A stretch of 64,000 bases of DNA from a virus. Of this stretch, positions 1 through 64,000 are shown piece after piece. The stretch covers positions 1 through 64,000 of IMG/VR virus record IMGVR_UViG_3300017917_000616; one strand, 5' to 3'. The notes beneath the pieces are model-generated. The model made no database searches, was not told the origin of the DNA, and was given only the letters and a program-made list of their open reading frames with translations. The translations under genes were made by a program, and so were the position numbers. How positions within the stretch are numbered: the first letter of the stretch is position 1; every line of letters starts with the position of its first letter.

Positions 1-129
1 AGGGAATCCTGTACGCAAATCAAAGCGAATATGACGGCCAAAAACACTATAGGTGCCAACACCAGTTCTATCATCTTTCTTTTCCCCGTTATCTAAAATA
101 TCTTGTAGTAAATCGTGATACTGTTTCAT
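1..129 (-). CDS. thyA: Thymidylate synthase, N-terminal part (continues off the left edge)
   Basis: Hand translation from ATG at 129 gives [43 protein letters not shown], with the ThyA DRTGxGT motif. ATGA overlap with the dfr stop. Confidence 0.95.
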
Positions 130-569
130 TTTCTTTTCCAAACTTCATATGTGTGGTCTTCAAATTCATCTACAAACCAGCACTTAAACTCTTGTTCTAA
201 TTTTACTAAATCAATAAAGGTATCACAAGTATATTCGGCAATTGTCCTTGTCAAATGTATTTCGTCAATAAATTGCCAATAACTTTCTACCATTTTGGCT
301 CCACCGATTAGCCAAACTTCTCTCTCTTTAGCTATCATATCATCATCTGGGTTTGTGATACCATCGATGGGTCTAGATGTTTTTATCCAATTAGTTCTAT
401 TTGGAAGTGGTTTCTTAGGTAGACTATCATATGTATTGCGACCCATCAATACAATTTTACCTGTAGTAAGTTCCTTGAATCTTGGCAAATCGCCCTCGAT
501 TTTACTCCAGGGCAACTTACCTTGATAGCCTATTCCACCTTTCGGGTCACATGCTATAATTAATTTCAT
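126..569 (-). CDS. dfr: Dihydrofolate reductase
   Basis: IIACD..GGIG..GKLPW...[31 protein letters not shown] and CDTF motifs; adjacent to thyA. Confidence 0.95.
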
Positions 570-862
570 AGTTTATTTAATAAACGATCGGTTTCAGGTT
601 GTACAGTTTCTGCGATGCTTTCCACATTGAGAACGAATTCAAAACTAGTTATCAATGGATCCAGTTCATTTAATTTACGTGTTACCACTTCTTCAATTTC
701 TTCTGGATCTAATCCTTGTTTAAGCAAAGTCTGAATATTAATAGTATGTTGTTTTTTACCTACCATCTTTACTACAATTTTTTTAATAAATTGAACTGGG
801 ACTTTGCTTTTTTCAACATCTTCTAAGATGTGTTCCCACTTGCGAATATATTCAGGTGTCAT
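566..862 (-). CDS. Hypothetical phage protein (98 aa)
   Basis: Intact ORF with ATGA overlap to dfr and an ATAAATA motif 4 nt upstream of the ATG. Confidence 0.75.
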   Translation of the reverse strand: MTPEYIRKWEHILEDVEKSKVPVQFIKKIVVKMVGKKQHTINIQTLLKQGLDPEEIEEVVTRKLNELDPLITSFEFVLNVESIAETVQPETDRLLNKL

Positions 863-872
863 CTTTTATTTA

Positions 873-1559
873 TTATGCTACTGCTTTTGCCTTTGACTTG
901 GCACCTGCTGGTCTGCCTCGACCACGCTTAACTGTTTCTGGTGTTGCTACTGTTTCTAAAGGAATACCCTCCATTTGAGCAGCCTCTTTCATCAATCTAG
1001 CAGCCTCAGCCAATAATCCTTTTGCTTCGGCATCCATCTTAGCAGCCTGTTGACGTAAATTATTTGCTAACTGACTATCGCCCAAAATACCTTGCGCTTG
1101 TGGTACGGGAGGTGTAACTGCGTCACGCATTCTACGTGCTACATCAGCAGGACTCTGCATTCCTCGACTAGCATCCATTTCAGCTAATCTCTTTACAGCC
1201 TGTTCACCTTGTTCCATTTCATCTAAAATCTTGTTTAGTTCTTCCAACTTGATTTTTGTAGATGAATTTGGTGTGACCACTACTTGGCTAGTCTGAACCT
1301 TCTTCAACAAGCCTTCAGCGTGTAAAACTTGTAGAATGATTTTTCCGTCTTTAGTATATGAACGGTTGAGGGCATCAGCTAGATTTTGGCTACTTTGTCC
1401 GATATCACTTTCAATACACTTCATCATTGGATCATGGATGTGAGCATTCAGTGTTTCAGTATAAGTAACCAGACACATGTGGCTTTCGCCGGGAATTTCT
1501 CTAAAGATGATAGCAACTTTTCTATCACCGATTTTACCTACGTGTCTTAAAAAACTCAT
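873..1559 (-). CDS. Hypothetical protein with coiled coil and C-terminal AT-hook-like KRGRGRP motif
   Basis: 228-aa ORF with AGGAG SD and a basic tail KRGRGRPAGAKSKAK. Confidence 0.75.
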   Translation of the reverse strand: MSFLRHVGKIGDRKVAIIFREIPGESHMCLVTYTETLNAHIHDPMMKCIESDIGQSSQNLADALNRSYTKDGKIILQVLHAEGLLKKVQTSQVVVTPNSSTKIKLEELNKILDEMEQGEQAVKRLAEMDASRGMQSPADVARRMRDAVTPPVPQAQGILGDSQLANNLRQQAAKMDAEAKGLLAEAARLMKEAAQMEGIPLETVATPETVKRGRGRPAGAKSKAKAVA

Positions 1560-1610
1560 ATTATTTCTCCTTAAGGGTATAGTTATTTAATACGAGTTTT
1601 TATCATCAAT

Positions 1611-1865
1611 TTATTTTGCGCCTGACCATCGTAGCTCAAATAACATTACGTCTTTGCTTTCTTCAAAGTAAACGTATTTTTGATTATCCAAAATCAATAA
1701 AACATTAAAGTCAGTAGCGGTGTCAATGGCATATCTACCTGATATTTTACTTCTTACCCAAAATAAACTTTCAGGTGACAACGGTGTGTTGCTCTTAATA
1801 AAGTGTGGCGGCACGAATTTTAATTCACGATCCAAATACCATATTAGAGGGTTTAACTCAGTCAT
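1611..1865 (-). CDS. Hypothetical phage protein (84 aa)
   Basis: Intact ORF with a C-terminal FEESKDVMLFELRW motif of a kind common in small phage proteins; ATGA-coupled. Confidence 0.7.
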   Translation of the reverse strand: MTELNPLIWYLDRELKFVPPHFIKSNTPLSPESLFWVRSKISGRYAIDTATDFNVLLILDNQKYVYFEESKDVMLFELRWSGAK

Positions 1866-2269
1866 CGTGTAAGGTTGTCCAATACTTTATATCTTTGATA
1901 TGCTTCTATTACAGCAGGATTGCTATTATTGTTGGTGGGAACTACTTCTAGCCAAAGTTCATTACCATGTTCAAACCTGTGCTGTCCTGTGTATCCAGTG
2001 AAAGTTCGTGGCTGATGAATCTTACCATTACTCCAAAGTCGTTGAGCCAACGCCATTACATCATCTAATGGATAGTCGCCCAATTCATATCGCTCTCGGT
2101 TACGAGCATAAGGATTACCTGAATGGTGATATGCTCTTACTACCTCTTGGAATCGCTCGATTGTGGGAGCATCAGTGCGAGTAATGATAAGCATAACCTC
2201 ATCCTCGGACACTTCGCCTGCCATGATAGAACGCAAGCAACCGCCTAGACTTGTACCGATGTAGTTCAT
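1862..2269 (-). CDS. Hypothetical phage protein (135 aa)
   Basis: Intact ORF, translationally coupled on both sides. Confidence 0.7.
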   Translation of the reverse strand: MNYIGTSLGGCLRSIMAGEVSEDEVMLIITRTDAPTIERFQEVVRAYHHSGNPYARNRERYELGDYPLDDVMALAQRLWSNGKIHQPRTFTGYTGQHRFEHGNELWLEVVPTNNNSNPAVIEAYQRYKVLDNLTR

Positions 2270-2493
2270 TTGTTATCCTTAACCAATTGATAAATCATTT
2301 CTGCTTTTTCTATCGCATCACGCAATGCTGGATGTTGGTCGGATATCTTTAAGATATCCTCCCATTCATACCATCTGGTCTTCCAGTGCCTGGGATACTG
2401 TGACCAATATAATTCTCTTTCTTGTTTGCCCATATCTCGGCTGTAAACCGTTTTACCTCCGTCAGGGCTTTCAAAGATTTTAGTCATCATCAT
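2266..2493 (-). CDS. Hypothetical phage protein (IFESPDGGKTVY type)
   Basis: Intact 75-aa ORF coupled to its neighbours. Confidence 0.7.
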   Translation of the reverse strand: MMMTKIFESPDGGKTVYSRDMGKQERELYWSQYPRHWKTRWYEWEDILKISDQHPALRDAIEKAEMIYQLVKDNK

Positions 2494-2581
2494 CGTCCTG
2501 CACTCTATTTAGAATACTATATAGACCGTACAGGACAGCAAGAACGAGTAAAATACCTACGAAAAAAATTACATAACTCAT
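2480..2581 (-). CDS. Small single-TM membrane protein (33 aa, MSYVIFFVGILLVLAVLYGLYSILNRVQDDDDD)
   Basis: ATG at 2581 immediately after the vWA gene stop; fills the gap; hydrophobic helix followed by an acidic tail. Confidence 0.6.
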   Translation of the reverse strand: MSYVIFFVGILLVLAVLYGLYSILNRVQDDDDD

Positions 2582-2582
2582 A

Positions 2583-3857
2583 TTAATCCTTATAGAGTGC
2601 GAATTGACCGAACGGGGGATTCGGATCGGGGTCACCATGAATGATCCAAGTAGTATCACAATAGTCAGGGTCACCCCAAGAGCCGCAAGGATAACCATCA
2701 GTGAATACAATCAGTCGCTTGGGTACATTACCTTCACGCTTGAGGTATTCAAAGATAGCATCAAAGTCAGTGCCACCGCCACCTGCAGGTTCGTACTGGT
2801 CGATAGTATCCATGTTCTCGCTAGTAAAGTCAGCGGGGTTATAGATATCGGTATCGAAACAGAAGATATGAACCTTGTAACCATCGAATGCTTCCATCAT
2901 ACCACCAACTTCGCCCAAGAATGCTTGTGCTTGTTTGTTAGAGATAGAACCAGACATGTCAATGGCAACGACAACATCAATCTCCTCACCCGGAGTCATA
3001 CCAGGCATGATAGCATCCATGTGCCAAGACCTACGAGAGGGTCGCATCCAAGAATAATCAGTGCGAATAGCACTGGTCAAGTTAGTCTGAATCAGTTCAC
3101 GCCAGGGCATGACAGGATCGGTAACTTGTTTGACAAGTCGCTCGACACCTTTAGGCAGACTACCTGCTTCGGCACTTTGTGCGGCATTGATAATCGCTTG
3201 CTTGATTTCTTGGCGAACCCGATCACGCTCCTCTTGTGACATTTTAGGACGCTTACCTTTACCTTCTTGGTCACCGTCACCGTCACCTTCATTATCTTCG
3301 CCATCTTCCATATGGTCGTCAAGCATTTTATCGATTAGGTCTTCGATAGAAATTTTCTGAACATTTTTCATCAGGTCATCATAGATTTCCTCACTAGACT
3401 TGTGTTCATACTTTTGTTCATACAGACAATCAACAGTGGTAATAAACTGACCAACCTTATGACGTTTCAGGTCAGCATTAACAGCATAATCGTTTGCGAT
3501 GTTCCAGATTTGAGGATCACGATGATTACGGCGACCAATGTGGTCATATACCACGTGAAGGACTTCGTGACCTACAAGAAACTCAACCTCTTTAGGTTTG
3601 AGCATCATAATGAAACGGGAGTTGTAGTAGAATTTCAAGCCGTCGGTTGCGGCAGTACTACACCATTCATCAGCATTGATAAGTTTGAGGCGAGTTGCGA
3701 GGTTGCCGAAAAAGCTATGACGCAACAGCAAACCAATACGTGCCGAAACCAGTCGCTCACGTGCCTGAGCATCAATCTTAGGATCCATAGGACCTACAAG
3801 ATTTTCAAATTTTTTACTACGCTTACGCTTTTTAGTGGGGTTAATAACTTCACTCAT
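2583..3857 (-). CDS. DUF2201-type metallopeptidase (HExxH) plus vWA domain protein; MoxR partner
   Basis: TAATDG, HEVLH, WNIANDYAVN, MIDAS DMSGS, GGGGTDF and FTDGY motifs. Confidence 0.9.
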   Translation of the reverse strand: MSEVINPTKKRKRSKKFENLVGPMDPKIDAQARERLVSARIGLLLRHSFFGNLATRLKLINADEWCSTAATDGLKFYYNSRFIMMLKPKEVEFLVGHEVLHVVYDHIGRRNHRDPQIWNIANDYAVNADLKRHKVGQFITTVDCLYEQKYEHKSSEEIYDDLMKNVQKISIEDLIDKMLDDHMEDGEDNEGDGDGDQEGKGKRPKMSQEERDRVRQEIKQAIINAAQSAEAGSLPKGVERLVKQVTDPVMPWRELIQTNLTSAIRTDYSWMRPSRRSWHMDAIMPGMTPGEEIDVVVAIDMSGSISNKQAQAFLGEVGGMMEAFDGYKVHIFCFDTDIYNPADFTSENMDTIDQYEPAGGGGTDFDAIFEYLKREGNVPKRLIVFTDGYPCGSWGDPDYCDTTWIIHGDPDPNPPFGQFALYKD

Positions 3858-3880
3858 GCGAGACTCCTATCTATGTATGT

Positions 3881-3909
3881 ATTATATTTGAAAACTGATT
3901 TATTGTCAA
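3881..3909 (-). promoter_or_regulatory. Perfect sigma70 promoter TTGACA-N17-TATAAT for the vWA gene
   Basis: -35 at 3909-3904, -10 at 3886-3881. Confidence 0.85.
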
Positions 3910-3914
3910 GAAAT

Positions 3915-3947
3915 AAAAAAGGGTGAGTATAGATTATACACTCACCC
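3915..3947 (-). terminator. Rho-independent terminator after the MoxR gene
   Basis: GGGTGAG...CTCACCC stem followed by TTTTTT on the minus strand. Confidence 0.7.
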
Positions 3948-3975
3948 AAAAGCATTTTCATGCTAGGAGCTTTGT

Positions 3976-5079
3976 TTAGGAACCAGCCTCAACAATGTAC
4001 TTACCGTACTTCTTATGGAACTCGTCAAAATTCTTGAGTTGACTGGGTTCGATAGGAAGCTCATAAGTTTTAAGAGCAATCTTAGCACCCATAACAACCA
4101 ACTCAGTTTCAAAGTTGTTCATCATGTAATCAAAGAAGTTTTGAGCCATTTCATGGAACTTCTTGTTATCAACCTTTTTGTTCTGTACCGAATCTTTCAA
4201 TTCGTAGCACATAGCAATAGTCAATGCGTACATAGCACTAACTTCCTTAACAGCAAGGTCCTTGACCTTGCCAGAAAGAATGTCAGTAGGCTCGGGCATC
4301 TTACCAGAAATTTTACGGTGTGCCGCAAACTTGACAGCAAGACCTTCACCAACAGCACCTGCTACAAGGTTGAATTGCGTATCTTGATCCATATTGGATT
4401 CGTCATTGAGCAGGTCGCTAACGAAACACCAAGAACGAGGGGTAGCAAACGCACGGGAACTAGACTTAGAATCAAAGTCATACAGATCCTGTTTAGCGAA
4501 AGACAGATAACCAACCACGTCCTTATGAATACCTTTGTTCACAGCCCATTGTTGCCAAGCAGTGAAATCAGGGCGCATTTCAAGGTGAATGAATCGGTTA
4601 GCGAGGGGCATCGGCATGCGATAAGTCACACCTTTGTCACTATCACGGTTACCTGCCGCAACGATAACAACATTGTCGGGGAGTTTATACTTACCAACTC
4701 GACGGTTCAGAATCAGTTGATAACCTGCGGCTTGAACAGCAGGGGGAGCGGAGTTCATTTCATCAAGGAAAAGAACAACAACGGGATACTGGCTAGCAGT
4801 TTCTTCATCGGGCAAGTCAACAGGGGGTGCCCAATCCATCTTACCGTTATCTTTGTTGAAGTACGGAATACCACGAATATCAGTGGGTTCCATCTGAGCC
4901 ATACGAAGGTCAATCATAAGACCACCGAGTTCCTCAGTAATTTCGGCTACGACCTCAGACTTGCCGATGCCGGGAGGGCCCCACAAGAAAACGGGACGCT
5001 TAGTTTTAAACGCAGTCAGAATAGACTTGCGGGCTTGAACACTAGTAATAGTGTGATTGTCAGAGACTTGCGATGCCAT
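3976..5079 (-). CDS. MoxR-like AAA+ ATPase
   Basis: Walker A GPPGIGKS, Walker B LFLDE, AAGN, and arginine finger LANRF. Confidence 0.92.
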   Translation of the reverse strand: MASQVSDNHTITSVQARKSILTAFKTKRPVFLWGPPGIGKSEVVAEITEELGGLMIDLRMAQMEPTDIRGIPYFNKDNGKMDWAPPVDLPDEETASQYPVVVLFLDEMNSAPPAVQAAGYQLILNRRVGKYKLPDNVVIVAAGNRDSDKGVTYRMPMPLANRFIHLEMRPDFTAWQQWAVNKGIHKDVVGYLSFAKQDLYDFDSKSSSRAFATPRSWCFVSDLLNDESNMDQDTQFNLVAGAVGEGLAVKFAAHRKISGKMPEPTDILSGKVKDLAVKEVSAMYALTIAMCYELKDSVQNKKVDNKKFHEMAQNFFDYMMNNFETELVVMGAKIALKTYELPIEPSQLKNFDEFHKKYGKYIVEAGS

Positions 5080-5122
5080 TGTTTGCTCCTATTAAAGATG
5101 GCTAATTTATGAAAGAAACTTG

Positions 5123-5151
5123 ATTGTACTTGAAACTGGAATTATTGTCAA
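5123..5151 (-). promoter_or_regulatory. sigma70 promoter TTGACA-N17-TACAAT for the MoxR gene
   Basis: -35 at 5151-5146, -10 at 5128-5123. Confidence 0.8.
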
Positions 5152-5156
5152 GATTT

Positions 5157-5567
5157 TTAATCCTCAAACGCACGGCGAAGGATAAGTTCTTGTTTAGAAA
5201 ATGCTTCGATTTCCCAGGGCATACTTAAGTATTCAGTTTTTTTGCTGTAACGCTTGCCCGCCCAAATATAGGATCCCGTTTTACGATGTTTAAGTTGACC
5301 TTTAGCCAATTGCTTGACATGAACCATTTCATGGGCAAGAGTTAGCCCAATTTCTTTAAGATTTCGGCGAGGCCTAATTACAACAACATACCCAAACGCT
5401 TCACCCAAATTGACTGTGACACCGTCATTTTTTTCACCGCATTCATCGGCAACCCTAATGAGTAATACTTTTTTACTCTTTTCGAGTTTAAGTTGCTTAA
5501 TCATAGAGGGCAAAAGCGCCTCAATGAATTTTTTGTTGCGTTTTCCGGCTTCAATTTTGAATTCCAT
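5157..5567 (-). CDS. Small zincin-like metallopeptidase
   Basis: TLAHEMVHVKQ and PWEIEA motifs. Confidence 0.8.
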   Translation of the reverse strand: MEFKIEAGKRNKKFIEALLPSMIKQLKLEKSKKVLLIRVADECGEKNDGVTVNLGEAFGYVVVIRPRRNLKEIGLTLAHEMVHVKQLAKGQLKHRKTGSYIWAGKRYSKKTEYLSMPWEIEAFSKQELILRRAFED

Positions 5568-5573
5568 AATGTA

Positions 5574-5602
5574 AGTATAGCAAAGTTCCGATTTTTTGTC
5601 AA
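5574..5602 (-). promoter_or_regulatory. sigma70 promoter TTGACA-N17-TATACT; ATG lies 6 nt after -10 (leaderless)
   Basis: -35 at 5602-5597, -10 at 5579-5574, ATG at 5567. Confidence 0.8.
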
Positions 5603-5636
5603 ATTTTTCTGCTAAATAGTTTATAAAGGAAGAATT

Positions 5637-6401
5637 ATGACTTGGCCAGTATCACCTGTTAATGGACAACAACTAACTGTTAATGGACAAACCTTTGTGT
5701 ATGACAGCGCACTAGGAGTATGGAATCGTTTGTTTGCTACTACTCTTACAAACGTAGCTGTTTCAGGTAGTAACACTCAGGTTCAATTTAATGATGGCAA
5801 TTCATCATTCGGAGCCAGTACCACATTTACATTTAATAAAAATGCTAATACCTTAACGCTTCAGGGTAATGCGAACATAACCAACTTATTAGGAAATGTT
5901 ATTAGTACAACAGTTACAAGTGACAACGCTAACATTGGAAACATAACTGGTGTGATTACTGTAGCGTCATCTTCTCAACCAAATATTACAAGTGTTGGCA
6001 CATTAACTGGATTGAATATAAGTGGTTACACTACCTTTTTCACATCACAAGATACTTTCAGTACTATAACCGGTGCTACAGGAACAGTTACACACAATAC
6101 ACTTAATGGGGCAATATTTTATCACACAACTCCTGCTGCCAATTTTACCCCAAATTTTACAAACGTACCGACAGCAAATAATTATGCGACTGTTGTAACA
6201 TTGTTCATTAACCAAGGCGCTACTGCTTATATGCCTACTTCTACCGCTAACGTTCAAGTGAATAGTGTCAACGTTACTGTAAAATGGTTAGGTCAAACTG
6301 CGCCATCCGGAACAGCATCAGGTGTTGACATGATAACTTATTCTATAATTAGGGCTGCTGATGCTTGGACAGTATTGGGTCAAGGTGGAGGATTCAGTTA
6401 A
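5637..6401 (+). CDS. Tail-fibre-like virion protein
   Basis: N-terminal WP.SPVNGQ..TVNG.TFVYD...VW motif, GSNTQVQFND and QPNITSVGTL fibre motifs, C-terminal beta-sandwich-like domain. Confidence 0.7.
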   Translation: MTWPVSPVNGQQLTVNGQTFVYDSALGVWNRLFATTLTNVAVSGSNTQVQFNDGNSSFGASTTFTFNKNANTLTLQGNANITNLLGNVISTTVTSDNANIGNITGVITVASSSQPNITSVGTLTGLNISGYTTFFTSQDTFSTITGATGTVTHNTLNGAIFYHTTPAANFTPNFTNVPTANNYATVVTLFINQGATAYMPTSTANVQVNSVNVTVKWLGQTAPSGTASGVDMITYSIIRAADAWTVLGQGGGFS

Positions 6402-6946
6402 TGCCTAAATTTGCATCGACTCCTACTTTTTCATTTTATGCTGTATTAAATAAAAGTCAAGATGGTCCTACCGAATATAACGGTGCTACTATGGTTTTCC
6501 TGCAGGACACCGCTCCAGTTGGTTGGACAAAAGACACATCAAATGACGACTACACCCTGCGTGTAGTTTCTGGAGCAGCATCCTCAGGAGGTAGTCAAGG
6601 ATTTACTACGGTATTTACGGATCAACCTACCAGCGGGACGATTCCGGCTGGGGTCGGCTTTTCTGTAGGTTTTACTACATTATCATCCTTGGATTTACCT
6701 GTTCACTCACATCCCGGTTCGGGATATACGATTTCATCTATTTCTCTTTCAGTGGGATCCGGATTTAGTGCTAGAACTCCACAATCAACCACAAATACAG
6801 GTAACGCCGGGCAACCGGCAGCGGCTGGCGGCGGAAATCACACACATACTCAGCCTATATCTTCGGTCGCAGATACGTTCAGCGGAAATCCTATAAATAT
6901 GTCTATTAGATATGTAGACGCCATTTTAGCAACATACCCAACATGA
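6401..6946 (+). CDS. Fibre-tip/collar-like protein, paralogue 1
   Basis: Start reassigned to ATG 6401 (TAATG overlap, GGAGG SD). Motifs FxQxxAPxGWTK, HSHP, HTH, YVDAI. Confidence 0.7.
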   Translation: MPKFASTPTFSFYAVLNKSQDGPTEYNGATMVFLQDTAPVGWTKDTSNDDYTLRVVSGAASSGGSQGFTTVFTDQPTSGTIPAGVGFSVGFTTLSSLDLPVHSHPGSGYTISSISLSVGSGFSARTPQSTTNTGNAGQPAAAGGGNHTHTQPISSVADTFSGNPINMSIRYVDAILATYPT

Positions 6947-7422
6947 GTTCAATAAATTCCGGATCAGTAACAATCTTTAGACAAACTTCAGCACAGCCTG
7001 GTTGGACAAAACTTACCACAGTAAATGATTATATGTTAAGAATAGTTAACGGAGCAAATAATACAGTTGCTGCCCAAGCCTTTAGTACCGTGTTTTCTAG
7101 TCAAGGTATTACTGGAAATATTACTGTGTCCGGGACTGTAAGTGCTACTACTATTTCGACTCCGCAAATGGCTCCTCACAACCACCCAGATGCCATTACT
7201 GCTACATTAAACTCGCCGACTAGATTTCCTAACGTAACGACGCCAACATTCGGTGTTATTAATGCATCTACTGCGAGTTTAAATTTGAGCGGTACAGGGC
7301 CAGCCGGAGGCGGGAGTTCTCATACTCATCCATTGACTAATTCCACTGCGCCTATAACCACATCAACTTTAAATTTTAATGTGCGATATGTAGATGTAAT
7401 TTTAGCAAGAAGAAATTATTAA
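6943..7422 (+). CDS. Fibre-tip/collar-like protein, paralogue 2
   Basis: FRQTSAQPGWTK, HNHP, HTHP, YVDVI. Confidence 0.7.
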   Translation: MSSINSGSVTIFRQTSAQPGWTKLTTVNDYMLRIVNGANNTVAAQAFSTVFSSQGITGNITVSGTVSATTISTPQMAPHNHPDAITATLNSPTRFPNVTTPTFGVINASTASLNLSGTGPAGGGSSHTHPLTNSTAPITTSTLNFNVRYVDVILARRNY

Positions 7423-7423
7423 A

Positions 7424-7930
7424 ATGGGAACTAAATATTTTCCAACTGGTACAACAACTATTTTTAGACAAACCGTAGCACCTATAGGTTGGACAAAAGT
7501 TACAACCTATAATAACTATGCCCTTAGGATAGTAGGTAGTGGCAGTTTTAGTCCAACTGGTGGAGGATCATTAAACTTTACATCAGTAATGACTAATCAA
7601 TCTATAACCGGAACAGTAAGTCTTAGTACAAGTCCGGGTGGTTATCCGGTGGCAATAAACTCATCGGCGGTTAATGCTCCTTTGCCTGTACATGCCCACC
7701 CGGGTGTCGCTAGATTTTTTAATACCATCGCCCCTATGGGACCAGCAGTTCCTATAGTACCGCAAGGTGGATTTGCTTTTACTGATTCTCCGCAATTAAC
7801 TGGTACATCCGGTAACGTGGGTGGCACTGATGGACATTCCCATACGCTCACATGTTCTGCCAGTTATACCGGAGACACGAAAAACTTTTCTGTAAATTAT
7901 GTGGATGTAATCATAGCATCTATAAATTAA
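7424..7930 (+). CDS. Fibre-tip/collar-like protein, paralogue 3
   Basis: FRQTVAPIGWTK, HAHP, HSH, YVDVI. Confidence 0.7.
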   Translation: MGTKYFPTGTTTIFRQTVAPIGWTKVTTYNNYALRIVGSGSFSPTGGGSLNFTSVMTNQSITGTVSLSTSPGGYPVAINSSAVNAPLPVHAHPGVARFFNTIAPMGPAVPIVPQGGFAFTDSPQLTGTSGNVGGTDGHSHTLTCSASYTGDTKNFSVNYVDVIIASIN

Positions 7931-7984
7931 TTTCAATCCAACAAAATTAGATTAAATAATTTTGTCAGTAGTATAAGGGAAAGT

Positions 7985-8323
7985 ATGGAACTTAAGCGAG
8001 AAAACTATTGCCCTCTTCTGAAGAAAGAATGCGTAGGGCTAAAATGCTCATGGTTTATAAAAGTAGAAGGCTATGACATGAATACTGGTAAAAGAGTAGA
8101 TGATTGGAATTGTGCTATTTCATGGTTGCCTATGTTACTAATCGAGAATTCGGGTCAACAACGTCAGACTGGTGCCGCCGTTGAGAGTTTTAGAAACGAA
8201 ATGGTCAAGTCTAATGAAGCCGCAAGGGAACTTTTAATAGCAACTGTACAGGGTCAATTGCCCAATATTGTACAAGGTGAATCAAAATTGATTAATTTAG
8301 AGGATAAAGATGGTAACAACTAA
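7985..8323 (+). CDS. Cys-rich fibre-associated hypothetical protein
   Basis: CPLLKKEC..LKC.WF...WNCA and GAAVESFRNEMV motifs. Confidence 0.7.
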   Translation: MELKRENYCPLLKKECVGLKCSWFIKVEGYDMNTGKRVDDWNCAISWLPMLLIENSGQQRQTGAAVESFRNEMVKSNEAARELLIATVQGQLPNIVQGESKLINLEDKDGNN

Positions 8324-8567
8324 CCGAGTAACAATAATCGTAGACGATAACGCTGTTTATACTGATACCTTGGTATATCTAAATTTAGATTTGTCAGAGT
8401 GTGGTATTCCTCAAGGGGTTCACGCATTACAATTTAAAGATGGGACCGGTGAAATTGAATGGAAAGGTCCTATCGAAAATACTGTTATCAACGAGCTTCC
8501 TGAATGGGCTCTACGTTGTTTAGAAAAATGGGAAGAGGCTGACAATAAACCAAAACCAATTTTTTAA
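8310..8567 (+). CDS. Hypothetical protein, possible fibre assembly factor
   Basis: 85-aa ORF with GAGG SD; P..VHALQF...GEIEW motif. Confidence 0.6.
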   Translation: MVTTNRVTIIVDDNAVYTDTLVYLNLDLSECGIPQGVHALQFKDGTGEIEWKGPIENTVINELPEWALRCLEKWEEADNKPKPIF

Positions 8568-8578
8568 TCTAACCAAAC

Positions 8579-9760
8579 ATGAATAATAATTTAACAAAAG
8601 ATAATTTTTTATACCTACCTAATTTTATAACTCCTGAGCAAGCTAGAGAGCTAGCCGAAGAATTTAAAAATTTTGCGAATGAAACGGGTAGAAAACAAGA
8701 CATACAAGCTCCTCTGTCACAAAGCGCATATGATTACATTGGATTTTTGGAATTACTATGCGAAAAGACTCCCGAGGTTTCTTCTTTTTTAGGTTCTAAG
8801 GTTTTACCTACTTACACATACGCAAGAATTTATAAAAATGGGTCTGTACTAGAGCGACATACAGATAGAGCCGCTTGCGAAATTAGTATCACCTTACATT
8901 TGAGCGGTGACACAACTTGGCCAATCTTTATCAAAAAACCAAACGGTGACGAGGTATCTCTAAATTTAAAATCAGGTGATGCTATCATGTATTTGGGATG
9001 TGATGCCGAGCACTGGAGAGAACAATTTACAGGGCAAGAATATATACAGGTATTTTTACACTATGTAGAGAGTAGAGGTAAAAATAGTTTTGCGTATTTT
9101 GACAAAACTAAAGTACCTGAACAAACAACATTAAACGACAGCACTGGAATTTTTAATTCCACTAAGGCACCGGCAATTGTTCATAAAAATGAATATAAGA
9201 AAAATTTAGAAGATTATATTATTACGCTTGATAATATGATGCCCGATGAATTATGTGACTTGATTCTCAATGAATACGGAAATTCTATTGATTGGTTCCC
9301 TACAACCGTAGGTCCCGAAGGGTCTTTAAATAGAAATATACGTAACGCGGACACTGTCTGTATATCATTGGACAACATTATAGCTAGAAATCAAGAATTA
9401 AGAAAAGCAATAGACAGCGATGTATTTGTTGTAGCTAACAATTCCATACGCAAGTATAACGAGATTTTTCCTGAGGCTAAAATTGAACAAGATAGCGGAT
9501 ATGAATTATTGCGTTACAACGAAGGTCAATTCTATATACAACACACTGATTCTTTCAAAATGAGACCTAGGGCAGTTTCTTGTTCAATTGCTTTAAATGA
9601 CGATTATGAAGGGGGTGAATTTGCCTTCTTTGGGCGTGAAATAAAAATAAAACTGAAAAAGGGTTCAGTGTTATTATTTCCTAGTAATTTTATGTACCCT
9701 CATGAGATTATGCCTGTCACAAAGGGTACACGATATTCAATTATTACTTGGTTTATATAA
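8579..9760 (+). CDS. Tandem double 2OG-Fe(II) oxygenase
   Basis: Domain 1: RIY..G..L.RHTDR..CEIS...HWRE. Domain 2: RY..G.FY..HTD...NDDYEGGEF...FPS...HE..PV..G.RYS. Confidence 0.88.
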   Translation: MNNNLTKDNFLYLPNFITPEQARELAEEFKNFANETGRKQDIQAPLSQSAYDYIGFLELLCEKTPEVSSFLGSKVLPTYTYARIYKNGSVLERHTDRAACEISITLHLSGDTTWPIFIKKPNGDEVSLNLKSGDAIMYLGCDAEHWREQFTGQEYIQVFLHYVESRGKNSFAYFDKTKVPEQTTLNDSTGIFNSTKAPAIVHKNEYKKNLEDYIITLDNMMPDELCDLILNEYGNSIDWFPTTVGPEGSLNRNIRNADTVCISLDNIIARNQELRKAIDSDVFVVANNSIRKYNEIFPEAKIEQDSGYELLRYNEGQFYIQHTDSFKMRPRAVSCSIALNDDYEGGEFAFFGREIKIKLKKGSVLLFPSNFMYPHEIMPVTKGTRYSIITWFI

Positions 9761-11121
9761 TGAACAAACAACATTTATTAGTAGTACTTCAATCACATAG
9801 CGAAGGTGATAATCAACACTATCATGGATTGAATCAACATAAAAGATACTGCGGAGCTCCCAAAGCAGAAGTTTCTAGACGTTGTACTAGAAGCCTAGTT
9901 GAATCTCTTAACTATGCTAAAGAACTTCTATTAGATTTTGATTTCGAATTAGTGGTTTATGACGACCATAGTAGTGATTGGGCTGTGTCTGAAATAAAAA
10001 ATAATTTAAATATTGCCACTTTCAAAACTCAATTCATACCTTTAGAATCTAGAGGTATTATGCCAAGCATTTTAAAATGCTATGAACACGGTAGAGATTA
10101 TGGTAAAGACATTGTGTACTTTGCCCAAGATGATTATCTGTACGATAAAAAAGCAATATACGACATGATACTAACCATGTTTAGTACCAGTAACAGCTTA
10201 CAGAATTATACTTGTATCTATCCGTTTGATGACCCTTATAGATACATTCCAGTCAACACCGCTGTTCAAAGCCACATTGTAAGATCACAGGGTAGACATT
10301 GGAGGACGCAAACAGCTACTGCTAGTTGCTTTATGACGCATCACTATGTCATTACTAATAACTGGGATTTATTTGAAGCCATGGGCAAACATCCTGTAGA
10401 CGGTAAGATGGAAGATAATACAATCAATAAACTATTTTACCAAAGAGGCTACTATTTGTTTGTTCCTATTCCTAGTTTAGCATTACACATGCAGTATGAT
10501 ACTGAGAAAGATGACCAAATTAATTGGCGTGAATGGTGGGACAGATATGATAGGGAAGAAAAATTAATTCCTACCACCGACAAAACAATATTAAATGTAG
10601 GATTTGGTGGGAGTAGTATTCCAGATCAAATACACACAGAAGATTTGACTGGATATAGAGAAATTACATTAGACATTGATAAAAAGTATAACCCGGATAT
10701 ATTAGCCGATATTTACAACATTAGTCATGTACCAAATGAATACGTAGATTGTGCGTACAGCAGCCACATGATTGAGCACATTCATTATTTCAAAGTTCCA
10801 AGTGTTATTAATGAATTATTACGTGTTGTTAAGAAAGATGGATTTGTTAGATTTATTACGCCCAATATGAAAACTGTAGCGATAAGATTAGCAAGCGGAA
10901 AAATATTAGACACTGTATACGATAGTGCTGGTGGTCCTGTCAGTGCTATGGATATGTTATATGGTAGTAGATATCATACGCATAGACATAGTAGCGATTT
11001 TATGGTACACAAATGCGGATTCACAAAAGAAGTGTTTGAAGATTTAGCAAATAAACACAATTATAATATGAAACTTAAAGAAGTTGGGTATGATTTGATA
11101 GTAGACTTCTATAAAAATTAA
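9760..11121 (+). CDS. GT-A glycosyltransferase fused to a class I SAM methyltransferase
   Basis: VVYDDHS and YFAQDDYL in the N-terminal half; LNVGFGG, LDID and SSHMIEH in the C-terminal half. Start at the TAATG overlap (9760). Confidence 0.78.
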   Translation: MNKQHLLVVLQSHSEGDNQHYHGLNQHKRYCGAPKAEVSRRCTRSLVESLNYAKELLLDFDFELVVYDDHSSDWAVSEIKNNLNIATFKTQFIPLESRGIMPSILKCYEHGRDYGKDIVYFAQDDYLYDKKAIYDMILTMFSTSNSLQNYTCIYPFDDPYRYIPVNTAVQSHIVRSQGRHWRTQTATASCFMTHHYVITNNWDLFEAMGKHPVDGKMEDNTINKLFYQRGYYLFVPIPSLALHMQYDTEKDDQINWREWWDRYDREEKLIPTTDKTILNVGFGGSSIPDQIHTEDLTGYREITLDIDKKYNPDILADIYNISHVPNEYVDCAYSSHMIEHIHYFKVPSVINELLRVVKKDGFVRFITPNMKTVAIRLASGKILDTVYDSAGGPVSAMDMLYGSRYHTHRHSSDFMVHKCGFTKEVFEDLANKHNYNMKLKEVGYDLIVDFYKN

Positions 11122-11372
11122 GCCATTAGTTTAGCAACTAATAATAACTTTTCAAAATGGTCGATAGCTTTATTAATGCTATCGACTTTTTCTTTTGTGT
11201 ATTCAGGTTTATGAATACGTCTGGCTTCTACTTCTTGTTTACTTAATTCATCTACCATAAACCCAATGTTATTAAACATTTTTACAAGGTCACGATTATA
11301 TGGTACTTTATTAAGTTGGGAAGATAAATCTGTCCCAACTGTTAACCAATCTAGTGAAGTTTCGATTTTCAT
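11118..11372 (-). CDS. Hypothetical phage protein (84 aa)
   Basis: Intact ORF with its own promoter. Confidence 0.7.
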   Translation of the reverse strand: MKIETSLDWLTVGTDLSSQLNKVPYNRDLVKMFNNIGFMVDELSKQEVEARRIHKPEYTKEKVDSINKAIDHFEKLLLVAKLMA

Positions 11373-11378
11373 ACCCTA

Positions 11379-11407
11379 ATTGTATCACAACTAAGGTATT
11401 TACTCAA
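11379..11407 (-). promoter_or_regulatory. sigma70 promoter TTGAGT-N17-TACAAT with extended TGn; leaderless
   Basis: -10 at 11384-11379, ATG 6 nt downstream at 11372. Confidence 0.65.
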
Positions 11408-12244
11408 TTAAGCGAATAGTTCTAAAGAAGTTCCGCATTGGTCGCAAAATTTAGCAGTAGCTTTATTTTGTTTCCCACATGTCACGCACTTAGGTTTAGT
11501 TTTCACTGTCACAGGTTTAGTCACTGGTTTGTTGTCACCAAGATCTCCGACTAACTTGAACACTAGGTTATGCTTTTCAATCTCTGTTGGAAACCAACCT
11601 GCAATGCTAAACTTCTGTTCGCTCTTGCTGCCAGGAACAGTAATACCTACATCGCTAACATAACTGTCCATTGTAGCCATACCATCATGAACTTGCCCTG
11701 TGCTGGCGCTGATGTTCATGCTCTGTAATGTACTATTAATAGAAGTACTGGCCATAGCACGAACTTGTTCGCCATTGCTAAAATCTGCTGAACGTAAGAC
11801 TCCGTTTACATTAAAAGTTTGCTTAGGCCACTGTGGCAGATTGTTGTTGAAGGTATCGTAATTGTTCCATTGAATACCATCTTGCCTTTGATATACCTTT
11901 TCGAACTGATATTCGATACGGATTAACCCATCTTCAAGTTTAACTCCTCGGTGCTGTTCGACTCCGCCTGTGCGTTCGATGAACTTAAAGCGATTACCTT
12001 CACTTAGATTGTTATTTACAATCGACCGTTCTAAGTCAACTTCTTGTCCTGCACTAAGAACTAGACCACCGGGTACAACATTGTCACCGTCAATGAATAC
12101 ATTAACGATAACACGTTTGGTTTCTAGGTTTTTTACTAGGATTGTGTATTCCGCACCGAAGGGAATATAGACTGTGTCCTTGAATTCACGAAGGACTTTG
12201 CCGTTTACTTTAATAGCCGCGGCGAGCTTGTTTCCATACATCAT
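11408..12244 (-). CDS. Hypothetical protein with C-terminal zinc ribbon
   Basis: CVTCG...AKFCDQCG at the C terminus; strong AAGGAG SD. Confidence 0.8.
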   Translation of the reverse strand: MMYGNKLAAAIKVNGKVLREFKDTVYIPFGAEYTILVKNLETKRVIVNVFIDGDNVVPGGLVLSAGQEVDLERSIVNNNLSEGNRFKFIERTGGVEQHRGVKLEDGLIRIEYQFEKVYQRQDGIQWNNYDTFNNNLPQWPKQTFNVNGVLRSADFSNGEQVRAMASTSINSTLQSMNISASTGQVHDGMATMDSYVSDVGITVPGSKSEQKFSIAGWFPTEIEKHNLVFKLVGDLGDNKPVTKPVTVKTKPKCVTCGKQNKATAKFCDQCGTSLELFA

Positions 12245-12260
12245 GGTTTCTCCTTTTTAC

Positions 12261-12330
12261 AGCGTACAGACTAAACGCTTAGTAATTAAAGTCTGTTAGT
12301 ATGATGCCCCATGCATCAACATTATTTATA
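12261..12330 (-). promoter_or_regulatory. TATAAATA promoter followed by a structured 5' leader (hairpin plus interleaved stems)
   Basis: TATAAATA at 12330-12323; TGATGC/GCATCA hairpin; ACAGACT/AGTCTGT and AGCGT/ACGCT interleaved. Confidence 0.5.
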
Positions 12331-12384
12331 CTATACTACAAATATTTTAAAAAAACAATTAATAAGGTAAAAATAAATAGTATT

Positions 12385-13260
12385 ATGGCAACAATAGTTT
12401 TTCCACAAAATGTCGTTTTGGGAGGTGGCACCAAAGTAGAATTTGAAGCGGGCCCAACCTCAGGTGTTGATATTCTTATAGTAGGAGGCGGTGCTGCGGG
12501 GGGATATGTAGCCAGTTTGACTTCTTTTACGGGATCCGGCGGGGGAGGTGGCGGTGGCGTTAGAGAGGTATCCAGTGTTTCTGTTAGCACCGGAACTGTA
12601 ATCACTGTGACCGTGGCCGCTGGGGCAACAGCATCAATTTCAGGGTTAGTTAATGGATTTTCTTCGGCAGCCGCGGTATCTAGTGGGCCTACATATACTG
12701 CCGCTGGTGGCGGAGGTGGTGGATTCTCTACATTTAATGGCTGGGTTAATGGTAATAATGCTCCGGCGGGCGGTGGTGGCGGGGGCGGCGGTAGCGCTGG
12801 AGGAGTTAATACTCCTACAAACTTTGGTACAGGTGGCAGTGGGGGAACATATGGATTTGCTGGTGCTAGCGGTGGTACATATCCCGGTACTGGTTTTGGT
12901 GGAGGTGGAGGTGGGGCAGGATCAGCCGCGACAGGAACTAGTGGTGGTGGTGGTAAATCAACTACTTTCCCAAACTCAGTAACGGGGTTTAATATGGGTG
13001 CCGGCGGGAGCGGGGGCACAAATTCAAGCCCGTCAAACCCTGGTGGAACAAACACCGGGCAGGGCGGGACTGGTAATTATCGAGGTGTTCCAGCAAGTCC
13101 TGTTAACCTTGCAGGTTTCAGCGGAGGTTCAGGTCTGGTAGTAATACGATATCCAAAAATTTATGATCCGGCTCCGGCGACTACTGGTAGCCCAACAATT
13201 AGCACAGATGCTACATATAGATATTACAAATTTACAGGTTCAGGGAGTATAACGTTTTAA
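12385..13260 (+). CDS. Glycine-rich virion-associated protein
   Basis: Start reassigned to MATIVFP (ATG 12385). ILIVGGG, poly-Gly tracts, GGSGLVVIRY and YKFTGSGSITF. Confidence 0.8.
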   Translation: MATIVFPQNVVLGGGTKVEFEAGPTSGVDILIVGGGAAGGYVASLTSFTGSGGGGGGGVREVSSVSVSTGTVITVTVAAGATASISGLVNGFSSAAAVSSGPTYTAAGGGGGGFSTFNGWVNGNNAPAGGGGGGGGSAGGVNTPTNFGTGGSGGTYGFAGASGGTYPGTGFGGGGGGAGSAATGTSGGGGKSTTFPNSVTGFNMGAGGSGGTNSSPSNPGGTNTGQGGTGNYRGVPASPVNLAGFSGGSGLVVIRYPKIYDPAPATTGSPTISTDATYRYYKFTGSGSITF

Positions 13261-13264
13261 CACT

Positions 13265-13657
13265 ATGGCACATTTTGCTGAATTAGATAAAAACAATTTT
13301 GTTATTAGAGTTATTGTTGTTCACGACAATGAATTACTAGACGAAAATGGTATCGAGCAAGAACAAAAAGGAATAGATTTTTGTAAGAGCCTGCTCGGTG
13401 GAAATTGGGTTCAGACGAGCTATAATGGTTCATTTAGAAAGCACTATGCAGGTACAGGATTTTATTACAGCAAAGAATATGATTGTTTCTTCCCACCAAA
13501 ACCATTAGAATACCCATCGTGGGTACTAGACGTTGCTGAGGCTATATGGAAACCACCTATACCAGAACCAAACGACGGTAAAGTATATAGGTGGGATGAG
13601 CCTACTAAATCCTGGTTTAAAATAGGCGACGGTCAAATAACAATAGATATAACTTAA
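13265..13657 (+). CDS. Conserved partner of Gly-rich proteins (MAHFAELD type)
   Basis: MAHFAEL..N.VIRVIVV, WVQTSYN..FRKHYAG.G, PSWVL...W.PP.P.P, Y.WDE. Confidence 0.8.
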   Translation: MAHFAELDKNNFVIRVIVVHDNELLDENGIEQEQKGIDFCKSLLGGNWVQTSYNGSFRKHYAGTGFYYSKEYDCFFPPKPLEYPSWVLDVAEAIWKPPIPEPNDGKVYRWDEPTKSWFKIGDGQITIDIT

Positions 13658-14229
13658 CTGTATTCGTAGGGTGTGTCTGGGTGACTGTAATCAACTTTGA
13701 TATGGTCACCTTTAACATCATCGTATTCTTGATAATATGATTCGTTGGGCATCAATACTCGAAAACTTTCTCCGTACTTTAGTGTAGCAAAAGTTAACTC
13801 AGCTTTATCCAATAAATCACAAATAACGAATCCAGTAGCACATCGTCCTAAGATGTTTTTAAAAGGACTATGCTTAAGTTCATTCTTTTGTAATGCTTTG
13901 TGAATATCACTGTGAGGTCTGAACATAATTCGTGTAATGCCTAACTTTTGATTACGTAAGCGAATCTTGTCAAATATTGTGAGTTGAGTTAGATTAGCGT
14001 TGTTATCTTCATCAATGGTTAATAGAACCTCTTTGACTTTGATACTGCCTTTGGTATGTGAATTATCGGGTGTCTCTTTTGTTGACCATGGAATGTTACA
14101 TTCCACATGATTCACATAATACGTTTCTCCATGAAATTTTAAGACCCACATGGGAACGGTCTCGTCTTCTAAATGCTTTTTGTTGAAATGAAAGACTACA
14201 TCCCTACAAGCAAATTCAATCTATGCCAT
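13654..14229 (-). CDS. Hypothetical protein (191 codons) with an in-frame TAG at codon 3 (amber read-through candidate)
   Basis: AAGGA SD, then ATG(14229) GCA TAG ATT GAA TTT GCT TGT..., reading MA*IEFACRDVVFHFNKKHLEDETVP in frame with the tracked MWVLKFHG ORF. Confidence 0.7.
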
Positions 14230-14230
14230 T

Positions 14231-14635
14231 TTATTTTCCTTTCTTGGTTAGATTCTTTAAATTATTTAGTAGTGTTTGACTACGACTAACTTCTTTCTTT
14301 TTCTTTTGGTGCGTCTGATGGGATTCGAACCCATTACCATGAGTTTTAGAGGCTCTTGCTTTCCTATCAGCTACAGACGCATCAGGATCAACTAACTCAG
14401 TCAATCCTTTAAACTTATCATAAGTGTCAATTATAATTGATTTATAAGTATCTTCAATCTTAATGGGTAAGTCTAGATGAATAGTTAGACGAGGACCCTG
14501 TTCCTCATTAATCATACCGTCACCATATATAGTACCTATAAAAGGTATCTTGTTATACTTACCGAATACACGTGTACCAAACTCAAAATATGGTTTAGGA
14601 CGATTTTTCTCAAAATATTCTGCTAGACTTGCCAT
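14231..14635 (-). CDS. Hypothetical protein whose 3' part runs through a tRNA gene
   Basis: 134-aa ORF; the residues ASVADRK...HQ are encoded by the tRNA sequence. Confidence 0.7.
   Translation of the reverse strand: MASLAEYFEKNRPKPYFEFGTRVFGKYNKIPFIGTIYGDGMINEEQGPRLTIHLDLPIKIEDTYKSIIIDTYDKFKGLTELVDPDASVADRKARASKTHGNGFESHQTHQKKKKEVSRSQTLLNNLKNLTKKGK
14307..14380 (-). tRNA. tRNA with CUA anticodon (amber suppressor type), encoded CCA
   Basis: GCGTCTG-TA-GCT-GATAGGAA-AGC-A-AGAGC-CTCTAAA-ACTCA-TGGTA-ATGGG-TTCGAAT-CCCAT-CAGACGC-ACCA. Perfect 7-bp acceptor and 5-bp T stems; U33-CUA-A37; anticodon stem has two mismatches. Confidence 0.8.
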
Positions 14636-14636
14636 T

Positions 14637-15155
14637 TTAATTTGCCAATACTTTACTTACACTATTCATAACACTAGCGATACGACCGATATCACGCAAT
14701 TGTTCTACCGTATATCCCATCTTCTTTAGACCTTCGTAATGCGCCTTTACACAAAAATGACACTTACCGACAATACTTGCGGCTAGTGAGTAAGCCTCAA
14801 AACGTTCTTTGGTTGTGCCACCATGTGTGCTAATAGCATTCATACGTAGTTGTGCTGGCAATCCTTTTAGGTTTTCATCATCTGCCATTTCAACAAATGG
14901 ATACCATACGTTGTTTTGTGCCATTAGACTTGCCGCTGTCAATGCCGCATCTGCTTCTACACGGTTACTTAATTGACTATGTACCCAAGTCCATAGTTTG
15001 CTATTGCCTGTAGCAAATGCCGCTGCCAATGCTACTGCTTCTGCTTCTTCTACTGGTAGTGTACTACGCTTAATTACTGCGTCAATATTTAATTTTGTAT
15101 CCTTTGCGTAATCAGGAATACTTTGTTCTTTTAACGCATCCACCCATTGTGTCAT
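14637..15155 (-). CDS. ahpD: Alkyl hydroperoxide reductase AhpD
   Basis: IPDYAKDTKLN, AASLMAQNNVWY, LRMN and CHFCVKAH motifs. Confidence 0.92.
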   Translation of the reverse strand: MTQWVDALKEQSIPDYAKDTKLNIDAVIKRSTLPVEEAEAVALAAAFATGNSKLWTWVHSQLSNRVEADAALTAASLMAQNNVWYPFVEMADDENLKGLPAQLRMNAISTHGGTTKERFEAYSLAASIVGKCHFCVKAHYEGLKKMGYTVEQLRDIGRIASVMNSVSKVLAN

Positions 15156-15165
15156 ATTTTTCTCC

Positions 15166-15744
15166 TTAATTATGATTTAAAAATGCTTCTTTCACGAAAG
15201 GTTCGTTTAACATCATTTGAATCGCAACAATAACTAGTACTCCTGCTCCTACCCAAATAGTTTTGGGCCAGCGCAACATAATTCTAGATACTAACGTACT
15301 TCCAAACAAGATTATTGGAACACTAACTAGTAATCCAAAGATGATTAACCACCAATTGCCTCCGGCTGCTCCCGCAATAGCAAGTGCGTTATCAAGTCCC
15401 ATTACAGCGTCGGCCCAAATGATTGTACCCATCGCACCCCAGAATGTTGTGGATGCTTTTACATCACCATGACCTTCACCATTGTCTGTCACTAACTTAT
15501 AAGCGATATACAACAATGCGATACCACCTATTAGTCGCAATCCAGGAATCATCAACAGATAAGTTAGTGCTGCCACACTTAAAAATCTAACAGCAACTGC
15601 TCCGAATGTTCCCCAGATCATTGCCTTACGGCGTAGTTCAGGTGGTAGCTTATTAGCAGCCATCGCAATGACCAATGCGTTTTCACCACCAAGAACAACA
15701 TCAATTAAGATAATGGCACCTAGTGCCCAAATTAATTCTAACAT
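15166..15744 (-). CDS. TerC/YjbE-family integral membrane protein
   Basis: IDVVLGGENALVIAMA..LP..LR, ADAVMGLDNALAIAGAA, GLLVSVPII. Confidence 0.88.
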   Translation of the reverse strand: MLELIWALGAIILIDVVLGGENALVIAMAANKLPPELRRKAMIWGTFGAVAVRFLSVAALTYLLMIPGLRLIGGIALLYIAYKLVTDNGEGHGDVKASTTFWGAMGTIIWADAVMGLDNALAIAGAAGGNWWLIIFGLLVSVPIILFGSTLVSRIMLRWPKTIWVGAGVLVIVAIQMMLNEPFVKEAFLNHN

Positions 15745-15809
15745 TATTTTCCTTTACATGTAGGGCAATGTTCTCTTTTTAGATACTCAAATAAATCTCG
15801 AAAGTTCAT
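15744..15809 (-). CDS. 21-aa CxxC peptide MNFRDLFEYLKREHCPTCKGK
   Basis: GGAG SD, fills the intergenic gap exactly, TAATG overlap with the TerC start. Confidence 0.5.
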   Translation of the reverse strand: MNFRDLFEYLKREHCPTCKGK

Positions 15810-15810
15810 A

Positions 15811-16431
15811 TTAATATCTCCCTGATGCCAATACAATTTGGCAAATATGTTCTAGTCGTTCGATATGTTCAAACGCTCTCCATGGACTTGTATCAATTGC
15901 TACAACTCCATGCCCCTTAATGCCTACAATATCATAACTAATATTACCATAGTCATCTAGTTCTAAGTTCTTATGACATTGGTCAGCTAGTTCTTGACTA
16001 ATTGGAGGCACATCTCCTACATTAGGTGCTACCTTTGTATAACGACTGAGTTCAGGAAAATCTTTCGCAAGATTACCTAACTCAATACCACGGTGCATGG
16101 CAGCAACACAATACGTCGGATGTAGGTGAACTACAACCCTAACATCGTGACTATGTTGGCCCATTGCTCTCTGAAGACCAAAGTGTAATGGTATCTCGCC
16201 ACTAGGTTTTAAGTTAGCACTAATATCAGTATAGAACTCCTCTTGCCAGAGCAATCCATGAATACTAATTTTCTTGAATTGATCTGGCTGTAGAGTTTGT
16301 TTGCGAACACCGCTAGGGGTGATATAGAAGTGATCCCTATCGTGATGACGAATACTAACATTGCCATCACGACTGGTAATCCAGTTTCTTCTATATGCTT
16401 CTACTAATGTATCGCAAATAGTTTCTAGCAT
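15811..16431 (-). CDS. Class II aldolase/adducin family protein
   Basis: GNVSIR, ITPSG, KPSGE..LH, HLHP and GHG motifs. Confidence 0.9.
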   Translation of the reverse strand: MLETICDTLVEAYRRNWITSRDGNVSIRHHDRDHFYITPSGVRKQTLQPDQFKKISIHGLLWQEEFYTDISANLKPSGEIPLHFGLQRAMGQHSHDVRVVVHLHPTYCVAAMHRGIELGNLAKDFPELSRYTKVAPNVGDVPPISQELADQCHKNLELDDYGNISYDIVGIKGHGVVAIDTSPWRAFEHIERLEHICQIVLASGRY

Positions 16432-16976
16432 TATAGAGTCTCACCACCGATAGGACGGCTGCATGGGCATAGTTCGCCAGTTTGTAGTGCATCTAGGATG
16501 CGTAGAGTTTCGTCTGGGTTACGACCAACGTCCAAGTTGTTTACTGTAACGTGCTGGATGACGTTATCAGGGTCAACGATGAATGTAGCACGAAGTGCCG
16601 CACCTGCAGGACCGTAGAAGATGCCAAGCTGATCTGCTAGACTGTTCTCGTCACGTGCCACATCCGCAAATGACCAAGAGTTTGTTTCTCTCAAATCTGC
16701 ATGTGCATTGCGCCATGCTAGTTTACAGAACTCGTTGTCAGTAGAACCTATCAATAGAACTGCGTCACGGTCAGCAAAATCGCCGTTGAGCTTGTCATAA
16801 GCAACAATCTCAGTAGGACATACGAAAGTGAAGTCCTTAGGATAGTAAACAATAACTTTCCACTTTCCTTCGAAACTTTTGTCAGTAATAGTTTCAAATG
16901 CGCCTTCTGGTGTAAGTGCGCCGGGCTTAACGCCAGTAACTGCAAAACTTGTGATTTTATCGCCGATTGTTTTCAT
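16431..16976 (-). CDS. ahpC: Peroxiredoxin AhpC
   Basis: YPKDFTFVCPTE, LRATFIVDP, GRNPDETLR, GELCP. Confidence 0.95.
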   Translation of the reverse strand: MKTIGDKITSFAVTGVKPGALTPEGAFETITDKSFEGKWKVIVYYPKDFTFVCPTEIVAYDKLNGDFADRDAVLLIGSTDNEFCKLAWRNAHADLRETNSWSFADVARDENSLADQLGIFYGPAGAALRATFIVDPDNVIQHVTVNNLDVGRNPDETLRILDALQTGELCPCSRPIGGETL

Positions 16977-17004
16977 TTGTGTTTCTCCTTGTGTGATAAA
17001 TGAA

Positions 17005-17370
17005 TTATTTCTTTTGTGCCCTACAATTGGGGCATATCAACATTAGATTATCTTCGCTTGTATTATAACTATCATTGTCTTTGTAAATAACATCTAATGG
17101 TACTTGTGTATCCATCCAAACTTTAGTATCGCATACTTCACACGCATGACCTCGTTGACCAATCAGATAATTTTTTATCCAATCAGGTATCTTGCTCCAT
17201 GCTTGTGGACTTTTCGATTCCTTCCATTCTTGTACTTTTTCAAAAGCCTTGTGTCTACGCTGATACTCTTGCTGACAACTATTATTACAATATTTGTTTG
17301 TGTAGGAATGACCTTTGATAGTATTATTCTTTCCACAATTCAAACAAGTAAAACAACCTAAATATGACAT
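17005..17370 (-). CDS. HNH-fold zinc-binding protein with degenerate catalytic residues
   Basis: CLNCG..KYCNNSC, CEVC, and LDVIYKDND..N...NLMLICPNCR where the canonical pattern is DH.DG...N...NL..LC.NCH. Confidence 0.75.
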   Translation of the reverse strand: MSYLGCFTCLNCGKNNTIKGHSYTNKYCNNSCQQEYQRRHKAFEKVQEWKESKSPQAWSKIPDWIKNYLIGQRGHACEVCDTKVWMDTQVPLDVIYKDNDSYNTSEDNLMLICPNCRAQKK

Positions 17371-17385
17371 TTTCCTCTTTCAATA

Positions 17386-17430
17386 TAGAGCACTATTGTA
17401 GAGCACTATATACTTTTACTTAGTGGTCTA
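17386..17430. repeat. Operator-like repeats: TAGAGCACTAT x2 direct plus an inverted near-copy
   Basis: Direct copies at 17386-17396 and 17399-17409; TAGTGGTCTA at 17421-17430 is the reverse complement of TAGACCACTA. Confidence 0.55.
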
Positions 17431-17499
17431 CTAAAAAGTAAATATGCTACTATTATAGTGAATTTGCCCATACTAAGTAAAGTGATTTGGGAGAAATTT

Positions 17500-17700
17500 A
17501 TGGAATCACACACAAGGACTATTGCCCGGGCGGCAAGTTGGAGAGTTACTGCGACGGCTGTTACAGCCGTTTTTACCGGGCTAGAAGGAGCAATAATTAT
17601 TAATATTGCTATGACGGTCGTTCATTACGTACACGAACGATTATGGTTAAAGATAAAATGGGGATTAAAAAAAGAGGCTCAAATGAGCCTCTTAAATTAG
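17500..17700 (+). CDS. DUF2061-like small membrane protein
   Basis: MESH.RT.ARA.SWR..AT...HERLW.KIKWG; GGAG SD before ATG 17500. The only CDS annotated here that ends in TAG. Confidence 0.8.
   Translation: MESHTRTIARAASWRVTATAVTAVFTGLEGAIIINIAMTVVHYVHERLWLKIKWGLKKEAQMSLLN
17667..17693 (-). terminator. Terminator for the porin gene
   Basis: AAGAGGCTC-ATTT-GAGCCTC followed by T7 on the minus strand. Confidence 0.7.
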
Positions 17701-17716
17701 AAATGGCAATTTCTAA

Positions 17717-18616
17717 TTAAAAACGATGTAGTAGACCAAGGCCCACTTGTCGGATATCGCTAGATGTGTCAGGTGCGTTTACATTACGATAAACAACCTG
17801 TGCTACGGTACGCTTGCTAAAGTTATAATCAACACCTACGTTATAAGCCTTAACATCGCCGGTACCGCCAGTACGAACTCCGTAAGTTGCCTTCAATACG
17901 ACAGGGTTACTTAGTTGGTAGCTACCACCGATGGACTTACCGATTCGCTCTACGTTGTTTTCCATATCTTTGCTATAAGCAGTATTGACACGGAAGTTAC
18001 CAAAACGTGCTACTGCGCCGACCGTATCAGACTTGTTGGCATTATCTAATTCGAATTTAGCGTAAGACACTCTTACGTTTTGTAGAGTTCCAGTTAAATT
18101 ATAAGAAGTTGCTTCTTGGCCAGTAGCTACTGCTTGTTTGGCATAGCTAGCACTAATATTCTGTACCGGAGTAACAGTCACAAAGGCACCATCACTAAAA
18201 CGCTTGTTCTGTGTGTGATGAATATCATCAAAAATAGAACCATACATTACGCCAAATGCGTCAGTGCTAGCATGAGAGTTGAATAGTGGATGTGTATTAC
18301 GACCCATATCAACACTACCGAATTTATTGCTCAACCCAATAGTTGATTGACGATCACCTAGTTGAGTGTTGCGACTAGTAGGATCATCAGGTGCTAGACG
18401 GGTATCAATTACTACGTTAGCCTTCAATCCAGAACCCAAATCTTCTTGGGCAGTGAATTTAATATGGCTAGTAGGTTCGCTAGTAAAAGCAGTTGCCGTT
18501 GTCGAACCAGTTTTAGTGTTATCATAGTATTGACCGATTCTACCGGAAATAGCAACTTGGGCGCTAGCTGTAAATGCTGTAGCCAATAGTAGTGCTGTCA
18601 GTGTAATTTTTTTCAT
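17717..18616 (-). CDS. Gram-negative porin (betaproteobacterial OmpC/Porin_4-like)
   Basis: Signal peptide ending ASAQ, F...EDLG.GLKA, R.S.IGL...FGSV.MGR, YNFSKRT, terminal GLLHRF. Confidence 0.9.
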   Translation of the reverse strand: MKKITLTALLLATAFTASAQVAISGRIGQYYDNTKTGSTTATAFTSEPTSHIKFTAQEDLGSGLKANVVIDTRLAPDDPTSRNTQLGDRQSTIGLSNKFGSVDMGRNTHPLFNSHASTDAFGVMYGSIFDDIHHTQNKRFSDGAFVTVTPVQNISASYAKQAVATGQEATSYNLTGTLQNVRVSYAKFELDNANKSDTVGAVARFGNFRVNTAYSKDMENNVERIGKSIGGSYQLSNPVVLKATYGVRTGGTGDVKAYNVGVDYNFSKRTVAQVVYRNVNAPDTSSDIRQVGLGLLHRF

Positions 18617-18672
18617 TTAGTTTCCTTTATAGTAAAAAAAATATTTATCCTGATATTTTGATCGGGATATTT

Positions 18673-18978
18673 TTATTCAGAGTCAATGGGCTTTGACCCA
18701 TTGCTATGTTTGTCGTTGATTTTATCCAAATCTTGGTATATGCGTTTTTCTTGAGCAGTTAATTTATCTTTGTGTATATGTCTAGGATTACCACAAAGTC
18801 CGCATTTTGGATTGCCGCAATCCATAGCATGATGTTTTGCGTGACGATGAGGTTGTTTTATAGCTTCATCGTTGAATTGTAGACCGTGTTGTTTTGCGAT
18901 TCTAACTTGCCTTGCGATTGCTACATCTGTCTTATGGCGGCGGCGTGAATTAATAAATTTTGCGGTATCATTACTCAT
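18673..18978 (-). CDS. Basic hypothetical protein with HH..DCGNPKCGLCGNPR metal-binding motif
   Basis: Intact ORF with its own promoter. Confidence 0.72.
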   Translation of the reverse strand: MSNDTAKFINSRRRHKTDVAIARQVRIAKQHGLQFNDEAIKQPHRHAKHHAMDCGNPKCGLCGNPRHIHKDKLTAQEKRIYQDLDKINDKHSNGSKPIDSE

Positions 18979-18984
18979 ATGTTT

Positions 18985-19013
18985 ATAGTATAAAAATATT
19001 CATTCTTTGTCAA
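18985..19013 (-). promoter_or_regulatory. sigma70 promoter TTGACA-N17-TACTAT; leaderless
   Basis: -35 at 19013-19008, -10 at 18990-18985, ATG 6 nt later at 18978. Confidence 0.75.
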
Positions 19014-19015
19014 TA

Positions 19016-20158
19016 TCACAATTTCCCAATAATGTGAGTGTTTATAAAAGGTTTAACGTCATCGGTATAATCTTTATTATTTTTGAAAAACATTGTGGGG
19101 TTGACTGATTCCATTGATTGTAGCCAATTACTTTTCCAAGCCTGAAAAAACATTTCTTCGTTATAATTGCTAAAAAAATAATGATATGAATGATTTATCA
19201 AAATACCCTGTTTGTTGGTTTGGTGCTTAGAGAAATCCCATTTAGGGTAAATTATTGACTTCACAACTTGGTCAAAACTTTTAGACCTAACCATCCATGA
19301 TGATGAGTCAATTTTTTGTAGTAACATTTTTGAATGTAGAACCTTAGGATTCTTTTTTAGAAAATCCCAAACTAAATGTGCTTGCTCAGTGACAATCTCT
19401 GGCATATCAGGAGTCCAATAAAAATACTCCATACAAGATTGTTTCATTAGCGTAGCGTTATCTGTAAATAAAAATCCATATGAATCTGAATTCATATAAG
19501 GAATTACTTTATCACTTCCGATAATTACGCATACCTTTTTATATTTTTCTGATAGCTTATCAACATACTTGTTTATGTATTTGTATCTTTTATGAACATG
19601 ATAAGATACTGGCACATTTAAGTACGTCCATAAATCACTTGAATCTTCTATAGTCAAATCATTACAAGAATCTGAACAATGTATTTTTATTTCTGGATTA
19701 GAAATCCTTAATTTTTCTAGTTCTGGTTTAGCTACTAAAAAGTGTTCGCTAACCATATTTGTGTTTTCTACTGACAGATTTACTCGATACCCTGACTTTT
19801 CTACTACAGTAGCGTGATGATCTGTCCAGACTTCATCTAGCAAAATATTATTATCTATGAATGCCTTTAAGATATTGTCGCTATCTGAACCACCAGAGAA
19901 AGACAAAATAAGATAATCGTAAGTATCTCTTAATTGTTCTGCTCTTAACCTATATAGGTCTAACAGATTAGCATTGATCCTAGGCTTTTTTGCTTGGTCA
20001 CCAAATATTTTTTCTTCAAACGTCCACTCTACTTGTTCTTTTGTCCTATTTGAATAAACACAAGCATTGTACTTATGATAAAAATTCTTATTCCCTACTT
20101 TATAGTAGCCGAACTTAGTATCACATTGACCAAAATCATCTGTTTGTATTGTTGACAT
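19016..20158 (-). CDS. PP-loop (adenine nucleotide alpha-hydrolase-like) protein A
   Basis: LSFSGGSDSDNIL PP-loop, GSDK, EYFYWTPDMPEIV. Confidence 0.75.
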   Translation of the reverse strand: MSTIQTDDFGQCDTKFGYYKVGNKNFYHKYNACVYSNRTKEQVEWTFEEKIFGDQAKKPRINANLLDLYRLRAEQLRDTYDYLILSFSGGSDSDNILKAFIDNNILLDEVWTDHHATVVEKSGYRVNLSVENTNMVSEHFLVAKPELEKLRISNPEIKIHCSDSCNDLTIEDSSDLWTYLNVPVSYHVHKRYKYINKYVDKLSEKYKKVCVIIGSDKVIPYMNSDSYGFLFTDNATLMKQSCMEYFYWTPDMPEIVTEQAHLVWDFLKKNPKVLHSKMLLQKIDSSSWMVRSKSFDQVVKSIIYPKWDFSKHQTNKQGILINHSYHYFFSNYNEEMFFQAWKSNWLQSMESVNPTMFFKNNKDYTDDVKPFINTHIIGKL

Positions 20159-21041
20159 TCTTTTTACTCATCAAGTCTTGTACATTTTTCATGTGACGGT
20201 CGATAGCTAAGGCAGAAATGTCTTTGGGGTAAACTAAATTATTTTGTTTATAAAATTCAATAATCTCTTTACTTGATAGCAAGTCACTAAAAAGTTTTTG
20301 ATATCTTTGTTGTATATCTAACGGAGTAGATTTTTTCATAAAAAACCCAGTAGCTATCAAATCAATATCAGTTTTGATTGACAATTCTTTGGGTATAGGA
20401 ATGTTGGCTGTATTATTGTGCGTGGCTGCTATACCATTTAGCAAAGATCCTTGAATCTGTGTTATAGCAGTAACTGACGTTAGGTTAGCAACATCTATTG
20501 AATCTGACATTAGAGCACCAAGTGTTGGCGTATCGCCAGGGAAGGGTACTATAGTTATATTTGGAATATGCTGTAGTGACCTTTCAACAATAAACTTTTG
20601 GCTGATACTAGAAACACCCATTGTAACATGTCTTTTTTTAGTTTCTGCTAAGAATTGATCCCATGTTGTAATCTTAGATTTTTTACTAGTTACAAAAATA
20701 GTATGTATATCTGAAACATACATCATAGGAGATAAGTTTTTGTATAATTCTAAATTGGATTCGTTTTCGCTAAGTTTCAGAGCCAATGTGGTTCCAGCTA
20801 ATAACAAATGGTTACCTGTGTTGTCGTTTAAAAATTCTCTAAGGGCTATTAAACCATCTGCTCCGGGTTTATTTACTACAACAATATTAACGTTTAGTTT
20901 CTCTATCGCCTCTTTTTGAATTCTTCTAGCTAGTGTATCTGATAATCCACCGGGTGGCTGCTGTATGTACAATTTAATTGGTTCATTGGCATGACACAGA
21001 ATAGTAAATGCGAATAATAATAAAGTCAGTAATTTTTTCAT
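20136..21041 (-). CDS. Bug/TctC tripartite tricarboxylate transporter substrate-binding protein A
   Basis: Signal peptide MKKLLTLLL, PPGGLSDTLARR, VVNKPGADG, VPFPG. Start at the second ATG (21041). Confidence 0.82.
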   Translation of the reverse strand: MKKLLTLLLFAFTILCHANEPIKLYIQQPPGGLSDTLARRIQKEAIEKLNVNIVVVNKPGADGLIALREFLNDNTGNHLLLAGTTLALKLSENESNLELYKNLSPMMYVSDIHTIFVTSKKSKITTWDQFLAETKKRHVTMGVSSISQKFIVERSLQHIPNITIVPFPGDTPTLGALMSDSIDVANLTSVTAITQIQGSLLNGIAATHNNTANIPIPKELSIKTDIDLIATGFFMKKSTPLDIQQRYQKLFSDLLSSKEIIEFYKQNNLVYPKDISALAIDRHMKNVQDLMSKKNVNNTNR

Positions 21042-21058
21042 GAACATATTTATAATAG

Positions 21059-21081
21059 AAAAGGCACCGAAGTGCCTTTTT
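21059..21081 (-). terminator. Terminator with cUUCGg tetraloop downstream of the tmRNA
   Basis: AAAAAGGCAC-TTCG-GTGCCTTTT; A/T tracts on both sides, so potentially bidirectional. Confidence 0.85.
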
Positions 21082-21396
21082 CTGAGGTTCTGTTGCGAGG
21101 CCTGTCTTGCCCCAGGCTGCTTTAATTAAGCTGCCAATGCGTAAACTTCATCGTTTGCGTCTATAGTTTTGCTTGATTTACGGTCATCGCCTACCGTGCT
21201 GTCCACTCTGTTACTCTTTGCCCTGTCGAAACCATGACTGGCCCATCATAAAAGGACTACCATGAATACCACTGCTACGATTGCGAATCCCATCGCAAAT
21301 CTTGTTAAGTCATCCATTCTAATCTCCTTTATGGTGGACCAGGCGGGAGTCGAACCCGCGTCCAGAACACTTTTCTCTTTGCTTCATACAGCAATA
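21082..21396 (-). ncRNA. ssrA: Circularly permuted (two-piece) tmRNA; tag (A)ANDEVYALAA
   Basis: The acceptor piece with T-arm and ...CTGGTCCACCA ends at 21332, upstream of the 5' piece GGGCCAGTCATGGTTTCGAC starting at 21244. G3-U70 pair. Tag ORF 21158-21126. Outer ends are approximate. Confidence 0.92.
21246..21317 (-). CDS. 23-aa hydrophobic peptide in the tmRNA intervening segment (MDDLTRFAMGFAIVAVVFMVVLL)
   Basis: AAGGAG SD immediately after CCA, ATG 21317, TGA ending 1 nt before the tmRNA 5' G. Confidence 0.55.
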   Translation of the reverse strand: MDDLTRFAMGFAIVAVVFMVVLL

Positions 21397-21402
21397 ATTT
21401 AT

Positions 21403-21431
21403 AGTGTAGTTTATTTATTGTTATTTGTCAA
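21403..21431 (-). promoter_or_regulatory. sigma70 promoter TTGACA-N17-TACACT for the tmRNA
   Basis: -35 at 21431-21426, -10 at 21408-21403. Confidence 0.75.
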
Positions 21432-21830
21432 TCAGCGTTTGCCCATACGGAACAAATAGATTGGGATATCACGTTCTTTTCGTTTTAATGCGTCACTAAC
21501 TCTATGATGCCCATCTATAATATAGTACTTTCCATTCCTGTCATAGACTACAGGATACTTATCATATTCTGGGTAAAACGCTTCGCCACCGCCTGAGTTG
21601 TCTAACCAGTCTTGTGTAGCAAGTAATTGACTAGGTACTATATTGATGACCATGGGCTTGTAACCTGCATTGAGCATATCATCTACCTCAGTATGTAGTT
21701 CTGCTACATCCTTGAATTTACTAGGGTCAGTAAACTCAGCATCCCAATGTGATAGGTAATCACCCAATTTGATATTAGTAGGTACTCTTTGTAGACCGAA
21801 ATTTTCCGTAATTAAATCAGTGATACGCAT
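21432..21830 (-). CDS. ParB/sulfiredoxin-like domain protein
   Basis: L.ATQ, PVV....G.YYIIDGHHR..A. Start taken at MRITDLITE. Confidence 0.78.
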   Translation of the reverse strand: MRITDLITENFGLQRVPTNIKLGDYLSHWDAEFTDPSKFKDVAELHTEVDDMLNAGYKPMVINIVPSQLLATQDWLDNSGGGEAFYPEYDKYPVVYDRNGKYYIIDGHHRVSDALKRKERDIPIYLFRMGKR

Positions 21831-21835
21831 CTTTG

Positions 21836-22027
21836 TCAAAAATTAAATTGAAAAATCTTTGTCAAATACTCATTGCGTAATTCATCTTCTGTTTTACTTT
21901 CATAATCAGAGGATTCTAAATCATGCTGAGTATCGTATATCGTCAATGCCAAAATTAATTTGTCTTTTGGCATTGAAACTGCTTTGGCAACGGACTGTCC
22001 ATTATAATATTCAATTAATGTTTTCAT
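21836..22027 (-). CDS. Hypothetical protein (63 aa)
   Basis: Intact ORF with ATAAATA 5 nt upstream. Confidence 0.6.
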   Translation of the reverse strand: MKTLIEYYNGQSVAKAVSMPKDKLILALTIYDTQHDLESSDYESKTEDELRNEYLTKIFQFNF

Positions 22028-22031
22028 ACCC

Positions 22032-22616
22032 TTATTTATTAGCTAATGGATTATCTATAGCTTTTTGAATCTTTTGGTCAACTTCTTTCTTTAATTGTTC
22101 CACTTCACGTGAGATTTCTCTGCGGGCGTCGGCCATTTCTTTACGGATAGCGTTGACTTCTGATCTTGCCTTGTCTAAGTCCTCACGAATGTCCTTTCGG
22201 GCTTGACGCATCTCAGCTTCAGTTTCACGCTGGGCTTGCTTGACGCTACGTTCAACCTGTTCCGTGACTGATTCATTGCGACGGATATCATTCTTTAAGT
22301 CTGTTTTGATATCACGGGTATAGTCACTAGATTTTTGACTGTTTTCTTCAATGACTGCTAATCGCTTGTCAAATCCACTTAAATCAGGGGCAGTATACTC
22401 AGCAATCTTTTTCTTCATGCCCATGTAATCTTTGTATGTTTCAAAAGCTCCGTATAATGCACCCAATGTAGAACTTACGATAGTGAATGCTATCATAATT
22501 TTAGCAGGTGTGAACTCATAACCACCAATACTAATTACAGTATTGGCACTCATATATTTTTCTTTAGCTTCTTGTAATTGATCGACCTTTTCGTTAAGGT
22601 TCTTATTATCTGACAT
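22032..22616 (-). CDS. Membrane-anchored coiled-coil protein
   Basis: One TM segment (IMIAFTIVSSTLGALYGAF), heptad-rich body, ends IQKAIDNPLANK. Confidence 0.75.
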   Translation of the reverse strand: MSDNKNLNEKVDQLQEAKEKYMSANTVISIGGYEFTPAKIMIAFTIVSSTLGALYGAFETYKDYMGMKKKIAEYTAPDLSGFDKRLAVIEENSQKSSDYTRDIKTDLKNDIRRNESVTEQVERSVKQAQRETEAEMRQARKDIREDLDKARSEVNAIRKEMADARREISREVEQLKKEVDQKIQKAIDNPLANK

Positions 22617-22618
22617 TT

Positions 22619-24388
22619 TTATCTCCTATATTGTTGCTCTACCATTTCCTGGTGTAGCCTATCACTGGCACCATTTAATAAACGCTGTGCTCTGGCGTTA
22701 TCTATAACCGTTTGATTTCTATAAATTTCTTTGGGTGTATAAAACGGTCTATCTTGTAATCCATTCATATAAGAATCAAAGCCCATCGGCTGTCTAGCAA
22801 TACTAGCTATGTTTATGCCGCCGGCGATATCGTTATCTTTTACATTTTTGTTTACACTAGATGCCGGAGCAGGAGTTTCCGCTGACGGCATTGTTGGGGC
22901 AGGATTCATTGAACTATGTAATGGATTGGTCTGATTGTATACTTGTTTATTTTCACTAACCGATTCTTGATTAGTGAGTTTATTATCCTGTTCATTTCTC
23001 ATGCTAAAGTTTAATACAGAGTTTGTGCTAGCTATGCTGTTTGTTAAATTAGCAGCGTTTAATGAAGTTACAGATTCAGGGCCTCTTAATCCTAAACCAG
23101 TAGAAGATGACACATTGGTTGATGATCCTATATTCAAATTAAAAACAGAATTTTGTGTTTGTACCAATGATCCTGTTGATCCAGTGCTATTTGTTTGAGG
23201 ACCAACGCTTGCTACTACTGCTTGGGCATTCGATAATGTTTGAGTTTGTTGGGCTGCCGCCACGGCTTGTGCTTCGGAAGTTACTTTTGCTGATGCTTGA
23301 TTGGCTTGCTCTACAGCCGCTGTAGCTGTAGTCATTTCTAACCTGTTTACTCTACTCTGTTCATTTCCTACAATACTCAGTATTTGGCTGGTGCTAAGTG
23401 TAGATTTAGTAGTTGTAGTTTGACTACCGGATACTTGTACCTCTCCAACTTTGGGTTGAGGGTTTGTTGCGCTAGGTATTGCTGTCGCACTAGCTGTTGC
23501 AGTGGGGCCTGGGCCTGGAGAATTATTTGGGGGTGGGGGTGGAGGTGGTAAACTATCACCCGTACTCAGATTATTATTGTTACTTGGTGAAGGGCCAGAC
23601 AATAGCGGCGGAGATGGTGGAGGTGGTAGTAGAGTATCGGTGGTTGTCGGTGGAGGTGGTTGTAGTTTTGCCAAAGCATCTAGATAACCTGGACAAGTAG
23701 GACTAGATAGAACATCTATATAACAAGGATCAACACTATATTTTAAACTAAAATTAATATTGTAAATCTCAGGACCATATGGGCCGGCCCAGTAATTACT
23801 AGTGTCTCCCCCTATAAAACCATAACGGACATTACTTAAGTCTTTGTTAGCGTAAGGAGTATCAAACGTTTTACTAAAATTAAAAGTCGTCCAATTGAAC
23901 ACATAATTCAAATCGTAGTAGTCGTTTCTAACAACAGTATTGCCATCACTACCGTAAAACGTAACATATGCTGACAATGTATCCAGTCTTCCTCCGTCCC
24001 AACCGTTACCATTCTTAGCAGTAAAGCCAAAGTTGTAGCCATTAACTCTTAAGCCTGTACCTGAATTGGGTAATGCGGCAGCAATATTGGCAATTTGATA
24101 AACATTGGTTACCCCATAACTAAAGTTAAAACTACCTTGATTGAAATATGGTTGTGGGCCACATCCAGGATCACCGGGAGCCCAGCAAGGTAATCCTTGA
24201 TTCATCAACCCTACGTTTTGCCAAGTGCTAGTAACAGAAGTAGGACTTGTACCATTGTTTACTAGGTTTCCTGTATTATAAACTTGTGTAGGGTCTAAGG
24301 AACTTATAGTCTGAGCATTAGTGATTGAATAGCTTATAGACAACCATGCCCAACACGCTACCAATGCCCATCTTTTTATATGTGTCAT
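22619..24388 (-). CDS. Secreted 589-aa protein: beta-sandwich-like N-domain, DPC...PTCPGY motif, Pro/Ser/Thr linker
   Basis: Signal-peptide-like N terminus, G.D..YWAG.YGP motif, poly-Pro tracts, ends HQEMVEQQY. Confidence 0.72.
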   Translation of the reverse strand: MTHIKRWALVACWAWLSISYSITNAQTISSLDPTQVYNTGNLVNNGTSPTSVTSTWQNVGLMNQGLPCWAPGDPGCGPQPYFNQGSFNFSYGVTNVYQIANIAAALPNSGTGLRVNGYNFGFTAKNGNGWDGGRLDTLSAYVTFYGSDGNTVVRNDYYDLNYVFNWTTFNFSKTFDTPYANKDLSNVRYGFIGGDTSNYWAGPYGPEIYNINFSLKYSVDPCYIDVLSSPTCPGYLDALAKLQPPPPTTTDTLLPPPPSPPLLSGPSPSNNNNLSTGDSLPPPPPPPNNSPGPGPTATASATAIPSATNPQPKVGEVQVSGSQTTTTKSTLSTSQILSIVGNEQSRVNRLEMTTATAAVEQANQASAKVTSEAQAVAAAQQTQTLSNAQAVVASVGPQTNSTGSTGSLVQTQNSVFNLNIGSSTNVSSSTGLGLRGPESVTSLNAANLTNSIASTNSVLNFSMRNEQDNKLTNQESVSENKQVYNQTNPLHSSMNPAPTMPSAETPAPASSVNKNVKDNDIAGGINIASIARQPMGFDSYMNGLQDRPFYTPKEIYRNQTVIDNARAQRLLNGASDRLHQEMVEQQYRR

Positions 24389-25397
24389 CGTCTTTAGCCT
24401 TCACTTGTTCTGGAATCTTGTTAGGGTTAGCCAACCATAATTCCCTAGCCTGTTCACCAATCTTACCCTCGAAAGGACAAGGTGTTCCGGCTGCCATCAT
24501 AGCATCAAAAACTCGGCGATCTTGACACATAGTAGCTACAGCGGCTACTTTCATGCCCATGTCGTACAATGTTTTGGATAACTTTAATCGTTCACAATTT
24601 TCATCACGTACAGTGCCACCCGAACTTACACCAAAAATTTGTGTCTGAACTGCGCTACTGGTCCCTGTTGTACACAAATCGTTATTACCACCACTCATCA
24701 TGGGTGGGGCAATAGCTGTTGGGGGAGGCTGTATCACACGCTGAATAATTTCGGATGTGTTAATATTGCGATTGGTCATGTCTCCCGTTTGTACGTTTTG
24801 GTTAACGTTGTTACTACTACTAACATTATTATTGTTATTTGTGCTTGTACTTACATTGTTATTGTTAAATGTCTGCGTACCGCTGTTAATATTGTTATTT
24901 GTATTGACACTTGTACTAGTATTCACATTATTATTGTTATTTGTGCTTGTACTTACATTGTTATTGTTAAATGTCTGCGTACCGCTATTAACATTATAGT
25001 TTGTATTCGTATTTGTGTTATTGCTAGTATTGACATTATTATTGTTATAAGTCATAGTTCCGGAGTTGACATTATTATTGTTATAAGTCATAGTTCCGGA
25101 GTTGACGTTATTATTATTGAACGTTTGTGTGCCAGAATTTACGTTATTATTGTTGTTTGTATACGTTACACTACCACTCATCACATTATTATTAGTATTT
25201 GTACTGGTCGCATTGCTGTTAACTGTACTCGTACTTGTAGCCGTACTGGTACTAGTGCTGGTATTATTTGTGTTTACTGTACTAGTACTAGTGCTGGTAT
25301 TATTTGTGTCTACCAGAGTTTTTGAGTCATAGGTCGTTTGACCATATACCGGTAAAATTGCCGTAACGGCGATTGTTGCGAGAATCCTTTTAATCAT
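24318..25397 (-). CDS. Secreted protein with Asn/Thr repeats and a Cys-rich C-terminal domain
   Basis: Signal peptide, NNNNVNSGT(Q/M)T(F/Y) repeats, PPPTAIAP..DLC...D.NCERLKLSKTLYDMGMKVAAV..MCQD..V..AM..AGTPCP. Confidence 0.8.
   Translation of the reverse strand: MIKRILATIAVTAILPVYGQTTYDSKTLVDTNNTSTSTSTVNTNNTSTSTSTATSTSTVNSNATSTNTNNNVMSGSVTYTNNNNNVNSGTQTFNNNNVNSGTMTYNNNNVNSGTMTYNNNNVNTSNNTNTNTNYNVNSGTQTFNNNNVSTSTNNNNNVNTSTSVNTNNNINSGTQTFNNNNVSTSTNNNNNVSSSNNVNQNVQTGDMTNRNINTSEIIQRVIQPPPTAIAPPMMSGGNNDLCTTGTSSAVQTQIFGVSSGGTVRDENCERLKLSKTLYDMGMKVAAVATMCQDRRVFDAMMAAGTPCPFEGKIGEQARELWLANPNKIPEQVKAKDDDTYKKMGIGSVLGMVVYKLFNH
24823..25106. repeat. Coding repeats: exact 62-bp duplication (24823-24884 and 24925-24986) and exact 36-bp tandem (25030-25065 and 25066-25101)
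   Basis: Read directly from the sequence; periods of 102 and 36 bp preserve frame. Confidence 0.85.
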
Positions 25398-25426
25398 TTT
25401 TATCACCCTCTATATCTATTTAGAAG

Positions 25427-25440
25427 TTGATCTAGATCAA
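25427..25440. promoter_or_regulatory. Perfect FNR-type palindrome TTGAT-CTAG-ATCAA
   Basis: Intergenic, 4 nt upstream of a TAAATA motif (25422-25417). Confidence 0.35.
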
Positions 25441-25463
25441 AAAGTCAATAGATTATCGCAAGA

Positions 25464-25559
25464 TTACTCGCCGTCAGGGTGCTGGTTCTTCCAATCCATT
25501 ATCCAATAGATTGCGCCGCCTGCTATTACAACAATTAGAATCCAAAATAGATAATACAT
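25464..25559 (-). CDS. 31-aa single-TM protein MYYLFWILIVVIAGGAIYWIMDWKNQHPDGE
   Basis: Hand-translated; TAAATA 5 nt upstream of the ATG. Confidence 0.55.
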   Translation of the reverse strand: MYYLFWILIVVIAGGAIYWIMDWKNQHPDGE

Positions 25560-25563
25560 GCCA

Positions 25564-28500
25564 TTATTTAGTGTAAAAACGCTCTTTAATCCAAGCCCAG
25601 TCATAAGTTAACATCAACTTATTCAAGTCCCCATTGACTGAATTGTAGTATTCGACTCCGGCTTTAGCTCCCAAAATACTACTTTCTCCGTAAACACCGT
25701 TACCCACAGTAGTCCAAATTTCTAAACGCTTTTTGCTTTCAGAGTCTTTATTATATGCTAGTTTAATGCTCTCACGGAACGCTGTTCTCCATGTGTCCCA
25801 TTCATCAGTGTTGTATGTACTTACGCCGGAGTTGATGCCCGTAACTTCGTGACGACTGTCCATTGTGAAATCTAGTCCCCTAACTACTGTGTTTAATGTC
25901 AGCTTTTTGTTGTTTGCTACTATAGCCTGATGTCCATATTCTAATCCGTTGACAGGATTTAACGCATTAAAAATATAATGGCGTCTAGACTTATAAATGT
26001 TAGGTTGCCAATTGAAGTCGAAATTTTCGTCAACTTTCAATTTAGCATTGATTAAAAAGTACCATGGCGTATTGCTTGCTTCAGCAGCCTTATGCTGACT
26101 AAGAACACGTCCATTAATTTTGTCTAAGCGAATCACTCTGTTACCAAACTTATCAGCTACTTTTAGTAAATGTTCGTAATTATCATCAGCACACTTTTCA
26201 CCATTGCTTAGGAATATAATATCTAATGGCTTTATTGATGGCTTATAATGTGTTATTACATGGTCGTAATCAGTTAATTTATCATATAGATACATCTTAA
26301 CTGATCTAGGTACAATGGCTTCATCACCGAACAAATGAACGCTCACTTTATCAGAGGTTATATCCTTATCTTCAATATCATTATTTGTTATATGAATATA
26401 TGCTTGTGTTGACTTATCCTCAATGAATGCGTCAAAGATGCTATCCTCATATGTAATTCTAGCGATATCCAAATCAGCTTTAATTTCATTGTTATATTTG
26501 TTTTCTGAACCTTTACCTTTATACATTATTGTCGGCATAATTTCAGCACTGTGGTACTTATTACCAAAAATGTAATTGTATCTTTCTTCTGTTTCGTCTG
26601 GATGCCAACTATAGTCAAAATCTTTAATTTGTTCTATGATTCTAAAATTACGCTGATTAGGTAAGCGGATGACTGATTGAGTATCTACGTATTTCTTTTC
26701 TACTGCCCCATCAATAACGTAACAAGGTCCTCCTGTTTTCTGCCACTGTGTACCAAACTGATAGATATACTTAGGTTCGCCGGGGTCTGGTACCCAGCTA
26801 TAGTCAAACATACTATCATCAATATTCTCAGGTATATCCCATTTAGATTTATCTTCAAGTAATTCTGCTTTGATAGTATTAATATACTTGTTTTCTGTTG
26901 CCCCTTTCATCCTGTACATGATTGTAGGCATTTTTTCGGCACTATACCATTGATTGCCAAATATATAATTATAAGGTTGTTCAGTATCATCTGGGTGCCA
27001 ACTGTAATCAAACAACATGTTGTTGAATAAAGGTCTGAAATTTCTATCAATTGATGGCAATCGATATACCTTTTGTGTATCGACAAACTTTAACTCATTA
27101 GCACCATTAACAATATACTGCGGCCCACCTGTCTTTTGATGTTGTGTGCCGAACTGGTATATGTAGGGCGGATCGTTGGGATTAGGTACCCAGCTATAAT
27201 CAAATCTAGTGTCATCTGTATTGGCTGGAATCAACCAATTAGATTTATTAGGTTTTAACATAGCCCATACATCATTTATATATTTGGTTTCAGTAGCTCC
27301 AGGCACAGTATACATCAATGTTGGCATGGTAATACTGTCATGCCATTGATTGCCAAACACATAATTATATGGAGGATCGTTAGGATCAGGCACCCAGCTG
27401 TAATCAAAATCAAATTCTAAATCTACTAGTGATTGAAAGTTATCTTTCTTATCAGTCAGTACACAGTTGATATCCATGTACTTTTTCTCAGTAGCACCTT
27501 TGACTCGGTACAATATTGTTGGCATCTTTTTACTATCATGCCATTGATTCCCGAACACATATATGTAAGGTGGTTCACTGTCATCGGGATGCCAACTATA
27601 ATCAAACAACACATTAGAATACAGAGGGCGCCATCCTCTGTTTTCATTAGGCAATTTAGTCACACGCATATGTTCAACATACTTAATGTTGGTGCCGTTC
27701 TTATAAATTAATCTTGGACCACCAGTCTTTTGCCATTGAGTACCAAACTGAAATATAGCAGGCTCTTCAAACTGATTTGGATACCAACTGAAGTCAAAGT
27801 CAGTTGTGTCAACATCAACAGGTATTTCCCAATCGTTTAAATCTGTTAATAATTTAGCTTTTATATCGTCTATATATTTTGTCTCTGTCGCTCCCTTAAC
27901 AGGATACATCACGGTGGGCATGTCTTTGCTACTATGATGTTGGTTGCCAAATACATAGTTATAGGGAGGATCATCTGGATCAGGACACCATGACCAATCA
28001 AATGAAAATTGTCTGTTAGTTAGTGGTACAAAGTTTTCAGTATTGTCAGTTAACCTAGCTTTTAAATCATTAATGTATTTCTTGTCTGTTGCTCCTTTTA
28101 CTCTATAGATTAGAGTAGGCATCTTTTCAGCACTATACCATTGATTACCAAACACATAGTTATAAGGCGGGTCATCTTCGTCTGGATGCCAACTCATATC
28201 AAATACCATGTTAGCTTTCAATGTACGCCATGCTCTTAGATTACTTTTTATAACTAAACATACCTGATCTGTACATAGTTTCTTATGCGTAGCACCTTGA
28301 GCAACATATTTAGGACCACCATTCTTTTGCCATTGTGTTCCAAACACCCATATAAACGGTGGCTCATGTGGGTGCGGTACCCAACTATAATCAAATTCAT
28401 AATCATTGAAATCGGGTTCTATCCAATTTTCTTTGTTAGGTAGTAATGTTGCTTTTACGTTATAGATATATTTCTTCTCTGTTGCGCCCTTTACACGATA

Positions 28501-28878
28501 TTGATATGTAGGCATGATATCTACATCATACCATTGATTACCAAATACATAGATGTAGGGAGGATCTGTCTCGTCAGGATGCCAACTGAAGTCTATAGTA
28601 CAGTTAGATAAAAGAGGACGCCAACCCCTATCTTCTACAACAGGTTTACGTATTGCTTGTTGGCAGTCCTGATATTTAATATCAGTAGCAGTCGGAATAA
28701 TAAAGCGTGGTCCGCCGGTCTTTTGATGTTGTGTACCGAACTGATGTATGTATGGTCTGTCGTATGGATCTGGACGCCATTCAAAATCAAAGCCTGACAC
28801 ATCTAAGTTGTCAGGCACTTCCCAATATCCTTGTTCAAATAATTCTATTCTTCGTTCTATTTCTTGTAATTCAATCAT
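25564..28878 (-). CDS. 1104-aa protein: 12 x ~66-aa FDYSWxP repeats plus C-terminal GT-A-like domain
   Basis: Repeats FD(Y/F)SWxP..xPPY.Y.FG(N/T)QW. C terminus DIIFLSNGE...HKAAEAS.T.WYF...WRTAFRE.IKL, shared with ORF 40945-41892. Confidence 0.8.
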   Translation of the reverse strand: MIELQEIERRIELFEQGYWEVPDNLDVSGFDFEWRPDPYDRPYIHQFGTQHQKTGGPRFIIPTATDIKYQDCQQAIRKPVVEDRGWRPLLSNCTIDFSWHPDETDPPYIYVFGNQWYDVDIMPTYQYRVKGATEKKYIYNVKATLLPNKENWIEPDFNDYEFDYSWVPHPHEPPFIWVFGTQWQKNGGPKYVAQGATHKKLCTDQVCLVIKSNLRAWRTLKANMVFDMSWHPDEDDPPYNYVFGNQWYSAEKMPTLIYRVKGATDKKYINDLKARLTDNTENFVPLTNRQFSFDWSWCPDPDDPPYNYVFGNQHHSSKDMPTVMYPVKGATETKYIDDIKAKLLTDLNDWEIPVDVDTTDFDFSWYPNQFEEPAIFQFGTQWQKTGGPRLIYKNGTNIKYVEHMRVTKLPNENRGWRPLYSNVLFDYSWHPDDSEPPYIYVFGNQWHDSKKMPTILYRVKGATEKKYMDINCVLTDKKDNFQSLVDLEFDFDYSWVPDPNDPPYNYVFGNQWHDSITMPTLMYTVPGATETKYINDVWAMLKPNKSNWLIPANTDDTRFDYSWVPNPNDPPYIYQFGTQHQKTGGPQYIVNGANELKFVDTQKVYRLPSIDRNFRPLFNNMLFDYSWHPDDTEQPYNYIFGNQWYSAEKMPTIMYRMKGATENKYINTIKAELLEDKSKWDIPENIDDSMFDYSWVPDPGEPKYIYQFGTQWQKTGGPCYVIDGAVEKKYVDTQSVIRLPNQRNFRIIEQIKDFDYSWHPDETEERYNYIFGNKYHSAEIMPTIMYKGKGSENKYNNEIKADLDIARITYEDSIFDAFIEDKSTQAYIHITNNDIEDKDITSDKVSVHLFGDEAIVPRSVKMYLYDKLTDYDHVITHYKPSIKPLDIIFLSNGEKCADDNYEHLLKVADKFGNRVIRLDKINGRVLSQHKAAEASNTPWYFLINAKLKVDENFDFNWQPNIYKSRRHYIFNALNPVNGLEYGHQAIVANNKKLTLNTVVRGLDFTMDSRHEVTGINSGVSTYNTDEWDTWRTAFRESIKLAYNKDSESKKRLEIWTTVGNGVYGESSILGAKAGVEYYNSVNGDLNKLMLTYDWAWIKERFYTK

Positions 28879-30359
28879 GAAATGACCTTAATTCCATACA
28901 TAATTTCAAATCTGTCAGCATCGTGTCTATCATTGACCATAGGTTCACCCCGAATGTTAAGACTAGTGTTAAGTAACATAGGACAACCTGTCAACACATA
29001 CCACTTTTCTAATAGTTCTCTAATTCCTGTTCCATCTTTTGGAACGCTCTGTACACGACTAGTCCCGTCATGATGAACGATAGCAGGAAATAAATCAGGA
29101 TACCTACAAACACCGACGACTTGCATATACCTGCTGTTACTCCAGCTATCAGGCATATTAAAGTAGCTAGTAAGATATTCCTCCAAAATGACTGGCGCAA
29201 AGGGTCGAAATTTTTGTCTACGTTTGATTTCATTTACTTTATCCTTTATATCTTTGCCTCGAGGGTCTGCTAATAAACTGCGATTACCTAACGCTCTCGG
29301 ACCAAACTCAGCACGGCCACTAGCAACACCGACGATACGAGTGTTAAGCAACTCATCCAGAATGGCATTAACAGGGTAAGAACCTTTAATATCATACCCC
29401 AAAAAACTATTGTCCCAATTAATCCGATAGCCATAACCCAGTGCGGCGGCACCCAAACTAGAGCCAGCATCACCAGGATTAGGCATAATCCAGATATTTC
29501 TAAAAAATTTTCCAATTATTTTATTGGCTAAGCAATTTAATGCTACGCCGCCCCCATATACTACATTTTGACTACTGCCTAATATTTTAGCACGTTGAAA
29601 CACATTATGCAATAGTCCTTCTAACATTAGTTGTCCACTACTTGCTAAATCTTCGTTAGTAGCATCTAAGAAAAGGTCATCAGGAAATCCTAAATGTAAG
29701 TTATCCTTAAATTGTAGTGTTGACTTATCGTGTATTAATTTGTCATACATTTCTAAGAAATGTTTAGGTTCTCCGTACGCAGCCATACCCATCGTAATAT
29801 ATTCTTCTTCGTTGGGCTTTAAGCCAACTCGTTTTGTTAGTGCTGAATAGAATAAACCAATGCTATGCGGATAGCTTTGACTATACAACTTTTCATATTT
29901 GGGTTTACCATCACCATTGTAAAAAGCACTCCAAATTGAAATAGTATCAAATTCTCCTATTGCGTCTATAATGACTACAGTAGCTTCTTGGAATCTGCTA
30001 GTCTGAAATCCGGCTGCTACATGACTTAAGTGATGATTATGTGTGTGAAATTTCTTACCCTTAAGTAAAGATTGTGCCCCGGCACTTAAGAAATTTTTTG
30101 GATTCAACGAACTGAGACTAGGCTTTTCACCAGCATACAATTGTCGTATGTATTTTAATAATGGGCGTTCGTAATAGTGTACTTCAAAATCACCCTCGAT
30201 ATATTCTAGGGCATTTTCTATGATAGCAGAATTTATATTCTTGTCATGCTTGATTCCGCTATAGCGTTCGTTATGACCGGCAAATACAATATTGCCATTC
30301 TTGTCAATTACTGATACTGCCGCATCGTGAAAGCCGGCGCTGATTCCTAGATAATTCAT
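28875..30359 (-). CDS. Carbamoyltransferase (NodU/CmcH/TobZ family)
   Basis: HDAA, ERYS..KHD, HHLSH, DAIGE, GGVALNC, GDAG, EFGPRALGNRS, FRPFAP, LLNTSLN. Confidence 0.95.
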   Translation of the reverse strand: MNYLGISAGFHDAAVSVIDKNGNIVFAGHNERYSGIKHDKNINSAIIENALEYIEGDFEVHYYERPLLKYIRQLYAGEKPSLSSLNPKNFLSAGAQSLLKGKKFHTHNHHLSHVAAGFQTSRFQEATVVIIDAIGEFDTISIWSAFYNGDGKPKYEKLYSQSYPHSIGLFYSALTKRVGLKPNEEEYITMGMAAYGEPKHFLEMYDKLIHDKSTLQFKDNLHLGFPDDLFLDATNEDLASSGQLMLEGLLHNVFQRAKILGSSQNVVYGGGVALNCLANKIIGKFFRNIWIMPNPGDAGSSLGAAALGYGYRINWDNSFLGYDIKGSYPVNAILDELLNTRIVGVASGRAEFGPRALGNRSLLADPRGKDIKDKVNEIKRRQKFRPFAPVILEEYLTSYFNMPDSWSNSRYMQVVGVCRYPDLFPAIVHHDGTSRVQSVPKDGTGIRELLEKWYVLTGCPMLLNTSLNIRGEPMVNDRHDADRFEIMYGIKVIS

Positions 30360-30360
30360 A

Positions 30361-30456
30361 TCAATATATAAATGGATCTTTTTTCTTCAATTCTTTTAAG
30401 CGTTTGCGATAACGATACTCACGCATTAAGTACCTAAAAAACTTAGTTATAAACAT
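30361..30456 (-). CDS. 31-aa basic peptide MFITKFFRYLMREYRYRKRLKELKKKDPFIY
   Basis: Hand-translated; fills the gap directly before the carbamoyltransferase; ends DPFIY. Confidence 0.65.
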   Translation of the reverse strand: MFITKFFRYLMREYRYRKRLKELKKKDPFIY

Positions 30457-31339
30457 CTTTGATTACTTTCTGAATATCGATTATTGTTTGCTCTGCTTCT
30501 CTCACCGAACCATAATTAGTTTGGTGATAGGGTGTTCTGTCTCTAAAGAACTGATCCATCTCCTTACTACTTAATACTTTAAAAAGTTTTTGATTTAATT
30601 CATGAACTTCTGTTGTAGGTACTTCGCTGTTTACATATAATATCACTGTGCTTACTAGATTGCCTGTGACAGGAAACTTTCTGTATAAATTCTCAGATTT
30701 ACTTCTGTTTCCAACACTGATGTGTGCTATCTCTGTTATCTCTGGCATAGACTCTACAACGGGTTTTATCGACCCACCATCAATATATAAATCTAGTGTG
30801 CCCTCTTTTAAGCTAACGATACTGTCGGTAGGTTTTTTATAGAGAACAATTTCATAATCTATTTTCTGACGCTCTAACACATACGTCATTATCTTTGCCG
30901 CATTAGAACTTGGGGCGCCCAATAATAACTTTTTACCCTGACTCTTTCTTTCATTGTATAATGATTCTAAACTCTTGTGTTTACTATTAGAAAAGATAAA
31001 ATGCGTAAAACTCATTACGTTTATTACAGGGCGTAGTGTGTCTGATTTAGGGCTAGTATTAGGATTCAAATGTTGATTAAAACCACCCACTCCATTACCC
31101 GCACACAGTATTGCTGGCTGTTCTTTTATAGTTAAAAAGTGCCTATGACCCAGTATTTGATCGGCGCCGGGTACATTTTGAAATACGGTATTAGTCTTGT
31201 ATGTATTATCGTATGTTTCAAAGATTTTTCTACATATTTGATCCACGACTGACCCGGGAGCGAAGGGAGCAATAACTGTTAAATCTTTAGCCAAAACTGT
31301 TAAAGGTAATAACAAAAAGGTTAAGATTATTTTTTTCAT
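30443..31339 (-). CDS. Bug/TctC substrate-binding protein B
   Basis: Signal peptide, APFAPGSVVDQICR, NVPGADQ. Confidence 0.78.
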   Translation of the reverse strand: MKKIILTFLLLPLTVLAKDLTVIAPFAPGSVVDQICRKIFETYDNTYKTNTVFQNVPGADQILGHRHFLTIKEQPAILCAGNGVGGFNQHLNPNTSPKSDTLRPVINVMSFTHFIFSNSKHKSLESLYNERKSQGKKLLLGAPSSNAAKIMTYVLERQKIDYEIVLYKKPTDSIVSLKEGTLDLYIDGGSIKPVVESMPEITEIAHISVGNRSKSENLYRKFPVTGNLVSTVILYVNSEVPTTEVHELNQKLFKVLSSKEMDQFFRDRTPYHQTNYGSVREAEQTIIDIQKVIKDVYN

Positions 31340-32469
31340 AGTTTGTATGTCCTTGTGTTTATGCTTGTGTATCCGTTTTTAACTTGCGAGTTAGTAAAAT
31401 ATTTACCAGTAATCTTGTCTGACAAAAATTTTATCCCGTCTTTATAATGACCTAAAATTAGTTTATCATCGCCTTGATAGAACCAAGTGTTTAGTACTTC
31501 CCCCGCAGACATTGGAGGCTTTTTGGTTTGAAATAATGGCTTATGCTTTTCATCATATATGATAGATTGCATCACATGACGAAATATACCCACTTCATCT
31601 TTATATGTTTTTTTAAATAACTCTCGTATATTGTGATTCGTTTCACATGCTTCTTTAATTAATTGACATTGTTTTATAACAATCTCTGGCATATCAGGTG
31701 TCCAATAAAACCATTCGGTAACATTGTGTTCATATATCTCTTGTAAATTCTTGTCTAATGGTGGAATATGATATGCTGTTTGGTCGCTGAAAAACGCATG
31801 ATAGCTATTGTCTAATTCATCGTAGTATACTAATGGTTTATCTATTCCCAATATCTGACATACAGTTTTATTAGATTCTGCTAGAGATTGACCCATTATG
31901 TCATAATTACCCATAGCACGACTTAATACTCCGACGTTATAGCTTGCGCCGGGTAACATATGTTCCATCCAATTATCTTTGCGAAACAAATTAATTGGTG
32001 TTTTGCTCATATCCTGAAAAGTTATTTTTGTCTTAGACAATTTATTTTCTAACTTTTTAAGATATGGAACAGCTTGAAAATCTATTTCAGCCCAATAATT
32101 ACTGAAATCAGTTTTATTTTCTATTGAATATTTGCGTTGTGGTTCGGGGACTTGAATAACAATTTCGTCTATGTGTATATTGTTATCTATAAAGCTATGT
32201 AGGATATTATTACTATCTTGCCCCCCGCTGTAATGGAGCACAAGATAGTCATATCTTTCTCTAAGTTGTTTAGCCCTGTCTCTGTAAAGTTCAAAGATTG
32301 TTCGGTCAATTCTATTTGACCAATTGTAACTTCTATAAACTTCATCATTGAATATCCATCTTACAGTAAACCCAGTGTCTGTACTGTACATTAACGCTTC
32401 GGTTTTATTGTAAAACTTCTTAAAACCTACTAGATAATAACCGTGTACGTTAGGATCTTGTATTGCCAT
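31336..32469 (-). CDS. PP-loop protein B (paralogue of 19016-20158)
   Basis: LHYSGGQDSNNIL, GIDKP, EWFYWTPDMPEIV. Confidence 0.75.
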   Translation of the reverse strand: MAIQDPNVHGYYLVGFKKFYNKTEALMYSTDTGFTVRWIFNDEVYRSYNWSNRIDRTIFELYRDRAKQLRERYDYLVLHYSGGQDSNNILHSFIDNNIHIDEIVIQVPEPQRKYSIENKTDFSNYWAEIDFQAVPYLKKLENKLSKTKITFQDMSKTPINLFRKDNWMEHMLPGASYNVGVLSRAMGNYDIMGQSLAESNKTVCQILGIDKPLVYYDELDNSYHAFFSDQTAYHIPPLDKNLQEIYEHNVTEWFYWTPDMPEIVIKQCQLIKEACETNHNIRELFKKTYKDEVGIFRHVMQSIIYDEKHKPLFQTKKPPMSAGEVLNTWFYQGDDKLILGHYKDGIKFLSDKITGKYFTNSQVKNGYTSINTRTYKL

Positions 32470-33676
32470 AATGGATAACTTCTATGTCACTATCACTTGA
32501 CTTGAAGGATCTCCAAGGATCTACAATAATACTTCCCTTACCAACTTCAAAATAGAAACCCTGTGTTTTGTCAATATCAGCATAATCATATGTTATGTTC
32601 GCATTATGCGCTAATAAAATGATTCCAGCGGATCCGGGTGTTAGTTGTTCATTCTCAGTTAATGGGTCAGCAAATATAGGCTTCTTACCTAATTCATGAC
32701 AATAGTGACCAACTAGTGTACTATAGCTTCCTGTAGTATATGGGACGTTGGGTTTATATGCCTTACCGTGAATAATGATAGGTAACTTACGTTCTCTGCT
32801 TAACTTAACTAAGAATTTAGCTAGATTACGTGCTTGTACTTCTCTAGCGTTCATAATGCTATCGAATAAATCGTAGCCCAAATCTAATTTCTTAGCCATA
32901 TATCGTAGTGCGATATTATCACGTGGATGACATGCGCCACCATCGCCCATACCCGCAATCATATATTTAGGGCCCATGATACGCATACTAGACTTAGCTA
33001 ATGCGTCAGTCACAACGTCTACATTAATATTGCCTTGCTTAATAGCAACATCTTGAATCATGTTGACTAATCCAATTTTTGCTGATATGAATGTGTTGTA
33101 AAACACTTTGATACATTCACATTCATCCCATGTTCCTACAACATATCTTGGATCGTTTTTCATCATGGTTTTATAGAAATCAATCAATAACTTAGCATCA
33201 CCGGTTTCGGTTCCGTCTTCTGTACCGATCATTACCATTTCAGGATTTACAAAATCCCAGGCTACACTACCCATGGCAATAAGATATGGGTTATAAATAA
33301 AGCGGGTATTGGTGAGCAATGGTACAAAATGCTCACGTGTAGTCCCGGGTAAAACTGTGCTGATAAGGACTAATAGTTGATCCTTATTCATATATTTGTT
33401 TGCTTGCTGTAGACAATTGATGACAATACTATAATCAAAGTCTACAGGTGGCAAATGTGCTGTAGGCAAACTACCATCATAATCAGGGTGATGTGGGGTG
33501 GGTACTGCTACAAAAACAATATCTTTATCTTTTACAACTTCTTCAACGGTATCTACGACTTTACCATTCGGGAAGTCAACTTCTGTAATGTCAAAGCCCT
33601 CAACTTCGTGTGTTTCTGCCATAACTTTGGCACATTCCAACCCTAATTTACCTAATCCGATGAATCCTATTTTCAT
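32450..33676 (-). CDS. ugd: UDP-glucose/GDP-mannose dehydrogenase family
   Basis: GFIGLGKLG, AVPTP, STVLPGTT, KVFYN, GGACHPRD, AYKPN. Confidence 0.9.
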   Translation of the reverse strand: MKIGFIGLGKLGLECAKVMAETHEVEGFDITEVDFPNGKVVDTVEEVVKDKDIVFVAVPTPHHPDYDGSLPTAHLPPVDFDYSIVINCLQQANKYMNKDQLLVLISTVLPGTTREHFVPLLTNTRFIYNPYLIAMGSVAWDFVNPEMVMIGTEDGTETGDAKLLIDFYKTMMKNDPRYVVGTWDECECIKVFYNTFISAKIGLVNMIQDVAIKQGNINVDVVTDALAKSSMRIMGPKYMIAGMGDGGACHPRDNIALRYMAKKLDLGYDLFDSIMNAREVQARNLAKFLVKLSRERKLPIIIHGKAYKPNVPYTTGSYSTLVGHYCHELGKKPIFADPLTENEQLTPGSAGIILLAHNANITYDYADIDKTQGFYFEVGKGSIIVDPWRSFKSSDSDIEVIHYGNTRS

Positions 33677-33707
33677 AATGTTTCCTTTACAATATATAGT
33701 ACTATTT

Positions 33708-34817
33708 TTACGTTGCCCTATTTTTTATGTCTATGAGTGCTTCTACCAAATCGCTGTTTCTTTTTAATGTTTTTAAATGGTTATAATTGTACTGTAATGT
33801 GTACTTCATTTCTTCACGTATGTTTAACCGTTCTTCTACCGACATATTATTAAATCTATTAATTTCTTTTGTAATAATCTCAATACGTTTCATCAAATCT
33901 AACGATAAATCGTATGTCTCATCTATCCATTTATCAAACGTTTTAAACCCTAACTTCTTAAGTAATTCTAATGTTCCCGGATTACCTAAAATAATAAACG
34001 GTAATCCTACACGCATGGGCTTATATGATTTTTCGCTTAGAAATAATGTTTCCTCATGTGTATGTGTTTCTGTGACAATATATAAAAAGCTCTTTTTACA
34101 GAACTCTACAGGTATTTCCATTGTAGGATTAGCTTCGCTTACATTCTCTACATCTAATATATCGTATGTGACAGACTCAATATTGGGGTACAGTTTGCGC
34201 CACATTTCGTATCCGTCATATGTGTTAGCCCATGTATTATATCCACAGTCTTTTAAATTTAAATCTATCAGTTTAGACATTAACTTAACTCTATGTTCTC
34301 TGGCTACACGATTTAAATTAATATAAATTTTATGGTCTTTTTCTAACGGTTGTATTTTATATTCATTGGTATTGTGTACGTGATGTACCCAATGGTTAGT
34401 AAAATAATGTGTATAGTTATTATGTTTTTCCGAGAGTTTATAGTTACCGTCTATAAAATAGACTTTACAAAAGTTAATCTTGTTTTGTAGTTTTCTTACA
34501 TATCCGTCATTTTCACTGTTACCCTCTAGTGGATCTAATACTACAGGTATTAGTTTCCCATTAATAAAGTCATCGCTGTTTCTTATAATATAATTGGCAT
34601 ACTTCTCTAACTGCAAATCTACGTTCCTAGCTTGTAAGAAACAAGGAAAATACTTAGTACCAATATCTGTATTATTGACTGTAACATAACGGAAGAAATA
34701 GAATTTATTAGAATTGTCTGTTTGGTATTCTTCGTACCGCCAATTCATTTTATATAAGTTTTGCTTAGACCAATCATTGTGTTGGAAATCTTCTGTGATT
34801 TTAAAGTCTAATAGCAT
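33708..34817 (-). CDS. Putative glycosyltransferase-like protein (TET..SEK..KP family) 1
   Basis: NLNRV.R.HR, IVTET....FLSEKSYKP....PFI.LG, GFKTF...DE.YD. Confidence 0.6.
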   Translation of the reverse strand: MLLDFKITEDFQHNDWSKQNLYKMNWRYEEYQTDNSNKFYFFRYVTVNNTDIGTKYFPCFLQARNVDLQLEKYANYIIRNSDDFINGKLIPVVLDPLEGNSENDGYVRKLQNKINFCKVYFIDGNYKLSEKHNNYTHYFTNHWVHHVHNTNEYKIQPLEKDHKIYINLNRVAREHRVKLMSKLIDLNLKDCGYNTWANTYDGYEMWRKLYPNIESVTYDILDVENVSEANPTMEIPVEFCKKSFLYIVTETHTHEETLFLSEKSYKPMRVGLPFIILGNPGTLELLKKLGFKTFDKWIDETYDLSLDLMKRIEIITKEINRFNNMSVEERLNIREEMKYTLQYNYNHLKTLKRNSDLVEALIDIKNRAT

Positions 34818-35577
34818 TTAATATTCTCTCAGTATATTCTTTGTGCGACATTACACCAGGATGCATATTATCACGTGCTTTGTCTAGTTTTGAATTGATA
34901 TTACCTAACTGTGTAGCATAATTCATAAACTCATATTTCATAATATGTGTATTAGCTTCACTATCCCAACAAGTAAAATATAACTTAGTTCCTAATTGTT
35001 GACATAACTGTACGAAAGGATACAGTTGCCAAATAGTCTGTAATGTTCGGGTGAAATTATATTTTTCGTCTAAAGTAATGAATATCTGTTTTTCTATTTT
35101 AGTTAGATTCTCATGGTCATACTGTGGTATCCAATTCATAAATCCATCTTCAGTAGCTAAGAATCTACGATTGGGTGTACTCATATAAAATAAAACTATT
35201 TTAGGTTTGTATTTTAATAATGCCCATGTAGCATTCATTATTTGAATGTCAGGGCCAGTTCCCGGTAATGCCACATTGACACACTCATATCCTAACTCTT
35301 TACTAATCATATATGGATATACATATTCTTCTGGCAATCCCTGTCCAAATGTCATACTACATCCGACGGACATTAATATATTATCACTTGTAGGTTCGGT
35401 ATACCTAAATCCATAACGGTTTACTTTGTACTCAAATTTCAAATCAAAGTCATTATTCAATAGTTCAGCTTTTGTAGATAATAACTTCGTTTGGTTAGGT
35501 ACATACAAACTATAGGGTATTTTAAATAGTTCGCTACCCGGATTATCAATCAAATAATTACTCATTAAACAACTCAC
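34801..35577 (-). CDS. SGNH/GDSL hydrolase-like protein
   Basis: N.YGFR, GCSMTFG.G, N.A.PG, ARDNMHPG. Confidence 0.72.
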   Translation of the reverse strand: MSCLMSNYLIDNPGSELFKIPYSLYVPNQTKLLSTKAELLNNDFDLKFEYKVNRYGFRYTEPTSDNILMSVGCSMTFGQGLPEEYVYPYMISKELGYECVNVALPGTGPDIQIMNATWALLKYKPKIVLFYMSTPNRRFLATEDGFMNWIPQYDHENLTKIEKQIFITLDEKYNFTRTLQTIWQLYPFVQLCQQLGTKLYFTCWDSEANTHIMKYEFMNYATQLGNINSKLDKARDNMHPGVMSHKEYTERILNAIRL

Positions 35578-36874
35578 TTAAGAATGGGAATGTTTCTGTG
35601 ACATTTTCGTTTCTGATACGGTCTAATCTACGTGTAATATCAACAAATTCACCAATATGTTTGGACTTATCTTCACTGTTCATACTGGTAACAATACTAC
35701 GTAAATGACTGGTGTTCATTCCATACATTGATTCTAGCCTATCAGCATATTTGTTAATCTTATCTGATACTTGTTCTTTCATATGTTTAGGTAAAATATT
35801 CGCATTATAGTAATGTGGGAACATCAGATAATTCAAATGAAATACGCTTGTCCAATGATCCTCTACGGGTTCATGCCAATTAATATCAGTATCAGGTTTA
35901 TTCTGTAATGTCCAGCTAACTGTCATACCTTGTCGCATACATTCCTGGTGGAACTCAGGAAGATAGAATATATTGAATACGCTAATAGTAGGATGTATTC
36001 CCCATACGACATTACCGTTCTTAAACAGTCCTTGGTCACGTAATTGCTTAAAGTTATCTACAACTTGCTCCCAATCTCCCCCTCGACGGATATAATTATA
36101 TCGTGGGCCACAATCATCTAAGCTAGCAATTAACTGAATATTCTTAAAATGTTTCCAATAATCAACTGCGTAATGGTCTTTATATCGTAATTCCCCGAAG
36201 TTAGTACTATATCTGATGGTAACATCAGTCTTACCAATATCAATTAATTTCTGTAGTATACGGTAATGTTCATCAGTAATTAATGGCTCGCCACCAGCAA
36301 AATGAATATATTCTACTTTGTCAAATAGATGCTCAAAATCTTTTTCAAAGTTATCGACTGTAGCCCATATTTTCTTATATTTCGGGGGCATATCTTCTTT
36401 GTTGATATTGAATAGTTTCTGGTGATCTGAGTGCCACTGTGTACTAAACTCAATACCGCATGTCCTACAACTCTGGTTACAGATATTACTGAATCTAAAG
36501 TCCCAATGTACTAGGTTTAACTCGTCAACTGTACCATCTTCTTTCGTACTGTTAACTTTATCTAGGTGATTGTTTCCATACGTCATATTCATATGTTGAC
36601 GTAATGATCCATAACCCTGTTCTTCCTTCTCGTAGCAACGATGGCAGTAATTACTACAATCTTCCCCATTAAGCATTTTAAGGCGCAGTTCACGCATTTG
36701 TTCACTATTCCATACTTCATGGATAGTCTGTGTATTCATGTTGCCGATAGTCTCAGTAATAGGACTCATACAGCAAGGATTTACATCCTTATTGGGCATG
36801 AAGTGCATGTGCGTCCATGGCGCCATACAAAACTTCTTATTGGTCATTAGTTTTAACATCGACATTTTGCTCAT
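35558..36874 (-). CDS. Radical SAM protein with N-terminal SPASM/twitch-like domain
   Basis: FCMAPW...PCC...CHRC, CNQSCRTC, FAGGEP. Confidence 0.9.
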   Translation of the reverse strand: MSKMSMLKLMTNKKFCMAPWTHMHFMPNKDVNPCCMSPITETIGNMNTQTIHEVWNSEQMRELRLKMLNGEDCSNYCHRCYEKEEQGYGSLRQHMNMTYGNNHLDKVNSTKEDGTVDELNLVHWDFRFSNICNQSCRTCGIEFSTQWHSDHQKLFNINKEDMPPKYKKIWATVDNFEKDFEHLFDKVEYIHFAGGEPLITDEHYRILQKLIDIGKTDVTIRYSTNFGELRYKDHYAVDYWKHFKNIQLIASLDDCGPRYNYIRRGGDWEQVVDNFKQLRDQGLFKNGNVVWGIHPTISVFNIFYLPEFHQECMRQGMTVSWTLQNKPDTDINWHEPVEDHWTSVFHLNYLMFPHYYNANILPKHMKEQVSDKINKYADRLESMYGMNTSHLRSIVTSMNSEDKSKHIGEFVDITRRLDRIRNENVTETFPFLSELFNE

Positions 36875-38126
36875 TGAATAAAATCCTATTTAAATTGTGT
36901 ATGATACGTTTTTTACTGGGTAGTGTTTGAAAATGTTTTTGATTATATTCAGTCACTTCCTTTAATATTTCTCTATAACTAGTTAATGAATCTAAACTAA
37001 TACCATTAAATTTTTTAATCTGGTTAGTTACCAGTTTCATACGTTTGTGTAGATTCATTTCCTCATCATAACTTTCATCGAATACTTCTCCAAAAGTCAT
37101 ATATCCCAAGTCTCGTAGATATTGTAAACTATTCGGTTCGCTGATAAGAAAGAAGGGCTGTCCATAAAAGATTGATTTATACGTTTTTTCAGTTATAAAA
37201 ATCGTTTCACCCTTTTTCTCACTTCTATTATCAAATGTGGTTTCTAATACGATTTGTGCGAAACTTGTAGTATAAAACTCGTCAGGAATTTCCCATTGTT
37301 TTTGTAAGATATCTCTGGTATCGATTGGATCTAAAATCACTGACTCTTTTAAAAACTCTACATCGTCATTATCAAACGATTGCCATAATGGGATTTTGTG
37401 ATAATCTTCGTGTTGTTCGCACTCATTCATATAGGTATACAACGCTTCGGTTGTCCAACTATAATGGCTGTTTGACAATATACCATTATCTCTACACCAT
37501 AAATAAAACATTATTCTCCATGGCTTAGCTTGTCTGATCGGCATCAAAAACTTCTTTGATAGCTCTTTATGTGGTTTAGCTTCGATACTAGAATTAGTGA
37601 TATATTCGTGATATAGCATTTCAAATAATGGATATGAGATGTATTTTATCCTACACCAATCTTCGTATGTACAGTATTTGTTAGTCCTATTTCTTAGAAA
37701 CGGATACTCACTTAATTCCTTAGAATATGCGTTAGCATGAGAAAAGAAAAACTGTGCTTTAGGATACAAAAATAGCATGTGATCCATAAAGTCTTTTAGT
37801 TCCGCAGGGATATAACATTCCATTGGATAGCTGATACAAATACTAAGATTTTCATTGTCTGGAATTTGACTAGCAATATAGTTACAATCAACTAGATTAA
37901 ACTGTTCAGAATCAAATATACTAAAAAATAAGTAATTTTTTTCCGTGTAATCTATATTCGCTGTACTTACATATTTGTATTCGTAATTACTGCGTACAAA
38001 ATCCTCAAGATTTAATGTCTTTTCAACTGTTATTTTATCGCTGGGCTTATAAAAGAATTTACCCATAGTTTTTATTAAACTTCTTGTTTCTATGATATTA
38101 ATCATATGTAGCCTTTGGATCGTCAA
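36837..38126 (-). CDS. Putative glycosyltransferase-like protein (TET..TEK family) 2
   Basis: IVLET....FITEKTYKS....PF, GY.TF...FDESYD. Confidence 0.6.
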   Translation of the reverse strand: MTIQRLHMINIIETRSLIKTMGKFFYKPSDKITVEKTLNLEDFVRSNYEYKYVSTANIDYTEKNYLFFSIFDSEQFNLVDCNYIASQIPDNENLSICISYPMECYIPAELKDFMDHMLFLYPKAQFFFSHANAYSKELSEYPFLRNRTNKYCTYEDWCRIKYISYPLFEMLYHEYITNSSIEAKPHKELSKKFLMPIRQAKPWRIMFYLWCRDNGILSNSHYSWTTEALYTYMNECEQHEDYHKIPLWQSFDNDDVEFLKESVILDPIDTRDILQKQWEIPDEFYTTSFAQIVLETTFDNRSEKKGETIFITEKTYKSIFYGQPFFLISEPNSLQYLRDLGYMTFGEVFDESYDEEMNLHKRMKLVTNQIKKFNGISLDSLTSYREILKEVTEYNQKHFQTLPSKKRIIHNLNRILFNEQNVDVKTNDQ

Positions 38127-39597
38127 TGTTTGTATTGTCAGGATTTAATACCCAACCTTCTTTTTCTGCTAATTCTTTTAGTTGGTCGTCATTATCCCAC
38201 TGTGTAGAACTGTCTCCATTAACTAAATCTCTACTTGCTACAATAGTATCAGGGATAGTCTCTACCCAACGTGTTAATATTTCTGGGAATACATTTAAAC
38301 TCTTTCCCCTACGTAAATCGTAGTCTTTATAGAACGTCTTAAAATCACGCCATAATGTAATTTTATTGCTGGTTCTACGATGTGGGGCATCGACTGTTTC
38401 TAAGTAGTCAATTAGTCGTTCGATACTAGCCTTTTCAAACTCATGTAATAGTTTGTTATCCTTATTATTTTCATACCATTTTTGTAGTTTATTACGTAAA
38501 TGGTCCTTAATATGATCGGGTAATGCTAATGGGCTTTGAAAACTAGGGAAACGCAATAGATTAACTGATACAGTGGGTTTTACTTTAAACTCACTTTTCA
38601 TAGTTAATACTGCATCTAAGAAATGCGTTATAGAAAATAAGCATAGACTATTAATGGTCATCATAATGTGTAGACCTTTAATATTCGCTTCATTTGCTAC
38701 TCTGGTAATATTCTTCATCCATACTTGATAATCCAATCCATCACGGATATATTCAGCATGTTTTCCTGTAGCTTCACAACTAGTATACAACTCAAAATGT
38801 TTAATGTTTTTTGATTTTTCAATTAATTTGTCAATAATTTCGTCTTTGGCAATTAAATTACTGTTAATTGCGAAACGCATATTACTATCTTGCTTTTCAA
38901 ACCAATCAAATAACTTCCATGTATTACCACTCATTAATGGTTCGCCACCAGTAATACGTAGTTCTTCTAAGCTATCTGCTAAACCATTATCCCACCATTC
39001 CCAGAATGCTTTGATATATGGATTATCTTCGTCATTCTTATAGGGTTGTGCCCATGACCCATCTTGCTGAAATGCGGCTGCCCCGTCACTGACTAAGTTC
39101 TGATATGGGCCGTTCTTTTTGATATCATTAGCCCATGTTGTACTAAAGCTAGCGTTACAGTAAGAGCAAGCTAGATTACATACACGGTCAAAACTAATCT
39201 CAAATGTCTTTAGATTTACATCATGGTCCCAAGGCTTTTTACTAATATCTTTAAGTGCTTCGTCACTATAAATGATTGTCTTAAATACACGGTCACTTAC
39301 TGTATCTTTGCCGATATCTTCAACTTTCCAACAGTATTCACACTCACGTGGGCGCTCACCCTCAAGCATTAATTTACGCATCAGTTTCTTATGTTTGGTG
39401 TTGTGAATTGCGCTAGGACTGATACGTATTTCTTCGATAGGAATACGGTGTGCGGGTGGGTGATGGCAACTAGCAGTAGTACCACTGCCCAACCATGTTG
39501 TAGCATTGTACCATTTAGCCCCGCAAAAGCTAGGGCTAATACTATCAATAACTCTGTCACGATATTCGGTCAGAGATTCATTCGGTTTCTTTGGCAT
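38098..39597 (-). CDS. Radical SAM protein with twitch-like N-domain
   Basis: FCGAKW..SCHHP..CEYCW, CNLACSYC, TGGEP. Confidence 0.9.
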   Translation of the reverse strand: MPKKPNESLTEYRDRVIDSISPSFCGAKWYNATTWLGSGTTASCHHPPAHRIPIEEIRISPSAIHNTKHKKLMRKLMLEGERPRECEYCWKVEDIGKDTVSDRVFKTIIYSDEALKDISKKPWDHDVNLKTFEISFDRVCNLACSYCNASFSTTWANDIKKNGPYQNLVSDGAAAFQQDGSWAQPYKNDEDNPYIKAFWEWWDNGLADSLEELRITGGEPLMSGNTWKLFDWFEKQDSNMRFAINSNLIAKDEIIDKLIEKSKNIKHFELYTSCEATGKHAEYIRDGLDYQVWMKNITRVANEANIKGLHIMMTINSLCLFSITHFLDAVLTMKSEFKVKPTVSVNLLRFPSFQSPLALPDHIKDHLRNKLQKWYENNKDNKLLHEFEKASIERLIDYLETVDAPHRRTSNKITLWRDFKTFYKDYDLRRGKSLNVFPEILTRWVETIPDTIVASRDLVNGDSSTQWDNDDQLKELAEKEGWVLNPDNTNIDDPKATYD

Positions 39598-40948
39598 TAT
39601 TATAAAAGTCCTTTAATTCGGGGAACACACTAGCAAAATTCGTACCCCTTCTCTTATCAATTTCCCCAATAAATTTAATAAAATCAGTAGGGTCTTGCTG
39701 TTCACTTACAAGATAGTCACAAAATCTTTGTAGTTGATCCCATTCCTCTAGATATAATCTTGCGGGCCCAGACACATTATACTTAATCCATTGTTCGCCA
39801 GTGATTAAAATATGGTCACGATATTGTTGACGCAACTCTAATGGCAATACATTTACACTTAGATGTGTAGGCCAACGTAGATAATTGATACTGATAGGAA
39901 TCCTATTATGTGCTGGAGTCTCGTTGTATTTCTGTCTTAGTGTCATAACATAGTTCAAAAAATCTACCATTGTAGTGACACTCAAGGCATTAATCGTAGT
40001 CATAATATTGACGTTAACGTCCGTTTCCGACAATACTTTGTTTATATTATTGACCCATTGCGTATAGTTCAATCCATAACGGCTGTACTCTGCTTGTTTA
40101 CCAGTACTTTCCAAACTTGTGTAAACGTCTATTCGTTTTACATAGTGTTTTAAATTATTGATAGTATCAATAAACTTATCAATCAATTTGTTATCTACAC
40201 ATAGATTTGTGTTGATTGCTAATTCTAATTCGTGGTTTGGATTATCTTCGATATACTCAAACAATTTCCATACATCTTTACTGAGTAATGGTTCGCCACC
40301 TGTAACCCTAAACACACGTAAGTTTTTATATATACTCGGTAAGTATTTCCAGAAAGCATCAACGTATGGATTGTCATCACTGTGCTTATATGGGAATCTA
40401 CCGACTTCTTTTAGCCAATTTAAATCATGGTTACTTGTGCTAGTAGGATAAGGACCAAAACGCTCAATCTCTTCCATCCACTTGCTACTGACTTCAGGAC
40501 TACAATATGTACATTTGAAATTACATACATTACTAAAACTGACTTCTAAGTAACTAGGATTGATATCGCTAGCAGGGTCAGTCTTTCTAACTTCGTGTAT
40601 TCTATCCCATGCCCAGTAATCGCTTGTCTTATAATGACGGTCGCTGAAATAATCTTTGTTTAGATCCTCAATCTTCCAGCAGTAATCACATTCGCTAGGG
40701 CGTTCACCATTGAGCATCTTTAGTCGTTGCTCTTTCTTAAACTTGCTATTGTGTAGTGCTGCAGGATTCTCACGTATTTCTTCTAATGGAATCTTGTGTG
40801 GGCTAGGATGGTGACAACTATGATTGTAACCATTCTGTAGATAAAGTGTAGTCTGTAGCCATTTAGCACTACAAAAGCTGGGGCTGATATTATTGATTAT
40901 GATTCTTTTTTGCTTAAGAATCTCAATGCGTTCTTCGTTAGTCATCAC
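39578..40948 (-). CDS. Radical SAM protein with twitch-like N-domain
   Basis: FCSAKW..SCHHP..CDYCW, CNFKCTYC, TGGEP. Confidence 0.9.
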   Translation of the reverse strand: MMTNEERIEILKQKRIIINNISPSFCSAKWLQTTLYLQNGYNHSCHHPSPHKIPLEEIRENPAALHNSKFKKEQRLKMLNGERPSECDYCWKIEDLNKDYFSDRHYKTSDYWAWDRIHEVRKTDPASDINPSYLEVSFSNVCNFKCTYCSPEVSSKWMEEIERFGPYPTSTSNHDLNWLKEVGRFPYKHSDDNPYVDAFWKYLPSIYKNLRVFRVTGGEPLLSKDVWKLFEYIEDNPNHELELAINTNLCVDNKLIDKFIDTINNLKHYVKRIDVYTSLESTGKQAEYSRYGLNYTQWVNNINKVLSETDVNVNIMTTINALSVTTMVDFLNYVMTLRQKYNETPAHNRIPISINYLRWPTHLSVNVLPLELRQQYRDHILITGEQWIKYNVSGPARLYLEEWDQLQRFCDYLVSEQQDPTDFIKFIGEIDKRRGTNFASVFPELKDFYNNAKETE

Positions 40949-41892
40949 CAGCCCTCTATCTTTCTGATAATGTCAATTTCTCTTACTAACGGTCCCAAAT
41001 TATGTTTGTCACTATTATAATGACGCTTAAAGAACTTACTTTGTTCAGCACTTAATGTACACATTGGCAATCCAAGTTTGTCTTGAAGTGCTTCCCCAAA
41101 GAAGTGAGCCGAGAAGTGTGGCTCTCTATCTTTATATTCGTCCCATAACTCAACAAAGTTATCAAACCATTGTACTTTTTTAGCGTCCCAACCACCTAGC
41201 ATTGTCATGTATGTGCCTAATCTAGCACCATAGATAGCCCAGATTCCGTTCTCTACGTCACACCCTACATTGTGCCATATGGTTAAGTTATTCATGTTAC
41301 GTGTAGCAACACTACGCTTGAAGTCATTAATGTCAGGAACTTTGCCCCCAACTAAACACATCTTAACTCCTTCCCGAAAACCCGCACGCCACGCTTGAAA
41401 TGGAGTATAGTTAGGATAAGTAGTAGAGTAGCAATCATACATTGACCAATATAAACTGTTTTGATAGTCAAGGCAAAAGTCTACAGTATGTGTGTCGTTA
41501 CCGTCACTTGCCTCATGCGTTTTCATATTCATTACATAATCTTTTGTCCAGCAACTCATACCACCGTTACCATAACGTAACCCATTGATATGATTAATTG
41601 CTCTCCAGCGATATTGTGCTTTCTTGTATGATTCATCCTTATCAGTAAAGTCTAATGTCAAATCAAAAAACTTCATGTCGGGCATGTTGTCCCCGTCAAT
41701 AAGAATGAATCGTTCTGTATCACTTGCTTCTGCGGCTGCTTTGTGTGCCGCATCACTGCCTTTAACTCCATCGACCCTACGTGCCCATGGAATCATGTTT
41801 TTAATCTTAACCCAGAATTCTTCTTTCTGTGGTTCATCGTAACTTAGGTATATACAGTCTAAGTCAGCGATTTCAACGATATCTGTATTCAT
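40945..41892 (-). CDS. GT-A-like glycosyltransferase
   Basis: DCIYLSYDEP, GVKG.DAAHKAAA, FILIDGDN (DxD), YGNGG, AWRAGFREGVKM. Confidence 0.7.
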   Translation of the reverse strand: MNTDIVEIADLDCIYLSYDEPQKEEFWVKIKNMIPWARRVDGVKGSDAAHKAAAEASDTERFILIDGDNMPDMKFFDLTLDFTDKDESYKKAQYRWRAINHINGLRYGNGGMSCWTKDYVMNMKTHEASDGNDTHTVDFCLDYQNSLYWSMYDCYSTTYPNYTPFQAWRAGFREGVKMCLVGGKVPDINDFKRSVATRNMNNLTIWHNVGCDVENGIWAIYGARLGTYMTMLGGWDAKKVQWFDNFVELWDEYKDREPHFSAHFFGEALQDKLGLPMCTLSAEQSKFFKRHYNSDKHNLGPLVREIDIIRKIEGW

Positions 41893-42175
41893 ACGTTTTT
41901 GTATTCCATTCTAGTGTTTCGCCAGTATAATTGTCGGCTATAATCATTATGTCCTCTTTAGCACATTTTTGCCCTTCGCCTGGTATAAATTTTGTTATGA
42001 AGGCTGCGTCAGAAAATTTCACTATCTCTCCATTGATTACTCTAACATCATATCTGCTAGCCGCATACGTAAGCGCATCTATAACTAGATATTCATGTGG
42101 CATACTTACACTGGCTTCACTAGTATAGCATACTACTGTCCCATTGTCATCATAATAAAGTCTGAATTCTACCAT
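41873..42175 (-). CDS. Hypothetical protein (100 aa)
   Basis: Intact ORF coupled within the operon. Confidence 0.65.
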   Translation of the reverse strand: MVEFRLYYDDNGTVVCYTSEASVSMPHEYLVIDALTYAASRYDVRVINGEIVKFSDAAFITKFIPGEGQKCAKEDIMIIADNYTGETLEWNTKTYEYRYR

Positions 42176-42959
42176 AATGTTCTTTCAGAATCTTTCCAAA
42201 GTGTTTAACGTGATAATGTACTGGGTATTGTTGCGGGAAAGTTTGTATTTTTATTGGATCGGTTAGTTCATAAACCAATTCGTTAGTCCAATCTTCAATA
42301 GTCGTATTGTTAATATATTGTTTCATGTGTACCATACTGAATTGGTCTAACGGTAGTGTTGTGTTTTCTACACCCAAAATATGACAGACAATGCTGTAAA
42401 CCCAATCTGTAGTAGGTTCTTCGTTTTGGTTACATTTAAGTATATACTTGTAGTGCTCCCAATTTTCAAAAACCTCACGAACTAATGAGAAGAAGTTCCT
42501 AGAGAACTCTGACTTATTAAAATACGTGATAGCGTTATACACATCAGGCAAATCATTGTCATCTATAAACTTTCTATAAAATCTACTTTCGCTAACTTTT
42601 CCCTTGTAGTCTCTGATTTTTGAACAGACACATACATCTTTGACTGACAATACTTCAAACAAATACTGAATGTCAGTATTAACAAACATGTCTGCTTCTA
42701 GTTTTATCGTCCTATCGTATGGGCTGGCATCATATACTTGCCAGTCATTTATAAGTTTCCAATTACTATAAGGAGCCTGATCTCCATATGGAAGTTCTAC
42801 TACATGGTCAAATGCTTGACACATACTAACATCGTTGCTGATTAATGTAATATCACATTTTGGCATCACATGTTTCATGCTCAAAGCTAGTGCTTCGGCG
42901 CATTCAATATAATTTGTGTCTTTTGTATTTTGTGCTAAGATTACAAATCCGTCGTTCAT
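42150..42959 (-). CDS. Nucleotide-diphospho-sugar transferase (GT-A)
   Basis: Y...A..LA.S, SPYDRTI.LEAD, HMK, HYH.K. Confidence 0.75.
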   Translation of the reverse strand: MNDGFVILAQNTKDTNYIECAEALALSMKHVMPKCDITLISNDVSMCQAFDHVVELPYGDQAPYSNWKLINDWQVYDASPYDRTIKLEADMFVNTDIQYLFEVLSVKDVCVCSKIRDYKGKVSESRFYRKFIDDNDLPDVYNAITYFNKSEFSRNFFSLVREVFENWEHYKYILKCNQNEEPTTDWVYSIVCHILGVENTTLPLDQFSMVHMKQYINNTTIEDWTNELVYELTDPIKIQTFPQQYPVHYHVKHFGKILKEHYGRIQTLL

Positions 42960-43735
42960 ACTAAACTCATAAATGTATTCTTGTCTAGGATATGAAAGTC
43001 AGTATCCTTTATTTGGATGTATGTAGATTTGTTATTATCATCCATAATTGTATATTCCGTACAGAACTCGTCTGTAGTATTCTTAAATGCTTTTCTATTT
43101 TTTGCCAAGTGTAACAGATTCCAAGGCATATAACTTCTTGTATCTTCCGACTGGCCATTAATTATTCTGTGAGCAAATGATAGAGCATAGTCATTTCTAT
43201 ACATTCCAGTTGGTATGTTAAAAAGATTAATGTAATGACTATAATTTTTCTGTACCATCTCCATACATTCAAATAACTGTTTTGCCCTAGATGATTTGTT
43301 AAACAACATTACAGTTGCCCATAATGTATTGTAGCTTGTTAAACTTATAGACTCTTGAATGGGTTCGTCTAGTAGATAATTTACTTTGTTTGGGAACATG
43401 ATATCATCATAGATATCAAACAACGTTAGTAATTGATTACCGTTAACAAGATAGTCAGTATCTATTAGTAGAGTCTCATCGTAGGGAGAAAGGTCATATG
43501 CTTTATATCTTCCTTTATTAATCCATAGATTCTTTGACTTAGTGTTAGACTTATCCGGAACTTCAATTATTGTTTTATCAAACTTATAATCATAGTTAGA
43601 TGTATCTACTGTATCGTCCGTAATTACAGATACAGGAATATCTAAAAAGTGATTGATCCTTTTAGCCGTCAATACAGCCATTTTATAATAATCAGTTGAC
43701 GGACTATTAAAGGCAAATAATAGGGCGCCCTTCAT
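42956..43735 (-). CDS. Nucleotide-diphospho-sugar transferase (GT-A)
   Basis: AYDLSPYDETLLIDTDY, WATV..F, RNDYA; paralogous to its neighbour. Confidence 0.75.
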   Translation of the reverse strand: MKGALLFAFNSPSTDYYKMAVLTAKRINHFLDIPVSVITDDTVDTSNYDYKFDKTIIEVPDKSNTKSKNLWINKGRYKAYDLSPYDETLLIDTDYLVNGNQLLTLFDIYDDIMFPNKVNYLLDEPIQESISLTSYNTLWATVMLFNKSSRAKQLFECMEMVQKNYSHYINLFNIPTGMYRNDYALSFAHRIINGQSEDTRSYMPWNLLHLAKNRKAFKNTTDEFCTEYTIMDDNNKSTYIQIKDTDFHILDKNTFMSLV

Positions 43736-44037
43736 CTTTTATTCTTTAATTCTTCAAACTCAGTATGCCAATCATTCATAACAGTTCTATAGATACTATA
43801 TGCCTTTGACCAAAGTTGTGTTCTGTTGACTTTAACTGGATTATCATACATGTCTAAAAGTACAACTTCATCGTCAGTAAAAAATTGTAGTGTGGAAAAA
43901 AGTTTTGGATCGGCACACCAAAGACCACTTTGGTCTGCGAAGACCAACTTGGCTTGATATTTGTCTTTTAGATATTTTTTGGAACTATTGTGATTGAAGC
44001 GTGATTTGGCTTCTTTTAGAAGTTTCTCTGTATCCAT
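43732..44037 (-). CDS. Hypothetical protein, first gene of the glycan operon
   Basis: Intact ORF with TTAAATA 5 nt upstream. Confidence 0.7.
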   Translation of the reverse strand: MDTEKLLKEAKSRFNHNSSKKYLKDKYQAKLVFADQSGLWCADPKLFSTLQFFTDDEVVLLDMYDNPVKVNRTQLWSKAYSIYRTVMNDWHTEFEELKNKR

Positions 44038-44073
44038 GTAACTATTTAAATGAATACAGAGATTCCAGAATTT

Positions 44074-45039
44074 TTAACTGCCAGTTACTGACCCAGTTAT
44101 TGTAACAGTACCCCAAGAATTCTGTAAGAAACCTGTACTAGGGTAAACGGCTGAGCATGTGGTTTTTGTTCCGACAGACGCACGTAATGTAGTTCCACCA
44201 TCAGGTACTTCGTCCCATAATGTAGTGATAGTTATAGTAGAACCTGCATCTCCGTTAACACCTTGTGTTCCATTACTTCTGACATTTACGGAAATAAACG
44301 AACCAGTATAGCCAGCTGGTGATCCTGAAGCTAATTGCTTAAATACCTCTTGATTTGTCGTAGTCAATCCATAATAACCTACGTTGGGTGAAGTTGTAGC
44401 AGATCCAGAGCCACCGATTTTAGTGACACCATTGAAACTTATACCAGCAATAGTTACTGTGCCCGATGTAGGAGCACTTAACACTACAGTTCCGCATGCG
44501 GTTGCTAGTGAACTAAACAGAGCGTTCACACCTGTGCCTGTAGGATGTTCAAATTGTAATCTTATTTGACCTCCGGCGTTAAAGAAGTATCTTGCTTGAT
44601 CGGCAGATTGGAAGGTAATGATATGGGTAAAAGTTAAAGCACTGCTCCATATTGTATTATTTGTTATTGCTGATACAACTGGTGTAGCGCCTTGAGCCGC
44701 AGCATTATTTCTGCTTGTGAAAATAGAAGTTAAGTTAGTTGATAAAGCACTTAGATAATCAATTCTAGTACCAGACACGGGCGCAGTTAACGCCGTAATT
44801 GCTGTACCTTGATGACTTGCGGCTGATGACGTTCTATTAATTAAGTTAGCCCAATCAGTTGCTTGTACAGTAGCGAATTGAGCTACTTGCGGTACGGCAG
44901 CTTGACCGTAACCAGACCGTCCACTACCAATACCCCAAACTGTGTTTAATGTGTTGGCAGTAGAAATACCCACAACCGCATTACCTACAAACGTATTGTA
45001 GTCGCTGGCGTCAATTCTGTCATACTGTTGATAGGTCAT
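44074..45039 (-). CDS. Virion structural protein (tail/baseplate-associated)
   Basis: MTY....I.A.DYN, SGYGQ, F.S..QARYFFNAGG motifs; Thr/Gly-rich. Confidence 0.65.
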   Translation of the reverse strand: MTYQQYDRIDASDYNTFVGNAVVGISTANTLNTVWGIGSGRSGYGQAAVPQVAQFATVQATDWANLINRTSSAASHQGTAITALTAPVSGTRIDYLSALSTNLTSIFTSRNNAAAQGATPVVSAITNNTIWSSALTFTHIITFQSADQARYFFNAGGQIRLQFEHPTGTGVNALFSSLATACGTVVLSAPTSGTVTIAGISFNGVTKIGGSGSATTSPNVGYYGLTTTNQEVFKQLASGSPAGYTGSFISVNVRSNGTQGVNGDAGSTITITTLWDEVPDGGTTLRASVGTKTTCSAVYPSTGFLQNSWGTVTITGSVTGS

Positions 45040-45049
45040 AATAGTATCC

Positions 45050-46255
45050 TTACTTAGCGATTACAACTGCTTCTATAATGCCTTCGCCATCAGAATCTTT
45101 ATGTTCTAGCGCACGACCAATTACATTGAATGGGGTCAATTCTTCTTTTAATCCAGCACGTGCTTTGCCGCCGCCGGCGCTTACTAGTCTTTGACCTTTC
45201 TTTACTTGTCCAACTACTAAAACTTTTACACGACCTGCTAAAGCAACTGGTGGGTGAGTTACGTCATCGCCTGCGCCGCTGTTCATTAGATAAGCAGCAG
45301 TTTTGCTAATTACTCCAAATACTTCATCACTTAATTCTTCTTTAACCGCAGTGATTTCTTTTTCTCCGCCAATCTCTACTACTGTACCAACAGGATACTC
45401 AGCATCAGCTTCGTAACGTTCTGCCAAGTCAGCGTATGTAGCTTGAATTCTTGCTCCGCTAGCCAATGTCCAAACGTTAGCAATAGTTCCGCCGCCACCA
45501 ATATAGTTTGTGATTAGATTGCCTGGATACAAGTTGCCACTAAAACCACCATTGCCAGCAGTAGTGCTCATAAATGACTGTACATTAGCGTTAGAATAAG
45601 CACCTACGATAGAGTTAGCTAAACTGTTACCGTTAGCCCAGTAATAATTATTAGACTTGAAACCAACGTTAGCATAGATATTTCCACCTGTAACGATTAG
45701 GGCATTTCCTGAAACGGCACCGTTCACGGTCCAAGCACCAGTCATTGTACCAGCATTACCTACTGCTCCTGTAGTAATAAGGGTTGTACGGGTAGTTGTT
45801 AAATTAGCAGAAGCGATACTAGCATTTCCAGCTGTCACAGTATTGGCTGCTGTCAATGTCTGACATGTAATATCCATAAAGTCGCCAGCGTTTGTGACGC
45901 TAATATTATTACCTGTAATATTTCCAGTTACTTGTAGATTACCTAGAACAGCATTTCCTGCGCTAGTTACACTAGATAAGGTAATCCAGTTACTAGCATT
46001 AGCTTCACCGTCTGTTGGGCAAATACTCAATGTTTGAGTATTTGTATTATACCACAATTGTCCCCTGATAGGGTTAGAAGGGATGCTATCATTTGCGAAA
46101 TTCTCTAGCATTCTAACCATGTTAGTATCTAGAGTTTGTCCGTAACCTGCGTAATTTCGTCCGGGTAATCCTAGACTTGTGCTAGTTGTATTGATCGTGC
46201 CGTCTTGTATTGTTGTCAAAACATTGCCGTCACTTCTGATGATTGTATATGCCAT
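45050..46255 (-). CDS. Tail fibre-like protein with C-terminal intramolecular-chaperone (peptidase G2-like) domain
   Basis: L.G.NY.GYG....N....LENFA, GQLWY, ADLAERYEAD..Y..GTVV.IGG..EIT, VAL.GRV, IGRALE. Confidence 0.75.
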   Translation of the reverse strand: MAYTIIRSDGNVLTTIQDGTINTTSTSLGLPGRNYAGYGQTLDTNMVRMLENFANDSIPSNPIRGQLWYNTNTQTLSICPTDGEANASNWITLSSVTSAGNAVLGNLQVTGNITGNNISVTNAGDFMDITCQTLTAANTVTAGNASIASANLTTTRTTLITTGAVGNAGTMTGAWTVNGAVSGNALIVTGGNIYANVGFKSNNYYWANGNSLANSIVGAYSNANVQSFMSTTAGNGGFSGNLYPGNLITNYIGGGGTIANVWTLASGARIQATYADLAERYEADAEYPVGTVVEIGGEKEITAVKEELSDEVFGVISKTAAYLMNSGAGDDVTHPPVALAGRVKVLVVGQVKKGQRLVSAGGGKARAGLKEELTPFNVIGRALEHKDSDGEGIIEAVVIAK

Positions 46256-46283
46256 TTAGTGCTCCGCTATTCTATTATTTATC

Positions 46284-46904
46284 TTAAATTGTAACCAGAT
46301 TTGTCAAACTCTGTATTCTTACGGTATAGTCGATTTGAATTTGACGGTTTAAACTCTTTTGAACTGGGTGAAAAATTACATGCGTAATTAATTTAGTCAA
46401 TTCTTGACCGGAATTGTCAGTACCGTTGTAGGATAAAAGTCCCAACTCATCAAAAACATATGCGCTTTCAGTTTGGGTGCTGTTGTCAAATGCCGCTTGT
46501 CCGGGCGGTTCGCCATAATCTAATAGACATTGAACAATGATGTCCGTGTATACTTTTCCCGCTGTATGGGAGACAGTCATCTTATTTCTAGTAGGATTAG
46601 TGTTGATTATATTAGTGTCGTCTACAACTTTTGCGTAGGTTTCATTATATAAAGCCGCATTTTGTCCAGTTGTGTTTGGTGGAAGATAGGTAATAATACC
46701 AGTCTCATCTACACTAGAACCGCCATTTCCAAAAGCCATCTTATAGATTGTACCCAATCCTCTATTTGTCAATGTTTGGGCAATGGCGACACTTATATTT
46801 TCATAGTGAATGGCGTTCTTTTTGTCCACAAATACTTCACCATTATTGGGATCATATACTTTTAAAAATCCTTCTATTTGGACTGGAATCATTATTTGTG
46901 CCAT
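46284..46904 (-). CDS. Baseplate/tail structural protein
   Basis: KNAIHYEN.S, MAFGNGG, LDYGEP, FDELGL, THVIFHPVQKSLNR.IQIDYTVRI. Confidence 0.65.
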   Translation of the reverse strand: MAQIMIPVQIEGFLKVYDPNNGEVFVDKKNAIHYENISVAIAQTLTNRGLGTIYKMAFGNGGSSVDETGIITYLPPNTTGQNAALYNETYAKVVDDTNIINTNPTRNKMTVSHTAGKVYTDIIVQCLLDYGEPPGQAAFDNSTQTESAYVFDELGLLSYNGTDNSGQELTKLITHVIFHPVQKSLNRQIQIDYTVRIQSLTNLVTI

Positions 46905-47047
46905 TAGTTGTCGCCTCGCATTTGTACTAATATTTCTTGATTATTTGGGTCAAAAATCTTTAGAGCAGAGCTAAAATAAAACCCAGTTTGTTCATCAGGT
47001 TTAGTTTCGACTTCTTTTTCCTCTACTTTTTCCGTATTTTCGTTCAT
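46904..47047 (-). CDS. 47-aa protein resembling the N terminus of the downstream gene
   Basis: MNENTEKVEEKEVETKPDEQTGFYFSSALKIFDPNNQEILVQMRGDN; TAATG overlap; ATAAATA upstream. Confidence 0.7.
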   Translation of the reverse strand: MNENTEKVEEKEVETKPDEQTGFYFSSALKIFDPNNQEILVQMRGDN

Positions 47048-47054
47048 GATTTAT

Positions 47055-50000
47055 TTATCTTTCGTTAGTGTAGTTACTTTGTAAAAATACAGCTACGGGT
47101 GTTTGACTGATTTGTAGTGGATCACCCTTTACTGGATTATAAACATTACTGTTCCAAACGGAGTCATATTCTGCTGAAGTAAGTCTGCGTGTAGGGATTA
47201 TTCCATAACCCATTTCATTAGCGTAATGTATTTGTGCCACTCTAGTACCCTGAACTCCCCTTGTTAATCCGGAAATAGTATTATTTTGGGTATCAATATT
47301 ATCAAAACGTATACGTTCTCCTAATATCTCTACTATATTTCCAATCGTTAAAGTCACAATCAAAGTATCACCGGCTGATGCGCCGGAACTGAATATTAGA
47401 GCCGGATTACCATTTACTAACTTCAAACCAAAATAACTTTGCGGTAACTGAGTTAATGTGGTTTTGTTATATACTTGGACCTCTTTAACTTCATTAATGT
47501 CGCACTGTACGAATCCATAAATCACAGAGCTTATGTTTACTGTTGTAATTTGCTGTTCGATTGAATCTACTAAGTTAGAAACGTCTTTGAAGTACATTAC
47601 CGTATCATTGATGCCGAAGTTCTGTGTTAGCCAAGACCCATCTTCAGGATTCGTTCTGTACACAGAACCATCACTATACTTATTGACGTTCAAATTATAT
47701 GATATTGGATTCGGGCTTTCGCCGGTAACCATACTGGTAATCATAATATCATCGGTACTAGTTATTTCAGATAGTATAGACAACTTATTAGTTTGGTCAG
47801 TGTTCATTGAGGCGCTAGACACAGTTTGTCCGATATTTACTTCGTATGTTCCGATGCCACCTGTACCGGTGATATAAGAAGTTATTATAGTACCTGGTGT
47901 GATAGACCCACCAAAAATTTCTTGCCCCAAAGTTAAACTACCTTTAGATACACTAGTTACAGTTAATACACCATATGTGTCTGTAGGATAGTTGGGCGCA
48001 AAAGCGATGCTTCCGGTAAATTCGCAATCAGAATTATAAATCATTTGTTCAGGATTAATTCTGTATCCGGCGACAGTAACCCATGTTCTAGCACCATCAG
48101 TGTAGGACATTATAGGAGCACCGGGAGCTACTGTTGGTAATGGTACACTGATTGTATTACTATCTAGCCACGCATATCCAGTACCGGCATAAGGACTTAC
48201 GTTTGTTCCAATCAATGGATTTGTAGTGGCTGAATCCGTATATAAATCAACATAATAATTTGGATCACCTAATATAGTTACAGGATTAACGTAGAATGTT
48301 TTATTATTCAATTCTACTGATCCTGCTATTCCGTCAATTCTTATTAAATCACCCAAAGAGAAATTAGGATCTGTTGTAAAAGTCAATCGTACTGGATTAT
48401 TAGATGTGTTTACAAATTTTATTTCAGTTACTTGTAAACCAGTCACTTCGTCAGTTACTAGATATTGTCTAGTTGTATCATTATACGTAGTGATAGACAC
48501 TATATCATCTGGTGAGACAGTTATAGATGTTAAGTCCAGAGTATCAGACATTAAATTAAACGTATATTCTCCACTTAACAATCTTATTCCATTTACTTCT
48601 ACAATAGCGTTAGTTATATTATCACCCGTTGTTGTAACAAAATTGTAATCTAACGGTATAGAAGTTTCACCTATACTTGATGGTACATATATCTGAGTTT
48701 CAGGAATGCTGTATTCATAAGGTATTAATGTGTCACGTAATATACTAAAAACAATATAATCTACATCCGTATCATACGTATTGTTAATAAACAATAAACG
48801 CAAATAGTTATCATTTGTGAAGGTAACTACATAATCAACAGTATTTGTTAATTTTATTCCGTTAACATAAACTAAAGGTTGAGCATTGTAGGGACGATAT
48901 AGCTGGTTGAATGTGAATTGTGACCATCCAGTATCTGGGTCTATCTCTATAGGAACGTACTTAGAATTCCCTCTTACTACTTCTACGCCGTTGCCTACTT
49001 CGTATAATTCTACCATTAGTACTTCATTAGCACCTAATGCTGAAGATATAGTGATAGTCTGGCCTACCCAATCTATAACATAACTTATAGGATTATTAAG
49101 AGTTGTAGTATTTTCAAAAATTCTATAAGAATAATTTGTTGTCCTATTTAAAACAAATACTGACAATCTAGCAGGATTTACTACGTAATTAGCAAAGCTG
49201 ACTGTTAAGTTAGCATCGGGTACCAATTCAAGTGCTTTCATATTGAAGCCGGTGTGCTTGTACCACACTGTTTGAGAGGAGTCTGTATCCCAGTATGCTC
49301 CAGGAGCCGTATTTACGTACATAGATAATGTATCCGTAACAACTCCTGCGACTAATTCTTCTGGTCCATAACCAAATAAGAAATCATTACCCTTAACAGC
49401 ATATGTAGGTTCGTTTACATTAATGTTTGCTAAGTCAGTCCAGTTAACACCATTAGTGCTACGTAATATGGTATCGTTATCTCCAGCAATATAGAAATAT
49501 GAACCATCAAAGTGTACTGTATTCAAATTATCAGTTGTCACATATTGACTAGTCTGAGGATAAGCATACCAAGTAATTCCGTCTGACGACACTAATATTA
49601 AACCGGGATCAGTTTCACCTGTGCCTATCTTATTTCCTACTGCTACAAATACAGAATTACCAAACGCTACACTATTGATATTTACGGTTGTTGATATATC
49701 AGCAAATACACCGGATAACCAGTTATTTGTATTTGTGCTATAGAATATAGTACCTGAATTTCCAACAATGACAGCACGTGTAGAACTTGAAGCAACACCA
49801 TTTAACTGATTGGTTCCTAACGGAGGTTGTAAAACCCAGTTAGTGTTACCATCAACTGATGTAACAATTTTTCCTACATTAGCAACAGTAGGTAGTGCGG
49901 TACCAGCACCAGATGTTACTACCCCGCCGCCACCTACAGCAATATATCCAACGTATCCTAAAATATTAACATAACTAATATCTTGTAAATTGTTATCTAA

Positions 50001-53000
50001 TCTAGAACCAAATGTGTACACCGGATCAAATTTAACTCCGTTCTCACTACGTAGTAATTTATCTCCCACTACATAGAACACACCATTAACTATTCTAGTA
50101 CCGTACATTGGTAAATTAGGAGCTTCGACCATAGTCGTGTCATATCCACCTTCGCCGAACTCTAGCGTATCAAACGGAGTATATGTTCCTAATGTTATCC
50201 ATCGTATTCCATCGTAACTTACTAATACTGGGTTTTTAATATTTGTAGTAGACATTACGTATCTGTCATTTTCATATGACATATCGGTAATTCCTAATGG
50301 ATACTCACTAATTTTATAGTTGTCCCATGTACCGCTTTGATTTCTAACTAAGACCAATGAGCTAGTAGGAGAATCACACGCGGCTATTAAAGTACTACCA
50401 TTATTAATTACAGCCTTTACATTTACATCAATTGGATAGAATGGTTCGTCACGTAATACAAAGTCTAACGGAATTTCTTCATCTGGAGCAAAAGCATTAC
50501 CGTAGTAAACATTATTAGGATACGTGATTCCTTGTACCAACTGTTGCGGGTCTTTACCTGGCATAGTGATTGCCGGGGTATAGTAACCTTCAATTCTGTC
50601 TAATGCGTTGAGGGCATTATCTGAACTTTGTAATGGATACCATTTTGTAGGATCAAATTCACTATCATTGTTGGCTTGTATACATTGCCACACAATACCA
50701 GCATATGTTACAATCGAACTTAAATTATATCCATAACTGTAATTATTGATTATAGGTTCGGGTAGATAGCAATAATCGGAAATTGAATTACCGTATGGAG
50801 GGAATGGACTAGTTCCACCGTCCCATAAGAATCCGGCGGCACTTACTGGAACCTGTAATTTTGAATCTTGGTACACTGCTAATTCAGTATCGCTTATTGC
50901 CTTAACATAGTATTGTGCTTGTTGGGCAGATGCTACACCATTTACAAATGCGCTATATATTGCTCCCAAGTTTGAAAACTGTACAGTAATTATACAATCA
51001 TTCACAATATCCTGACTTCCTGGACCAAAATTAGATCCAGGTATGACAATCTTATCCCCATCAGAATATATAGAACCTGGATCTAAAATTTGTATATAAT
51101 ACTGGTTAGTCACATTTGCTGGATTAAATTTAGGGGTAGAAATCCAAATCTTTGCGCCACCCGCTAATGTATCATCATATTCATATGTATTAGCTGGTAC
51201 ACCAGGAGTGCCGTCATATGTTTGTACTCTAAAGAAGTACATATAACTGCCACTTACTTGGCCTGGTAAAATTCCACTATAATTATAGTTTACAGTTACG
51301 ACTGCTTGACCGTCTACACTAGCGAAACCTGTAATTGGCATCACAGCACCCTGTAGACTAGCTAAACTAGGATCAACTGGTAAACCAGCGAATGTTATTG
51401 TTTGTATGGTTCCGGCAAAGTTTACAGTACCCACTGTTATGACACAGTTATTTGTAGGTGCTGTACCGTTTAGTTGAGTTCCTAATATAGTTATTACGTC
51501 GCCTGGACTATAACCTGTTCCGCCGTTTTCTATTTCTACATCATATTCATTCGCTAACGATAAGTTATATACGGTGAATGACGCACTAACTCCACCAGCT
51601 GGGCTTACCGTACCTGACATTCCTGTATAAGGCAAACCATAACTTAGTTTTGTAGGATTACTTGCGTCATTTCCTATACTTATATAAGGACTTGAATAGT
51701 AAGTATTTGGTGTCCACTCAGTTACTCTACTGTTGTAGCTAGTTCTGTCAAATTTTAGAACTGGTTTTAACGTTCTAGTTTTAGTATTACCTTGAGTTAC
51801 AATCGCTCTTGGTCTAATGCTAATCTCATGAACATATCCTGAGCTAATTAAACTAGGATTTACAAAAGGAACTTTGTTATTGTTTCTAATTGCGTCATCA
51901 TAAGAAGTATGGAAGGACATGGTAACAGCATTTCCCGGTGTTGCCATAAGCATAAAGGTACTTACAACTATACCAGTAACATTTACGTAATAATAACCAT
52001 CCGGAATAATTGTAATTCCATTGGAAGTAATTCCTTCACTATAAACTATATCTCCGGTTGTATAATCTGTACTGGATAGTATAATTGTATACGTGTTGAA
52101 GTTTATTTTATCTAAAGGAGTTGATATTACGAAACTTGGTTCAAACACAATTTCAGGTGCGACTACATAACCACTTCCGGGAGTTAATACACTTACACCA
52201 ATTACTTTGTCACCGCCCATGACTGCTTGAACGACTGCTTCTTCTCTTGGTGCGGGGTATACAGATGTGTCTATTCTTACTGTTACTTCCGGTGGCTCTT
52301 GATAGCCTCTACCCTCATAAAGAACAACTACTTCAGGTAAATCAATAAAGATTGTTGTTCCAGCAAAGTGACCCGCTGGTGTAGTATTATTAACACCTCT
52401 GGATACACCTACTAGTTTGTTGTTGACTCTATCTACGCCGGTGTAACCAATAAGCTCACTATCTATTTTTATAATACCGTTAAACGGCATTCCATACACG
52501 CTTTCGACATAAATTTCATTATCCAACGTTCCGATATATCTCATTAAAGTCGAAATGTCAGTATTAGGTTGGCTGGTTAAAGTTATGCCGTAATTATTAA
52601 ACCAAGATGTATACTCTTGTGTTTGCCATATTTCATCTGTACTTGTATACTGATATGGAGAACTTGTTACATCTCCGTATGTCAATTCAGGTGAAACAAA
52701 TTTACCCAATGTATCATTGTATTGCGCTGGTAAATCAAAGTCTGTTAAATCACCATCAAATACATCAGTTCTAGAATACTGTAGATAGAAATCTTTTAAT
52801 ACCACATGATATGGTTTTACTTCATTGATATAACCTTCTAATAGACTTTGATTGTCACGCTGGAATTTTTCGTTAGCGGTTAATTCACGAACTGTATAGT
52901 TTACATCTACAAAGCTAGTTTTTGTTAGCCATGGCATGTAGTCTTGGCTTTCGATATTTTCACTTTGAATATATTCAAATAGTAAAATTAAACTCTTATT

Positions 53001-56000
53001 CCTATACTGGAACAAATCATTGATGTAGATTTGTTCATTAAGAGCACGTACAATATATCTTGTTTCTATACTAGGATAAAAATCAAAATCTTCACTGTCA
53101 AAGAAATTATCTCCCCAACCAATCTTATTGCTTTGGTAATCCCAGAGTGTATCTAATAGTTGTATAGTACCATTTTGAACACCGATTCTTTCCCATGTTC
53201 CGGCTTTATATACATAAACTTCCCTGTTTCCTTGACTGTTGCTGACAACACCTACGATTTGTCCTTCTTTTGGTGTCAAAGTTAATAAGTCGCTATACAT
53301 AGGAACATCGAAGGCAGCTCTTGTTGCGTCACTATAACCTTCTGCCCACCAGTATACATTTTCCCAGTATTGAGTGGTATTGAAGTTTTCTCCCTGAGCA
53401 TACAAGAATGTGATATTTCCAAATTCATTTATTGGATACAATTTCAAAATTGTATTAGCATATTCAAAATAGTTTCTTAACGCTTCTAAACGATTTACAA
53501 AGAAACCTTGTCTAGGTCTAATGTTAACACCTTGTTGTAACAACTTAGGTAGATATGGATCTGGAACAATAGCACCAATCTCGTCTGTACCCGAACAACT
53601 ATCAAGAAGTCTATCGTATAACGCTACTGGTGTGTTATATCCTTTATCTCTATCTGGGAAACCAGTTAAGAAATCGTCTGGATAATCACTTCTAATCAAC
53701 TGAAATTCTACGTGACTTGCTGTTGAATCTCCATTAACACCAAAACCTAGATGAAGATTAGTAGAAACATCGTTAATGTACTCTTGGCTATTATACAGAC
53801 CATATGTGTTTGGTCTAAGTGCTGCCATAAAGCTGATACCTGAATTCTTAGGATCAGTAATATATTGAGAAATTATCGTATCACTTAATGTTTTTCCATA
53901 GTGAGAGAAAACTAAATTTGTGTTTCGTACCCAGTAATAGTATTTTGCTATTAGATTATTATTACTATCTGTAAACAGTACTGTGCTGTATTTTCCTATG
54001 TCGTATACTGTACCGGGTCCTACGTAGAACGCTGGTACTACGTCAGATTCTATCCAAGAGTATACCGATACATCGCTTCCTGGGAACACACGACCCCACC
54101 ATTTGCTATTGTATACTACATCATTTTGATGATAGTTTATAAATCGAGTAGTAGAGGTATCGAACCATAATTTACCTATATGGTCTTTAGTCCAAACTTC
54201 TTTGCCTGTATTTAAGTTAGGACCATTATATCCTGCAGGATCAGAAATGCTAATATAGTCCAAGTTTTCTTGTACTACTCCCAACAACTTTCCTTGTAAA
54301 GGATCTATATAATCTAATGAGGCTAAGTTTTGATTATTAGTATTATTATATAACTGAACTTTTCTAATCTTAGTTACGTCTGATATCGGAGCACTCTCAC
54401 GGTATACATGCCAATTATTGATGCCGGTTGTATTTTCATATATTACAACTCTGCCGCCGGCTGCGTTAATATTAAACTTAGGAACACCAATAATAACTTT
54501 ATCATTAGTGAAATCTAACGCAGCACCATACATAGGCTGAGGACCCACAAATGTTAATTTGTCATTACATGATTGTGCGTATACGTATTTTCCAATATTA
54601 TTAAAACTTTCAAGATACGAAGGTATGTAGTTGTACATGTACACACTACCTGCGTTAGATGTTTTATCTTCAAAGAATGTTAGATTGTTGTCGAACACCG
54701 TATCGTTTCTAGTATTTGTGTCAGAAATTAAATCGAATGTAGTTGCCAAATATCTAATACTAGCAGGAGCACTTACAACAAAACTATTTTCATTGTTAAA
54801 CTTCACATTATAACCAAACTGAGTTATTGTTTGTTGGTGTAAGTCATAAATTGTTTGTGACTTAACATAGTCGATGAAGCCCATCATAAACAAATAATTA
54901 CCATTGAACACACTTATATTCAACTTATTGTTTACTTGTCCTAATTCTGGGTATATTAAAAATATTTGAAGTCTGTTATCTTCAGTTGCGTATGCCCTAA
55001 TGTTATCTAAATTAGTTTGATTGATGGCGTTGGCAATGTTAGCAGCATTACCTAATGGTACTACCATTAATGTATCAGATGGAGCAAATGTATTTGCGAA
55101 TGGGAAAGGTACAGCAAATGTGATAACACCAGTCGTTGTATTTCTACTGCTATAGAAAATTGAACGTTCGGGTTGGAATGGGGATGTTGTGTCTTGGAAC
55201 GTTATAACTCCATTAGCTGGCATTTTGGCAGCATCTGATGGGTTAATTGTAACAGTAGTACTGCCGGTAGTTACTGTAGACAATATGTTTATTGTGTTGA
55301 ATAAATTGACGACAAAACCGTTTAATAGGATGTATGTTGCTTCAGTTAAGTTGCAACCAATAACACCCGTAAGTCTACCAAATCGTTTTCCTGTGTTTGT
55401 GAAACGTAATACAGAACCTTCATTGACATTGTTGTTACTTACATCAAATGGTACGCCAACTATCAGTTCACTACCATACTTGTTACAATCCAAACTGTAT
55501 CCAAAATTTTCTCCTTGTCTTAAATCAGAGATATTATCCTGACTCTTTATCATTTGCGATAATACAAAGAAGCTACTTGCTATTGTTACGATATCTCCAG
55601 CAAAAATAGGACCACTAATTTGAACTTTATTTGCTACTACTACATATCTGTCGCTAGGTAATAATTGCTGATTGATATAAACTCTTGCTTTAAATCCAGG
55701 AGAGAATGGTAAAGTCAATACCGCACTTTGATTATTCAATACGTCATATTGAATTTCTACATTTTGCGTAAGCCTATCGTAAATATAGGCTACACCAGTA
55801 TTAGTCAAGTTTACATTTTCATCATAGTATGGGGCACCAATAAACATTTTGCTACCGTCATAATTTGTAGCAATACTTGTACCGTAACCATCACCAAATA
55901 CTTTAACAGGTGGTTCGATGGTGTTAGTATATGTGAAATAGCTATTTACGGTATAAACTTTTGCTCCGGAAGGAATTGTATACTGGATATCTTCTAAACA

Positions 56001-59000
56001 ATAGAATGTTGTTTTATCGTTTATAGAATCATATGTTTCTGTAACTACCGTGTATTGTACGTTTTGACTAAACGCCGTTAAGTAAATACTTGTTCCAGCT
56101 GGTATTTCATATGAAGGATATATTGGCGGTACTAAATAGGCTGTTTCCTTAGTAAAGAAAATTGTTATTGGACTTTCTATAGTTCCAATAGTTGTCAATG
56201 CCCCAGAAGCACTATTAGTATTAGCTACTATAATTAATCCAGCAGCACATAATAGAACAGTGTAGGTACCATTATATGCGGTTGGTACCATACCGGAAAC
56301 AGTTATCGTATCACCAGCTATGTAAGGAGGTGTAGGGTAAGTTACTGTACTATAGGAAAATCCTACAAAGGATGTATTCCAACCCACACTTGTCGGAGAT
56401 ATTTCTCTGTCGTCAAAAGACTCTAATCCAATTGTATATAATCTATCACTATCGGCGCCTGTATTTGAAAAACTAACCTTGTCACCGTATGTTAATACAG
56501 CACGTTGGTCGCCGTAGACTACAAAGAAATCATTACCATCTTCAAATGGATATTGTAGTACCATTCCTGTACTACTGTATGAAGTTAGAAATGAAACACT
56601 TTGTCCTTGATTTATTACAGAGTTATATTCGTATACGCTTTGCGATGCATTTACTAAAGTTTGTATTGGGTAGGATGGGTCTATGTTAACAGTAGTTCTA
56701 CCTGTTCCAGCATTATATGTTCTTGAAGAAACTTTATAAGTTAATCCGTTAACTTGGAAAGAAATCATCATTCCAGGTTGTATCACTGTTGTTTGATTAC
56801 CTAAAACTTGGAATGACGTTGCTCCAATAGAAATACTAGAAAACAATGTTACTCCAGATAGAACTTGATATTGAGTTAGATGCTGACCATTAACTGTAAA
56901 AGTATTATTTCCTACAGTAGTGGCGTTACTCAATGTCATACCAGCACTAATGTATGTAGGGACACTATCTAGTTGCCATGTTATTACACTCTCATCACCT
57001 ATAGCTGAGGTATACAAATAAGCACCATCATCAGAAATAGCCATGCTATCTCCTAACCTTCCACCTGAAACAGTAATTACTTGTTCTAGCGTCAAGCTGT
57101 TAATGTTTGTAGATGTAGGTATCTTATATATGTATAACTGGCTAATGATAGAGCCAGGTTGTGATATTACAACAAACTCATTGCTATGGATTATTGCCTT
57201 ACCAAATTCAGTATTAGGGACAGTGAATGTGTCACGTAAATAGAATGTTCCGCTAGGACTTACACCATAATGGTAAACTGTACCATTGTTACTATCTCCT
57301 ACAAAGTAACCTAAGTTTTCAATATATGCTACACTGTTACCAAAATTGCTAGTAGTTTCAAATTTTTGTAACGGTAGATAATTGTAATTATTTGTCTTTT
57401 CGTATACGGTCCAATTACCTTCTGAGTTATAGTCTACCCATACTTTATTTGTAGTGTAGTCTGAGTTTAGTAACGGTAATCCGTCAATATCTCTAGCACT
57501 TACGACACGTTGACTCTGTAACAAGAAAGTTATGCCCAAGCTAACTATTTCTGTAGTCGTAGTTGGAAGTGTTAGCGCAACAATTATATTAGTTATATCT
57601 AAAACTCTGTCTACTAAGTAGTATCCATTGACTAAAGGATCAAAATTAATTATACCAATTACTTGTTCTTCAAAGTATCCATGAGGTTTATCAAACGTTA
57701 GTGTGACTGTATTGTTATAATTATTTTGTACATTTATTAGCAATGCGCCTGTACTATACGGCGTGTATACTTGCCATTCATTCTTCTTATCGGCTACCCA
57801 AATATAATCATTTTTATAGATTGTATTGATAGCACCATCTACTAAATCATTAATAGAGTATCCTATCTCTATCATATCATCGATGTTAGCGTATCCGGCG
57901 CTTGGTAATTTTTCTTGATATCCCGATTCCACCGTAGGCAAAATATTTTCGTTTTCTATCGGTCTAGCATAGTTTCTGATATTATAAAGAGGTATTTCTT
58001 GTTGTGCTCCATCAACAGATTCATCTTTGATTACGCTAACAATGCTTGGATTACCTGTTAACTTAGTCTCATTCAATGTAACTTCGATGAAGTTTTGATT
58101 GTTCAATCCACCAAACTCAGTAGTCTTAATAGCCCAATTTTCGTGAACATCATAGTTTAAGGTATTTTCTTGTAATACAACACCTTGTAGTCTGGTTACA
58201 CTCTCTACAGTTCCCTTACTTCCTATCATATTTTTGTACACGTTTACTTGTGTAGCATCATCCAAATTAGCGTCTGCTAAATATTGTCTTGGTCTATAAC
58301 CAATCAATGAGAATGATAGTAAGTCTGCGTCTGATTCTAAGTTTGCCTTGTTAGGATCATAGAAGTAAACTGCCTCAGCGGCTCTAGTACTTGGATTTGG
58401 TAATAATCCTTTTTGAATCATTTCGTAATCTGTTTTCATCCAATCATTATAATTGAACTTCACAGAAGGTAGTATGACTGTCTTATCTGCGATATAGTAG
58501 TCATTCTTAAATTTGACAATGGTTCCTTTGTTATATTTTACATTTTCCTTCCATTCCTCAATGTTATCTTGATTGAGTATGAAGCCGGCGGCGTTTACTT
58601 GACCGTTCCATTCAGCGGTCTTAGAGCCCTTAACGTAAATTCTTTGTTGACGCAATCCTGTTGTCAAATTATAGATTACGTCATTGAATACAGTAATATT
58701 ATCAAACAAAACAACATGTTCAAAGGTACTTAAATTTCCTCTGAAGAAACTTATAGTATCACCTTGATTTAATGTCTTAACATTGAATTCCGTATCGTTT
58801 CTATAAACAGATAGGTCACTCAATCCAATTGGTATCAAGTTCTGATTAAGAATGAAATTCTCTTGGAAGAATGTTAATGGTTGAACAATAGAATTTTCTT
58901 TATTAATAGAAATTATTCTAGCGCATGGGTTAACGTTAATAGTGCTACCTACATCCCATCCAGTCTGTATCCAATATGCCAATTCAGCAATCATTTGTTC

Positions 59001-62000
59001 CCAAGTTAGTTGTAGTCCGTTTTCTACATCGTCAAACTTGAATCCTTGACTTTCTAAGTACAGACCATAACCTCTAATGAAGGCTGCTAGATTATTTACG
59101 TTGGTGAACTCTACACCATATGGTGTAACTATAGTTTGGTCGTAATATTGTTTCGGTATTTGTATGGTCAATCCATTTACAATCACCGTATCGAACAGAC
59201 CATTCATCATAGGTATCTTACTTGTGAAGTATGCTCTGTTCTGACTATTTCCGAAAACTTTATATCCTCTGTCAGTACGTTGAATAATCAATGAAGAATA
59301 TATTAGCGTATCTGTAGGTTGGTTATCATATAACAAGATGCTGTAACTGTCATCAGGAATTAGCAGACTAGTATTTTTACTATCGGGTGTTCCCTTTTCA
59401 ACATAAAAATTCAATAGGTCTTTATCACTAAATCCGGCTAACCTATAACCTAATCTAACATCTAAGTTAGTAATCAGATTACTAATTTCTGTGCCACCAT
59501 CCATTCCAAATTGATATAGATAATCAACTAACCAGTTTGTGTAACTATGAACACTGGTGCCATTACCATAGATAGTCATATTGGTTAGCGGATTTCTAAA
59601 GCGATTATTATATAGGTACTGGTTGAACTCAGTATTATACTTATAATTGTCAACATCTATGCCTAAGGCAAAGAATCTAGCTGGCTTAGTTAATGCCATT
59701 ATTCGCATTAGGTCGAATGGAAAACTACTACTTCTATGGTAGCTAAATTCTGCGGCTCCCATGTCGCCCACGATCCAGTCATTCTTGAATGCTTCAATAT
59801 TATATGAGCCTATTACATTAGAGAAGGGATCTAATAAATTGCCATTGCTATCAACAGGAATGATATCCATCAATCCATCACGAATCCTCTGTTCATTTAC
59901 ATAAGGATTGCCATCATTCCATACATATCCATTAGCAATATCTTGCCACATATATGTATTATCTTTGGTATACGGAGTTGTACCGTATCTAGTATCCCAC
60001 CAACTTGGTTTGCTAGTTAAGCCAAGCATTTCCCATGGTCTGGTATCTGGATTAGTAGTGTCATAAAGCCATAAGTATATACCATGCCAATTACCTTGTT
60101 TAACGTATTGATTATTAAAGTTAAACTTAGATTGTCTGTAGTTGTATGTGTATGGATTTGATGGATCATAGTACTGATCGGTATAATTAATACGATTAGT
60201 TCCGATCCAGTTTAAAAATTGAATTGTATATATTTGTCTGTATTGTTCAAATGTGACGCCCACATCTCTAAACTGACCGGGTACTACTTCATCGTAGTTA
60301 ATAGGAATAGCAGAACTTATTTTTAGATTGTTATAAATTCTCTTTTCAAATTCAAATAATACATTATCTCTATAGTCACTTAATATACCGTTATCATATG
60401 TACCATAAAGTTTAGTATAAGATCCATCATGACCCTTGATAAACCAGGTTGGAGTTACATATGTATTGTCATATACAATTTCTGGCATATACGCAGGATA
60501 CAAGCCTAATTTAGTAGGTGTGTTTGGTACAAAACTTCCGTAAGTTTGATTGTATTCTTTAATGGTGATTACATCATTGTTTACTAAATCAGTTGTTATT
60601 GTTAGCGAAGGATCTGTTTCGCTTACAGTGTAATCTACACCTTTAATTAACTGAGATACAACCATTTGTCCGTTGATTTTTCTAGTTAGATAAACTAAAA
60701 CACCGTAGTAATTAGCAGAATTAAAATCATAAACTCTGCTTAAGTTGTAGACGCTAGTTGATACATTGCTTTTAAACACATAGGTATTGGTAATATATGC
60801 GTTCTTACTAGGAAGCATATCAGACCAAAAGAATGGATTAGAATCGATTTTAGTTTGTGTTATCTTATCTAAAGAATCATCTAAAAGATTTGATGGATTC
60901 TCATAAGATTGAAATTCACCTCTAGTTAGTGTGTCAATTAATTTGGCCTTGAACTTGATATATTCATTACCGTTAAATGCTAAAGCATCAAAGAAGTTAT
61001 TATAGTTATTACGCAAAAATGCGCCGGCGTTCACCACCGGAGCACTATTTTGAATAATCTTAGTACCGTAAGGTATGATATTACCTAAGTCTCTGTAATT
61101 ATTAGATCCAAAAGCAATACCAGAAAAATCAGGAGCATTGTTAACGATGCTCTTATAATGACCACGTATATCACCTAAATTGATAGAACTAATCTCACTG
61201 TTAAAAGGATTGTGATCTAGATTAGTAGGTACCTGATAGTAACCGGTGGTTGTAGTTTGGTCACTGTATAATAAAATATCTACTGGTGTGCCTAAAGGTA
61301 TTGTTCTGTTTAGCGTGATAGTTGTAGAGTTATCCGTTGTAGCGATAGAATAATCTGAGCTGGACAACCTAGCATTATCAACATACACCACTATTACAGG
61401 CCAATTAGTAGTGGTAGAATCTTTTATTTTTACATCGCAAATAAAGGTTGGTACAGCCGGAACACCATTGTATTTGAAATTAAACACTTGAAATTGGAAG
61501 CTGTCATCAGCGGCAGTTTGCCAACCTATTTCTCTATTATAATCTATTCTATTCGTGTAATTATACACATACCCAATGTTGATATTTTCAGTCAATGATT
61601 TATTTTGTTGTACATAATTGAAGGTTTGACTATTCAATGTCACATCGAAAACAATATCACCTAAGTTATTCAAAGAACTATAACTAATTGGGAATCCTAA
61701 TATTGGATCATCTGCGCCAGACCCTGGCTTATATTCAAATAATGTAGACCCGGCAAAATTACTACTAGGATAAAAATCCATGTCACTTAAACTTACCCCA
61801 TTGCTATCAAATACATCGAATAAAGGTGGTTGATTGACTCTTTCTTTTTGTTGAGTTAGTTGCCAATTGAGTCCATCAAAGTAGTAAGTTTTTCCTATAT
61901 AGTTTTCACCTAAAACTATAACACACTGCTCATCATATAATACATCTGATCCTAATTGTGTCAATGTTATAACAGGATCTTGACCTTGAACAACTGTAGA

Positions 62001-64000
62001 AAAATGAACCTTATATATTTTGTTTCTTATTAAAGGATCTTGGTCTCCAGCAAATACTACAGTTGATCCATCAAACAATGATGACGAAGGACCATCTGGT
62101 GTGAATGATGTTTGTCCGGCTACTTGAGTAAGAGCGTCGGTTACGGTAAAATTAATAAAGTCTACTGATCCGCGAGTAATAGTACCAGACTGGAATAACT
62201 TTAAGTTTGGATAAAATTCTATGATTGGTCTTTTAGCTCTACTTTCTGGATTACCCAATGCTTGTAATGATATAGGAGCAGATATAGTATTAGCTATAGC
62301 AGTATTTAAAACATCAATGTGGAACCAGCGATTACTACGACTCCATGAGTTTTTATTCAATGAATTTCTAGCTATTGTGATATAGTCTTGGTCGCTAGGA
62401 TATGTTGTAGTTTCTTCAAAGCTATATGTATCGTAGGGCTGAAAGTCGTATGGATTAACCAATGGTTGACCATAACCCTCCGGCACTCCTAATTCAGATA
62501 CAGGTATGAGGGCAATACTAGTACCAACACCCTCTACATAATATTGACCTTCGGAGTATTCGACAGGAAATACATTTGGTCCAAACGTAATTTTTAATCC
62601 GTTTGTAAATTTAATATTATTAGGGCTTGTGTAAGTCTTTTGACCCAAAATATCATTGACGTTTATAAGGTCACTACCCGGATCATCAATAATTTTGATG
62701 ATACCAGCAATGTTAGGATTATTGTCATCAATATAAAATAATGTGTCAAGTCTAGCAGTCAAAATAGGGACTAGCAAGATTTCCGCAAAACTGTTTTTAA
62801 CAAATTGACGACCTATGTACTCAGTACCATACCTGACAGTAATTAGTTTATTATCGGGCAACATTCCTTCTTCGGACAAAGATATAACATTATCACCAGA
62901 ATCTGTTGGTAAAAAATTAATCTTGTAATAGTGTTTATTAATTTCAGAAGGTACACTGTTTTCAAATAAACCTTGATCCACTGTGGCAGTCATGGCTCCA
63001 CTGGCAGTAGTTAGTGTTACTGCTGGGCCACCTGGTTCAAGAGCTATTGTAAATTCTGTTGAGCTTACTATAGACTCGACAAAGTATAAATCACCGTCAT
63101 TTAAAATTCCCAAAGAAGGACCATTAAACAACACTGCTTCATTAATACTTAACGCACTTGTACTATCACAAGTAACGATATTAGTCCCGCTTGTAGTGTC
63201 GGTAATTGTTAAAGTTACAGTTGATGTTAGTGAATTAGTGTCGTAGGTACCATCATAAAACTTGCTTATTTGCCCAATAGTACCCGGTGGCTGTCCATAG
63301 AATATCAATGTTTTATTTTCTAAATCAAAAACATCATCAATACTATCAACTTCGCTTGCTAATTTTCCATTAATATCTTCCCACGATAAAGTAGTAGCTA
63401 TATCAACATCTAGCCCTAATGGTAGATTCCATTCATCCTGTGAGTTTGCGAGTGGAACATTAAATGTTACGGTTCCATTGTTTGTGCCGTTATTAACTAC
63501 ACCAAATACTTCTCTAGTATCGATATTATTTCGTACTTCACTTACACCATTGATATTAGTATTAGTTTGTATCCAAAAGTTTCCTAATTGGTTAACGCTG
63601 AATGTATATGTGCCACCTCTAATAAATGTTAGAGTAGGATTTTGTACTGAAAGCTGAACATTGTTTGTTGTTAATAAGTATCCTGTAGATTTTTCTTCAA
63701 CTATATAGTCTAATGACCTAAACAATTCTGTAGTAGTTATTAAAACAGGATCAGGGCCAAACGGTAACCAATAGTACTGACTGTAGTTTATCAATTTATC
63801 TAAATCTACAAAACTATCCCATGAATAGAATTGATTTTCAAAAAGACTAGTGTTATTATTAGTAACACCGCCTTGTAACTTTAAACTATCTAGTATACCA
63901 GGATATGTTAAAAGGTCAATTGCTTTGTCAGTATCTTTCTTTTTAAAAACTACCGTAGGTTCTAGTTGATAATCTGTTCTTACCTTAGATGGCTCAACCA
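47055..64000 (-). CDS. Giant baseplate-wedge-like structural protein (>5,640 aa, 5' end outside the window)
   Basis: The frame stays open from 63794 to the edge (VEPSKVRTDYQLEPTVV...YSWDSFVDLDKLINYSQYYW). Contains FG-GAP-like and W-rich beta-propeller blocks, YINEVKPYH, and E.I.Y/F...L.G..RG..(N/G)T modules. Confidence 0.8.
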   Translation of the reverse strand, partial: VEPSKVRTDYQLEPTVVFKKKDTDKAIDLLTYPGILDSLKLQGGVTNNNTSLFENQFYSWDSFVDLDKLINYSQYYWLPFGPDPVLITTTELFRSLDYIVEEKSTGYLLTTNNVQLSVQNPTLTFIRGGTYTFSVNQLGNFWIQTNTNINGVSEVRNNIDTREVFGVVNNGTNNGTVTFNVPLANSQDEWNLPLGLDVDIATTLSWEDINGKLASEVDSIDDVFDLENKTLIFYGQPPGTIGQISKFYDGTYDTNSLTSTVTLTITDTTSGTNIVTCDSTSALSINEAVLFNGPSLGILNDGDLYFVESIVSSTEFTIALEPGGPAVTLTTASGAMTATVDQGLFENSVPSEINKHYYKINFLPTDSGDNVISLSEEGMLPDNKLITVRYGTEYIGRQFVKNSFAEILLVPILTARLDTLFYIDDNNPNIAGIIKIIDDPGSDLINVNDILGQKTYTSPNNIKFTNGLKITFGPNVFPVEYSEGQYYVEGVGTSIALIPVSELGVPEGYGQPLVNPYDFQPYDTYSFEETTTYPSDQDYITIARNSLNKNSWSRSNRWFHIDVLNTAIANTISAPISLQALGNPESRAKRPIIEFYPNLKLFQSGTITRGSVDFINFTVTDALTQVAGQTSFTPDGPSSSLFDGSTVVFAGDQDPLIRNKIYKVHFSTVVQGQDPVITLTQLGSDVLYDEQCVIVLGENYIGKTYYFDGLNWQLTQQKERVNQPPLFDVFDSNGVSLSDMDFYPSSNFAGSTLFEYKPGSGADDPILGFPISYSSLNNLGDIVFDVTLNSQTFNYVQQNKSLTENINIGYVYNYTNRIDYNREIGWQTAADDSFQFQVFNFKYNGVPAVPTFICDVKIKDSTTTNWPVIVVYVDNARLSSSDYSIATTDNSTTITLNRTIPLGTPVDILLYSDQTTTTGYYQVPTNLDHNPFNSEISSINLGDIRGHYKSIVNNAPDFSGIAFGSNNYRDLGNIIPYGTKIIQNSAPVVNAGAFLRNNYNNFFDALAFNGNEYIKFKAKLIDTLTRGEFQSYENPSNLLDDSLDKITQTKIDSNPFFWSDMLPSKNAYITNTYVFKSNVSTSVYNLSRVYDFNSANYYGVLVYLTRKINGQMVVSQLIKGVDYTVSETDPSLTITTDLVNNDVITIKEYNQTYGSFVPNTPTKLGLYPAYMPEIVYDNTYVTPTWFIKGHDGSYTKLYGTYDNGILSDYRDNVLFEFEKRIYNNLKISSAIPINYDEVVPGQFRDVGVTFEQYRQIYTIQFLNWIGTNRINYTDQYYDPSNPYTYNYRQSKFNFNNQYVKQGNWHGIYLWLYDTTNPDTRPWEMLGLTSKPSWWDTRYGTTPYTKDNTYMWQDIANGYVWNDGNPYVNEQRIRDGLMDIIPVDSNGNLLDPFSNVIGSYNIEAFKNDWIVGDMGAAEFSYHRSSSFPFDLMRIMALTKPARFFALGIDVDNYKYNTEFNQYLYNNRFRNPLTNMTIYGNGTSVHSYTNWLVDYLYQFGMDGGTEISNLITNLDVRLGYRLAGFSDKDLLNFYVEKGTPDSKNTSLLIPDDSYSILLYDNQPTDTLIYSSLIIQRTDRGYKVFGNSQNRAYFTSKIPMMNGLFDTVIVNGLTIQIPKQYYDQTIVTPYGVEFTNVNNLAAFIRGYGLYLESQGFKFDDVENGLQLTWEQMIAELAYWIQTGWDVGSTINVNPCARIISINKENSIVQPLTFFQENFILNQNLIPIGLSDLSVYRNDTEFNVKTLNQGDTISFFRGNLSTFEHVVLFDNITVFNDVIYNLTTGLRQQRIYVKGSKTAEWNGQVNAAGFILNQDNIEEWKENVKYNKGTIVKFKNDYYIADKTVILPSVKFNYNDWMKTDYEMIQKGLLPNPSTRAAEAVYFYDPNKANLESDADLLSFSLIGYRPRQYLADANLDDATQVNVYKNMIGSKGTVESVTRLQGVVLQENTLNYDVHENWAIKTTEFGGLNNQNFIEVTLNETKLTGNPSIVSVIKDESVDGAQQEIPLYNIRNYARPIENENILPTVESGYQEKLPSAGYANIDDMIEIGYSINDLVDGAINTIYKNDYIWVADKKNEWQVYTPYSTGALLINVQNNYNNTVTLTFDKPHGYFEEQVIGIINFDPLVNGYYLVDRVLDITNIIVALTLPTTTTEIVSLGITFLLQSQRVVSARDIDGLPLLNSDYTTNKVWVDYNSEGNWTVYEKTNNYNYLPLQKFETTSNFGNSVAYIENLGYFVGDSNNGTVYHYGVSPSGTFYLRDTFTVPNTEFGKAIIHSNEFVVISQPGSIISQLYIYKIPTSTNINSLTLEQVITVSGGRLGDSMAISDDGAYLYTSAIGDESVITWQLDSVPTYISAGMTLSNATTVGNNTFTVNGQHLTQYQVLSGVTLFSSISIGATSFQVLGNQTTVIQPGMMISFQVNGLTYKVSSRTYNAGTGRTTVNIDPSYPIQTLVNASQSVYEYNSVINQGQSVSFLTSYSSTGMVLQYPFEDGNDFFVVYGDQRAVLTYGDKVSFSNTGADSDRLYTIGLESFDDREISPTSVGWNTSFVGFSYSTVTYPTPPYIAGDTITVSGMVPTAYNGTYTVLLCAAGLIIVANTNSASGALTTIGTIESPITIFFTKETAYLVPPIYPSYEIPAGTSIYLTAFSQNVQYTVVTETYDSINDKTTFYCLEDIQYTIPSGAKVYTVNSYFTYTNTIEPPVKVFGDGYGTSIATNYDGSKMFIGAPYYDENVNLTNTGVAYIYDRLTQNVEIQYDVLNNQSAVLTLPFSPGFKARVYINQQLLPSDRYVVVANKVQISGPIFAGDIVTIASSFFVLSQMIKSQDNISDLRQGENFGYSLDCNKYGSELIVGVPFDVSNNNVNEGSVLRFTNTGKRFGRLTGVIGCNLTEATYILLNGFVVNLFNTINILSTVTTGSTTVTINPSDAAKMPANGVITFQDTTSPFQPERSIFYSSRNTTTGVITFAVPFPFANTFAPSDTLMVVPLGNAANIANAINQTNLDNIRAYATEDNRLQIFLIYPELGQVNNKLNISVFNGNYLFMMGFIDYVKSQTIYDLHQQTITQFGYNVKFNNENSFVVSAPASIRYLATTFDLISDTNTRNDTVFDNNLTFFEDKTSNAGSVYMYNYIPSYLESFNNIGKYVYAQSCNDKLTFVGPQPMYGAALDFTNDKVIIGVPKFNINAAGGRVVIYENTTGINNWHVYRESAPISDVTKIRKVQLYNNTNNQNLASLDYIDPLQGKLLGVVQENLDYISISDPAGYNGPNLNTGKEVWTKDHIGKLWFDTSTTRFINYHQNDVVYNSKWWGRVFPGSDVSVYSWIESDVVPAFYVGPGTVYDIGKYSTVLFTDSNNNLIAKYYYWVRNTNLVFSHYGKTLSDTIISQYITDPKNSGISFMAALRPNTYGLYNSQEYINDVSTNLHLGFGVNGDSTASHVEFQLIRSDYPDDFLTGFPDRDKGYNTPVALYDRLLDSCSGTDEIGAIVPDPYLPKLLQQGVNIRPRQGFFVNRLEALRNYFEYANTILKLYPINEFGNITFLYAQGENFNTTQYWENVYWWAEGYSDATRAAFDVPMYSDLLTLTPKEGQIVGVVSNSQGNREVYVYKAGTWERIGVQNGTIQLLDTLWDYQSNKIGWGDNFFDSEDFDFYPSIETRYIVRALNEQIYINDLFQYRNKSLILLFEYIQSENIESQDYMPWLTKTSFVDVNYTVRELTANEKFQRDNQSLLEGYINEVKPYHVVLKDFYLQYSRTDVFDGDLTDFDLPAQYNDTLGKFVSPELTYGDVTSSPYQYTSTDEIWQTQEYTSWFNNYGITLTSQPNTDISTLMRYIGTLDNEIYVESVYGMPFNGIIKIDSELIGYTGVDRVNNKLVGVSRGVNNTTPAGHFAGTTIFIDLPEVVVLYEGRGYQEPPEVTVRIDTSVYPAPREEAVVQAVMGGDKVIGVSVLTPGSGYVVAPEIVFEPSFVISTPLDKINFNTYTIILSSTDYTTGDIVYSEGITSNGITIIPDGYYYVNVTGIVVSTFMLMATPGNAVTMSFHTSYDDAIRNNNKVPFVNPSLISSGYVHEISIRPRAIVTQGNTKTRTLKPVLKFDRTSYNSRVTEWTPNTYYSSPYISIGNDASNPTKLSYGLPYTGMSGTVSPAGGVSASFTVYNLSLANEYDVEIENGGTGYSPGDVITILGTQLNGTAPTNNCVITVGTVNFAGTIQTITFAGLPVDPSLASLQGAVMPITGFASVDGQAVVTVNYNYSGILPGQVSGSYMYFFRVQTYDGTPGVPANTYEYDDTLAGGAKIWISTPKFNPANVTNQYYIQILDPGSIYSDGDKIVIPGSNFGPGSQDIVNDCIITVQFSNLGAIYSAFVNGVASAQQAQYYVKAISDTELAVYQDSKLQVPVSAAGFLWDGGTSPFPPYGNSISDYCYLPEPIINNYSYGYNLSSIVTYAGIVWQCIQANNDSEFDPTKWYPLQSSDNALNALDRIEGYYTPAITMPGKDPQQLVQGITYPNNVYYGNAFAPDEEIPLDFVLRDEPFYPIDVNVKAVINNGSTLIAACDSPTSSLVLVRNQSGTWDNYKISEYPLGITDMSYENDRYVMSTTNIKNPVLVSYDGIRWITLGTYTPFDTLEFGEGGYDTTMVEAPNLPMYGTRIVNGVFYVVGDKLLRSENGVKFDPVYTFGSRLDNNLQDISYVNILGYVGYIAVGGGGVVTSGAGTALPTVANVGKIVTSVDGNTNWVLQPPLGTNQLNGVASSSTRAVIVGNSGTIFYSTNTNNWLSGVFADISTTVNINSVAFGNSVFVAVGNKIGTGETDPGLILVSSDGITWYAYPQTSQYVTTDNLNTVHFDGSYFYIAGDNDTILRSTNGVNWTDLANINVNEPTYAVKGNDFLFGYGPEELVAGVVTDTLSMYVNTAPGAYWDTDSSQTVWYKHTGFNMKALELVPDANLTVSFANYVVNPARLSVFVLNRTTNYSYRIFENTTTLNNPISYVIDWVGQTITISSALGANEVLMVELYEVGNGVEVVRGNSKYVPIEIDPDTGWSQFTFNQLYRPYNAQPLVYVNGIKLTNTVDYVVTFTNDNYLRLLFINNTYDTDVDYIVFSILRDTLIPYEYSIPETQIYVPSSIGETSIPLDYNFVTTTGDNITNAIVEVNGIRLLSGEYTFNLMSDTLDLTSITVSPDDIVSITTYNDTTRQYLVTDEVTGLQVTEIKFVNTSNNPVRLTFTTDPNFSLGDLIRIDGIAGSVELNNKTFYVNPVTILGDPNYYVDLYTDSATTNPLIGTNVSPYAGTGYAWLDSNTISVPLPTVAPGAPIMSYTDGARTWVTVAGYRINPEQMIYNSDCEFTGSIAFAPNYPTDTYGVLTVTSVSKGSLTLGQEIFGGSITPGTIITSYITGTGGIGTYEVNIGQTVSSASMNTDQTNKLSILSEITSTDDIMITSMVTGESPNPISYNLNVNKYSDGSVYRTNPEDGSWLTQNFGINDTVMYFKDVSNLVDSIEQQITTVNISSVIYGFVQCDINEVKEVQVYNKTTLTQLPQSYFGLKLVNGNPALIFSSGASAGDTLIVTLTIGNIVEILGERIRFDNIDTQNNTISGLTRGVQGTRVAQIHYANEMGYGIIPTRRLTSAEYDSVWNSNVYNPVKGDPLQISQTPVAVFLQSNYTNER

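What the first reader, a model, noticed from the sequence alone, without database searches (positions are those of the whole stretch)
13654..14380. Amber-gated gene with its own cis-linked CUA suppressor tRNA
Seen: a cloverleaf with U33-C34-U35-A36-A37 and an encoded CCA (14380-14307) ends 77 nt upstream of a gene that begins SD(AAGGA)-ATG-GCA-TAG. After the TAG come 23 protein-like codons (IEFACRDVVFHFNKKHLEDETVP) in frame with the 165-aa tracked ORF. It is the only in-frame TAG I found in the window, and it sits on the same transcript as the tRNA that could read it. Established: CUA tRNAs suppress amber stops, and amber suppressors are often charged with Gln or Lys via U35; CAG and AAG are each one substitution from TAG. 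Inference: this is a local translational switch rather than genome-wide recoding. The full 191-aa protein would appear only after the suppressor is cut out, matured and charged, giving a delay or dose gate at the end of the AhpC/AhpD operon. It could also be an early step toward TAG reassignment. Caveat: the anticodon stem has only 3 Watson-Crick pairs (A27.A43 and C31.A39 mismatches), so suppression may be weak or decaying.
Basis: partly seen in the sequence, partly recalled or inferred. Interest (0 to 1): 0.93.

Follow-up and report, generated by a model that had tools for sequence, protein, structure and literature searches.

The report
Amber-gated phage gene with own tRNA
A huge freshwater phage that otherwise uses the normal genetic code keeps one UAG stop as the third codon of one conserved gene, next to its own UAG-reading tRNA; more than 100 diverged relatives keep the same pairing, so it looks like a natural one-codon translational switch that I could not find described in the literature.

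Summary
The tRNA(CUA) at 14380-14307 is real: Rfam 59.5 bits, and 18 of 21 stem pairs covary across 59 family members. SD-ATG-GCA-TAG-ATT at 14241-14218 opens a 191-codon frame. With the third codon left free, all 80 matches in IMG/VR read TAG. Of 133 distinct homologues, 123 keep a TAG 6-13 codons before the invariant FHFNK motif, never TAA or TGA. The 23 codons after the TAG vary mainly at third positions, so they are translated. A CUA tRNA lies upstream on the same strand in most loci, and 5-8.5 kb away in 4 of 5 apparent exceptions. A complete 364-kb relative has one CUA tRNA, set apart from its 28-tRNA array, and only this one convincing gate of this form. TAG still ends 3-6% of genes, so this is local recoding, not code 15. 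In two cultured rhizobiophages a neighbouring PTH2-like gene is gated by TAG where the phage has tRNA(CUA) (Phosso) and by TGA where it has tRNA(UCA) (Atu_ph07). The anticodon-stem mismatches are family traits, not decay. The protein's function is unknown: its N-terminal beta domain has no structural match. Nothing here is experimental. This scan found the same family earlier on other DNA.

The parts
14307..14380 (-). tRNA with anticodon CUA (reads UAG). Class I, G1-C72/C2-G71/G3-C70, A73, encoded CCA, loop CUCUAAA, with A27.A43 and C31.A39 mismatches.
   Evidence: ARAGORN; Rfam RF00005 at 59.5 bits; own family model R1 at 79.5 bits, against 65 bits or less for any non-suppressor tRNA; covariation in 18 of 21 pairs.
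14430..14457 (-). Sigma-70-like promoter candidate (TTGAAG-16-TATAAT), about 50 nt before the tRNA. No terminator-like site lies between the tRNA and the gene.
   Evidence: Consensus scan only. Co-transcription of the tRNA and the gene is inferred, not shown.
14237..14241 (-). Shine-Dalgarno AAGGA, 7 nt before the ATG of the leader.
   Evidence: Sequence. Relatives have AAGGA/GGAGA at the same distance from their leader ATG.
14221..14229 (-). Leader ATG-GCA followed by the gate codon TAG (14223-14221). The next base is A.
   Evidence: TAG in 80 of 80 free-codon matches. Leader length is 2-9 codons and its sequence is not conserved. ATT, ATC or ATA follows the TAG in 58 of 58 clade members.
13975..14220 (-). 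N-terminal all-beta domain (82 residues, invariant FHFNK..H, PMW, TKET, TKGS motifs). The family also occurs alone (about 85-110 aa) and as a C-terminal fusion in rhizobiophages.
   Evidence: Alignments A1 and A4; profile search found 142 representatives in three architectures; AF2 pLDDT 97; best structural match Z 3.3.
13654..13974 (-). C-terminal domain with a ferredoxin-like (ACT/RRM-like) fold and an acidic tail, ending in stop TAA at 13656-13654.
   Evidence: AF2 pLDDT 85; VIA-align Z about 5 to ACT/RRM-type domains, a generic fold.
14231..14635 (-). Upstream 134-codon ORF whose frame runs through the tRNA and stops 1 nt before the leader ATG. Its conserved core is residues 1-83.
   Evidence: Weak Pfam Glyoxalase_8 hit. 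The same read-through of the tRNA occurs in 6 further lineages.
21035..21444 (-). Two-piece (permuted) tmRNA gene. It recurs within a few kb of the tRNA(CUA)/gated-gene pair in many relatives.
   Evidence: In phage XacN1, two CUA tRNAs lie within about 1 kb of its tmRNA gene.

Best explanation
This is programmed, gene-specific amber suppression.

Ribosomes start at the SD-ATG and translate one codon (2-9 codons in relatives) before meeting UAG. Without a charged suppressor, release factor 1 ends translation after a di- to nonapeptide and no protein is made. Once the phage's own tRNA(CUA) has been transcribed, cut out, modified and charged by a host synthetase, it competes with RF1 at UAG-A and lets the ribosome continue into the 188 conserved codons. 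In this window the tRNA probably comes from the same promoter as the gene.

The gate sits in an unconserved N-terminal leader, at the position where TAG-less homologues have their start Met. Any inserted amino acid should therefore be tolerated, and little is wasted when the gate is closed.

Shown by comparison: the gate is TAG-specific and conserved, the codons behind it are translated, the tRNA is a selected and linked family, and the rest of the genome uses TAG as a stop.

Inferred: that the tRNA is expressed and charged, which amino acid it carries (Lys or Gln is likeliest by E. coli precedent), how efficient the read-through is, and what the gate is for (a timer, a dose control or a lock).

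The gated protein has no known function. It stays next to the CUA tRNA even where it has lost its TAG, it lies near the phage tmRNA, and in rhizobiophages it neighbours a gated peptidyl-tRNA-hydrolase-like gene. These links point to a role in tRNA, translation termination or ribosome rescue.
For: 1. TAG specificity. All 80 IMG/VR matches with a free third codon read TAG. Of 133 distinct homologues, 123 have TAG 6-13 codons before FHFNK and none has a TAA or TGA gate. Yet TAA and TGA end about 94-97% of genes in these genomes.
2. Translation behind the TAG. Heterozygosity at codon positions 1, 2 and 3 is 0.089, 0.051 and 0.362. There are 11832 synonymous against 4084 non-synonymous pairwise differences, and the other two frames contain stops. 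Residues 2-12 form the first core strand in the AF2 model, at pLDDT 98.
3. Linkage. A CUA tRNA lies upstream on the same strand within 4 kb in most of the 80 loci, as close as 27 nt, and 122 of 151 gated loci in the second set hold one. Four of five apparent exceptions have it 5-8.5 kb away. In a complete 364-kb relative the CUA tRNA sits alone about 100 kb from the 28-tRNA array and 4.8 kb from the gene.
4. The tRNA is functional by comparative criteria: 92.7% of cells are paired, against 33-43% when the partners are slid, and 18 of 21 pairs show compensatory changes.
5. Gate codon and anticodon change together in cultured relatives. The PTH2-like gene of Phosso starts M-K-Y-TAG and the phage has tRNA(CUA). 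The orthologue in Atu_ph07 starts M-I-G-E-H-F-TGA, and that phage has no CUA tRNA but a related tRNA(UCA).
6. The cultured Rhizobium phage RHph_I1_18 has the short form of this protein. It is unannotated, starts M-S-E-F-M-TAG-AAC, and has a tRNA(CUA) 30 nt downstream.
7. The base after the gate TAG is A in 58 of 58 clade members, against 10 of 55 genuine TAG stops. By established knowledge, a purine after UAG favours suppression.
Against: Nothing is experimental: there is no evidence that the tRNA is made, charged or active.

Ten of 12 TAG-less homologues still have the CUA tRNA close by. The tRNA therefore does not exist only to open this gate.

One 93%-complete relative with a gated gene showed no CUA-family tRNA.

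TAG still ends 3-6% of genes, so strong suppression would extend some phage and many host proteins.

The tRNA's amino-acid identity could not be assigned. The nearest ordinary tRNA differs from genome to genome: Lys, Arg, Met or Phe.

In this clade the codon after the TAG is always Ile (AUU, AUC or AUA), a possible weak start codon, and TAG-less relatives start exactly at the TAG position. Both facts also fit re-initiation.
Confidence: 0.78

Rival explanations
1. Termination and re-initiation. ATG-NNN-TAG is a tiny upstream ORF. The ribosome terminates at UAG and restarts at the adjacent AUU, so the protein begins at Ile1. The tRNA(CUA) is unrelated or serves other targets.
For: In this clade the codon after TAG is always ATT, ATC or ATA; AUU is a known weak start codon (established knowledge, infC). 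TAG-less homologues have their ATG exactly at the TAG position. They nevertheless keep the tRNA.
Against: A re-initiation device has no reason to use only TAG, yet there are 130 distinct gates with no TAA or TGA, although those two codons end about 95% of genes. In other lineages the codon after TAG is AAC, AAA, CAT or GTN, mostly not start codons, including cultured RHph_I1_18 with TAG-AAC. The SD is spaced for the upstream ATG, not for the AUU. The gate codon matches the suppressor anticodon in Phosso and Atu_ph07.
Confidence: 0.08
2. The TAG is a true stop and the real protein starts downstream, at the GTG of Val9 or at the internal ATG (MWVLKF...). This is how gene callers annotate it on long contigs.
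For: On long contigs, database proteins begin at MFHFNK/VFHFNK or MWVLKF.
Against: The 8-23 codons upstream of those starts are conserved as protein, with third-position variation. They form the first strand of a confidently folded domain. They are present in TAG-less and fused homologues. No comparable SD precedes the internal starts.
Confidence: 0.03
3. This is a transitional state of genome-wide TAG reassignment (towards code 15). The tRNA was acquired for general suppression, and this gene is merely the first place where an in-frame TAG became fixed.
For: TAG stops are depleted: 0 of 55 long ORFs in this contig, 2.8% in a complete relative and 5-6% in the clade. This matches the path proposed for recoded phages (bioRxiv 10.1101/2021.08.26.457843). 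Occasional extra gates exist, on homing-endonuclease genes and on PTH2-like genes.
Against: The single gate is stable at one position across a clade diverged to about 65% protein identity, and also in a T4-like rhizobiophage. This looks like a maintained design rather than a passing stage. A complete genome shows no other convincing in-frame TAG.
Confidence: 0.06

Closest known systems
Stop-codon-recoded phages with phage-encoded suppressor tRNAs (TAG read as Gln, 'code 15'; crAss-like, Lak and others; bioRxiv 10.1101/2021.08.26.457843, PMC9523058)
   Same: A phage-encoded tRNA(CUA) in a standard-code host. In-frame TAG is proposed to make expression depend on the suppressor. TAG stops are depleted.
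   Different: There, tens to hundreds of TAGs are spread through late and lysis genes. Here there is one TAG, at a fixed site 2-9 codons after the start of one gene family. TAG is still a working stop elsewhere, and the tRNA is physically linked to its target.
Orphan CUA suppressor tRNAs of standard-code phages (XacN1 PMC5852040; RsoM2USA PMC8504454; Summit PMC9022506)
   Same: The XacN1 suppressors belong to the same tRNA family: 74-75 bits on my family model, the same GAGCC-UCUAAAA-CUC anticodon arm, and a position next to a tmRNA gene.
   Different: The XacN1 and Summit papers state that no target gene could be identified, and the RsoM2USA paper names none. Here a target is identified. XacN1 itself has no homologue of this protein and its PTH2 gene is not gated, so its target remains open.
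Pyrrolysine decoding (pylT next to methylamine methyltransferase genes that carry one in-frame UAG)
   Same: A dedicated tRNA(CUA) is encoded near genes that carry a single conserved in-frame UAG, while UAG is otherwise rare.
   Different: ARAGORN's 'tRNA-Pyl' label rests on the anticodon only. This tRNA has an ordinary D-loop with GG and a 5-nt variable loop. The UAG lies in an unconserved leader, not at a catalytic residue. I did not search for pylS or pylBCD.
prfB (RF2) autoregulation through an early in-frame UGA
   Same: An early in-frame stop makes synthesis depend on the balance between release-factor activity and an alternative decoding event.
   Different: prfB needs a +1 frameshift and its product is the factor that reads the stop. 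Here the frame is unchanged, the alternative is a dedicated tRNA, and the product's function is unknown.
Lambda bar-type minigenes (SD-AUG-one or two codons-stop; established knowledge, not re-read here)
   Same: When the gate is closed, the leader is formally a two-codon minigene with a strong SD.
   Different: bar minigenes are not followed in frame by a conserved protein and are not paired with a suppressor tRNA.

Membership tests
Amber suppressor tRNA | Cloverleaf tRNA with anticodon CUA, U33 and a purine at position 37 | tested here: met
   ARAGORN and Rfam at 59.5 bits. The loop reads C32-U33-C34-U35-A36-A37-A38.
Amber suppressor tRNA | Structure maintained by selection (compensatory changes in the stems) | tested here: met
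   Across 59 family members 92.7% of cells are paired and 18 of 21 pairs change on both sides. Slid controls give 33-43% paired.
Amber suppressor tRNA | Is aminoacylated and reads UAG on the ribosome | not testable with these tools
Programmed stop-codon read-through gene | An in-frame stop conserved among homologues, with protein-level selection downstream of it | tested here: met
   TAG in 80 of 80 and 123 of 133 homologues; third-position bias in the 23 codons behind it.
Programmed stop-codon read-through gene | A product spanning the stop is observed | not testable with these tools
   This needs mass spectrometry or ribosome profiling.
Genome-wide TAG recoding (code 15) | Many genes carry in-frame TAG, and coding density is low under code 11 | tested here: not met
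   No TAG-joined long frames in the contig or in a complete relative. ORFs cover 97% of the contig under code 11.
Genome-wide TAG recoding (code 15) | TAG is no longer used as a terminator | tested here: not met
   TAG ends 36 of 683, 7 of 252 and 55 of 919 long ORFs in relatives. It ends 0 of 55 in this contig, which is not clearly below the clade rate.
Pyrrolysine system | The pylT-type tRNA shape (6-bp anticodon stem, 3-nt variable loop, small D-loop without GG) | tested here: not met
   The structure shows a 5-position anticodon stem with mismatches, a 5-nt variable loop and a D-loop with GG.
Pyrrolysine system | pylS and pylBCD genes present | not tested
   I did not search for them. Only 20% of this genome is in hand.
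prfB-type autoregulation | A frameshift is needed to pass the stop | tested here: not met
   The reading frame is continuous across the TAG.

The most novel reading that the evidence does not exclude
The gated protein is itself part of the suppression and termination machinery, for example an antagonist of release factor 1 or a helper of the CUA tRNA. A little read-through would then make more of the factor that promotes read-through. With the phage tmRNA clearing ribosomes that run off read-through messages, the tRNA, the gated gene and the tmRNA would form a self-locking, portable 'code-switch' cassette. The same cassette would be re-targeted to UGA in Atu_ph07-like phages.
Probability: 0.15. 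Interest if true: 0.9.

Novelty: new variant of a known kind. Interest (0 to 1): 0.74.

Why it matters
Suppressor tRNAs turn up regularly in phages that use the standard code. Published genome papers either say that no target could be found (XacN1, Summit) or name none (RsoM2USA). This finding gives a concrete, testable target class: a stop codon placed a few codons after the start of a specific conserved gene, where read-through scans of annotated gene ends do not look and where gene callers silently truncate the protein.

If the gate works as inferred, it is a minimal natural example of tRNA-operated translational control. It is one tRNA and one codon, stable across hundreds of phages, and present in cultured Rhizobium, Sinorhizobium and Agrobacterium phages, so experiments are possible.

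It also matters for annotation, because the family is systematically mis-called. And it matters for ideas on how full stop-codon reassignment begins.

Tried and rejected
- **DNA behind database proteins.** Full-length forms with Q occur only on short contigs, long contigs give truncated calls, and 80 of 80 IMG/VR matches read TAG. I therefore infer that Q comes from code-15 gene calling.
- **Function of the protein.** Pfam and PHROGs gave no family, and a PDB sequence profile search gave nothing. Foldseek found no match at E 0.001 or better for the whole model or the N-domain. VIA-align gave Z about 5 (generic ferredoxin-like) for the C-domain and at most Z 3.3 for the N-domain. The ESM Atlas returned only eukaryotic chorein-type clusters at 0.90-0.91, which I treat as chance.
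- **Amino-acid identity of the tRNA.** The nearest ordinary tRNAs differ between genomes: Lys CUU/UUU, Phe, Thr, Met and Arg. It remains unresolved.
- **Strong TAG avoidance in this contig.** 0 of 55 long ORFs end in TAG, but the clade rate is only about 5%, so this is weak evidence on its own.
- **Other gates in a complete relative.** Four further SD-ATG-short-leader-TAG hits are antisense to larger ORFs or low-complexity sequence, and I rejected them.
- **XacN1.** It has no homologue of the protein and its PTH2 gene is ungated, so this finding does not solve XacN1's own puzzle.
- **Sequencing error, pseudogene and genome-wide recoding.** All three are rejected on conservation and stop-codon usage.
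Full report
**What is in the window**

The window is the first 64 kb of a 92.6-kb IMG/VR virus record that CheckV rates about 20% complete, so it is a fragment of a jumbo phage. On the minus strand, ARAGORN and the Rfam tRNA model (59.5 bits against a gathering score of 29) agree on a 74-nt tRNA at 14380-14307. It has anticodon CUA, discriminator A73 and an encoded CCA. It is the only tRNA on the contig.

Seventy-seven bases downstream come AAGGA, 7 nt, ATG (14229-14227), GCA, TAG (14223-14221), and then 188 open codons ending in a TAA at 13656-13654.

**Is it more than chance?**

In the whole contig this is the only SD-ATG-(1-10 codons)-stop followed by at least 100 open codons, for any stop codon. 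No two long frames are joined by a TAG.

**Conservation of the gate**

The search for related loci found 252 viral contigs that encode a relative. In 79 of the 80 loci kept, the homologue aligns back to a TAG that directly precedes I-E-F/Y-A-C. A good SD and an ATG lie 2-9 codons upstream, and the leader sequence is not conserved. The 80th locus starts at a contig end.

A DNA pattern that leaves the third codon free gave 80 matches, and all 80 read TAG. A broader scan anchored on the invariant FHFNK motif gave 133 distinct sequences. Of these, 123 have TAG 6-13 codons upstream, none has a TAA or TGA gate, and about 10 have no gate. Yet TAA and TGA together end 94-97% of long ORFs in these genomes.

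Over all fetched loci, the architecture 'SD-ATG-short leader-stop-long frame' occurs 130 times with TAG on this family. Everything else gives 15-18 hits for each stop codon.

**The codons behind the TAG are translated**

Across 57 distinct sequences, the 23 codons between the TAG and the internal ATG show heterozygosity of 0.089, 0.051 and 0.362 at codon positions 1, 2 and 3. There are 11832 synonymous against 4084 non-synonymous pairwise differences, and the other two frames contain stops.

In the AlphaFold model of the N-domain (pLDDT 97), residues 2-12 after the TAG form the first long strand of the core sheet. Fused homologues in Atu_ph07 and Phosso contain the same segment inside a longer protein. 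So the internal starts chosen by gene callers (MFHFNK..., MWVLKF...) truncate the protein.

**The tRNA is a selected, linked family**

Forty-eight distinct CUA tRNAs from these loci share invariant G1-C72 and C2-G71, near-invariant G3-C70, A73-CCA and the loop YUCUAAA. Their stems differ freely.

A covariance model built from them scores every CUA tRNA at 70-90 bits and every ordinary tRNA at 65 bits or less. On a 59-member alignment, 92.7% of cells are paired, against 33-43% when the partners are slid, and 18 of 21 pairs show compensatory changes.

Pair 31-39 is unpaired in 45 of 59 members, usually as C.A or A.C. Pair 27-43 is unpaired in 18 of 59. So the 'weak' anticodon stem is a family trait, not decay. 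A 2026 NAR paper (PMC13092985) recounts that unpinning the top pair of the anticodon stem (27-43) raises read-through by CUA-anticodon tRNAs in E. coli.

The tRNA lies upstream of the gated gene on the same strand, from 27 nt to 3.7 kb away, in most of the first 80 loci. In the second set, 122 of 151 gated loci hold one. For five loci with none in reach I searched the whole contigs. Four have a CUA tRNA 5-8.5 kb away, and one 93%-complete genome shows none.

I fetched a complete 364-kb relative in full. It has 28 tRNAs in one array at 232-238 kb. Its single CUA tRNA stands alone at 339.5 kb, 4.8 kb before the gated gene at 344.3 kb.

**This is local, not genome-wide, recoding**

In that complete genome TAG ends 7 of 252 ORFs of at least 150 aa. 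No long frames are joined by TAG. The four other short-leader TAG hits are antisense or low-complexity artefacts.

In the window's contig TAG ends 0 of 55 long ORFs. With a clade rate near 5%, that is only weak evidence of extra avoidance.

**Independent support from cultured phages**

tblastn against GenBank phages found the N-domain in four records.

- **Rhizobium phage RHph_I1_18.** The stand-alone domain is unannotated. It begins SD-ATG-AGT-GAG-TTC-ATG-TAG-AAC and is followed 30 nt later by an annotated 'tRNA-Pyl(cta)'. AAC is not a start codon, which argues against re-initiation.
- **Phosso and Atu_ph07.** The domain is fused behind a coiled-coil region and has no stop. But two genes upstream lies a PTH2-like gene (Pfam PF01981). 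In Phosso, which has a CUA tRNA of this family (70 bits), that gene starts M-K-Y-TAG-V-E-E. In Atu_ph07, which has no CUA tRNA but a related tRNA(UCA) with the same C31.A39 arm (63.8 bits), the orthologue starts M-I-G-E-H-F-TGA-I-N-Y.

The gate codon and the suppressor anticodon change together. This is the best comparative evidence here that these early stops are read by the phage tRNAs.

**TAG-less homologues**

About ten homologues lack the gate and have their ATG exactly where the others have TAG. Two things follow. First, the inserted residue is unconstrained, so homologues cannot reveal the amino acid. Second, the gate looks like a short prefix added to an ordinary start.

Ten of the 12 TAG-less loci still have a CUA tRNA 76-1900 nt upstream on the same strand. 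In one of them (L205) a nearby PTH2-like gene carries the gate instead (M-K-TAG-I-D-G). In another (L219) a TAG lies at the boundary between the two domains. So the tRNA and this protein family are associated beyond the decoding dependency, and the set of gated genes varies between lineages.

**Mechanism I commit to**

I read this as gene-specific amber suppression by the phage tRNA, as set out under Best explanation, with confidence 0.78. Co-transcription in this window is plausible: a TTGAAG-16-TATAAT site ends about 50 nt before the tRNA, and no terminator-like site follows it. That is only a consensus match.

The A after the gate TAG is present in 58 of 58 clade members, against 10 of 55 genuine TAG stops. 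This fits the known preference of suppression for a 3' purine, although the Ile codon may be kept for the protein's sake.

The likeliest charging is Lys or Gln, by E. coli precedent for CUA tRNAs with U35, and A73 favours Lys. This rests on my own knowledge. The comparisons here did not settle it.

**Function of the protein**

The function is unknown. There is no Pfam or PHROG family. A profile search of 1.84 billion representatives found only 142 relatives, in three architectures: N-domain plus C-domain, N-domain alone, and N-domain as a C-terminal fusion.

The C-domain is ferredoxin-like (Z about 5, a generic fold). The confidently modelled N-domain has no structural neighbour above Z 3.3.

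Context points towards tRNA, termination or ribosome rescue. The evidence is the CUA tRNA, a tmRNA gene within a few kb in many loci, a gated PTH2-like gene nearby in rhizobiophages, and a metallophosphatase next door in some lineages. AhpC, AhpD-like and aldolase genes recur in 33-34 of 79 loci, but usually downstream of the gene, so the operon link seen in this window is not fixed.

**Comparison with the literature**

Recoded phages with suppressor tRNAs are well described, and a regulatory role for recoding has been proposed (bioRxiv 10.1101/2021.08.26.457843). For standard-code phages with CUA tRNAs, the XacN1 and Summit papers state that no target was identified, and the RsoM2USA paper names no target (PMC5852040, PMC9022506, PMC8504454).

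Four full-text searches found no description of a conserved single early amber codon paired with a linked tRNA. Absence from this library does not prove that it is unpublished.

**Earlier notes of this scan**

The scan's notebook shows that the same protein family with the same gate was reported on other genomes (for example e1-5370690, e1-5689721, e1-5730137, e1-5770884). It also records PTH2-like gated genes elsewhere (e1-933198, e1-5953590, e1-5654171).

I reached the main results before reading these notes, and I re-tested the points I took from them. They are not independent evidence.

Noticed in passing
window 14231-14635 (-): The 134-codon ORF upstream runs in frame straight through the tRNA and stops 1 nt before the leader ATG. 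Its conserved core is residues 1-83. In 6 further lineages with different tRNA sequences the homologous ORF also stays open through the tRNA. Cutting out the tRNA would leave this message without a stop codon.
   Followed up: partly
L304 (Sinorhizobium phage Phosso, about 176.49 kb) and L308 (Agrobacterium phage Atu_ph07, about 198.9 kb): Orthologous PTH2-like genes are gated by TAG at codon 4 in Phosso, which has tRNA-CUA, and by TGA at codon 7 in Atu_ph07, which has tRNA-UCA and no CUA tRNA. Both are annotated from an internal start.
   Followed up: yes
L196:5607, L208:5417, L211 (minus strand, about 8182): Homing-endonuclease-like genes start with the same gate. Two GIY-YIG-like genes begin M-x-TAG-I-E-Y, copying the first codons of the gated gene. 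One HNH gene begins M-A-TAG. Mobile genes seem to have captured the gated start.
   Followed up: no
L090, L098, L106, L113, L157: A 195-aa gene ends in TAG and is followed at once, in the same frame, by the ATG of a 456-aa tail-fibre-like gene. Its C-terminal domain resembles window 45107-45442. With an active suppressor this would give a fusion protein. The arrangement is conserved in 5 distinct loci.
   Followed up: partly
L219 (minus strand): This homologue has an ordinary ATG start but an in-frame TAG at the boundary between the N- and C-domains. There the gate would choose between a one-domain and a two-domain product.
   Followed up: no
window 21035-21444 (-); L038, L039, L050, L063, L077, L170: A two-piece tmRNA gene is often directly next to the CUA tRNA or the gated gene. 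In L038 the tmRNA ends 1 nt before the tRNA. In XacN1, two CUA tRNAs lie about 1 kb before the tmRNA.
   Followed up: partly
protein database hits P0004-P0123: On short contigs the family is stored full-length with Q at the gate position, probably from code-15 gene calling. On long contigs it is stored truncated. This looks like a systematic annotation artefact.
   Followed up: partly
window 14338-14350 (anticodon arm); alignment A6: The C31.A39 (or A.C) mismatch next to the anticodon loop is kept in 45 of 59 suppressor tRNAs. These include XacN1's CUA tRNAs, and the same arm occurs in Atu_ph07's UCA tRNA. In effect the tRNA has a 9-nt loop or a protonated C.A pair.
   Followed up: partly
window 14637-16976 (-); L012, L028, L010: AhpC-like, AhpD-like (CMD) and class II aldolase genes recur near the tRNA/gated-gene pair in 33-34 of 79 related loci, in varying order.
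   Followed up: partly

Follow-up and report, generated by a model that had tools for sequence, protein, structure and literature searches.

The locus studied here raises the question whether a complete tRNA and the protein gene that encloses it on the same strand can both be genuine products of one stretch of DNA. Annotators and gene finders regard a tRNA within an ORF as an error. The material is IMG/VR record IMGVR_UViG_3300017917_000616; ‘the window’ denotes the whole stretch that was analysed, i.e. positions 1 to 64,000 of a record of 92,602 bp (G000). The source is a huge freshwater phage, and the record is probably a fragment of a genome of about 350 kb, a size estimated from relatives of 147 kb that are rated 40% complete. 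Based on sequence comparison, we propose with a probability of roughly 0.7 that the tRNA and the full-length protein are both functional products of the same, dual-use DNA.

Anatomy of the locus

The features on which the analysis is based are the following:

14231..14635, minus strand: gene X, the 134-aa ORF enclosing the tRNA, composed of an N-terminal domain, a tRNA-coded linker and a tail, with its TAA at 14233-14231 (ORF list, 120 homologues)
14381..14635, minus strand: N-terminal domain of X, codons 1-85, a predicted SH3-like small barrel (marginal match to Pfam PF20066, dN/dS 0.25, weak Foldseek matches)
14307..14380, minus strand: amber-suppressor tRNA(CUA), 74 nt, CCA encoded, doubling as X codons 86-110 (ARAGORN, Rfam, covariation)
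14234..14305, minus strand: tail of X, codons 111-134, with a Lys-rich stretch and the amphipathic helix motif LL-x-N-L-K (dN/dS 0.29)
14430..14457, minus strand: sigma-70-like promoter motif within X, TTGAAG-16-TATAAT, of putative function (scan)
14237..14240, minus strand: Shine-Dalgarno core AGGA of gene Y, made by the final codons of X (read from the sequence)
13654..14229, minus strand: gene Y, 191 codons, the third being TAG (14223-14221); likely client of the tRNA (78/78 loci, homologue lengths)
21057..21444 (also placed at about 21035-21444), minus strand: two-piece (permuted) tmRNA gene, given as context (Rfam RF01850 146 bits, RF04321 142 bits; ARAGORN tag ANDEVYALAA)

Codon 86 of X opens with nucleotide 1 of the tRNA (phase 0) and codon 110 ends at 14306, the X frame being free of stops across the whole tRNA. 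The first-pass annotation of this DNA had described a 74-nt tRNA lying wholly and stop-free within the 134-aa ORF on the same strand, and ARAGORN, Rfam and the ORF list agree with it; its statement that the phage carries its own tmRNA is likewise borne out by Rfam and ARAGORN. It had also noted that X ends just before the ATG of the amber gene, and indeed a single base separates the TAA of X from the ATG of Y (14229-14227). This abutment is a feature of the window, as Y begins 242-1896 nt past the tRNA in most relatives. Apart from gene Y, the genetic code of the window is the standard one. Elsewhere in the window, a minus-strand frame at 47055-63998 stays open for at least 5,647 codons and runs off the window end; it represents the gene of a giant protein.

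The tRNA(CUA): identity and selection on the RNA

The window tRNA is called by ARAGORN and by the Rfam tRNA model, the latter with 59.5 bits against a cut-off of 29. ARAGORN reads the anticodon as CUA in each of the 53 distinct family members from the fetched loci. For the nested arrangement we compared the 19 tRNAs called by ARAGORN, 14 of which are in phase 0 and 5 in phase 2. The UCUAAA core of the anticodon loop and the CCA are invariant among them, 87% of the stem cells are paired, and 11 of the 21 pairs are altered on both sides, with compensatory changes seen in all four stems. The covariation score of this set is 0.415, compared with 0.18 for shuffles and at most 0.13 for slid controls. 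These comparisons indicate that the nested cloverleaf and its CUA anticodon are maintained by selection.

Concerning the unusual bases of the tRNA, the final pair of the anticodon stem (31:39, corresponding to columns 32 and 40 of the nested tRNA alignment, A2) is mismatched in every one of the 19 nested tRNAs (C.A or A.C), and the sequence pattern recurs in free-standing copies. The anticodon arm of the free-standing L162 is identical to that of the window, and the free-standing L202 carries U15 and A48. Protein-coding constraint had been suggested by the first-pass annotation as the origin of the odd anticodon stem and of U15/A48; since free-standing copies share them, they are traits of the family. 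The tRNA of a cultured Rhizobium phage has a normal A-U at 31:39.

In tRNA-Pyl, a single base separates the acceptor and D stems, the anticodon stem has 6 bp, the variable loop has 3 nt and the small D-loop lacks GG. The window tRNA, which ARAGORN labels as tRNA-Pyl, differs in each of these respects: two bases lie between the stems, the anticodon stem reaches 5 pairs at most, the variable loop has 5 nt, and the D-loop contains GG. The label comes from the anticodon alone and was rejected. Comparison with the 46 clustered tRNAs of a 260-kb relative is ambiguous on amino-acid identity, the best match being Arg(ACG) at 0.73. Two further tRNA observations were made. A 46-tRNA cluster in a relative contains, at L295 (7335-7434, minus strand, record of L002), a 100-nt ARAGORN tRNA with a four-base anticodon (ctcc), which could contain an intron or be a quadruplet decoder. 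Also, Xanthomonas phage XacN1 (L292, AP018399.1) has two tandem annotated tRNA-Sup genes at 2418-2576, one of which is 77.6% identical to the free-standing family member L236.

Conservation of the nested arrangement

A search of 5.8 billion proteins yielded 120 homologues of X. At the DNA level, IMG/VR and JGI metagenomes provided 18 distinct X genes, the most divergent with 41% protein identity, that contain a tRNA(CUA) at residues 81-86, in phase 0 throughout; one of these tRNAs (L027) is missed by ARAGORN and found by Rfam with 43.4 bits. At the protein level, 32 database clusters show a tRNA-type peptide followed by a conserved tail with the motif LL-[DE]-[NR]-L-K. About 60 of the X homologues are short forms of 78-102 aa, which stop before the point equivalent to the tRNA. 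A stop before the tRNA in close relatives had been named by the first-pass annotation as the observation that would speak against it; instead, the 18 DNA relatives and the 32 clusters read through to the conserved tail.

The length of the nested tRNAs is only 74 or 77 nt, i.e. a 3-nt step, whereas that of 35 free-standing ones ranges over 73-77 nt and is mostly 75 or 76 nt. The host frame of phase 0 is open in 14 of 14 nested tRNAs versus 6 of 35 distinct free-standing ones, and the host frame of phase 2 in 5 of 5 versus 1 of 35. An open frame in all 19 nested tRNAs, compared with 6/35 and 1/35 in the free-standing set, is beyond chance. We infer that coding constraint accounts for the length class of the nested tRNAs and for the absence of in-frame stops. 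The nesting in the window is neither a product of chance nor a sequencing error. Open frames span five free-standing tRNAs; they start 1-25 codons before the tRNA, without an upstream gene, and these ‘standalone but spanned’ cases were not accepted as nested.

The tRNAs of the phase-2 group (L089, L101, L114, L146, L151) start from residue 76 of the host protein, and the ORF stops 5-47 nt after the tRNA, without the conserved tail. L084 and L087 encode a peptide of the phase-2 type, with a borderline tRNA that reaches 28.1 bits against the Rfam cut-off of 29. In other layouts the tRNA is found 7-12 nt upstream of X, or 1.8-2.6 kb away from it, or without X nearby. Among the database proteins, P0021, P0028 and P0088 have kept the tail with a degenerate tRNA peptide, while P0037 and P0039-42 have the peptide of the 5' half of the tRNA and the tail, the T-arm peptide being absent; both states are read from protein sequences only. 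A scan of genome contigs with P0040 gave nothing, and a scan of viral contigs gave no close relative of P0040. In a tree of the 78-residue N-terminal domain, the X genes with a phase-0 nested tRNA fall into 4 clusters; the tree is poorly resolved and compatible with one or several origins of the nesting.

A rival explanation is that the nested copy of the window is itself a relic which serves only to encode a linker, any suppression being due to another tRNA of the genome of about 350 kb. Clear relics occur in some lineages (P0028, P0088, P0037-42; seen as proteins), L084 and L087 fall just below the cut-off, and the window's record is just a 92.6-kb fragment. The score of the window tRNA argues against this, as do the compensatory changes seen in each of the four stems, the invariant anticodon loop and CCA, and the conserved TAG in Y, which needs a suppressor. 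In the 260-kb relative, which is 74% complete, the 46-tRNA cluster covers all amino acids without including a CUA anticodon; the nested tRNA, 136 kb from this cluster, is the sole CUA among the 47 tRNAs found. As it is the only suppressor there, decay to a coding relic is ruled out for that relative, and for the window we consider it very improbable.

Protein X: fold, linker and tail

The N-terminal domain of X matches Pfam PF20066 (Glyoxalase_8) with 24.0 bits, the cut-off being 23.7, over X residues 10-60 and profile positions 55-105 of 143. The AF2 model folds residues 1-80 into a small beta-barrel (pLDDT 85-94), for which Foldseek gives weak matches to CAP-Gly, Tudor and KOW barrels. The residues coded by the tRNA have a pLDDT of 51-60, and the tail helix (118-132) one of 72-83. 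The model thus predicts that the tRNA-coded residues are a flexible, low-confidence linker between the barrel and the tail helix. No DNA or protein match to X or to a neighbouring gene was found in the isolated-phage database.

The tail bears on whether the protein extends beyond the tRNA. Its codons contain no stops and evolve with a dN/dS of 0.29, close to the 0.25 of the N-terminal domain, and the third-position excess is 0.52 versus 0.32 and 0.27. The two wrong frames of the same region contain 27 and 83 stops and give dN/dS values of 0.84 and 2.7. Serine codons of the tail alternate between AGT and TCT in relatives. The tail of the window has no start codon of its own; since it is under selection, ribosomes must translate through the tRNA sequence to reach it. 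The purifying selection shows that the tail is translated, though not in what amount. Within the tRNA segment of X, synonymous divergence is low and triplet periodicity is absent, as expected if constraint on the RNA dominates there.

An annotation artefact, in which the protein would end near residue 80-85 and the open frame beyond would be fortuitous, has to explain these values. It agrees with the majority of the X homologues being short, at 78-98 aa, and ending before the equivalent point, and with the phase-2 ORFs, which end 5-47 nt after the tRNA without the conserved tail. It conflicts with the frame being stop-free in every nested relative, with the dN/dS of a tail that has no start codon of its own when set against the wrong frames, with the survival of the tail motif in tRNA-less forms, and with the free-standing tRNAs of the family being rarely open in these frames; we regard it as hardly credible. 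Some nested X genes run on for 124 nt past the tRNA to a distal basic motif, which they have in common with tRNA-less X genes (L006/L085 vs L008/L082).

Gene Y and the amber codon

The in-frame TAG of Y is found one to four codons past the ATG in 78 of 78 related IMG/VR loci with a visible 5' end, as well as in all X-centred loci that show Y, and a conserved IE-[FY]-AC motif directly follows it. The tRNA(CUA) is usually on the same strand and upstream of Y, at a distance of 21 nt to 2.3 kb (loci L161-L240). Database homologues of Y are full length at 189-193 aa. The AF2 model of Y contains a confident strand at residues 4-16, just past the TAG, so that a start at Met27 would be predicted to truncate the fold. 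No Pfam, PHROG or Foldseek match was obtained for Y; its C-terminal half is weakly ferredoxin-like or ACT-like (VIA-align, Z ≤5.2).

When TAG is read as a sense codon, only one credible gene of the window is lengthened. Among 84 greedy ORFs of the 92.6-kb record, 54 end with TAA, 26 with TGA and 4 with TAG, TAG and TGA being equally common as words in the record. The four ORFs ending with TAG are all short (65-80 aa) and doubtful, and at least one of them (21262-21459, plus strand) is antisense over the tmRNA gene. TAG may therefore be unused as a stop in this phage. The tRNA(CUA) likely serves the TAG of Y, and translation of Y past codon 3 would then require it.

Database homologues of Y (P0121-P0240) have Gln where all the fetched DNA reads TAG. 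This may be an effect of gene calling with a code in which TAG is Gln (code 15), and is not independent evidence for Gln. Gene calls of 164/165 aa and of 179/180 aa begin just past the TAG site, which looks like an effect of the gene caller choosing a later start. At about 2430-2754, the cultured Rhizobium phage RHph_I1_18 (L294, MN988519.1) contains an unannotated Y-like ORF with a TAG at the same place and, about 30 nt further on, a tRNA annotated as tRNA-Pyl(cta). The Y homologue of Agrobacterium phage Atu_ph07 (L293) has no TAG.

Promoters of the tRNA

The -10 box of the motif inside X of the window ends 49 nt before the tRNA. A motif of the form TTGAnn-16-TATAAT is present inside X in 21 of 22 distinct nested genes. 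The codons that make it up specify I-[DE] and V-I-I, and the gap between its end and the tRNA is 37-49 nt in phase 0 and 21 nt in phase 2. Its score is 10 or more of 12 in 20 of 21 nested X genes, compared with 3.6% of random windows. It sits in conserved codons and is also present in about one third of the X genes without a nested tRNA. The Ile codon which forms the -10 box is ATA in 21 of 21 nested genes, versus 23% of Ile codons elsewhere; this is suggestive only, since 19 of 27 non-nested X genes with the same x-Ile-Ile residues also have ATA. The internal motif may supply the tRNA, perhaps much of it, independently of the X start.

Free-standing tRNAs of the family have a strong sigma-70 promoter of which the -10 box ends 7-10 nt before the first base of the tRNA, with a score of 10 or more of 12 in 23 of 35 cases, again compared with 3.6% of random windows. 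At this distance the pre-tRNA would have nearly no 5' leader. Within the 40 nt ahead of the tRNA, near-consensus promoters are seen at L094, L171, L206, L209, L214, L217, L219 and further loci. The possibility of a T4-type late promoter (TATAAAT) was rejected, as this sequence precedes the tRNA in one of 21 nested cases and in one of the 37 others.

Distribution of the tmRNA

A permuted tmRNA above the RF04321 cut-off is found in 5 of 5 nested and 5 of 5 non-nested relatives. The link between the nesting and trans-translation by the phage tmRNA that had been drawn from the window sequence is thus not specific. The tmRNA gene of the window is 6.7 kb from the tRNA(CUA), and in every relative checked (records of L004, L163, L172, L001 and L002) it is a few kb from the tRNA(CUA)/Y locus, as if tmRNA, tRNA(CUA) and Y were one translation module. 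Amber suppressors are reported to raise read-through to mRNA ends and thus the demand for tmRNA (Ueda et al. 2002, Genes Cells), which would account for suppressor and tmRNA occurring together throughout the lineage, irrespective of nesting.

Proposed use of the transcripts

In the dual-use reading, selection keeps both uses of the DNA, as the comparisons show: the cloverleaf and the CUA anticodon for the sake of the tRNA, and the open frame with the 74/77 nt length class for access to the tail. Each transcript would have one of two fates. If uncut, it would be translated into full-length X; if cut, RNase P and 3' processing enzymes would release the tRNA, leaving a stop-less 5' piece that ends right after codon 85 and a 3' piece bearing the Shine-Dalgarno sequence and start of Y. 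The first-pass annotation had argued that a given transcript can yield either the excised tRNA or the full-length protein, and that excision would leave these two pieces, which follows from the anatomy. The tRNA, and in the window also Y, would be transcribed in part from the putative promoter inside X, on RNA without the X start, and longer operon transcripts would be either translated into full-length X or cut. The nesting itself would have arisen by compaction or by insertion into a tolerant linker, rather than as a purpose-built switch.

A more elaborate possibility is that the nesting is an adaptive switch, in which the traffic of ribosomes on X competes with tRNA processing and so tunes the levels of suppressor, X and Y, the tmRNA clearing X(1-85). 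The RNase P cut would lie exactly between codons 85 and 86, the 3' piece would begin 77 nt before the ATG of Y, the nesting is maintained in several clades and in two phases, the tmRNA gene is within a few kb, and a published account of selB/selC (PMC8124441) proposes just such a model. These points have to be weighed against a tmRNA that is equally frequent with a free-standing tRNA, and against the majority of family members, in which the tRNA has its own promoter without a host ORF, so that the tRNA-Y system works un-nested. Also, several lineages have dropped the tRNA and retained the protein, and the internal promoter-like motif may uncouple the supply of tRNA from the translation of X. 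The control of suppressor supply by ribosome traffic, as had been suggested for the window, is not required, since the conserved sigma-70-like motif could make the tRNA, and we consider a switch of this kind unlikely.

A bolder proposal would make X a dedicated partner of its suppressor tRNA, as SelB is for tRNA-Sec, i.e. a barrel protein binding RNA or the ribosome, the amount of which is set against the tRNA by the shared transcript. Under this proposal, huge freshwater phages would possess a self-timed switch of translation made up of X, the tRNA and the amber-gated Y, with the tmRNA clearing by-products of read-through and non-stop translation. We mention this as a distinctly improbable reading.

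Relation to known systems

The closest known case is selC (tRNA-Sec) nested in the selB ORF of Alphaproteobacteria (Mukai 2021, Int J Mol Sci 22:4605, PMC8124441), for which a choice between tRNA processing and translation was proposed, with a non-stop 5' mRNA and a short-leader 3' mRNA as outcomes; that proposal is bioinformatic only. The two cases are alike in that a whole sense-strand recoding tRNA, reading a stop codon, lies within a protein ORF, that tRNA lengths fitting the register keep the frame across relatives, and that the stop of the host ORF (for X, in the window) abuts the next start. Some selB lineages retain pieces of the tRNA within their coding sequence, and the decayed forms of X, seen as proteins, may be a parallel to them. 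They also share the proposed outcome and its bioinformatic basis. They differ in several respects: selC/selB is bacterial and concerns tRNA-Sec, whereas the window case is from a phage and concerns an amber suppressor; the extension of selB is translated tRNA only, whereas in X the tRNA is placed mid-protein and is followed by a tail under purifying selection; and X, unlike selB, has no known tie to its tRNA. Also, the family studied here combines nesting in two phases with several free-standing layouts, and the client stop codon is in the adjacent gene.

Mitochondrial tRNAs within protein genes are also known, e.g. tRNA-Lys in cox1 of Armadillidium vulgare. As far as that case is described in PMC8124441, where it is cited, it resembles the present one in having a complete tRNA in direct orientation in a coding region, with mRNA and tRNA as alternative products. 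According to the same description, the organelle genome in question is extremely compact and its tRNAs are truncated, whereas here a canonical cloverleaf is found in a genome of about 350 kb with room for a 46-tRNA cluster.

Gut phages with stop-codon recoding read TAG as Gln by means of suppressor tRNAs (PMC10879173). They share with the window a phage tRNA(CUA) that reads an in-frame TAG, a host with the standard code and the avoidance of TAG as a stop. In contrast to them, there is no genome- or block-wise recoding in the present case, the TAG is among the first codons of a single conserved gene, the tRNA is nested in a CDS, and there is no associated ribozyme.

A full-text search of the literature gave no case of a phage tRNA in a CDS. 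The only published bacterial precedent for a tRNA nested in a protein gene is selC in selB, which came without a test of selection on the protein side. What is new here is that the nested tRNA is an amber suppressor of a phage, that it lies mid-protein ahead of a selected tail that proves translation through it, that one family shows the nested, free-standing, decayed and deleted states side by side, and that the client amber codon belongs to the adjacent gene. The X family makes the notion of one RNA with two fates testable, both for the protection of a pre-tRNA from RNase P by translation and for the fate of the stop-less piece. The tRNA is tied to a single conserved amber-gated gene, and as the cultured Rhizobium phage shares this layout, amber gating can be studied directly there.

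What the first reader, a model, noticed from the sequence alone, without database searches (positions are those of the whole stretch)
21245..21331. A peptide gene hidden in the tmRNA intervening segment
Seen: directly after the CCA comes TAAAGGAGATTAGA-ATG, then 23 codons (MDDLTRFAMGFAIVAVVFMVVLL: a charged N terminus plus about 17 hydrophobic residues) and TGA, filling the segment almost exactly. The SD-containing CATAAAGGA pairs with TCCTTTTATG at the other end of the segment, so the stem that presents the precursor for processing also hides the SD. Inference: the normally discarded spacer is a mini-mRNA for a single-pass membrane peptide, similar in size to type I toxins or small regulators. 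Its translation would compete with, or follow, tmRNA maturation.
Basis: partly seen in the sequence, partly recalled or inferred. Interest (0 to 1): 0.8.

Follow-up and report, generated by a model that had tools for sequence, protein, structure and literature searches.

The report
Membrane-peptide gene inside phage tmRNA spacer
The 87-base spacer that is cut out when this huge phage's two-piece ribosome-rescue RNA (tmRNA) matures carries a conserved, selected gene for a 23-residue membrane peptide, and related phages use the same stem-closed spacer as an exchangeable slot for other tiny genes.

Summary
On the minus strand lies a circularly permuted tmRNA gene (21057-21444). Its intervening segment (21331-21245) holds AAGGAG, a 6-nt spacer, ATG, 23 codons and a TGA that ends 1 nt before G1 of the coding piece.

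- Unbiased scan of viral contigs: 18 of 91 unique spacers have this layout. All 18 are strongly hydrophobic; the other 73 are not.
- The window's family now has 32 unique variants, none frame-broken.
- Codon-position diversity is 0.42/0.21/0.51 (permutation p = 1e-4).
- pN/pS is 0.51 in frame, against 0.84 and 1.79 in the other two frames.
- A near-invariant Gly uses all four codons.

Only the closing stem is conserved as RNA structure. It buries the SD: opening cost is 2.6 kcal/mol on the nascent RNA and 15.4 on the folded precursor.

Near-identical tmRNA genes carry different cargo, or none, so the spacer is a swappable slot. Bacterial beta-type spacers examined are 25-99 nt and have no such ORF.

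Translation and peptide function were not shown. I found no paper describing this. This scan has noted the same phenomenon before on other DNA (55 notes, at least 43 genomes).

The parts
21403..21431 (-). sigma-70-like promoter of the tmRNA precursor (TTGACA, 17 nt, TACACT)
   Evidence: Consensus scan, 10 of 12 matches. It lies just upstream of the first position matched by RF04321 (21393). Promoter use was not tested.
21332..21393 (-). acceptor (3' tRNA-like) piece of the two-piece tmRNA, ending in the encoded CCA (21334-21332)
   Evidence: Rfam RF04321 and RF01850 alignments; ARAGORN permuted tmRNA.
21245..21331 (-). intervening segment (87 nt) removed on maturation; stem-closed cargo slot
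   Evidence: It lies between CCA and G1 of the acceptor stem 5' strand GGGCCAG at 21244-21238, with a G3:U70 pair. The same geometry is seen in 193 viral loci.
21324..21329 (-). Shine-Dalgarno AAGGAG, 6 nt before the ATG
   Evidence: Sequence. It is conserved in the family A leaders. Five of its six bases are paired in the closing stem.
21246..21317 (-). 23-codon ORF plus TGA: small single-helix membrane peptide, family A
   Evidence: ORF list. 32 unique homologues, none frame-broken. Codon periodicity and pN/pS. Residues 7-23 have a mean Kyte-Doolittle value of about 3.0 (my arithmetic on the sequence).
21320..21333 (-). 5' arm of the closing stem (C75, A76 and the SD-bearing leader)
   Evidence: MFE fold. 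RNAalifold consensus of 32 sequences, with compensatory U-A to A-U changes at one pair.
21247..21259 (-). 3' arm of the closing stem: the last four codons and UG of the stop codon (anti-SD)
   Evidence: The UGAU before G1 pairs with ACCA and is conserved in ORF-less spacers too.
21057..21244 (-). coding piece of the tmRNA: 5' acceptor strand, tag frame 21158-21126 (ANDEVYALAA, stop TAA) and terminator hairpin 21080-21057
   Evidence: Rfam RF01850 alignment including the 3' hairpin; ARAGORN tag; sequence.

Best explanation
The spacer of this phage's circularly permuted tmRNA gene is also a real micro-gene. It is transcribed from the tmRNA promoter as part of the precursor and encodes a 23-residue peptide with an acidic N terminus and one transmembrane helix (family A). 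The gene sits in a slot closed by a stem of about 12 bp that continues the acceptor stem. In that stem the SD pairs with the last codons, and UG of the stop codon pairs with C75-A76.

Most likely (inferred) a ribosome loads on the nascent RNA before the 3' arm has been made. It translates to the UGA next to the RNase P site and leaves. The stem and the acceptor helix then form, further initiation is shut off, and the tRNA-processing enzymes release the two tmRNA pieces and discard the spacer. Peptide output would thus be tied to tmRNA synthesis.

The peptide is released before it can leave the ribosome tunnel, so it would insert into the host inner membrane after translation. It acts as a dispensable accessory factor. 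Its target is unknown. My leading guess is a membrane-active or membrane-protein-modulating micro-protein, with low confidence in any specific target.

Shown here: the anatomy, conservation, selection in frame, the conserved closing stem, and cassette exchange. Inferred: translation, its timing relative to processing, membrane insertion and function.
For: - Bimodality: an unbiased scan of viral contigs gave 91 unique spacers of 72-101 nt. Eighteen have an SD, an ATG 9-15 nt after CCA and an open frame to the UGA at -1. In those 18, the Kyte-Doolittle mean of the last 18 codons is 2.2-3.3 and T at codon position 2 is 0.67-0.83. In the other 73, the values are -1.6 to 1.4 and 0.06-0.5, mostly with stops.
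- A second scan that did not impose a frame raised family A to 32 unique sequences. ORFs are 21-27 codons and spacers 80-97 nt, and all are intact.
- Site diversity at codon positions 1/2/3 is 0.42/0.21/0.51, permutation p = 1e-4.
- pN/pS is 0.51 in frame, against 0.84 and 1.79 in the shifted frames. The Gly column (31 of 32) uses GGA, GGC, GGG and GGT, and the Ala column uses all four codons.
- RNAalifold finds conserved pairs only in the acceptor and closing stems. The ORF interior has none.
- The SD region is 92% paired in the MFE folds of 50 ORF-bearing spacers.
- The opening energy of -13..+6 is 4.3 kcal/mol on the nascent RNA, 13.3 on the folded precursor and 8.8 on the excised spacer. 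For the window the values are 2.6, 15.4 and 10.7.
- Nineteen locus pairs have tmRNA flanks at least 93% identical but a different cargo class, for example 99.6% for L024 against L035.
- A degenerate scan for the family A C terminus hit 29 places. Twenty-seven are inside tmRNA spacers and 2 are chance matches.
Against: - There is no direct evidence of translation.
- The folded precursor occludes the ribosome-binding site strongly (15.4 kcal/mol), so translation depends on a kinetic window that I cannot test.
- pN/pS of 0.51 is only moderate. Many changes are V/I/L swaps and pS is near saturation.
- The last four or five hydrophobic codons are partly dictated by anti-SD pairing rather than by the peptide.
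- No homologue of known function was found in Pfam or PHROGs.
- The cargo is absent from most related tmRNA genes, so it is not needed for tmRNA function.
Confidence: 0.72

Rival explanations
1. Translation matters only in cis. A ribosome passing through the spacer keeps the closing and acceptor stems open, or protects the nascent RNA, and so times RNase P and 3' processing of the tmRNA. The peptide itself is a harmless by-product.
For: The stop codon abuts the RNase P site, and the SD is part of the stem that continues the acceptor helix. A ribosome and the folded substrate therefore exclude each other. Unrelated peptide families occupy the same slot, which would fit a role that does not depend on sequence.
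Against: Amino-acid identity is conserved within family A through synonymous change: Gly with four codons, Phe, and the acidic N terminus. Almost all cargo peptides are single hydrophobic helices rather than arbitrary sequences. Most related tmRNA genes mature without any ORF, as do the bacterial ones examined.
Confidence: 0.1
2. The cassette is a selfish or addictive element of type I toxin kind. It would be a membrane-damaging peptide whose mRNA is kept silent by 5'-3' pairing and is switched on or off by processing. It would spread by recombination at the conserved stem.
For: Size and composition resemble small hydrophobic toxins. This comparison rests on my own knowledge and was not tested. 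The SD is sequestered by pairing with the 3' end. The cassette is exchanged between near-identical tmRNA genes.
Against: I did not look for an antisense RNA or antitoxin. There is no match to toxin or holin families: the best is PHROG holin at E = 0.12. Toxicity is untested. Trimming the 3' arm to free the SD would also remove the stop codon.
Confidence: 0.1
3. The ORF is a chance by-product of a structured, U-rich processing hairpin and is never translated.
For: The UGAU before G1 and the AAAG after CCA are conserved in ORF-less spacers as parts of the stem. A purine-rich 5' arm and a pyrimidine-rich 3' arm favour an acidic start and a hydrophobic end. The Coxiella 23S rRNA IVS ORF is reported as probably untranslated (PMC4990558, abstract).
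Against: ORF-less spacers with the same stems never show the hydrophobic open frame. The ORF interior has no conserved pairing, yet it shows three-base periodicity and the lowest pN/pS in frame. All 32 unique variants are intact despite length changes. An ATG is replaced by a TTG start in family C with the frame kept.
Confidence: 0.06

Closest known systems
Circularly permuted (two-piece) tmRNA genes, betaproteobacterial type (Rfam RF01850; general model RF04321), including phage copies such as phage Melnitz (PMC9004378) and the tmRNA database of 2025 (PMC11915505)
   Same: Same gene order: acceptor piece, CCA, intervening sequence, coding piece. Same acceptor stem with G3:U70, same kind of tag frame ending in ALAA, and the same terminator hairpin. 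The database paper already notes RNA cargo in an intervening sequence, namely a tRNA-Ala gene and a repeat element.
   Different: Neither paper mentions a peptide ORF in the intervening sequence. The bacterial beta-type spacers examined here are 25-99 nt and have no such ORF. The phage slot is expanded to 72-101 nt and often coding.
Intervening sequences of bacterial 23S rRNA that carry the S23p ORF (Coxiella burnetii; PMC4990558)
   Same: Both are stem-closed spacers excised from the precursor of a stable RNA that contain an ORF.
   Different: That IVS is 428 nt and is cut by RNase III. Its ORF is reported as decaying and probably untranslated (abstract). Here the spacer is bounded by tRNA-type processing sites, the ORF has a strong SD and shows purifying selection, and the product is a membrane peptide with no Pfam match.
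Dual-function RNAs that also encode a small peptide (for example SgrS/SgrT, RNAIII/delta-haemolysin); comparison from my own knowledge
   Same: One transcript yields both a functional RNA and a small peptide.
   Different: Here the coding part is the portion discarded during maturation, not part of the mature RNA. Translation and maturation use the same nucleotides in mutually exclusive ways.
Type I toxin mRNAs silenced by 5'-3' fold-back (hok-type); comparison from my own knowledge
   Same: [quoted passage not shown]
   Different: No antisense RNA is known here, toxicity is untested and there is no sequence relationship. The lock is the extension of a tRNA-like acceptor stem.

Membership tests
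Permuted two-piece tmRNA (RF04321 / RF01850) | Covariance-model score above the gathering threshold | tested here: met
   RF01850 scores 146.2 bits (gathering 84). RF04321 scores 142.5 bits (gathering 47).
Permuted two-piece tmRNA (RF04321 / RF01850) | Acceptor piece with encoded CCA lies upstream of the coding piece; the acceptor stem closes across the spacer with G3:U70 | tested here: met
   CUGGUCC-ACCA at 21341-21332 pairs with GGGCCAG at 21244-21238.
Permuted two-piece tmRNA (RF04321 / RF01850) | Tag reading frame with a proteolysis-type C terminus | tested here: met
   ARAGORN gives tag ANDEVYALAA.
Permuted two-piece tmRNA (RF04321 / RF01850) | The precursor is cleaved into two pieces and the spacer is removed | not testable with these tools
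   This needs Northern blots or RACE. Sequencing runs were not available.
Family A spacer peptides (defined here) | SD plus ATG 12-15 nt after CCA, 21-27 codons, acidic N terminus, central Gly, Phe five or six residues from the end, and a UGA 1 nt before G1 | tested here: met
   The window aligns with 31 other unique members at 19-57% identity. G10, F18 and L22 are nearly invariant.
Type I toxin | Small hydrophobic peptide whose SD is sequestered in the mRNA fold | tested here: met
   (in silico only).
Type I toxin | Antisense RNA antitoxin and toxicity on expression | not tested
   I made no antisense search, and toxicity needs an experiment.
Holin | Significant match to a holin family | tested here: not met
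   The best hit is phrog_4898 at E = 0.12 over 12 residues. Pfam gave nothing.
rRNA IVS with S23p ORF | ORF homologous to S23p | tested here: not met
   No Pfam family matches at E up to 1.

The most novel reading that the evidence does not exclude
The stem-closed spacer of phage two-piece tmRNA genes is a general, exchangeable expression slot for micro-proteins. Translation is kinetically gated by folding of the tmRNA itself: ribosomes can load only on the nascent precursor. Each tmRNA made would then deliver roughly a fixed small dose of peptide before the same nucleotides become the RNase P substrate.
Probability: 0.35. Interest if true: 0.8.

Novelty: new variant of a known kind. Interest (0 to 1): 0.72.

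Why it matters
- The tmRNA spacer is treated as waste and lies inside an RNA gene. ORFs under 30 codons there are never called, so a whole set of phage micro-proteins is invisible to annotation.
- This would be a clear case in which the discarded part of a stable-RNA precursor is a selected messenger. Its SD and stop codon double as parts of the processing substrate.
- That gives a compact natural system for studying competition between translation and RNA maturation.
- The slot behaves as a cassette site, which is useful for understanding how phages shuffle small accessory genes.
- The peptides themselves are candidates for new membrane-acting host-takeover factors.

Tried and rejected
1. Read-through fusion with the tag. 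In the window the spacer ORF is in frame with the tag frame, with only the TGA between them. This holds in just 5 of 54 ORF-bearing loci, so it is coincidence.
2. Co-translational membrane targeting of the precursor to membrane-bound RNase E. I rejected this by inference: 19-27 residues cannot emerge from the ribosome tunnel before termination.
3. tblastn of the peptide against cultured phages gave no match. blastn of the tmRNA gene found only the T-arm region in Stenotrophomonas and Xanthomonas phages. Their permuted tmRNAs have stem-closed spacers of 57 and 107 nt without an ORF.
4. Pfam and PHROGs gave nothing significant for nine cargo peptides.
I replaced it with a degenerate DNA scan.
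6. A scan of bacterial genomes with the general pattern gave only 5 loci. One (L199) carries family A, on a 7.6-kb contig binned with a Bifidobacterium MAG, which is probably phage DNA.
7. In a sample of 141 genomes from one bacterial order, 8 passed the family's cut-off and only 4 were clear, high-scoring two-piece tmRNAs. No claim here rests on the unpublished genome G029.
8. Synteny: only L010 shares a neighbouring gene with the window, so context gives no clue to function.
10. No SmpB gene was found in the 92.6-kb record. The record is estimated at 20% complete, so this is not informative.

Full report
**What is there.** The window is the first 64 kb of a 92.6-kb IMG/VR virus record that CheckV rates about 20% complete, so it is a fragment of a very large phage. 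On the minus strand ARAGORN finds a permuted tmRNA (21035-21424, tag ANDEVYALAA). Rfam scores it 146.2 bits with RF01850 and 142.5 bits with RF04321.

Reading the minus strand:
- a promoter-like TTGACA-17-TACACT at 21431-21403;
- the acceptor piece, ending in CCA at 21334-21332;
- an 87-nt intervening segment at 21331-21245;
- the coding piece, starting with GGGCCAG at 21244;
- the tag frame at 21158-21126;
- a terminator hairpin at 21080-21057.

The segment reads U, AAAGGAG, AUUAGA, AUG, 22 further codons, UGA, U. The ORF list gives 21246-21317 (-), 23 aa.

**Chance.** A complete ATG ORF of at least 20 codons with an SD core occurs in 0.86% of 100,000 shuffles of the segment.

**Relatives, unbiased sample.** I scanned IMG/VR for the T arm, UCCACCA, a free gap of 81-111 nt, and the conserved 5' part of the coding piece. 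This put no constraint on what the spacer holds.
- With the window these give 91 unique spacers of 72-101 nt.
- Eighteen of them share the window's layout: a purine-rich SD, an ATG 9-15 nt after CCA, and an open frame of 19-27 codons to a UGA that ends 1 nt before G1.
- In these 18, the Kyte-Doolittle mean of the last 18 codons is 2.2-3.3 and T at codon position 2 is 0.67-0.83.
- In the other 73, read in the same register, the values are -1.6 to 1.4 and 0.06-0.5, mostly with in-frame stops.

The split is clean. The hydrophobic frame is therefore not a side effect of the generic hairpin. This matters because the AAAG after CCA and the UGAU before G1 are conserved in ORF-less spacers too. UGAU pairs with ACCA.

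**More members and the codon test.** A second scan required only a purine run, an ATG and UGAUGGG, and imposed no frame. It brought the total to 193 loci and 134 unique spacers, of which about 55 are ORF-bearing. The window belongs to the largest group, family A (consensus MNDxLxxLxIGVxVVLVVFALVLL).
- Family A has 32 unique sequences. ORFs are 21-27 codons and spacers 80-97 nt. None has a frameshift or an internal stop.
- Site diversity at codon positions 1, 2 and 3 is 0.42, 0.21 and 0.51. Shuffling the position labels gives p = 1e-4.
- Summed Nei-Gojobori proportions give pN/pS 0.51 in frame, against 0.84 and 1.79 in the two shifted frames of the same alignment.
- The Gly column (31 of 32) uses all four Gly codons, and the Ala column uses all four Ala codons.
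- A degenerate scan for the family's C-terminal eight residues plus stop found 29 places. Twenty-seven are inside tmRNA spacers and 2 are chance matches, so family A was not seen as a free-standing gene.

**RNA structure.** RNAalifold on the 32 family A regions predicts only the acceptor stem and a closing stem of about 12 bp that continues it. C74 is bulged. One pair shows U-A to A-U compensation in 4 sequences. The interior of the ORF has no consensus pairing. Conservation of the interior is therefore explained by coding, not by structure.

The closing stem uses the SD on one side and the last four codons plus UG of the stop on the other. Across 50 ORF-bearing spacers of all families, the SD region is 92% paired in the MFE fold. 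The free energy needed to open -13..+6 is:
- 4.3 +/- 1.7 kcal/mol on the nascent RNA, before the 3' arm exists;
- 13.3 +/- 3.6 on the folded precursor;
- 8.8 +/- 2.9 on the excised spacer.

For the window the values are 2.6, 15.4 and 10.7. This is the basis for the proposed order of events: translation in a co-transcriptional window, then folding, then processing. That order is inferred, not shown. Note also that the C-terminal Leu and Phe codons are partly dictated by anti-SD pairing.

**A cargo slot.** Other spacers carry unrelated small ORFs:
- further single-helix peptides, families B to F; family C starts with either ATG or TTG, with the frame kept;
- an acidic, proline-rich 25-mer;
- two families (G, with a CxxC...HxC pattern, and H, Trp-rich) that have no stop inside the spacer and read 27-66 nt into the tmRNA 5' piece.

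Eight of the 134 unique spacers hold T-arm-like hairpins instead, and one holds a whole tRNA-Asn gene. Nineteen pairs of loci have tmRNA flanks at least 93% identical (80 + 150 nt) but belong to different cargo classes. Examples are 99.6% for L024 (family G) against L035 (family C), and 98.7% for L041 (family D) against L173 (family A). So the content is exchanged at the conserved stem. The window's nearest tmRNA bodies (79-76% identity) carry family A.

**Bacteria.** The same general pattern finds only 5 loci in 185,579 species genomes. One (L199) carries family A, on a short contig of a MAG that is probably phage DNA. The other bacterial-genome spacers examined, of 25-99 nt, are ORF-less. 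No claim here rests on the unpublished genome G029 listed.

**Function.** Pfam and PHROGs give no significant match for nine cargo peptides. Residues 7-23 of the window's peptide average about 3.0 on the Kyte-Doolittle scale, enough for one membrane helix. At 23 residues it must be released before it leaves the ribosome tunnel, so it would insert after translation. The cargo is dispensable for the tmRNA and variable between close relatives, so I read it as an accessory micro-protein. Its target is unknown.

**Literature and earlier notes.** Full-text searches found phage two-piece tmRNAs (PMC9004378) and the 2025 tmRNA database, which mentions a tRNA gene and a repeat element in intervening sequences (PMC11915505). 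They found no description of a peptide gene there. The nearest published analogue is the ORF in the 23S rRNA intervening sequence of Coxiella, reported as probably untranslated (PMC4990558). This scan's own notebook holds 55 earlier notes on the same phenomenon in at least 43 other genomes, with follow-ups reaching similar conclusions. I treated these as leads and ran the tests above independently.

**Verdict.** The coding interpretation is well supported by conservation, frame integrity, codon periodicity and the lack of interior RNA structure. Translation, its timing and the peptide's role remain to be shown.

Noticed in passing
L007, L018, L024, L026, L077, L114 (family G); L126, L141, L174, L186, L132, L193 (family H): Two cargo families have no stop codon inside the spacer and read 27-66 nt into the 5' piece of the tmRNA. 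RNase P cleavage at G1 would turn their message into a stop-less one, which is itself a tmRNA substrate. Family G shows mainly synonymous or conservative changes between members.
   Followed up: partly
L037, L043, L047, L059, L061, L065, L090, L093; L034: Eight of 134 unique phage tmRNA spacers contain T-arm-like hairpins (GGTTCGAnTCC). L034 contains a complete tRNA-Asn(GTT). These are RNA cargo in the same slot.
   Followed up: partly
window 14307-14380 (-): A tRNA with anticodon CUA, an amber-suppressor type that ARAGORN labels tRNA-Pyl. Rfam tRNA scores it 59.5 bits. It has no bearing on the spacer ORF, which ends in TGA.
   Followed up: no
window 21126-21317 (-): The spacer ORF and the tag frame are in the same frame, with the TGA as the only stop between them. 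This holds in only 5 of 54 ORF-bearing loci, so it is probably coincidence.
   Followed up: yes
L242 (Stenotrophomonas phage Marzo, MZ326868) and L243 (Xanthomonas phage Rb1, PQ569993): These cultured phages have permuted tmRNA genes with stem-closed spacers of 57 and 107 nt and no ORF. They could serve as laboratory chassis for testing the slot. In Rb1 the tmRNA is not annotated.
   Followed up: partly
window 19016-21047 (-) and 21432-21839 (-): The tmRNA gene is flanked by a Bug/TctC-like solute-binding protein gene with a PP-loop-like neighbour. On the other side is a 135-aa ORF with a DGHHR motif that looks ParB-nuclease-like. These names are my reading of the translations; PHROGs found no family. 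PP-loop-like homologues occur on L074, L157 and L108.
   Followed up: no
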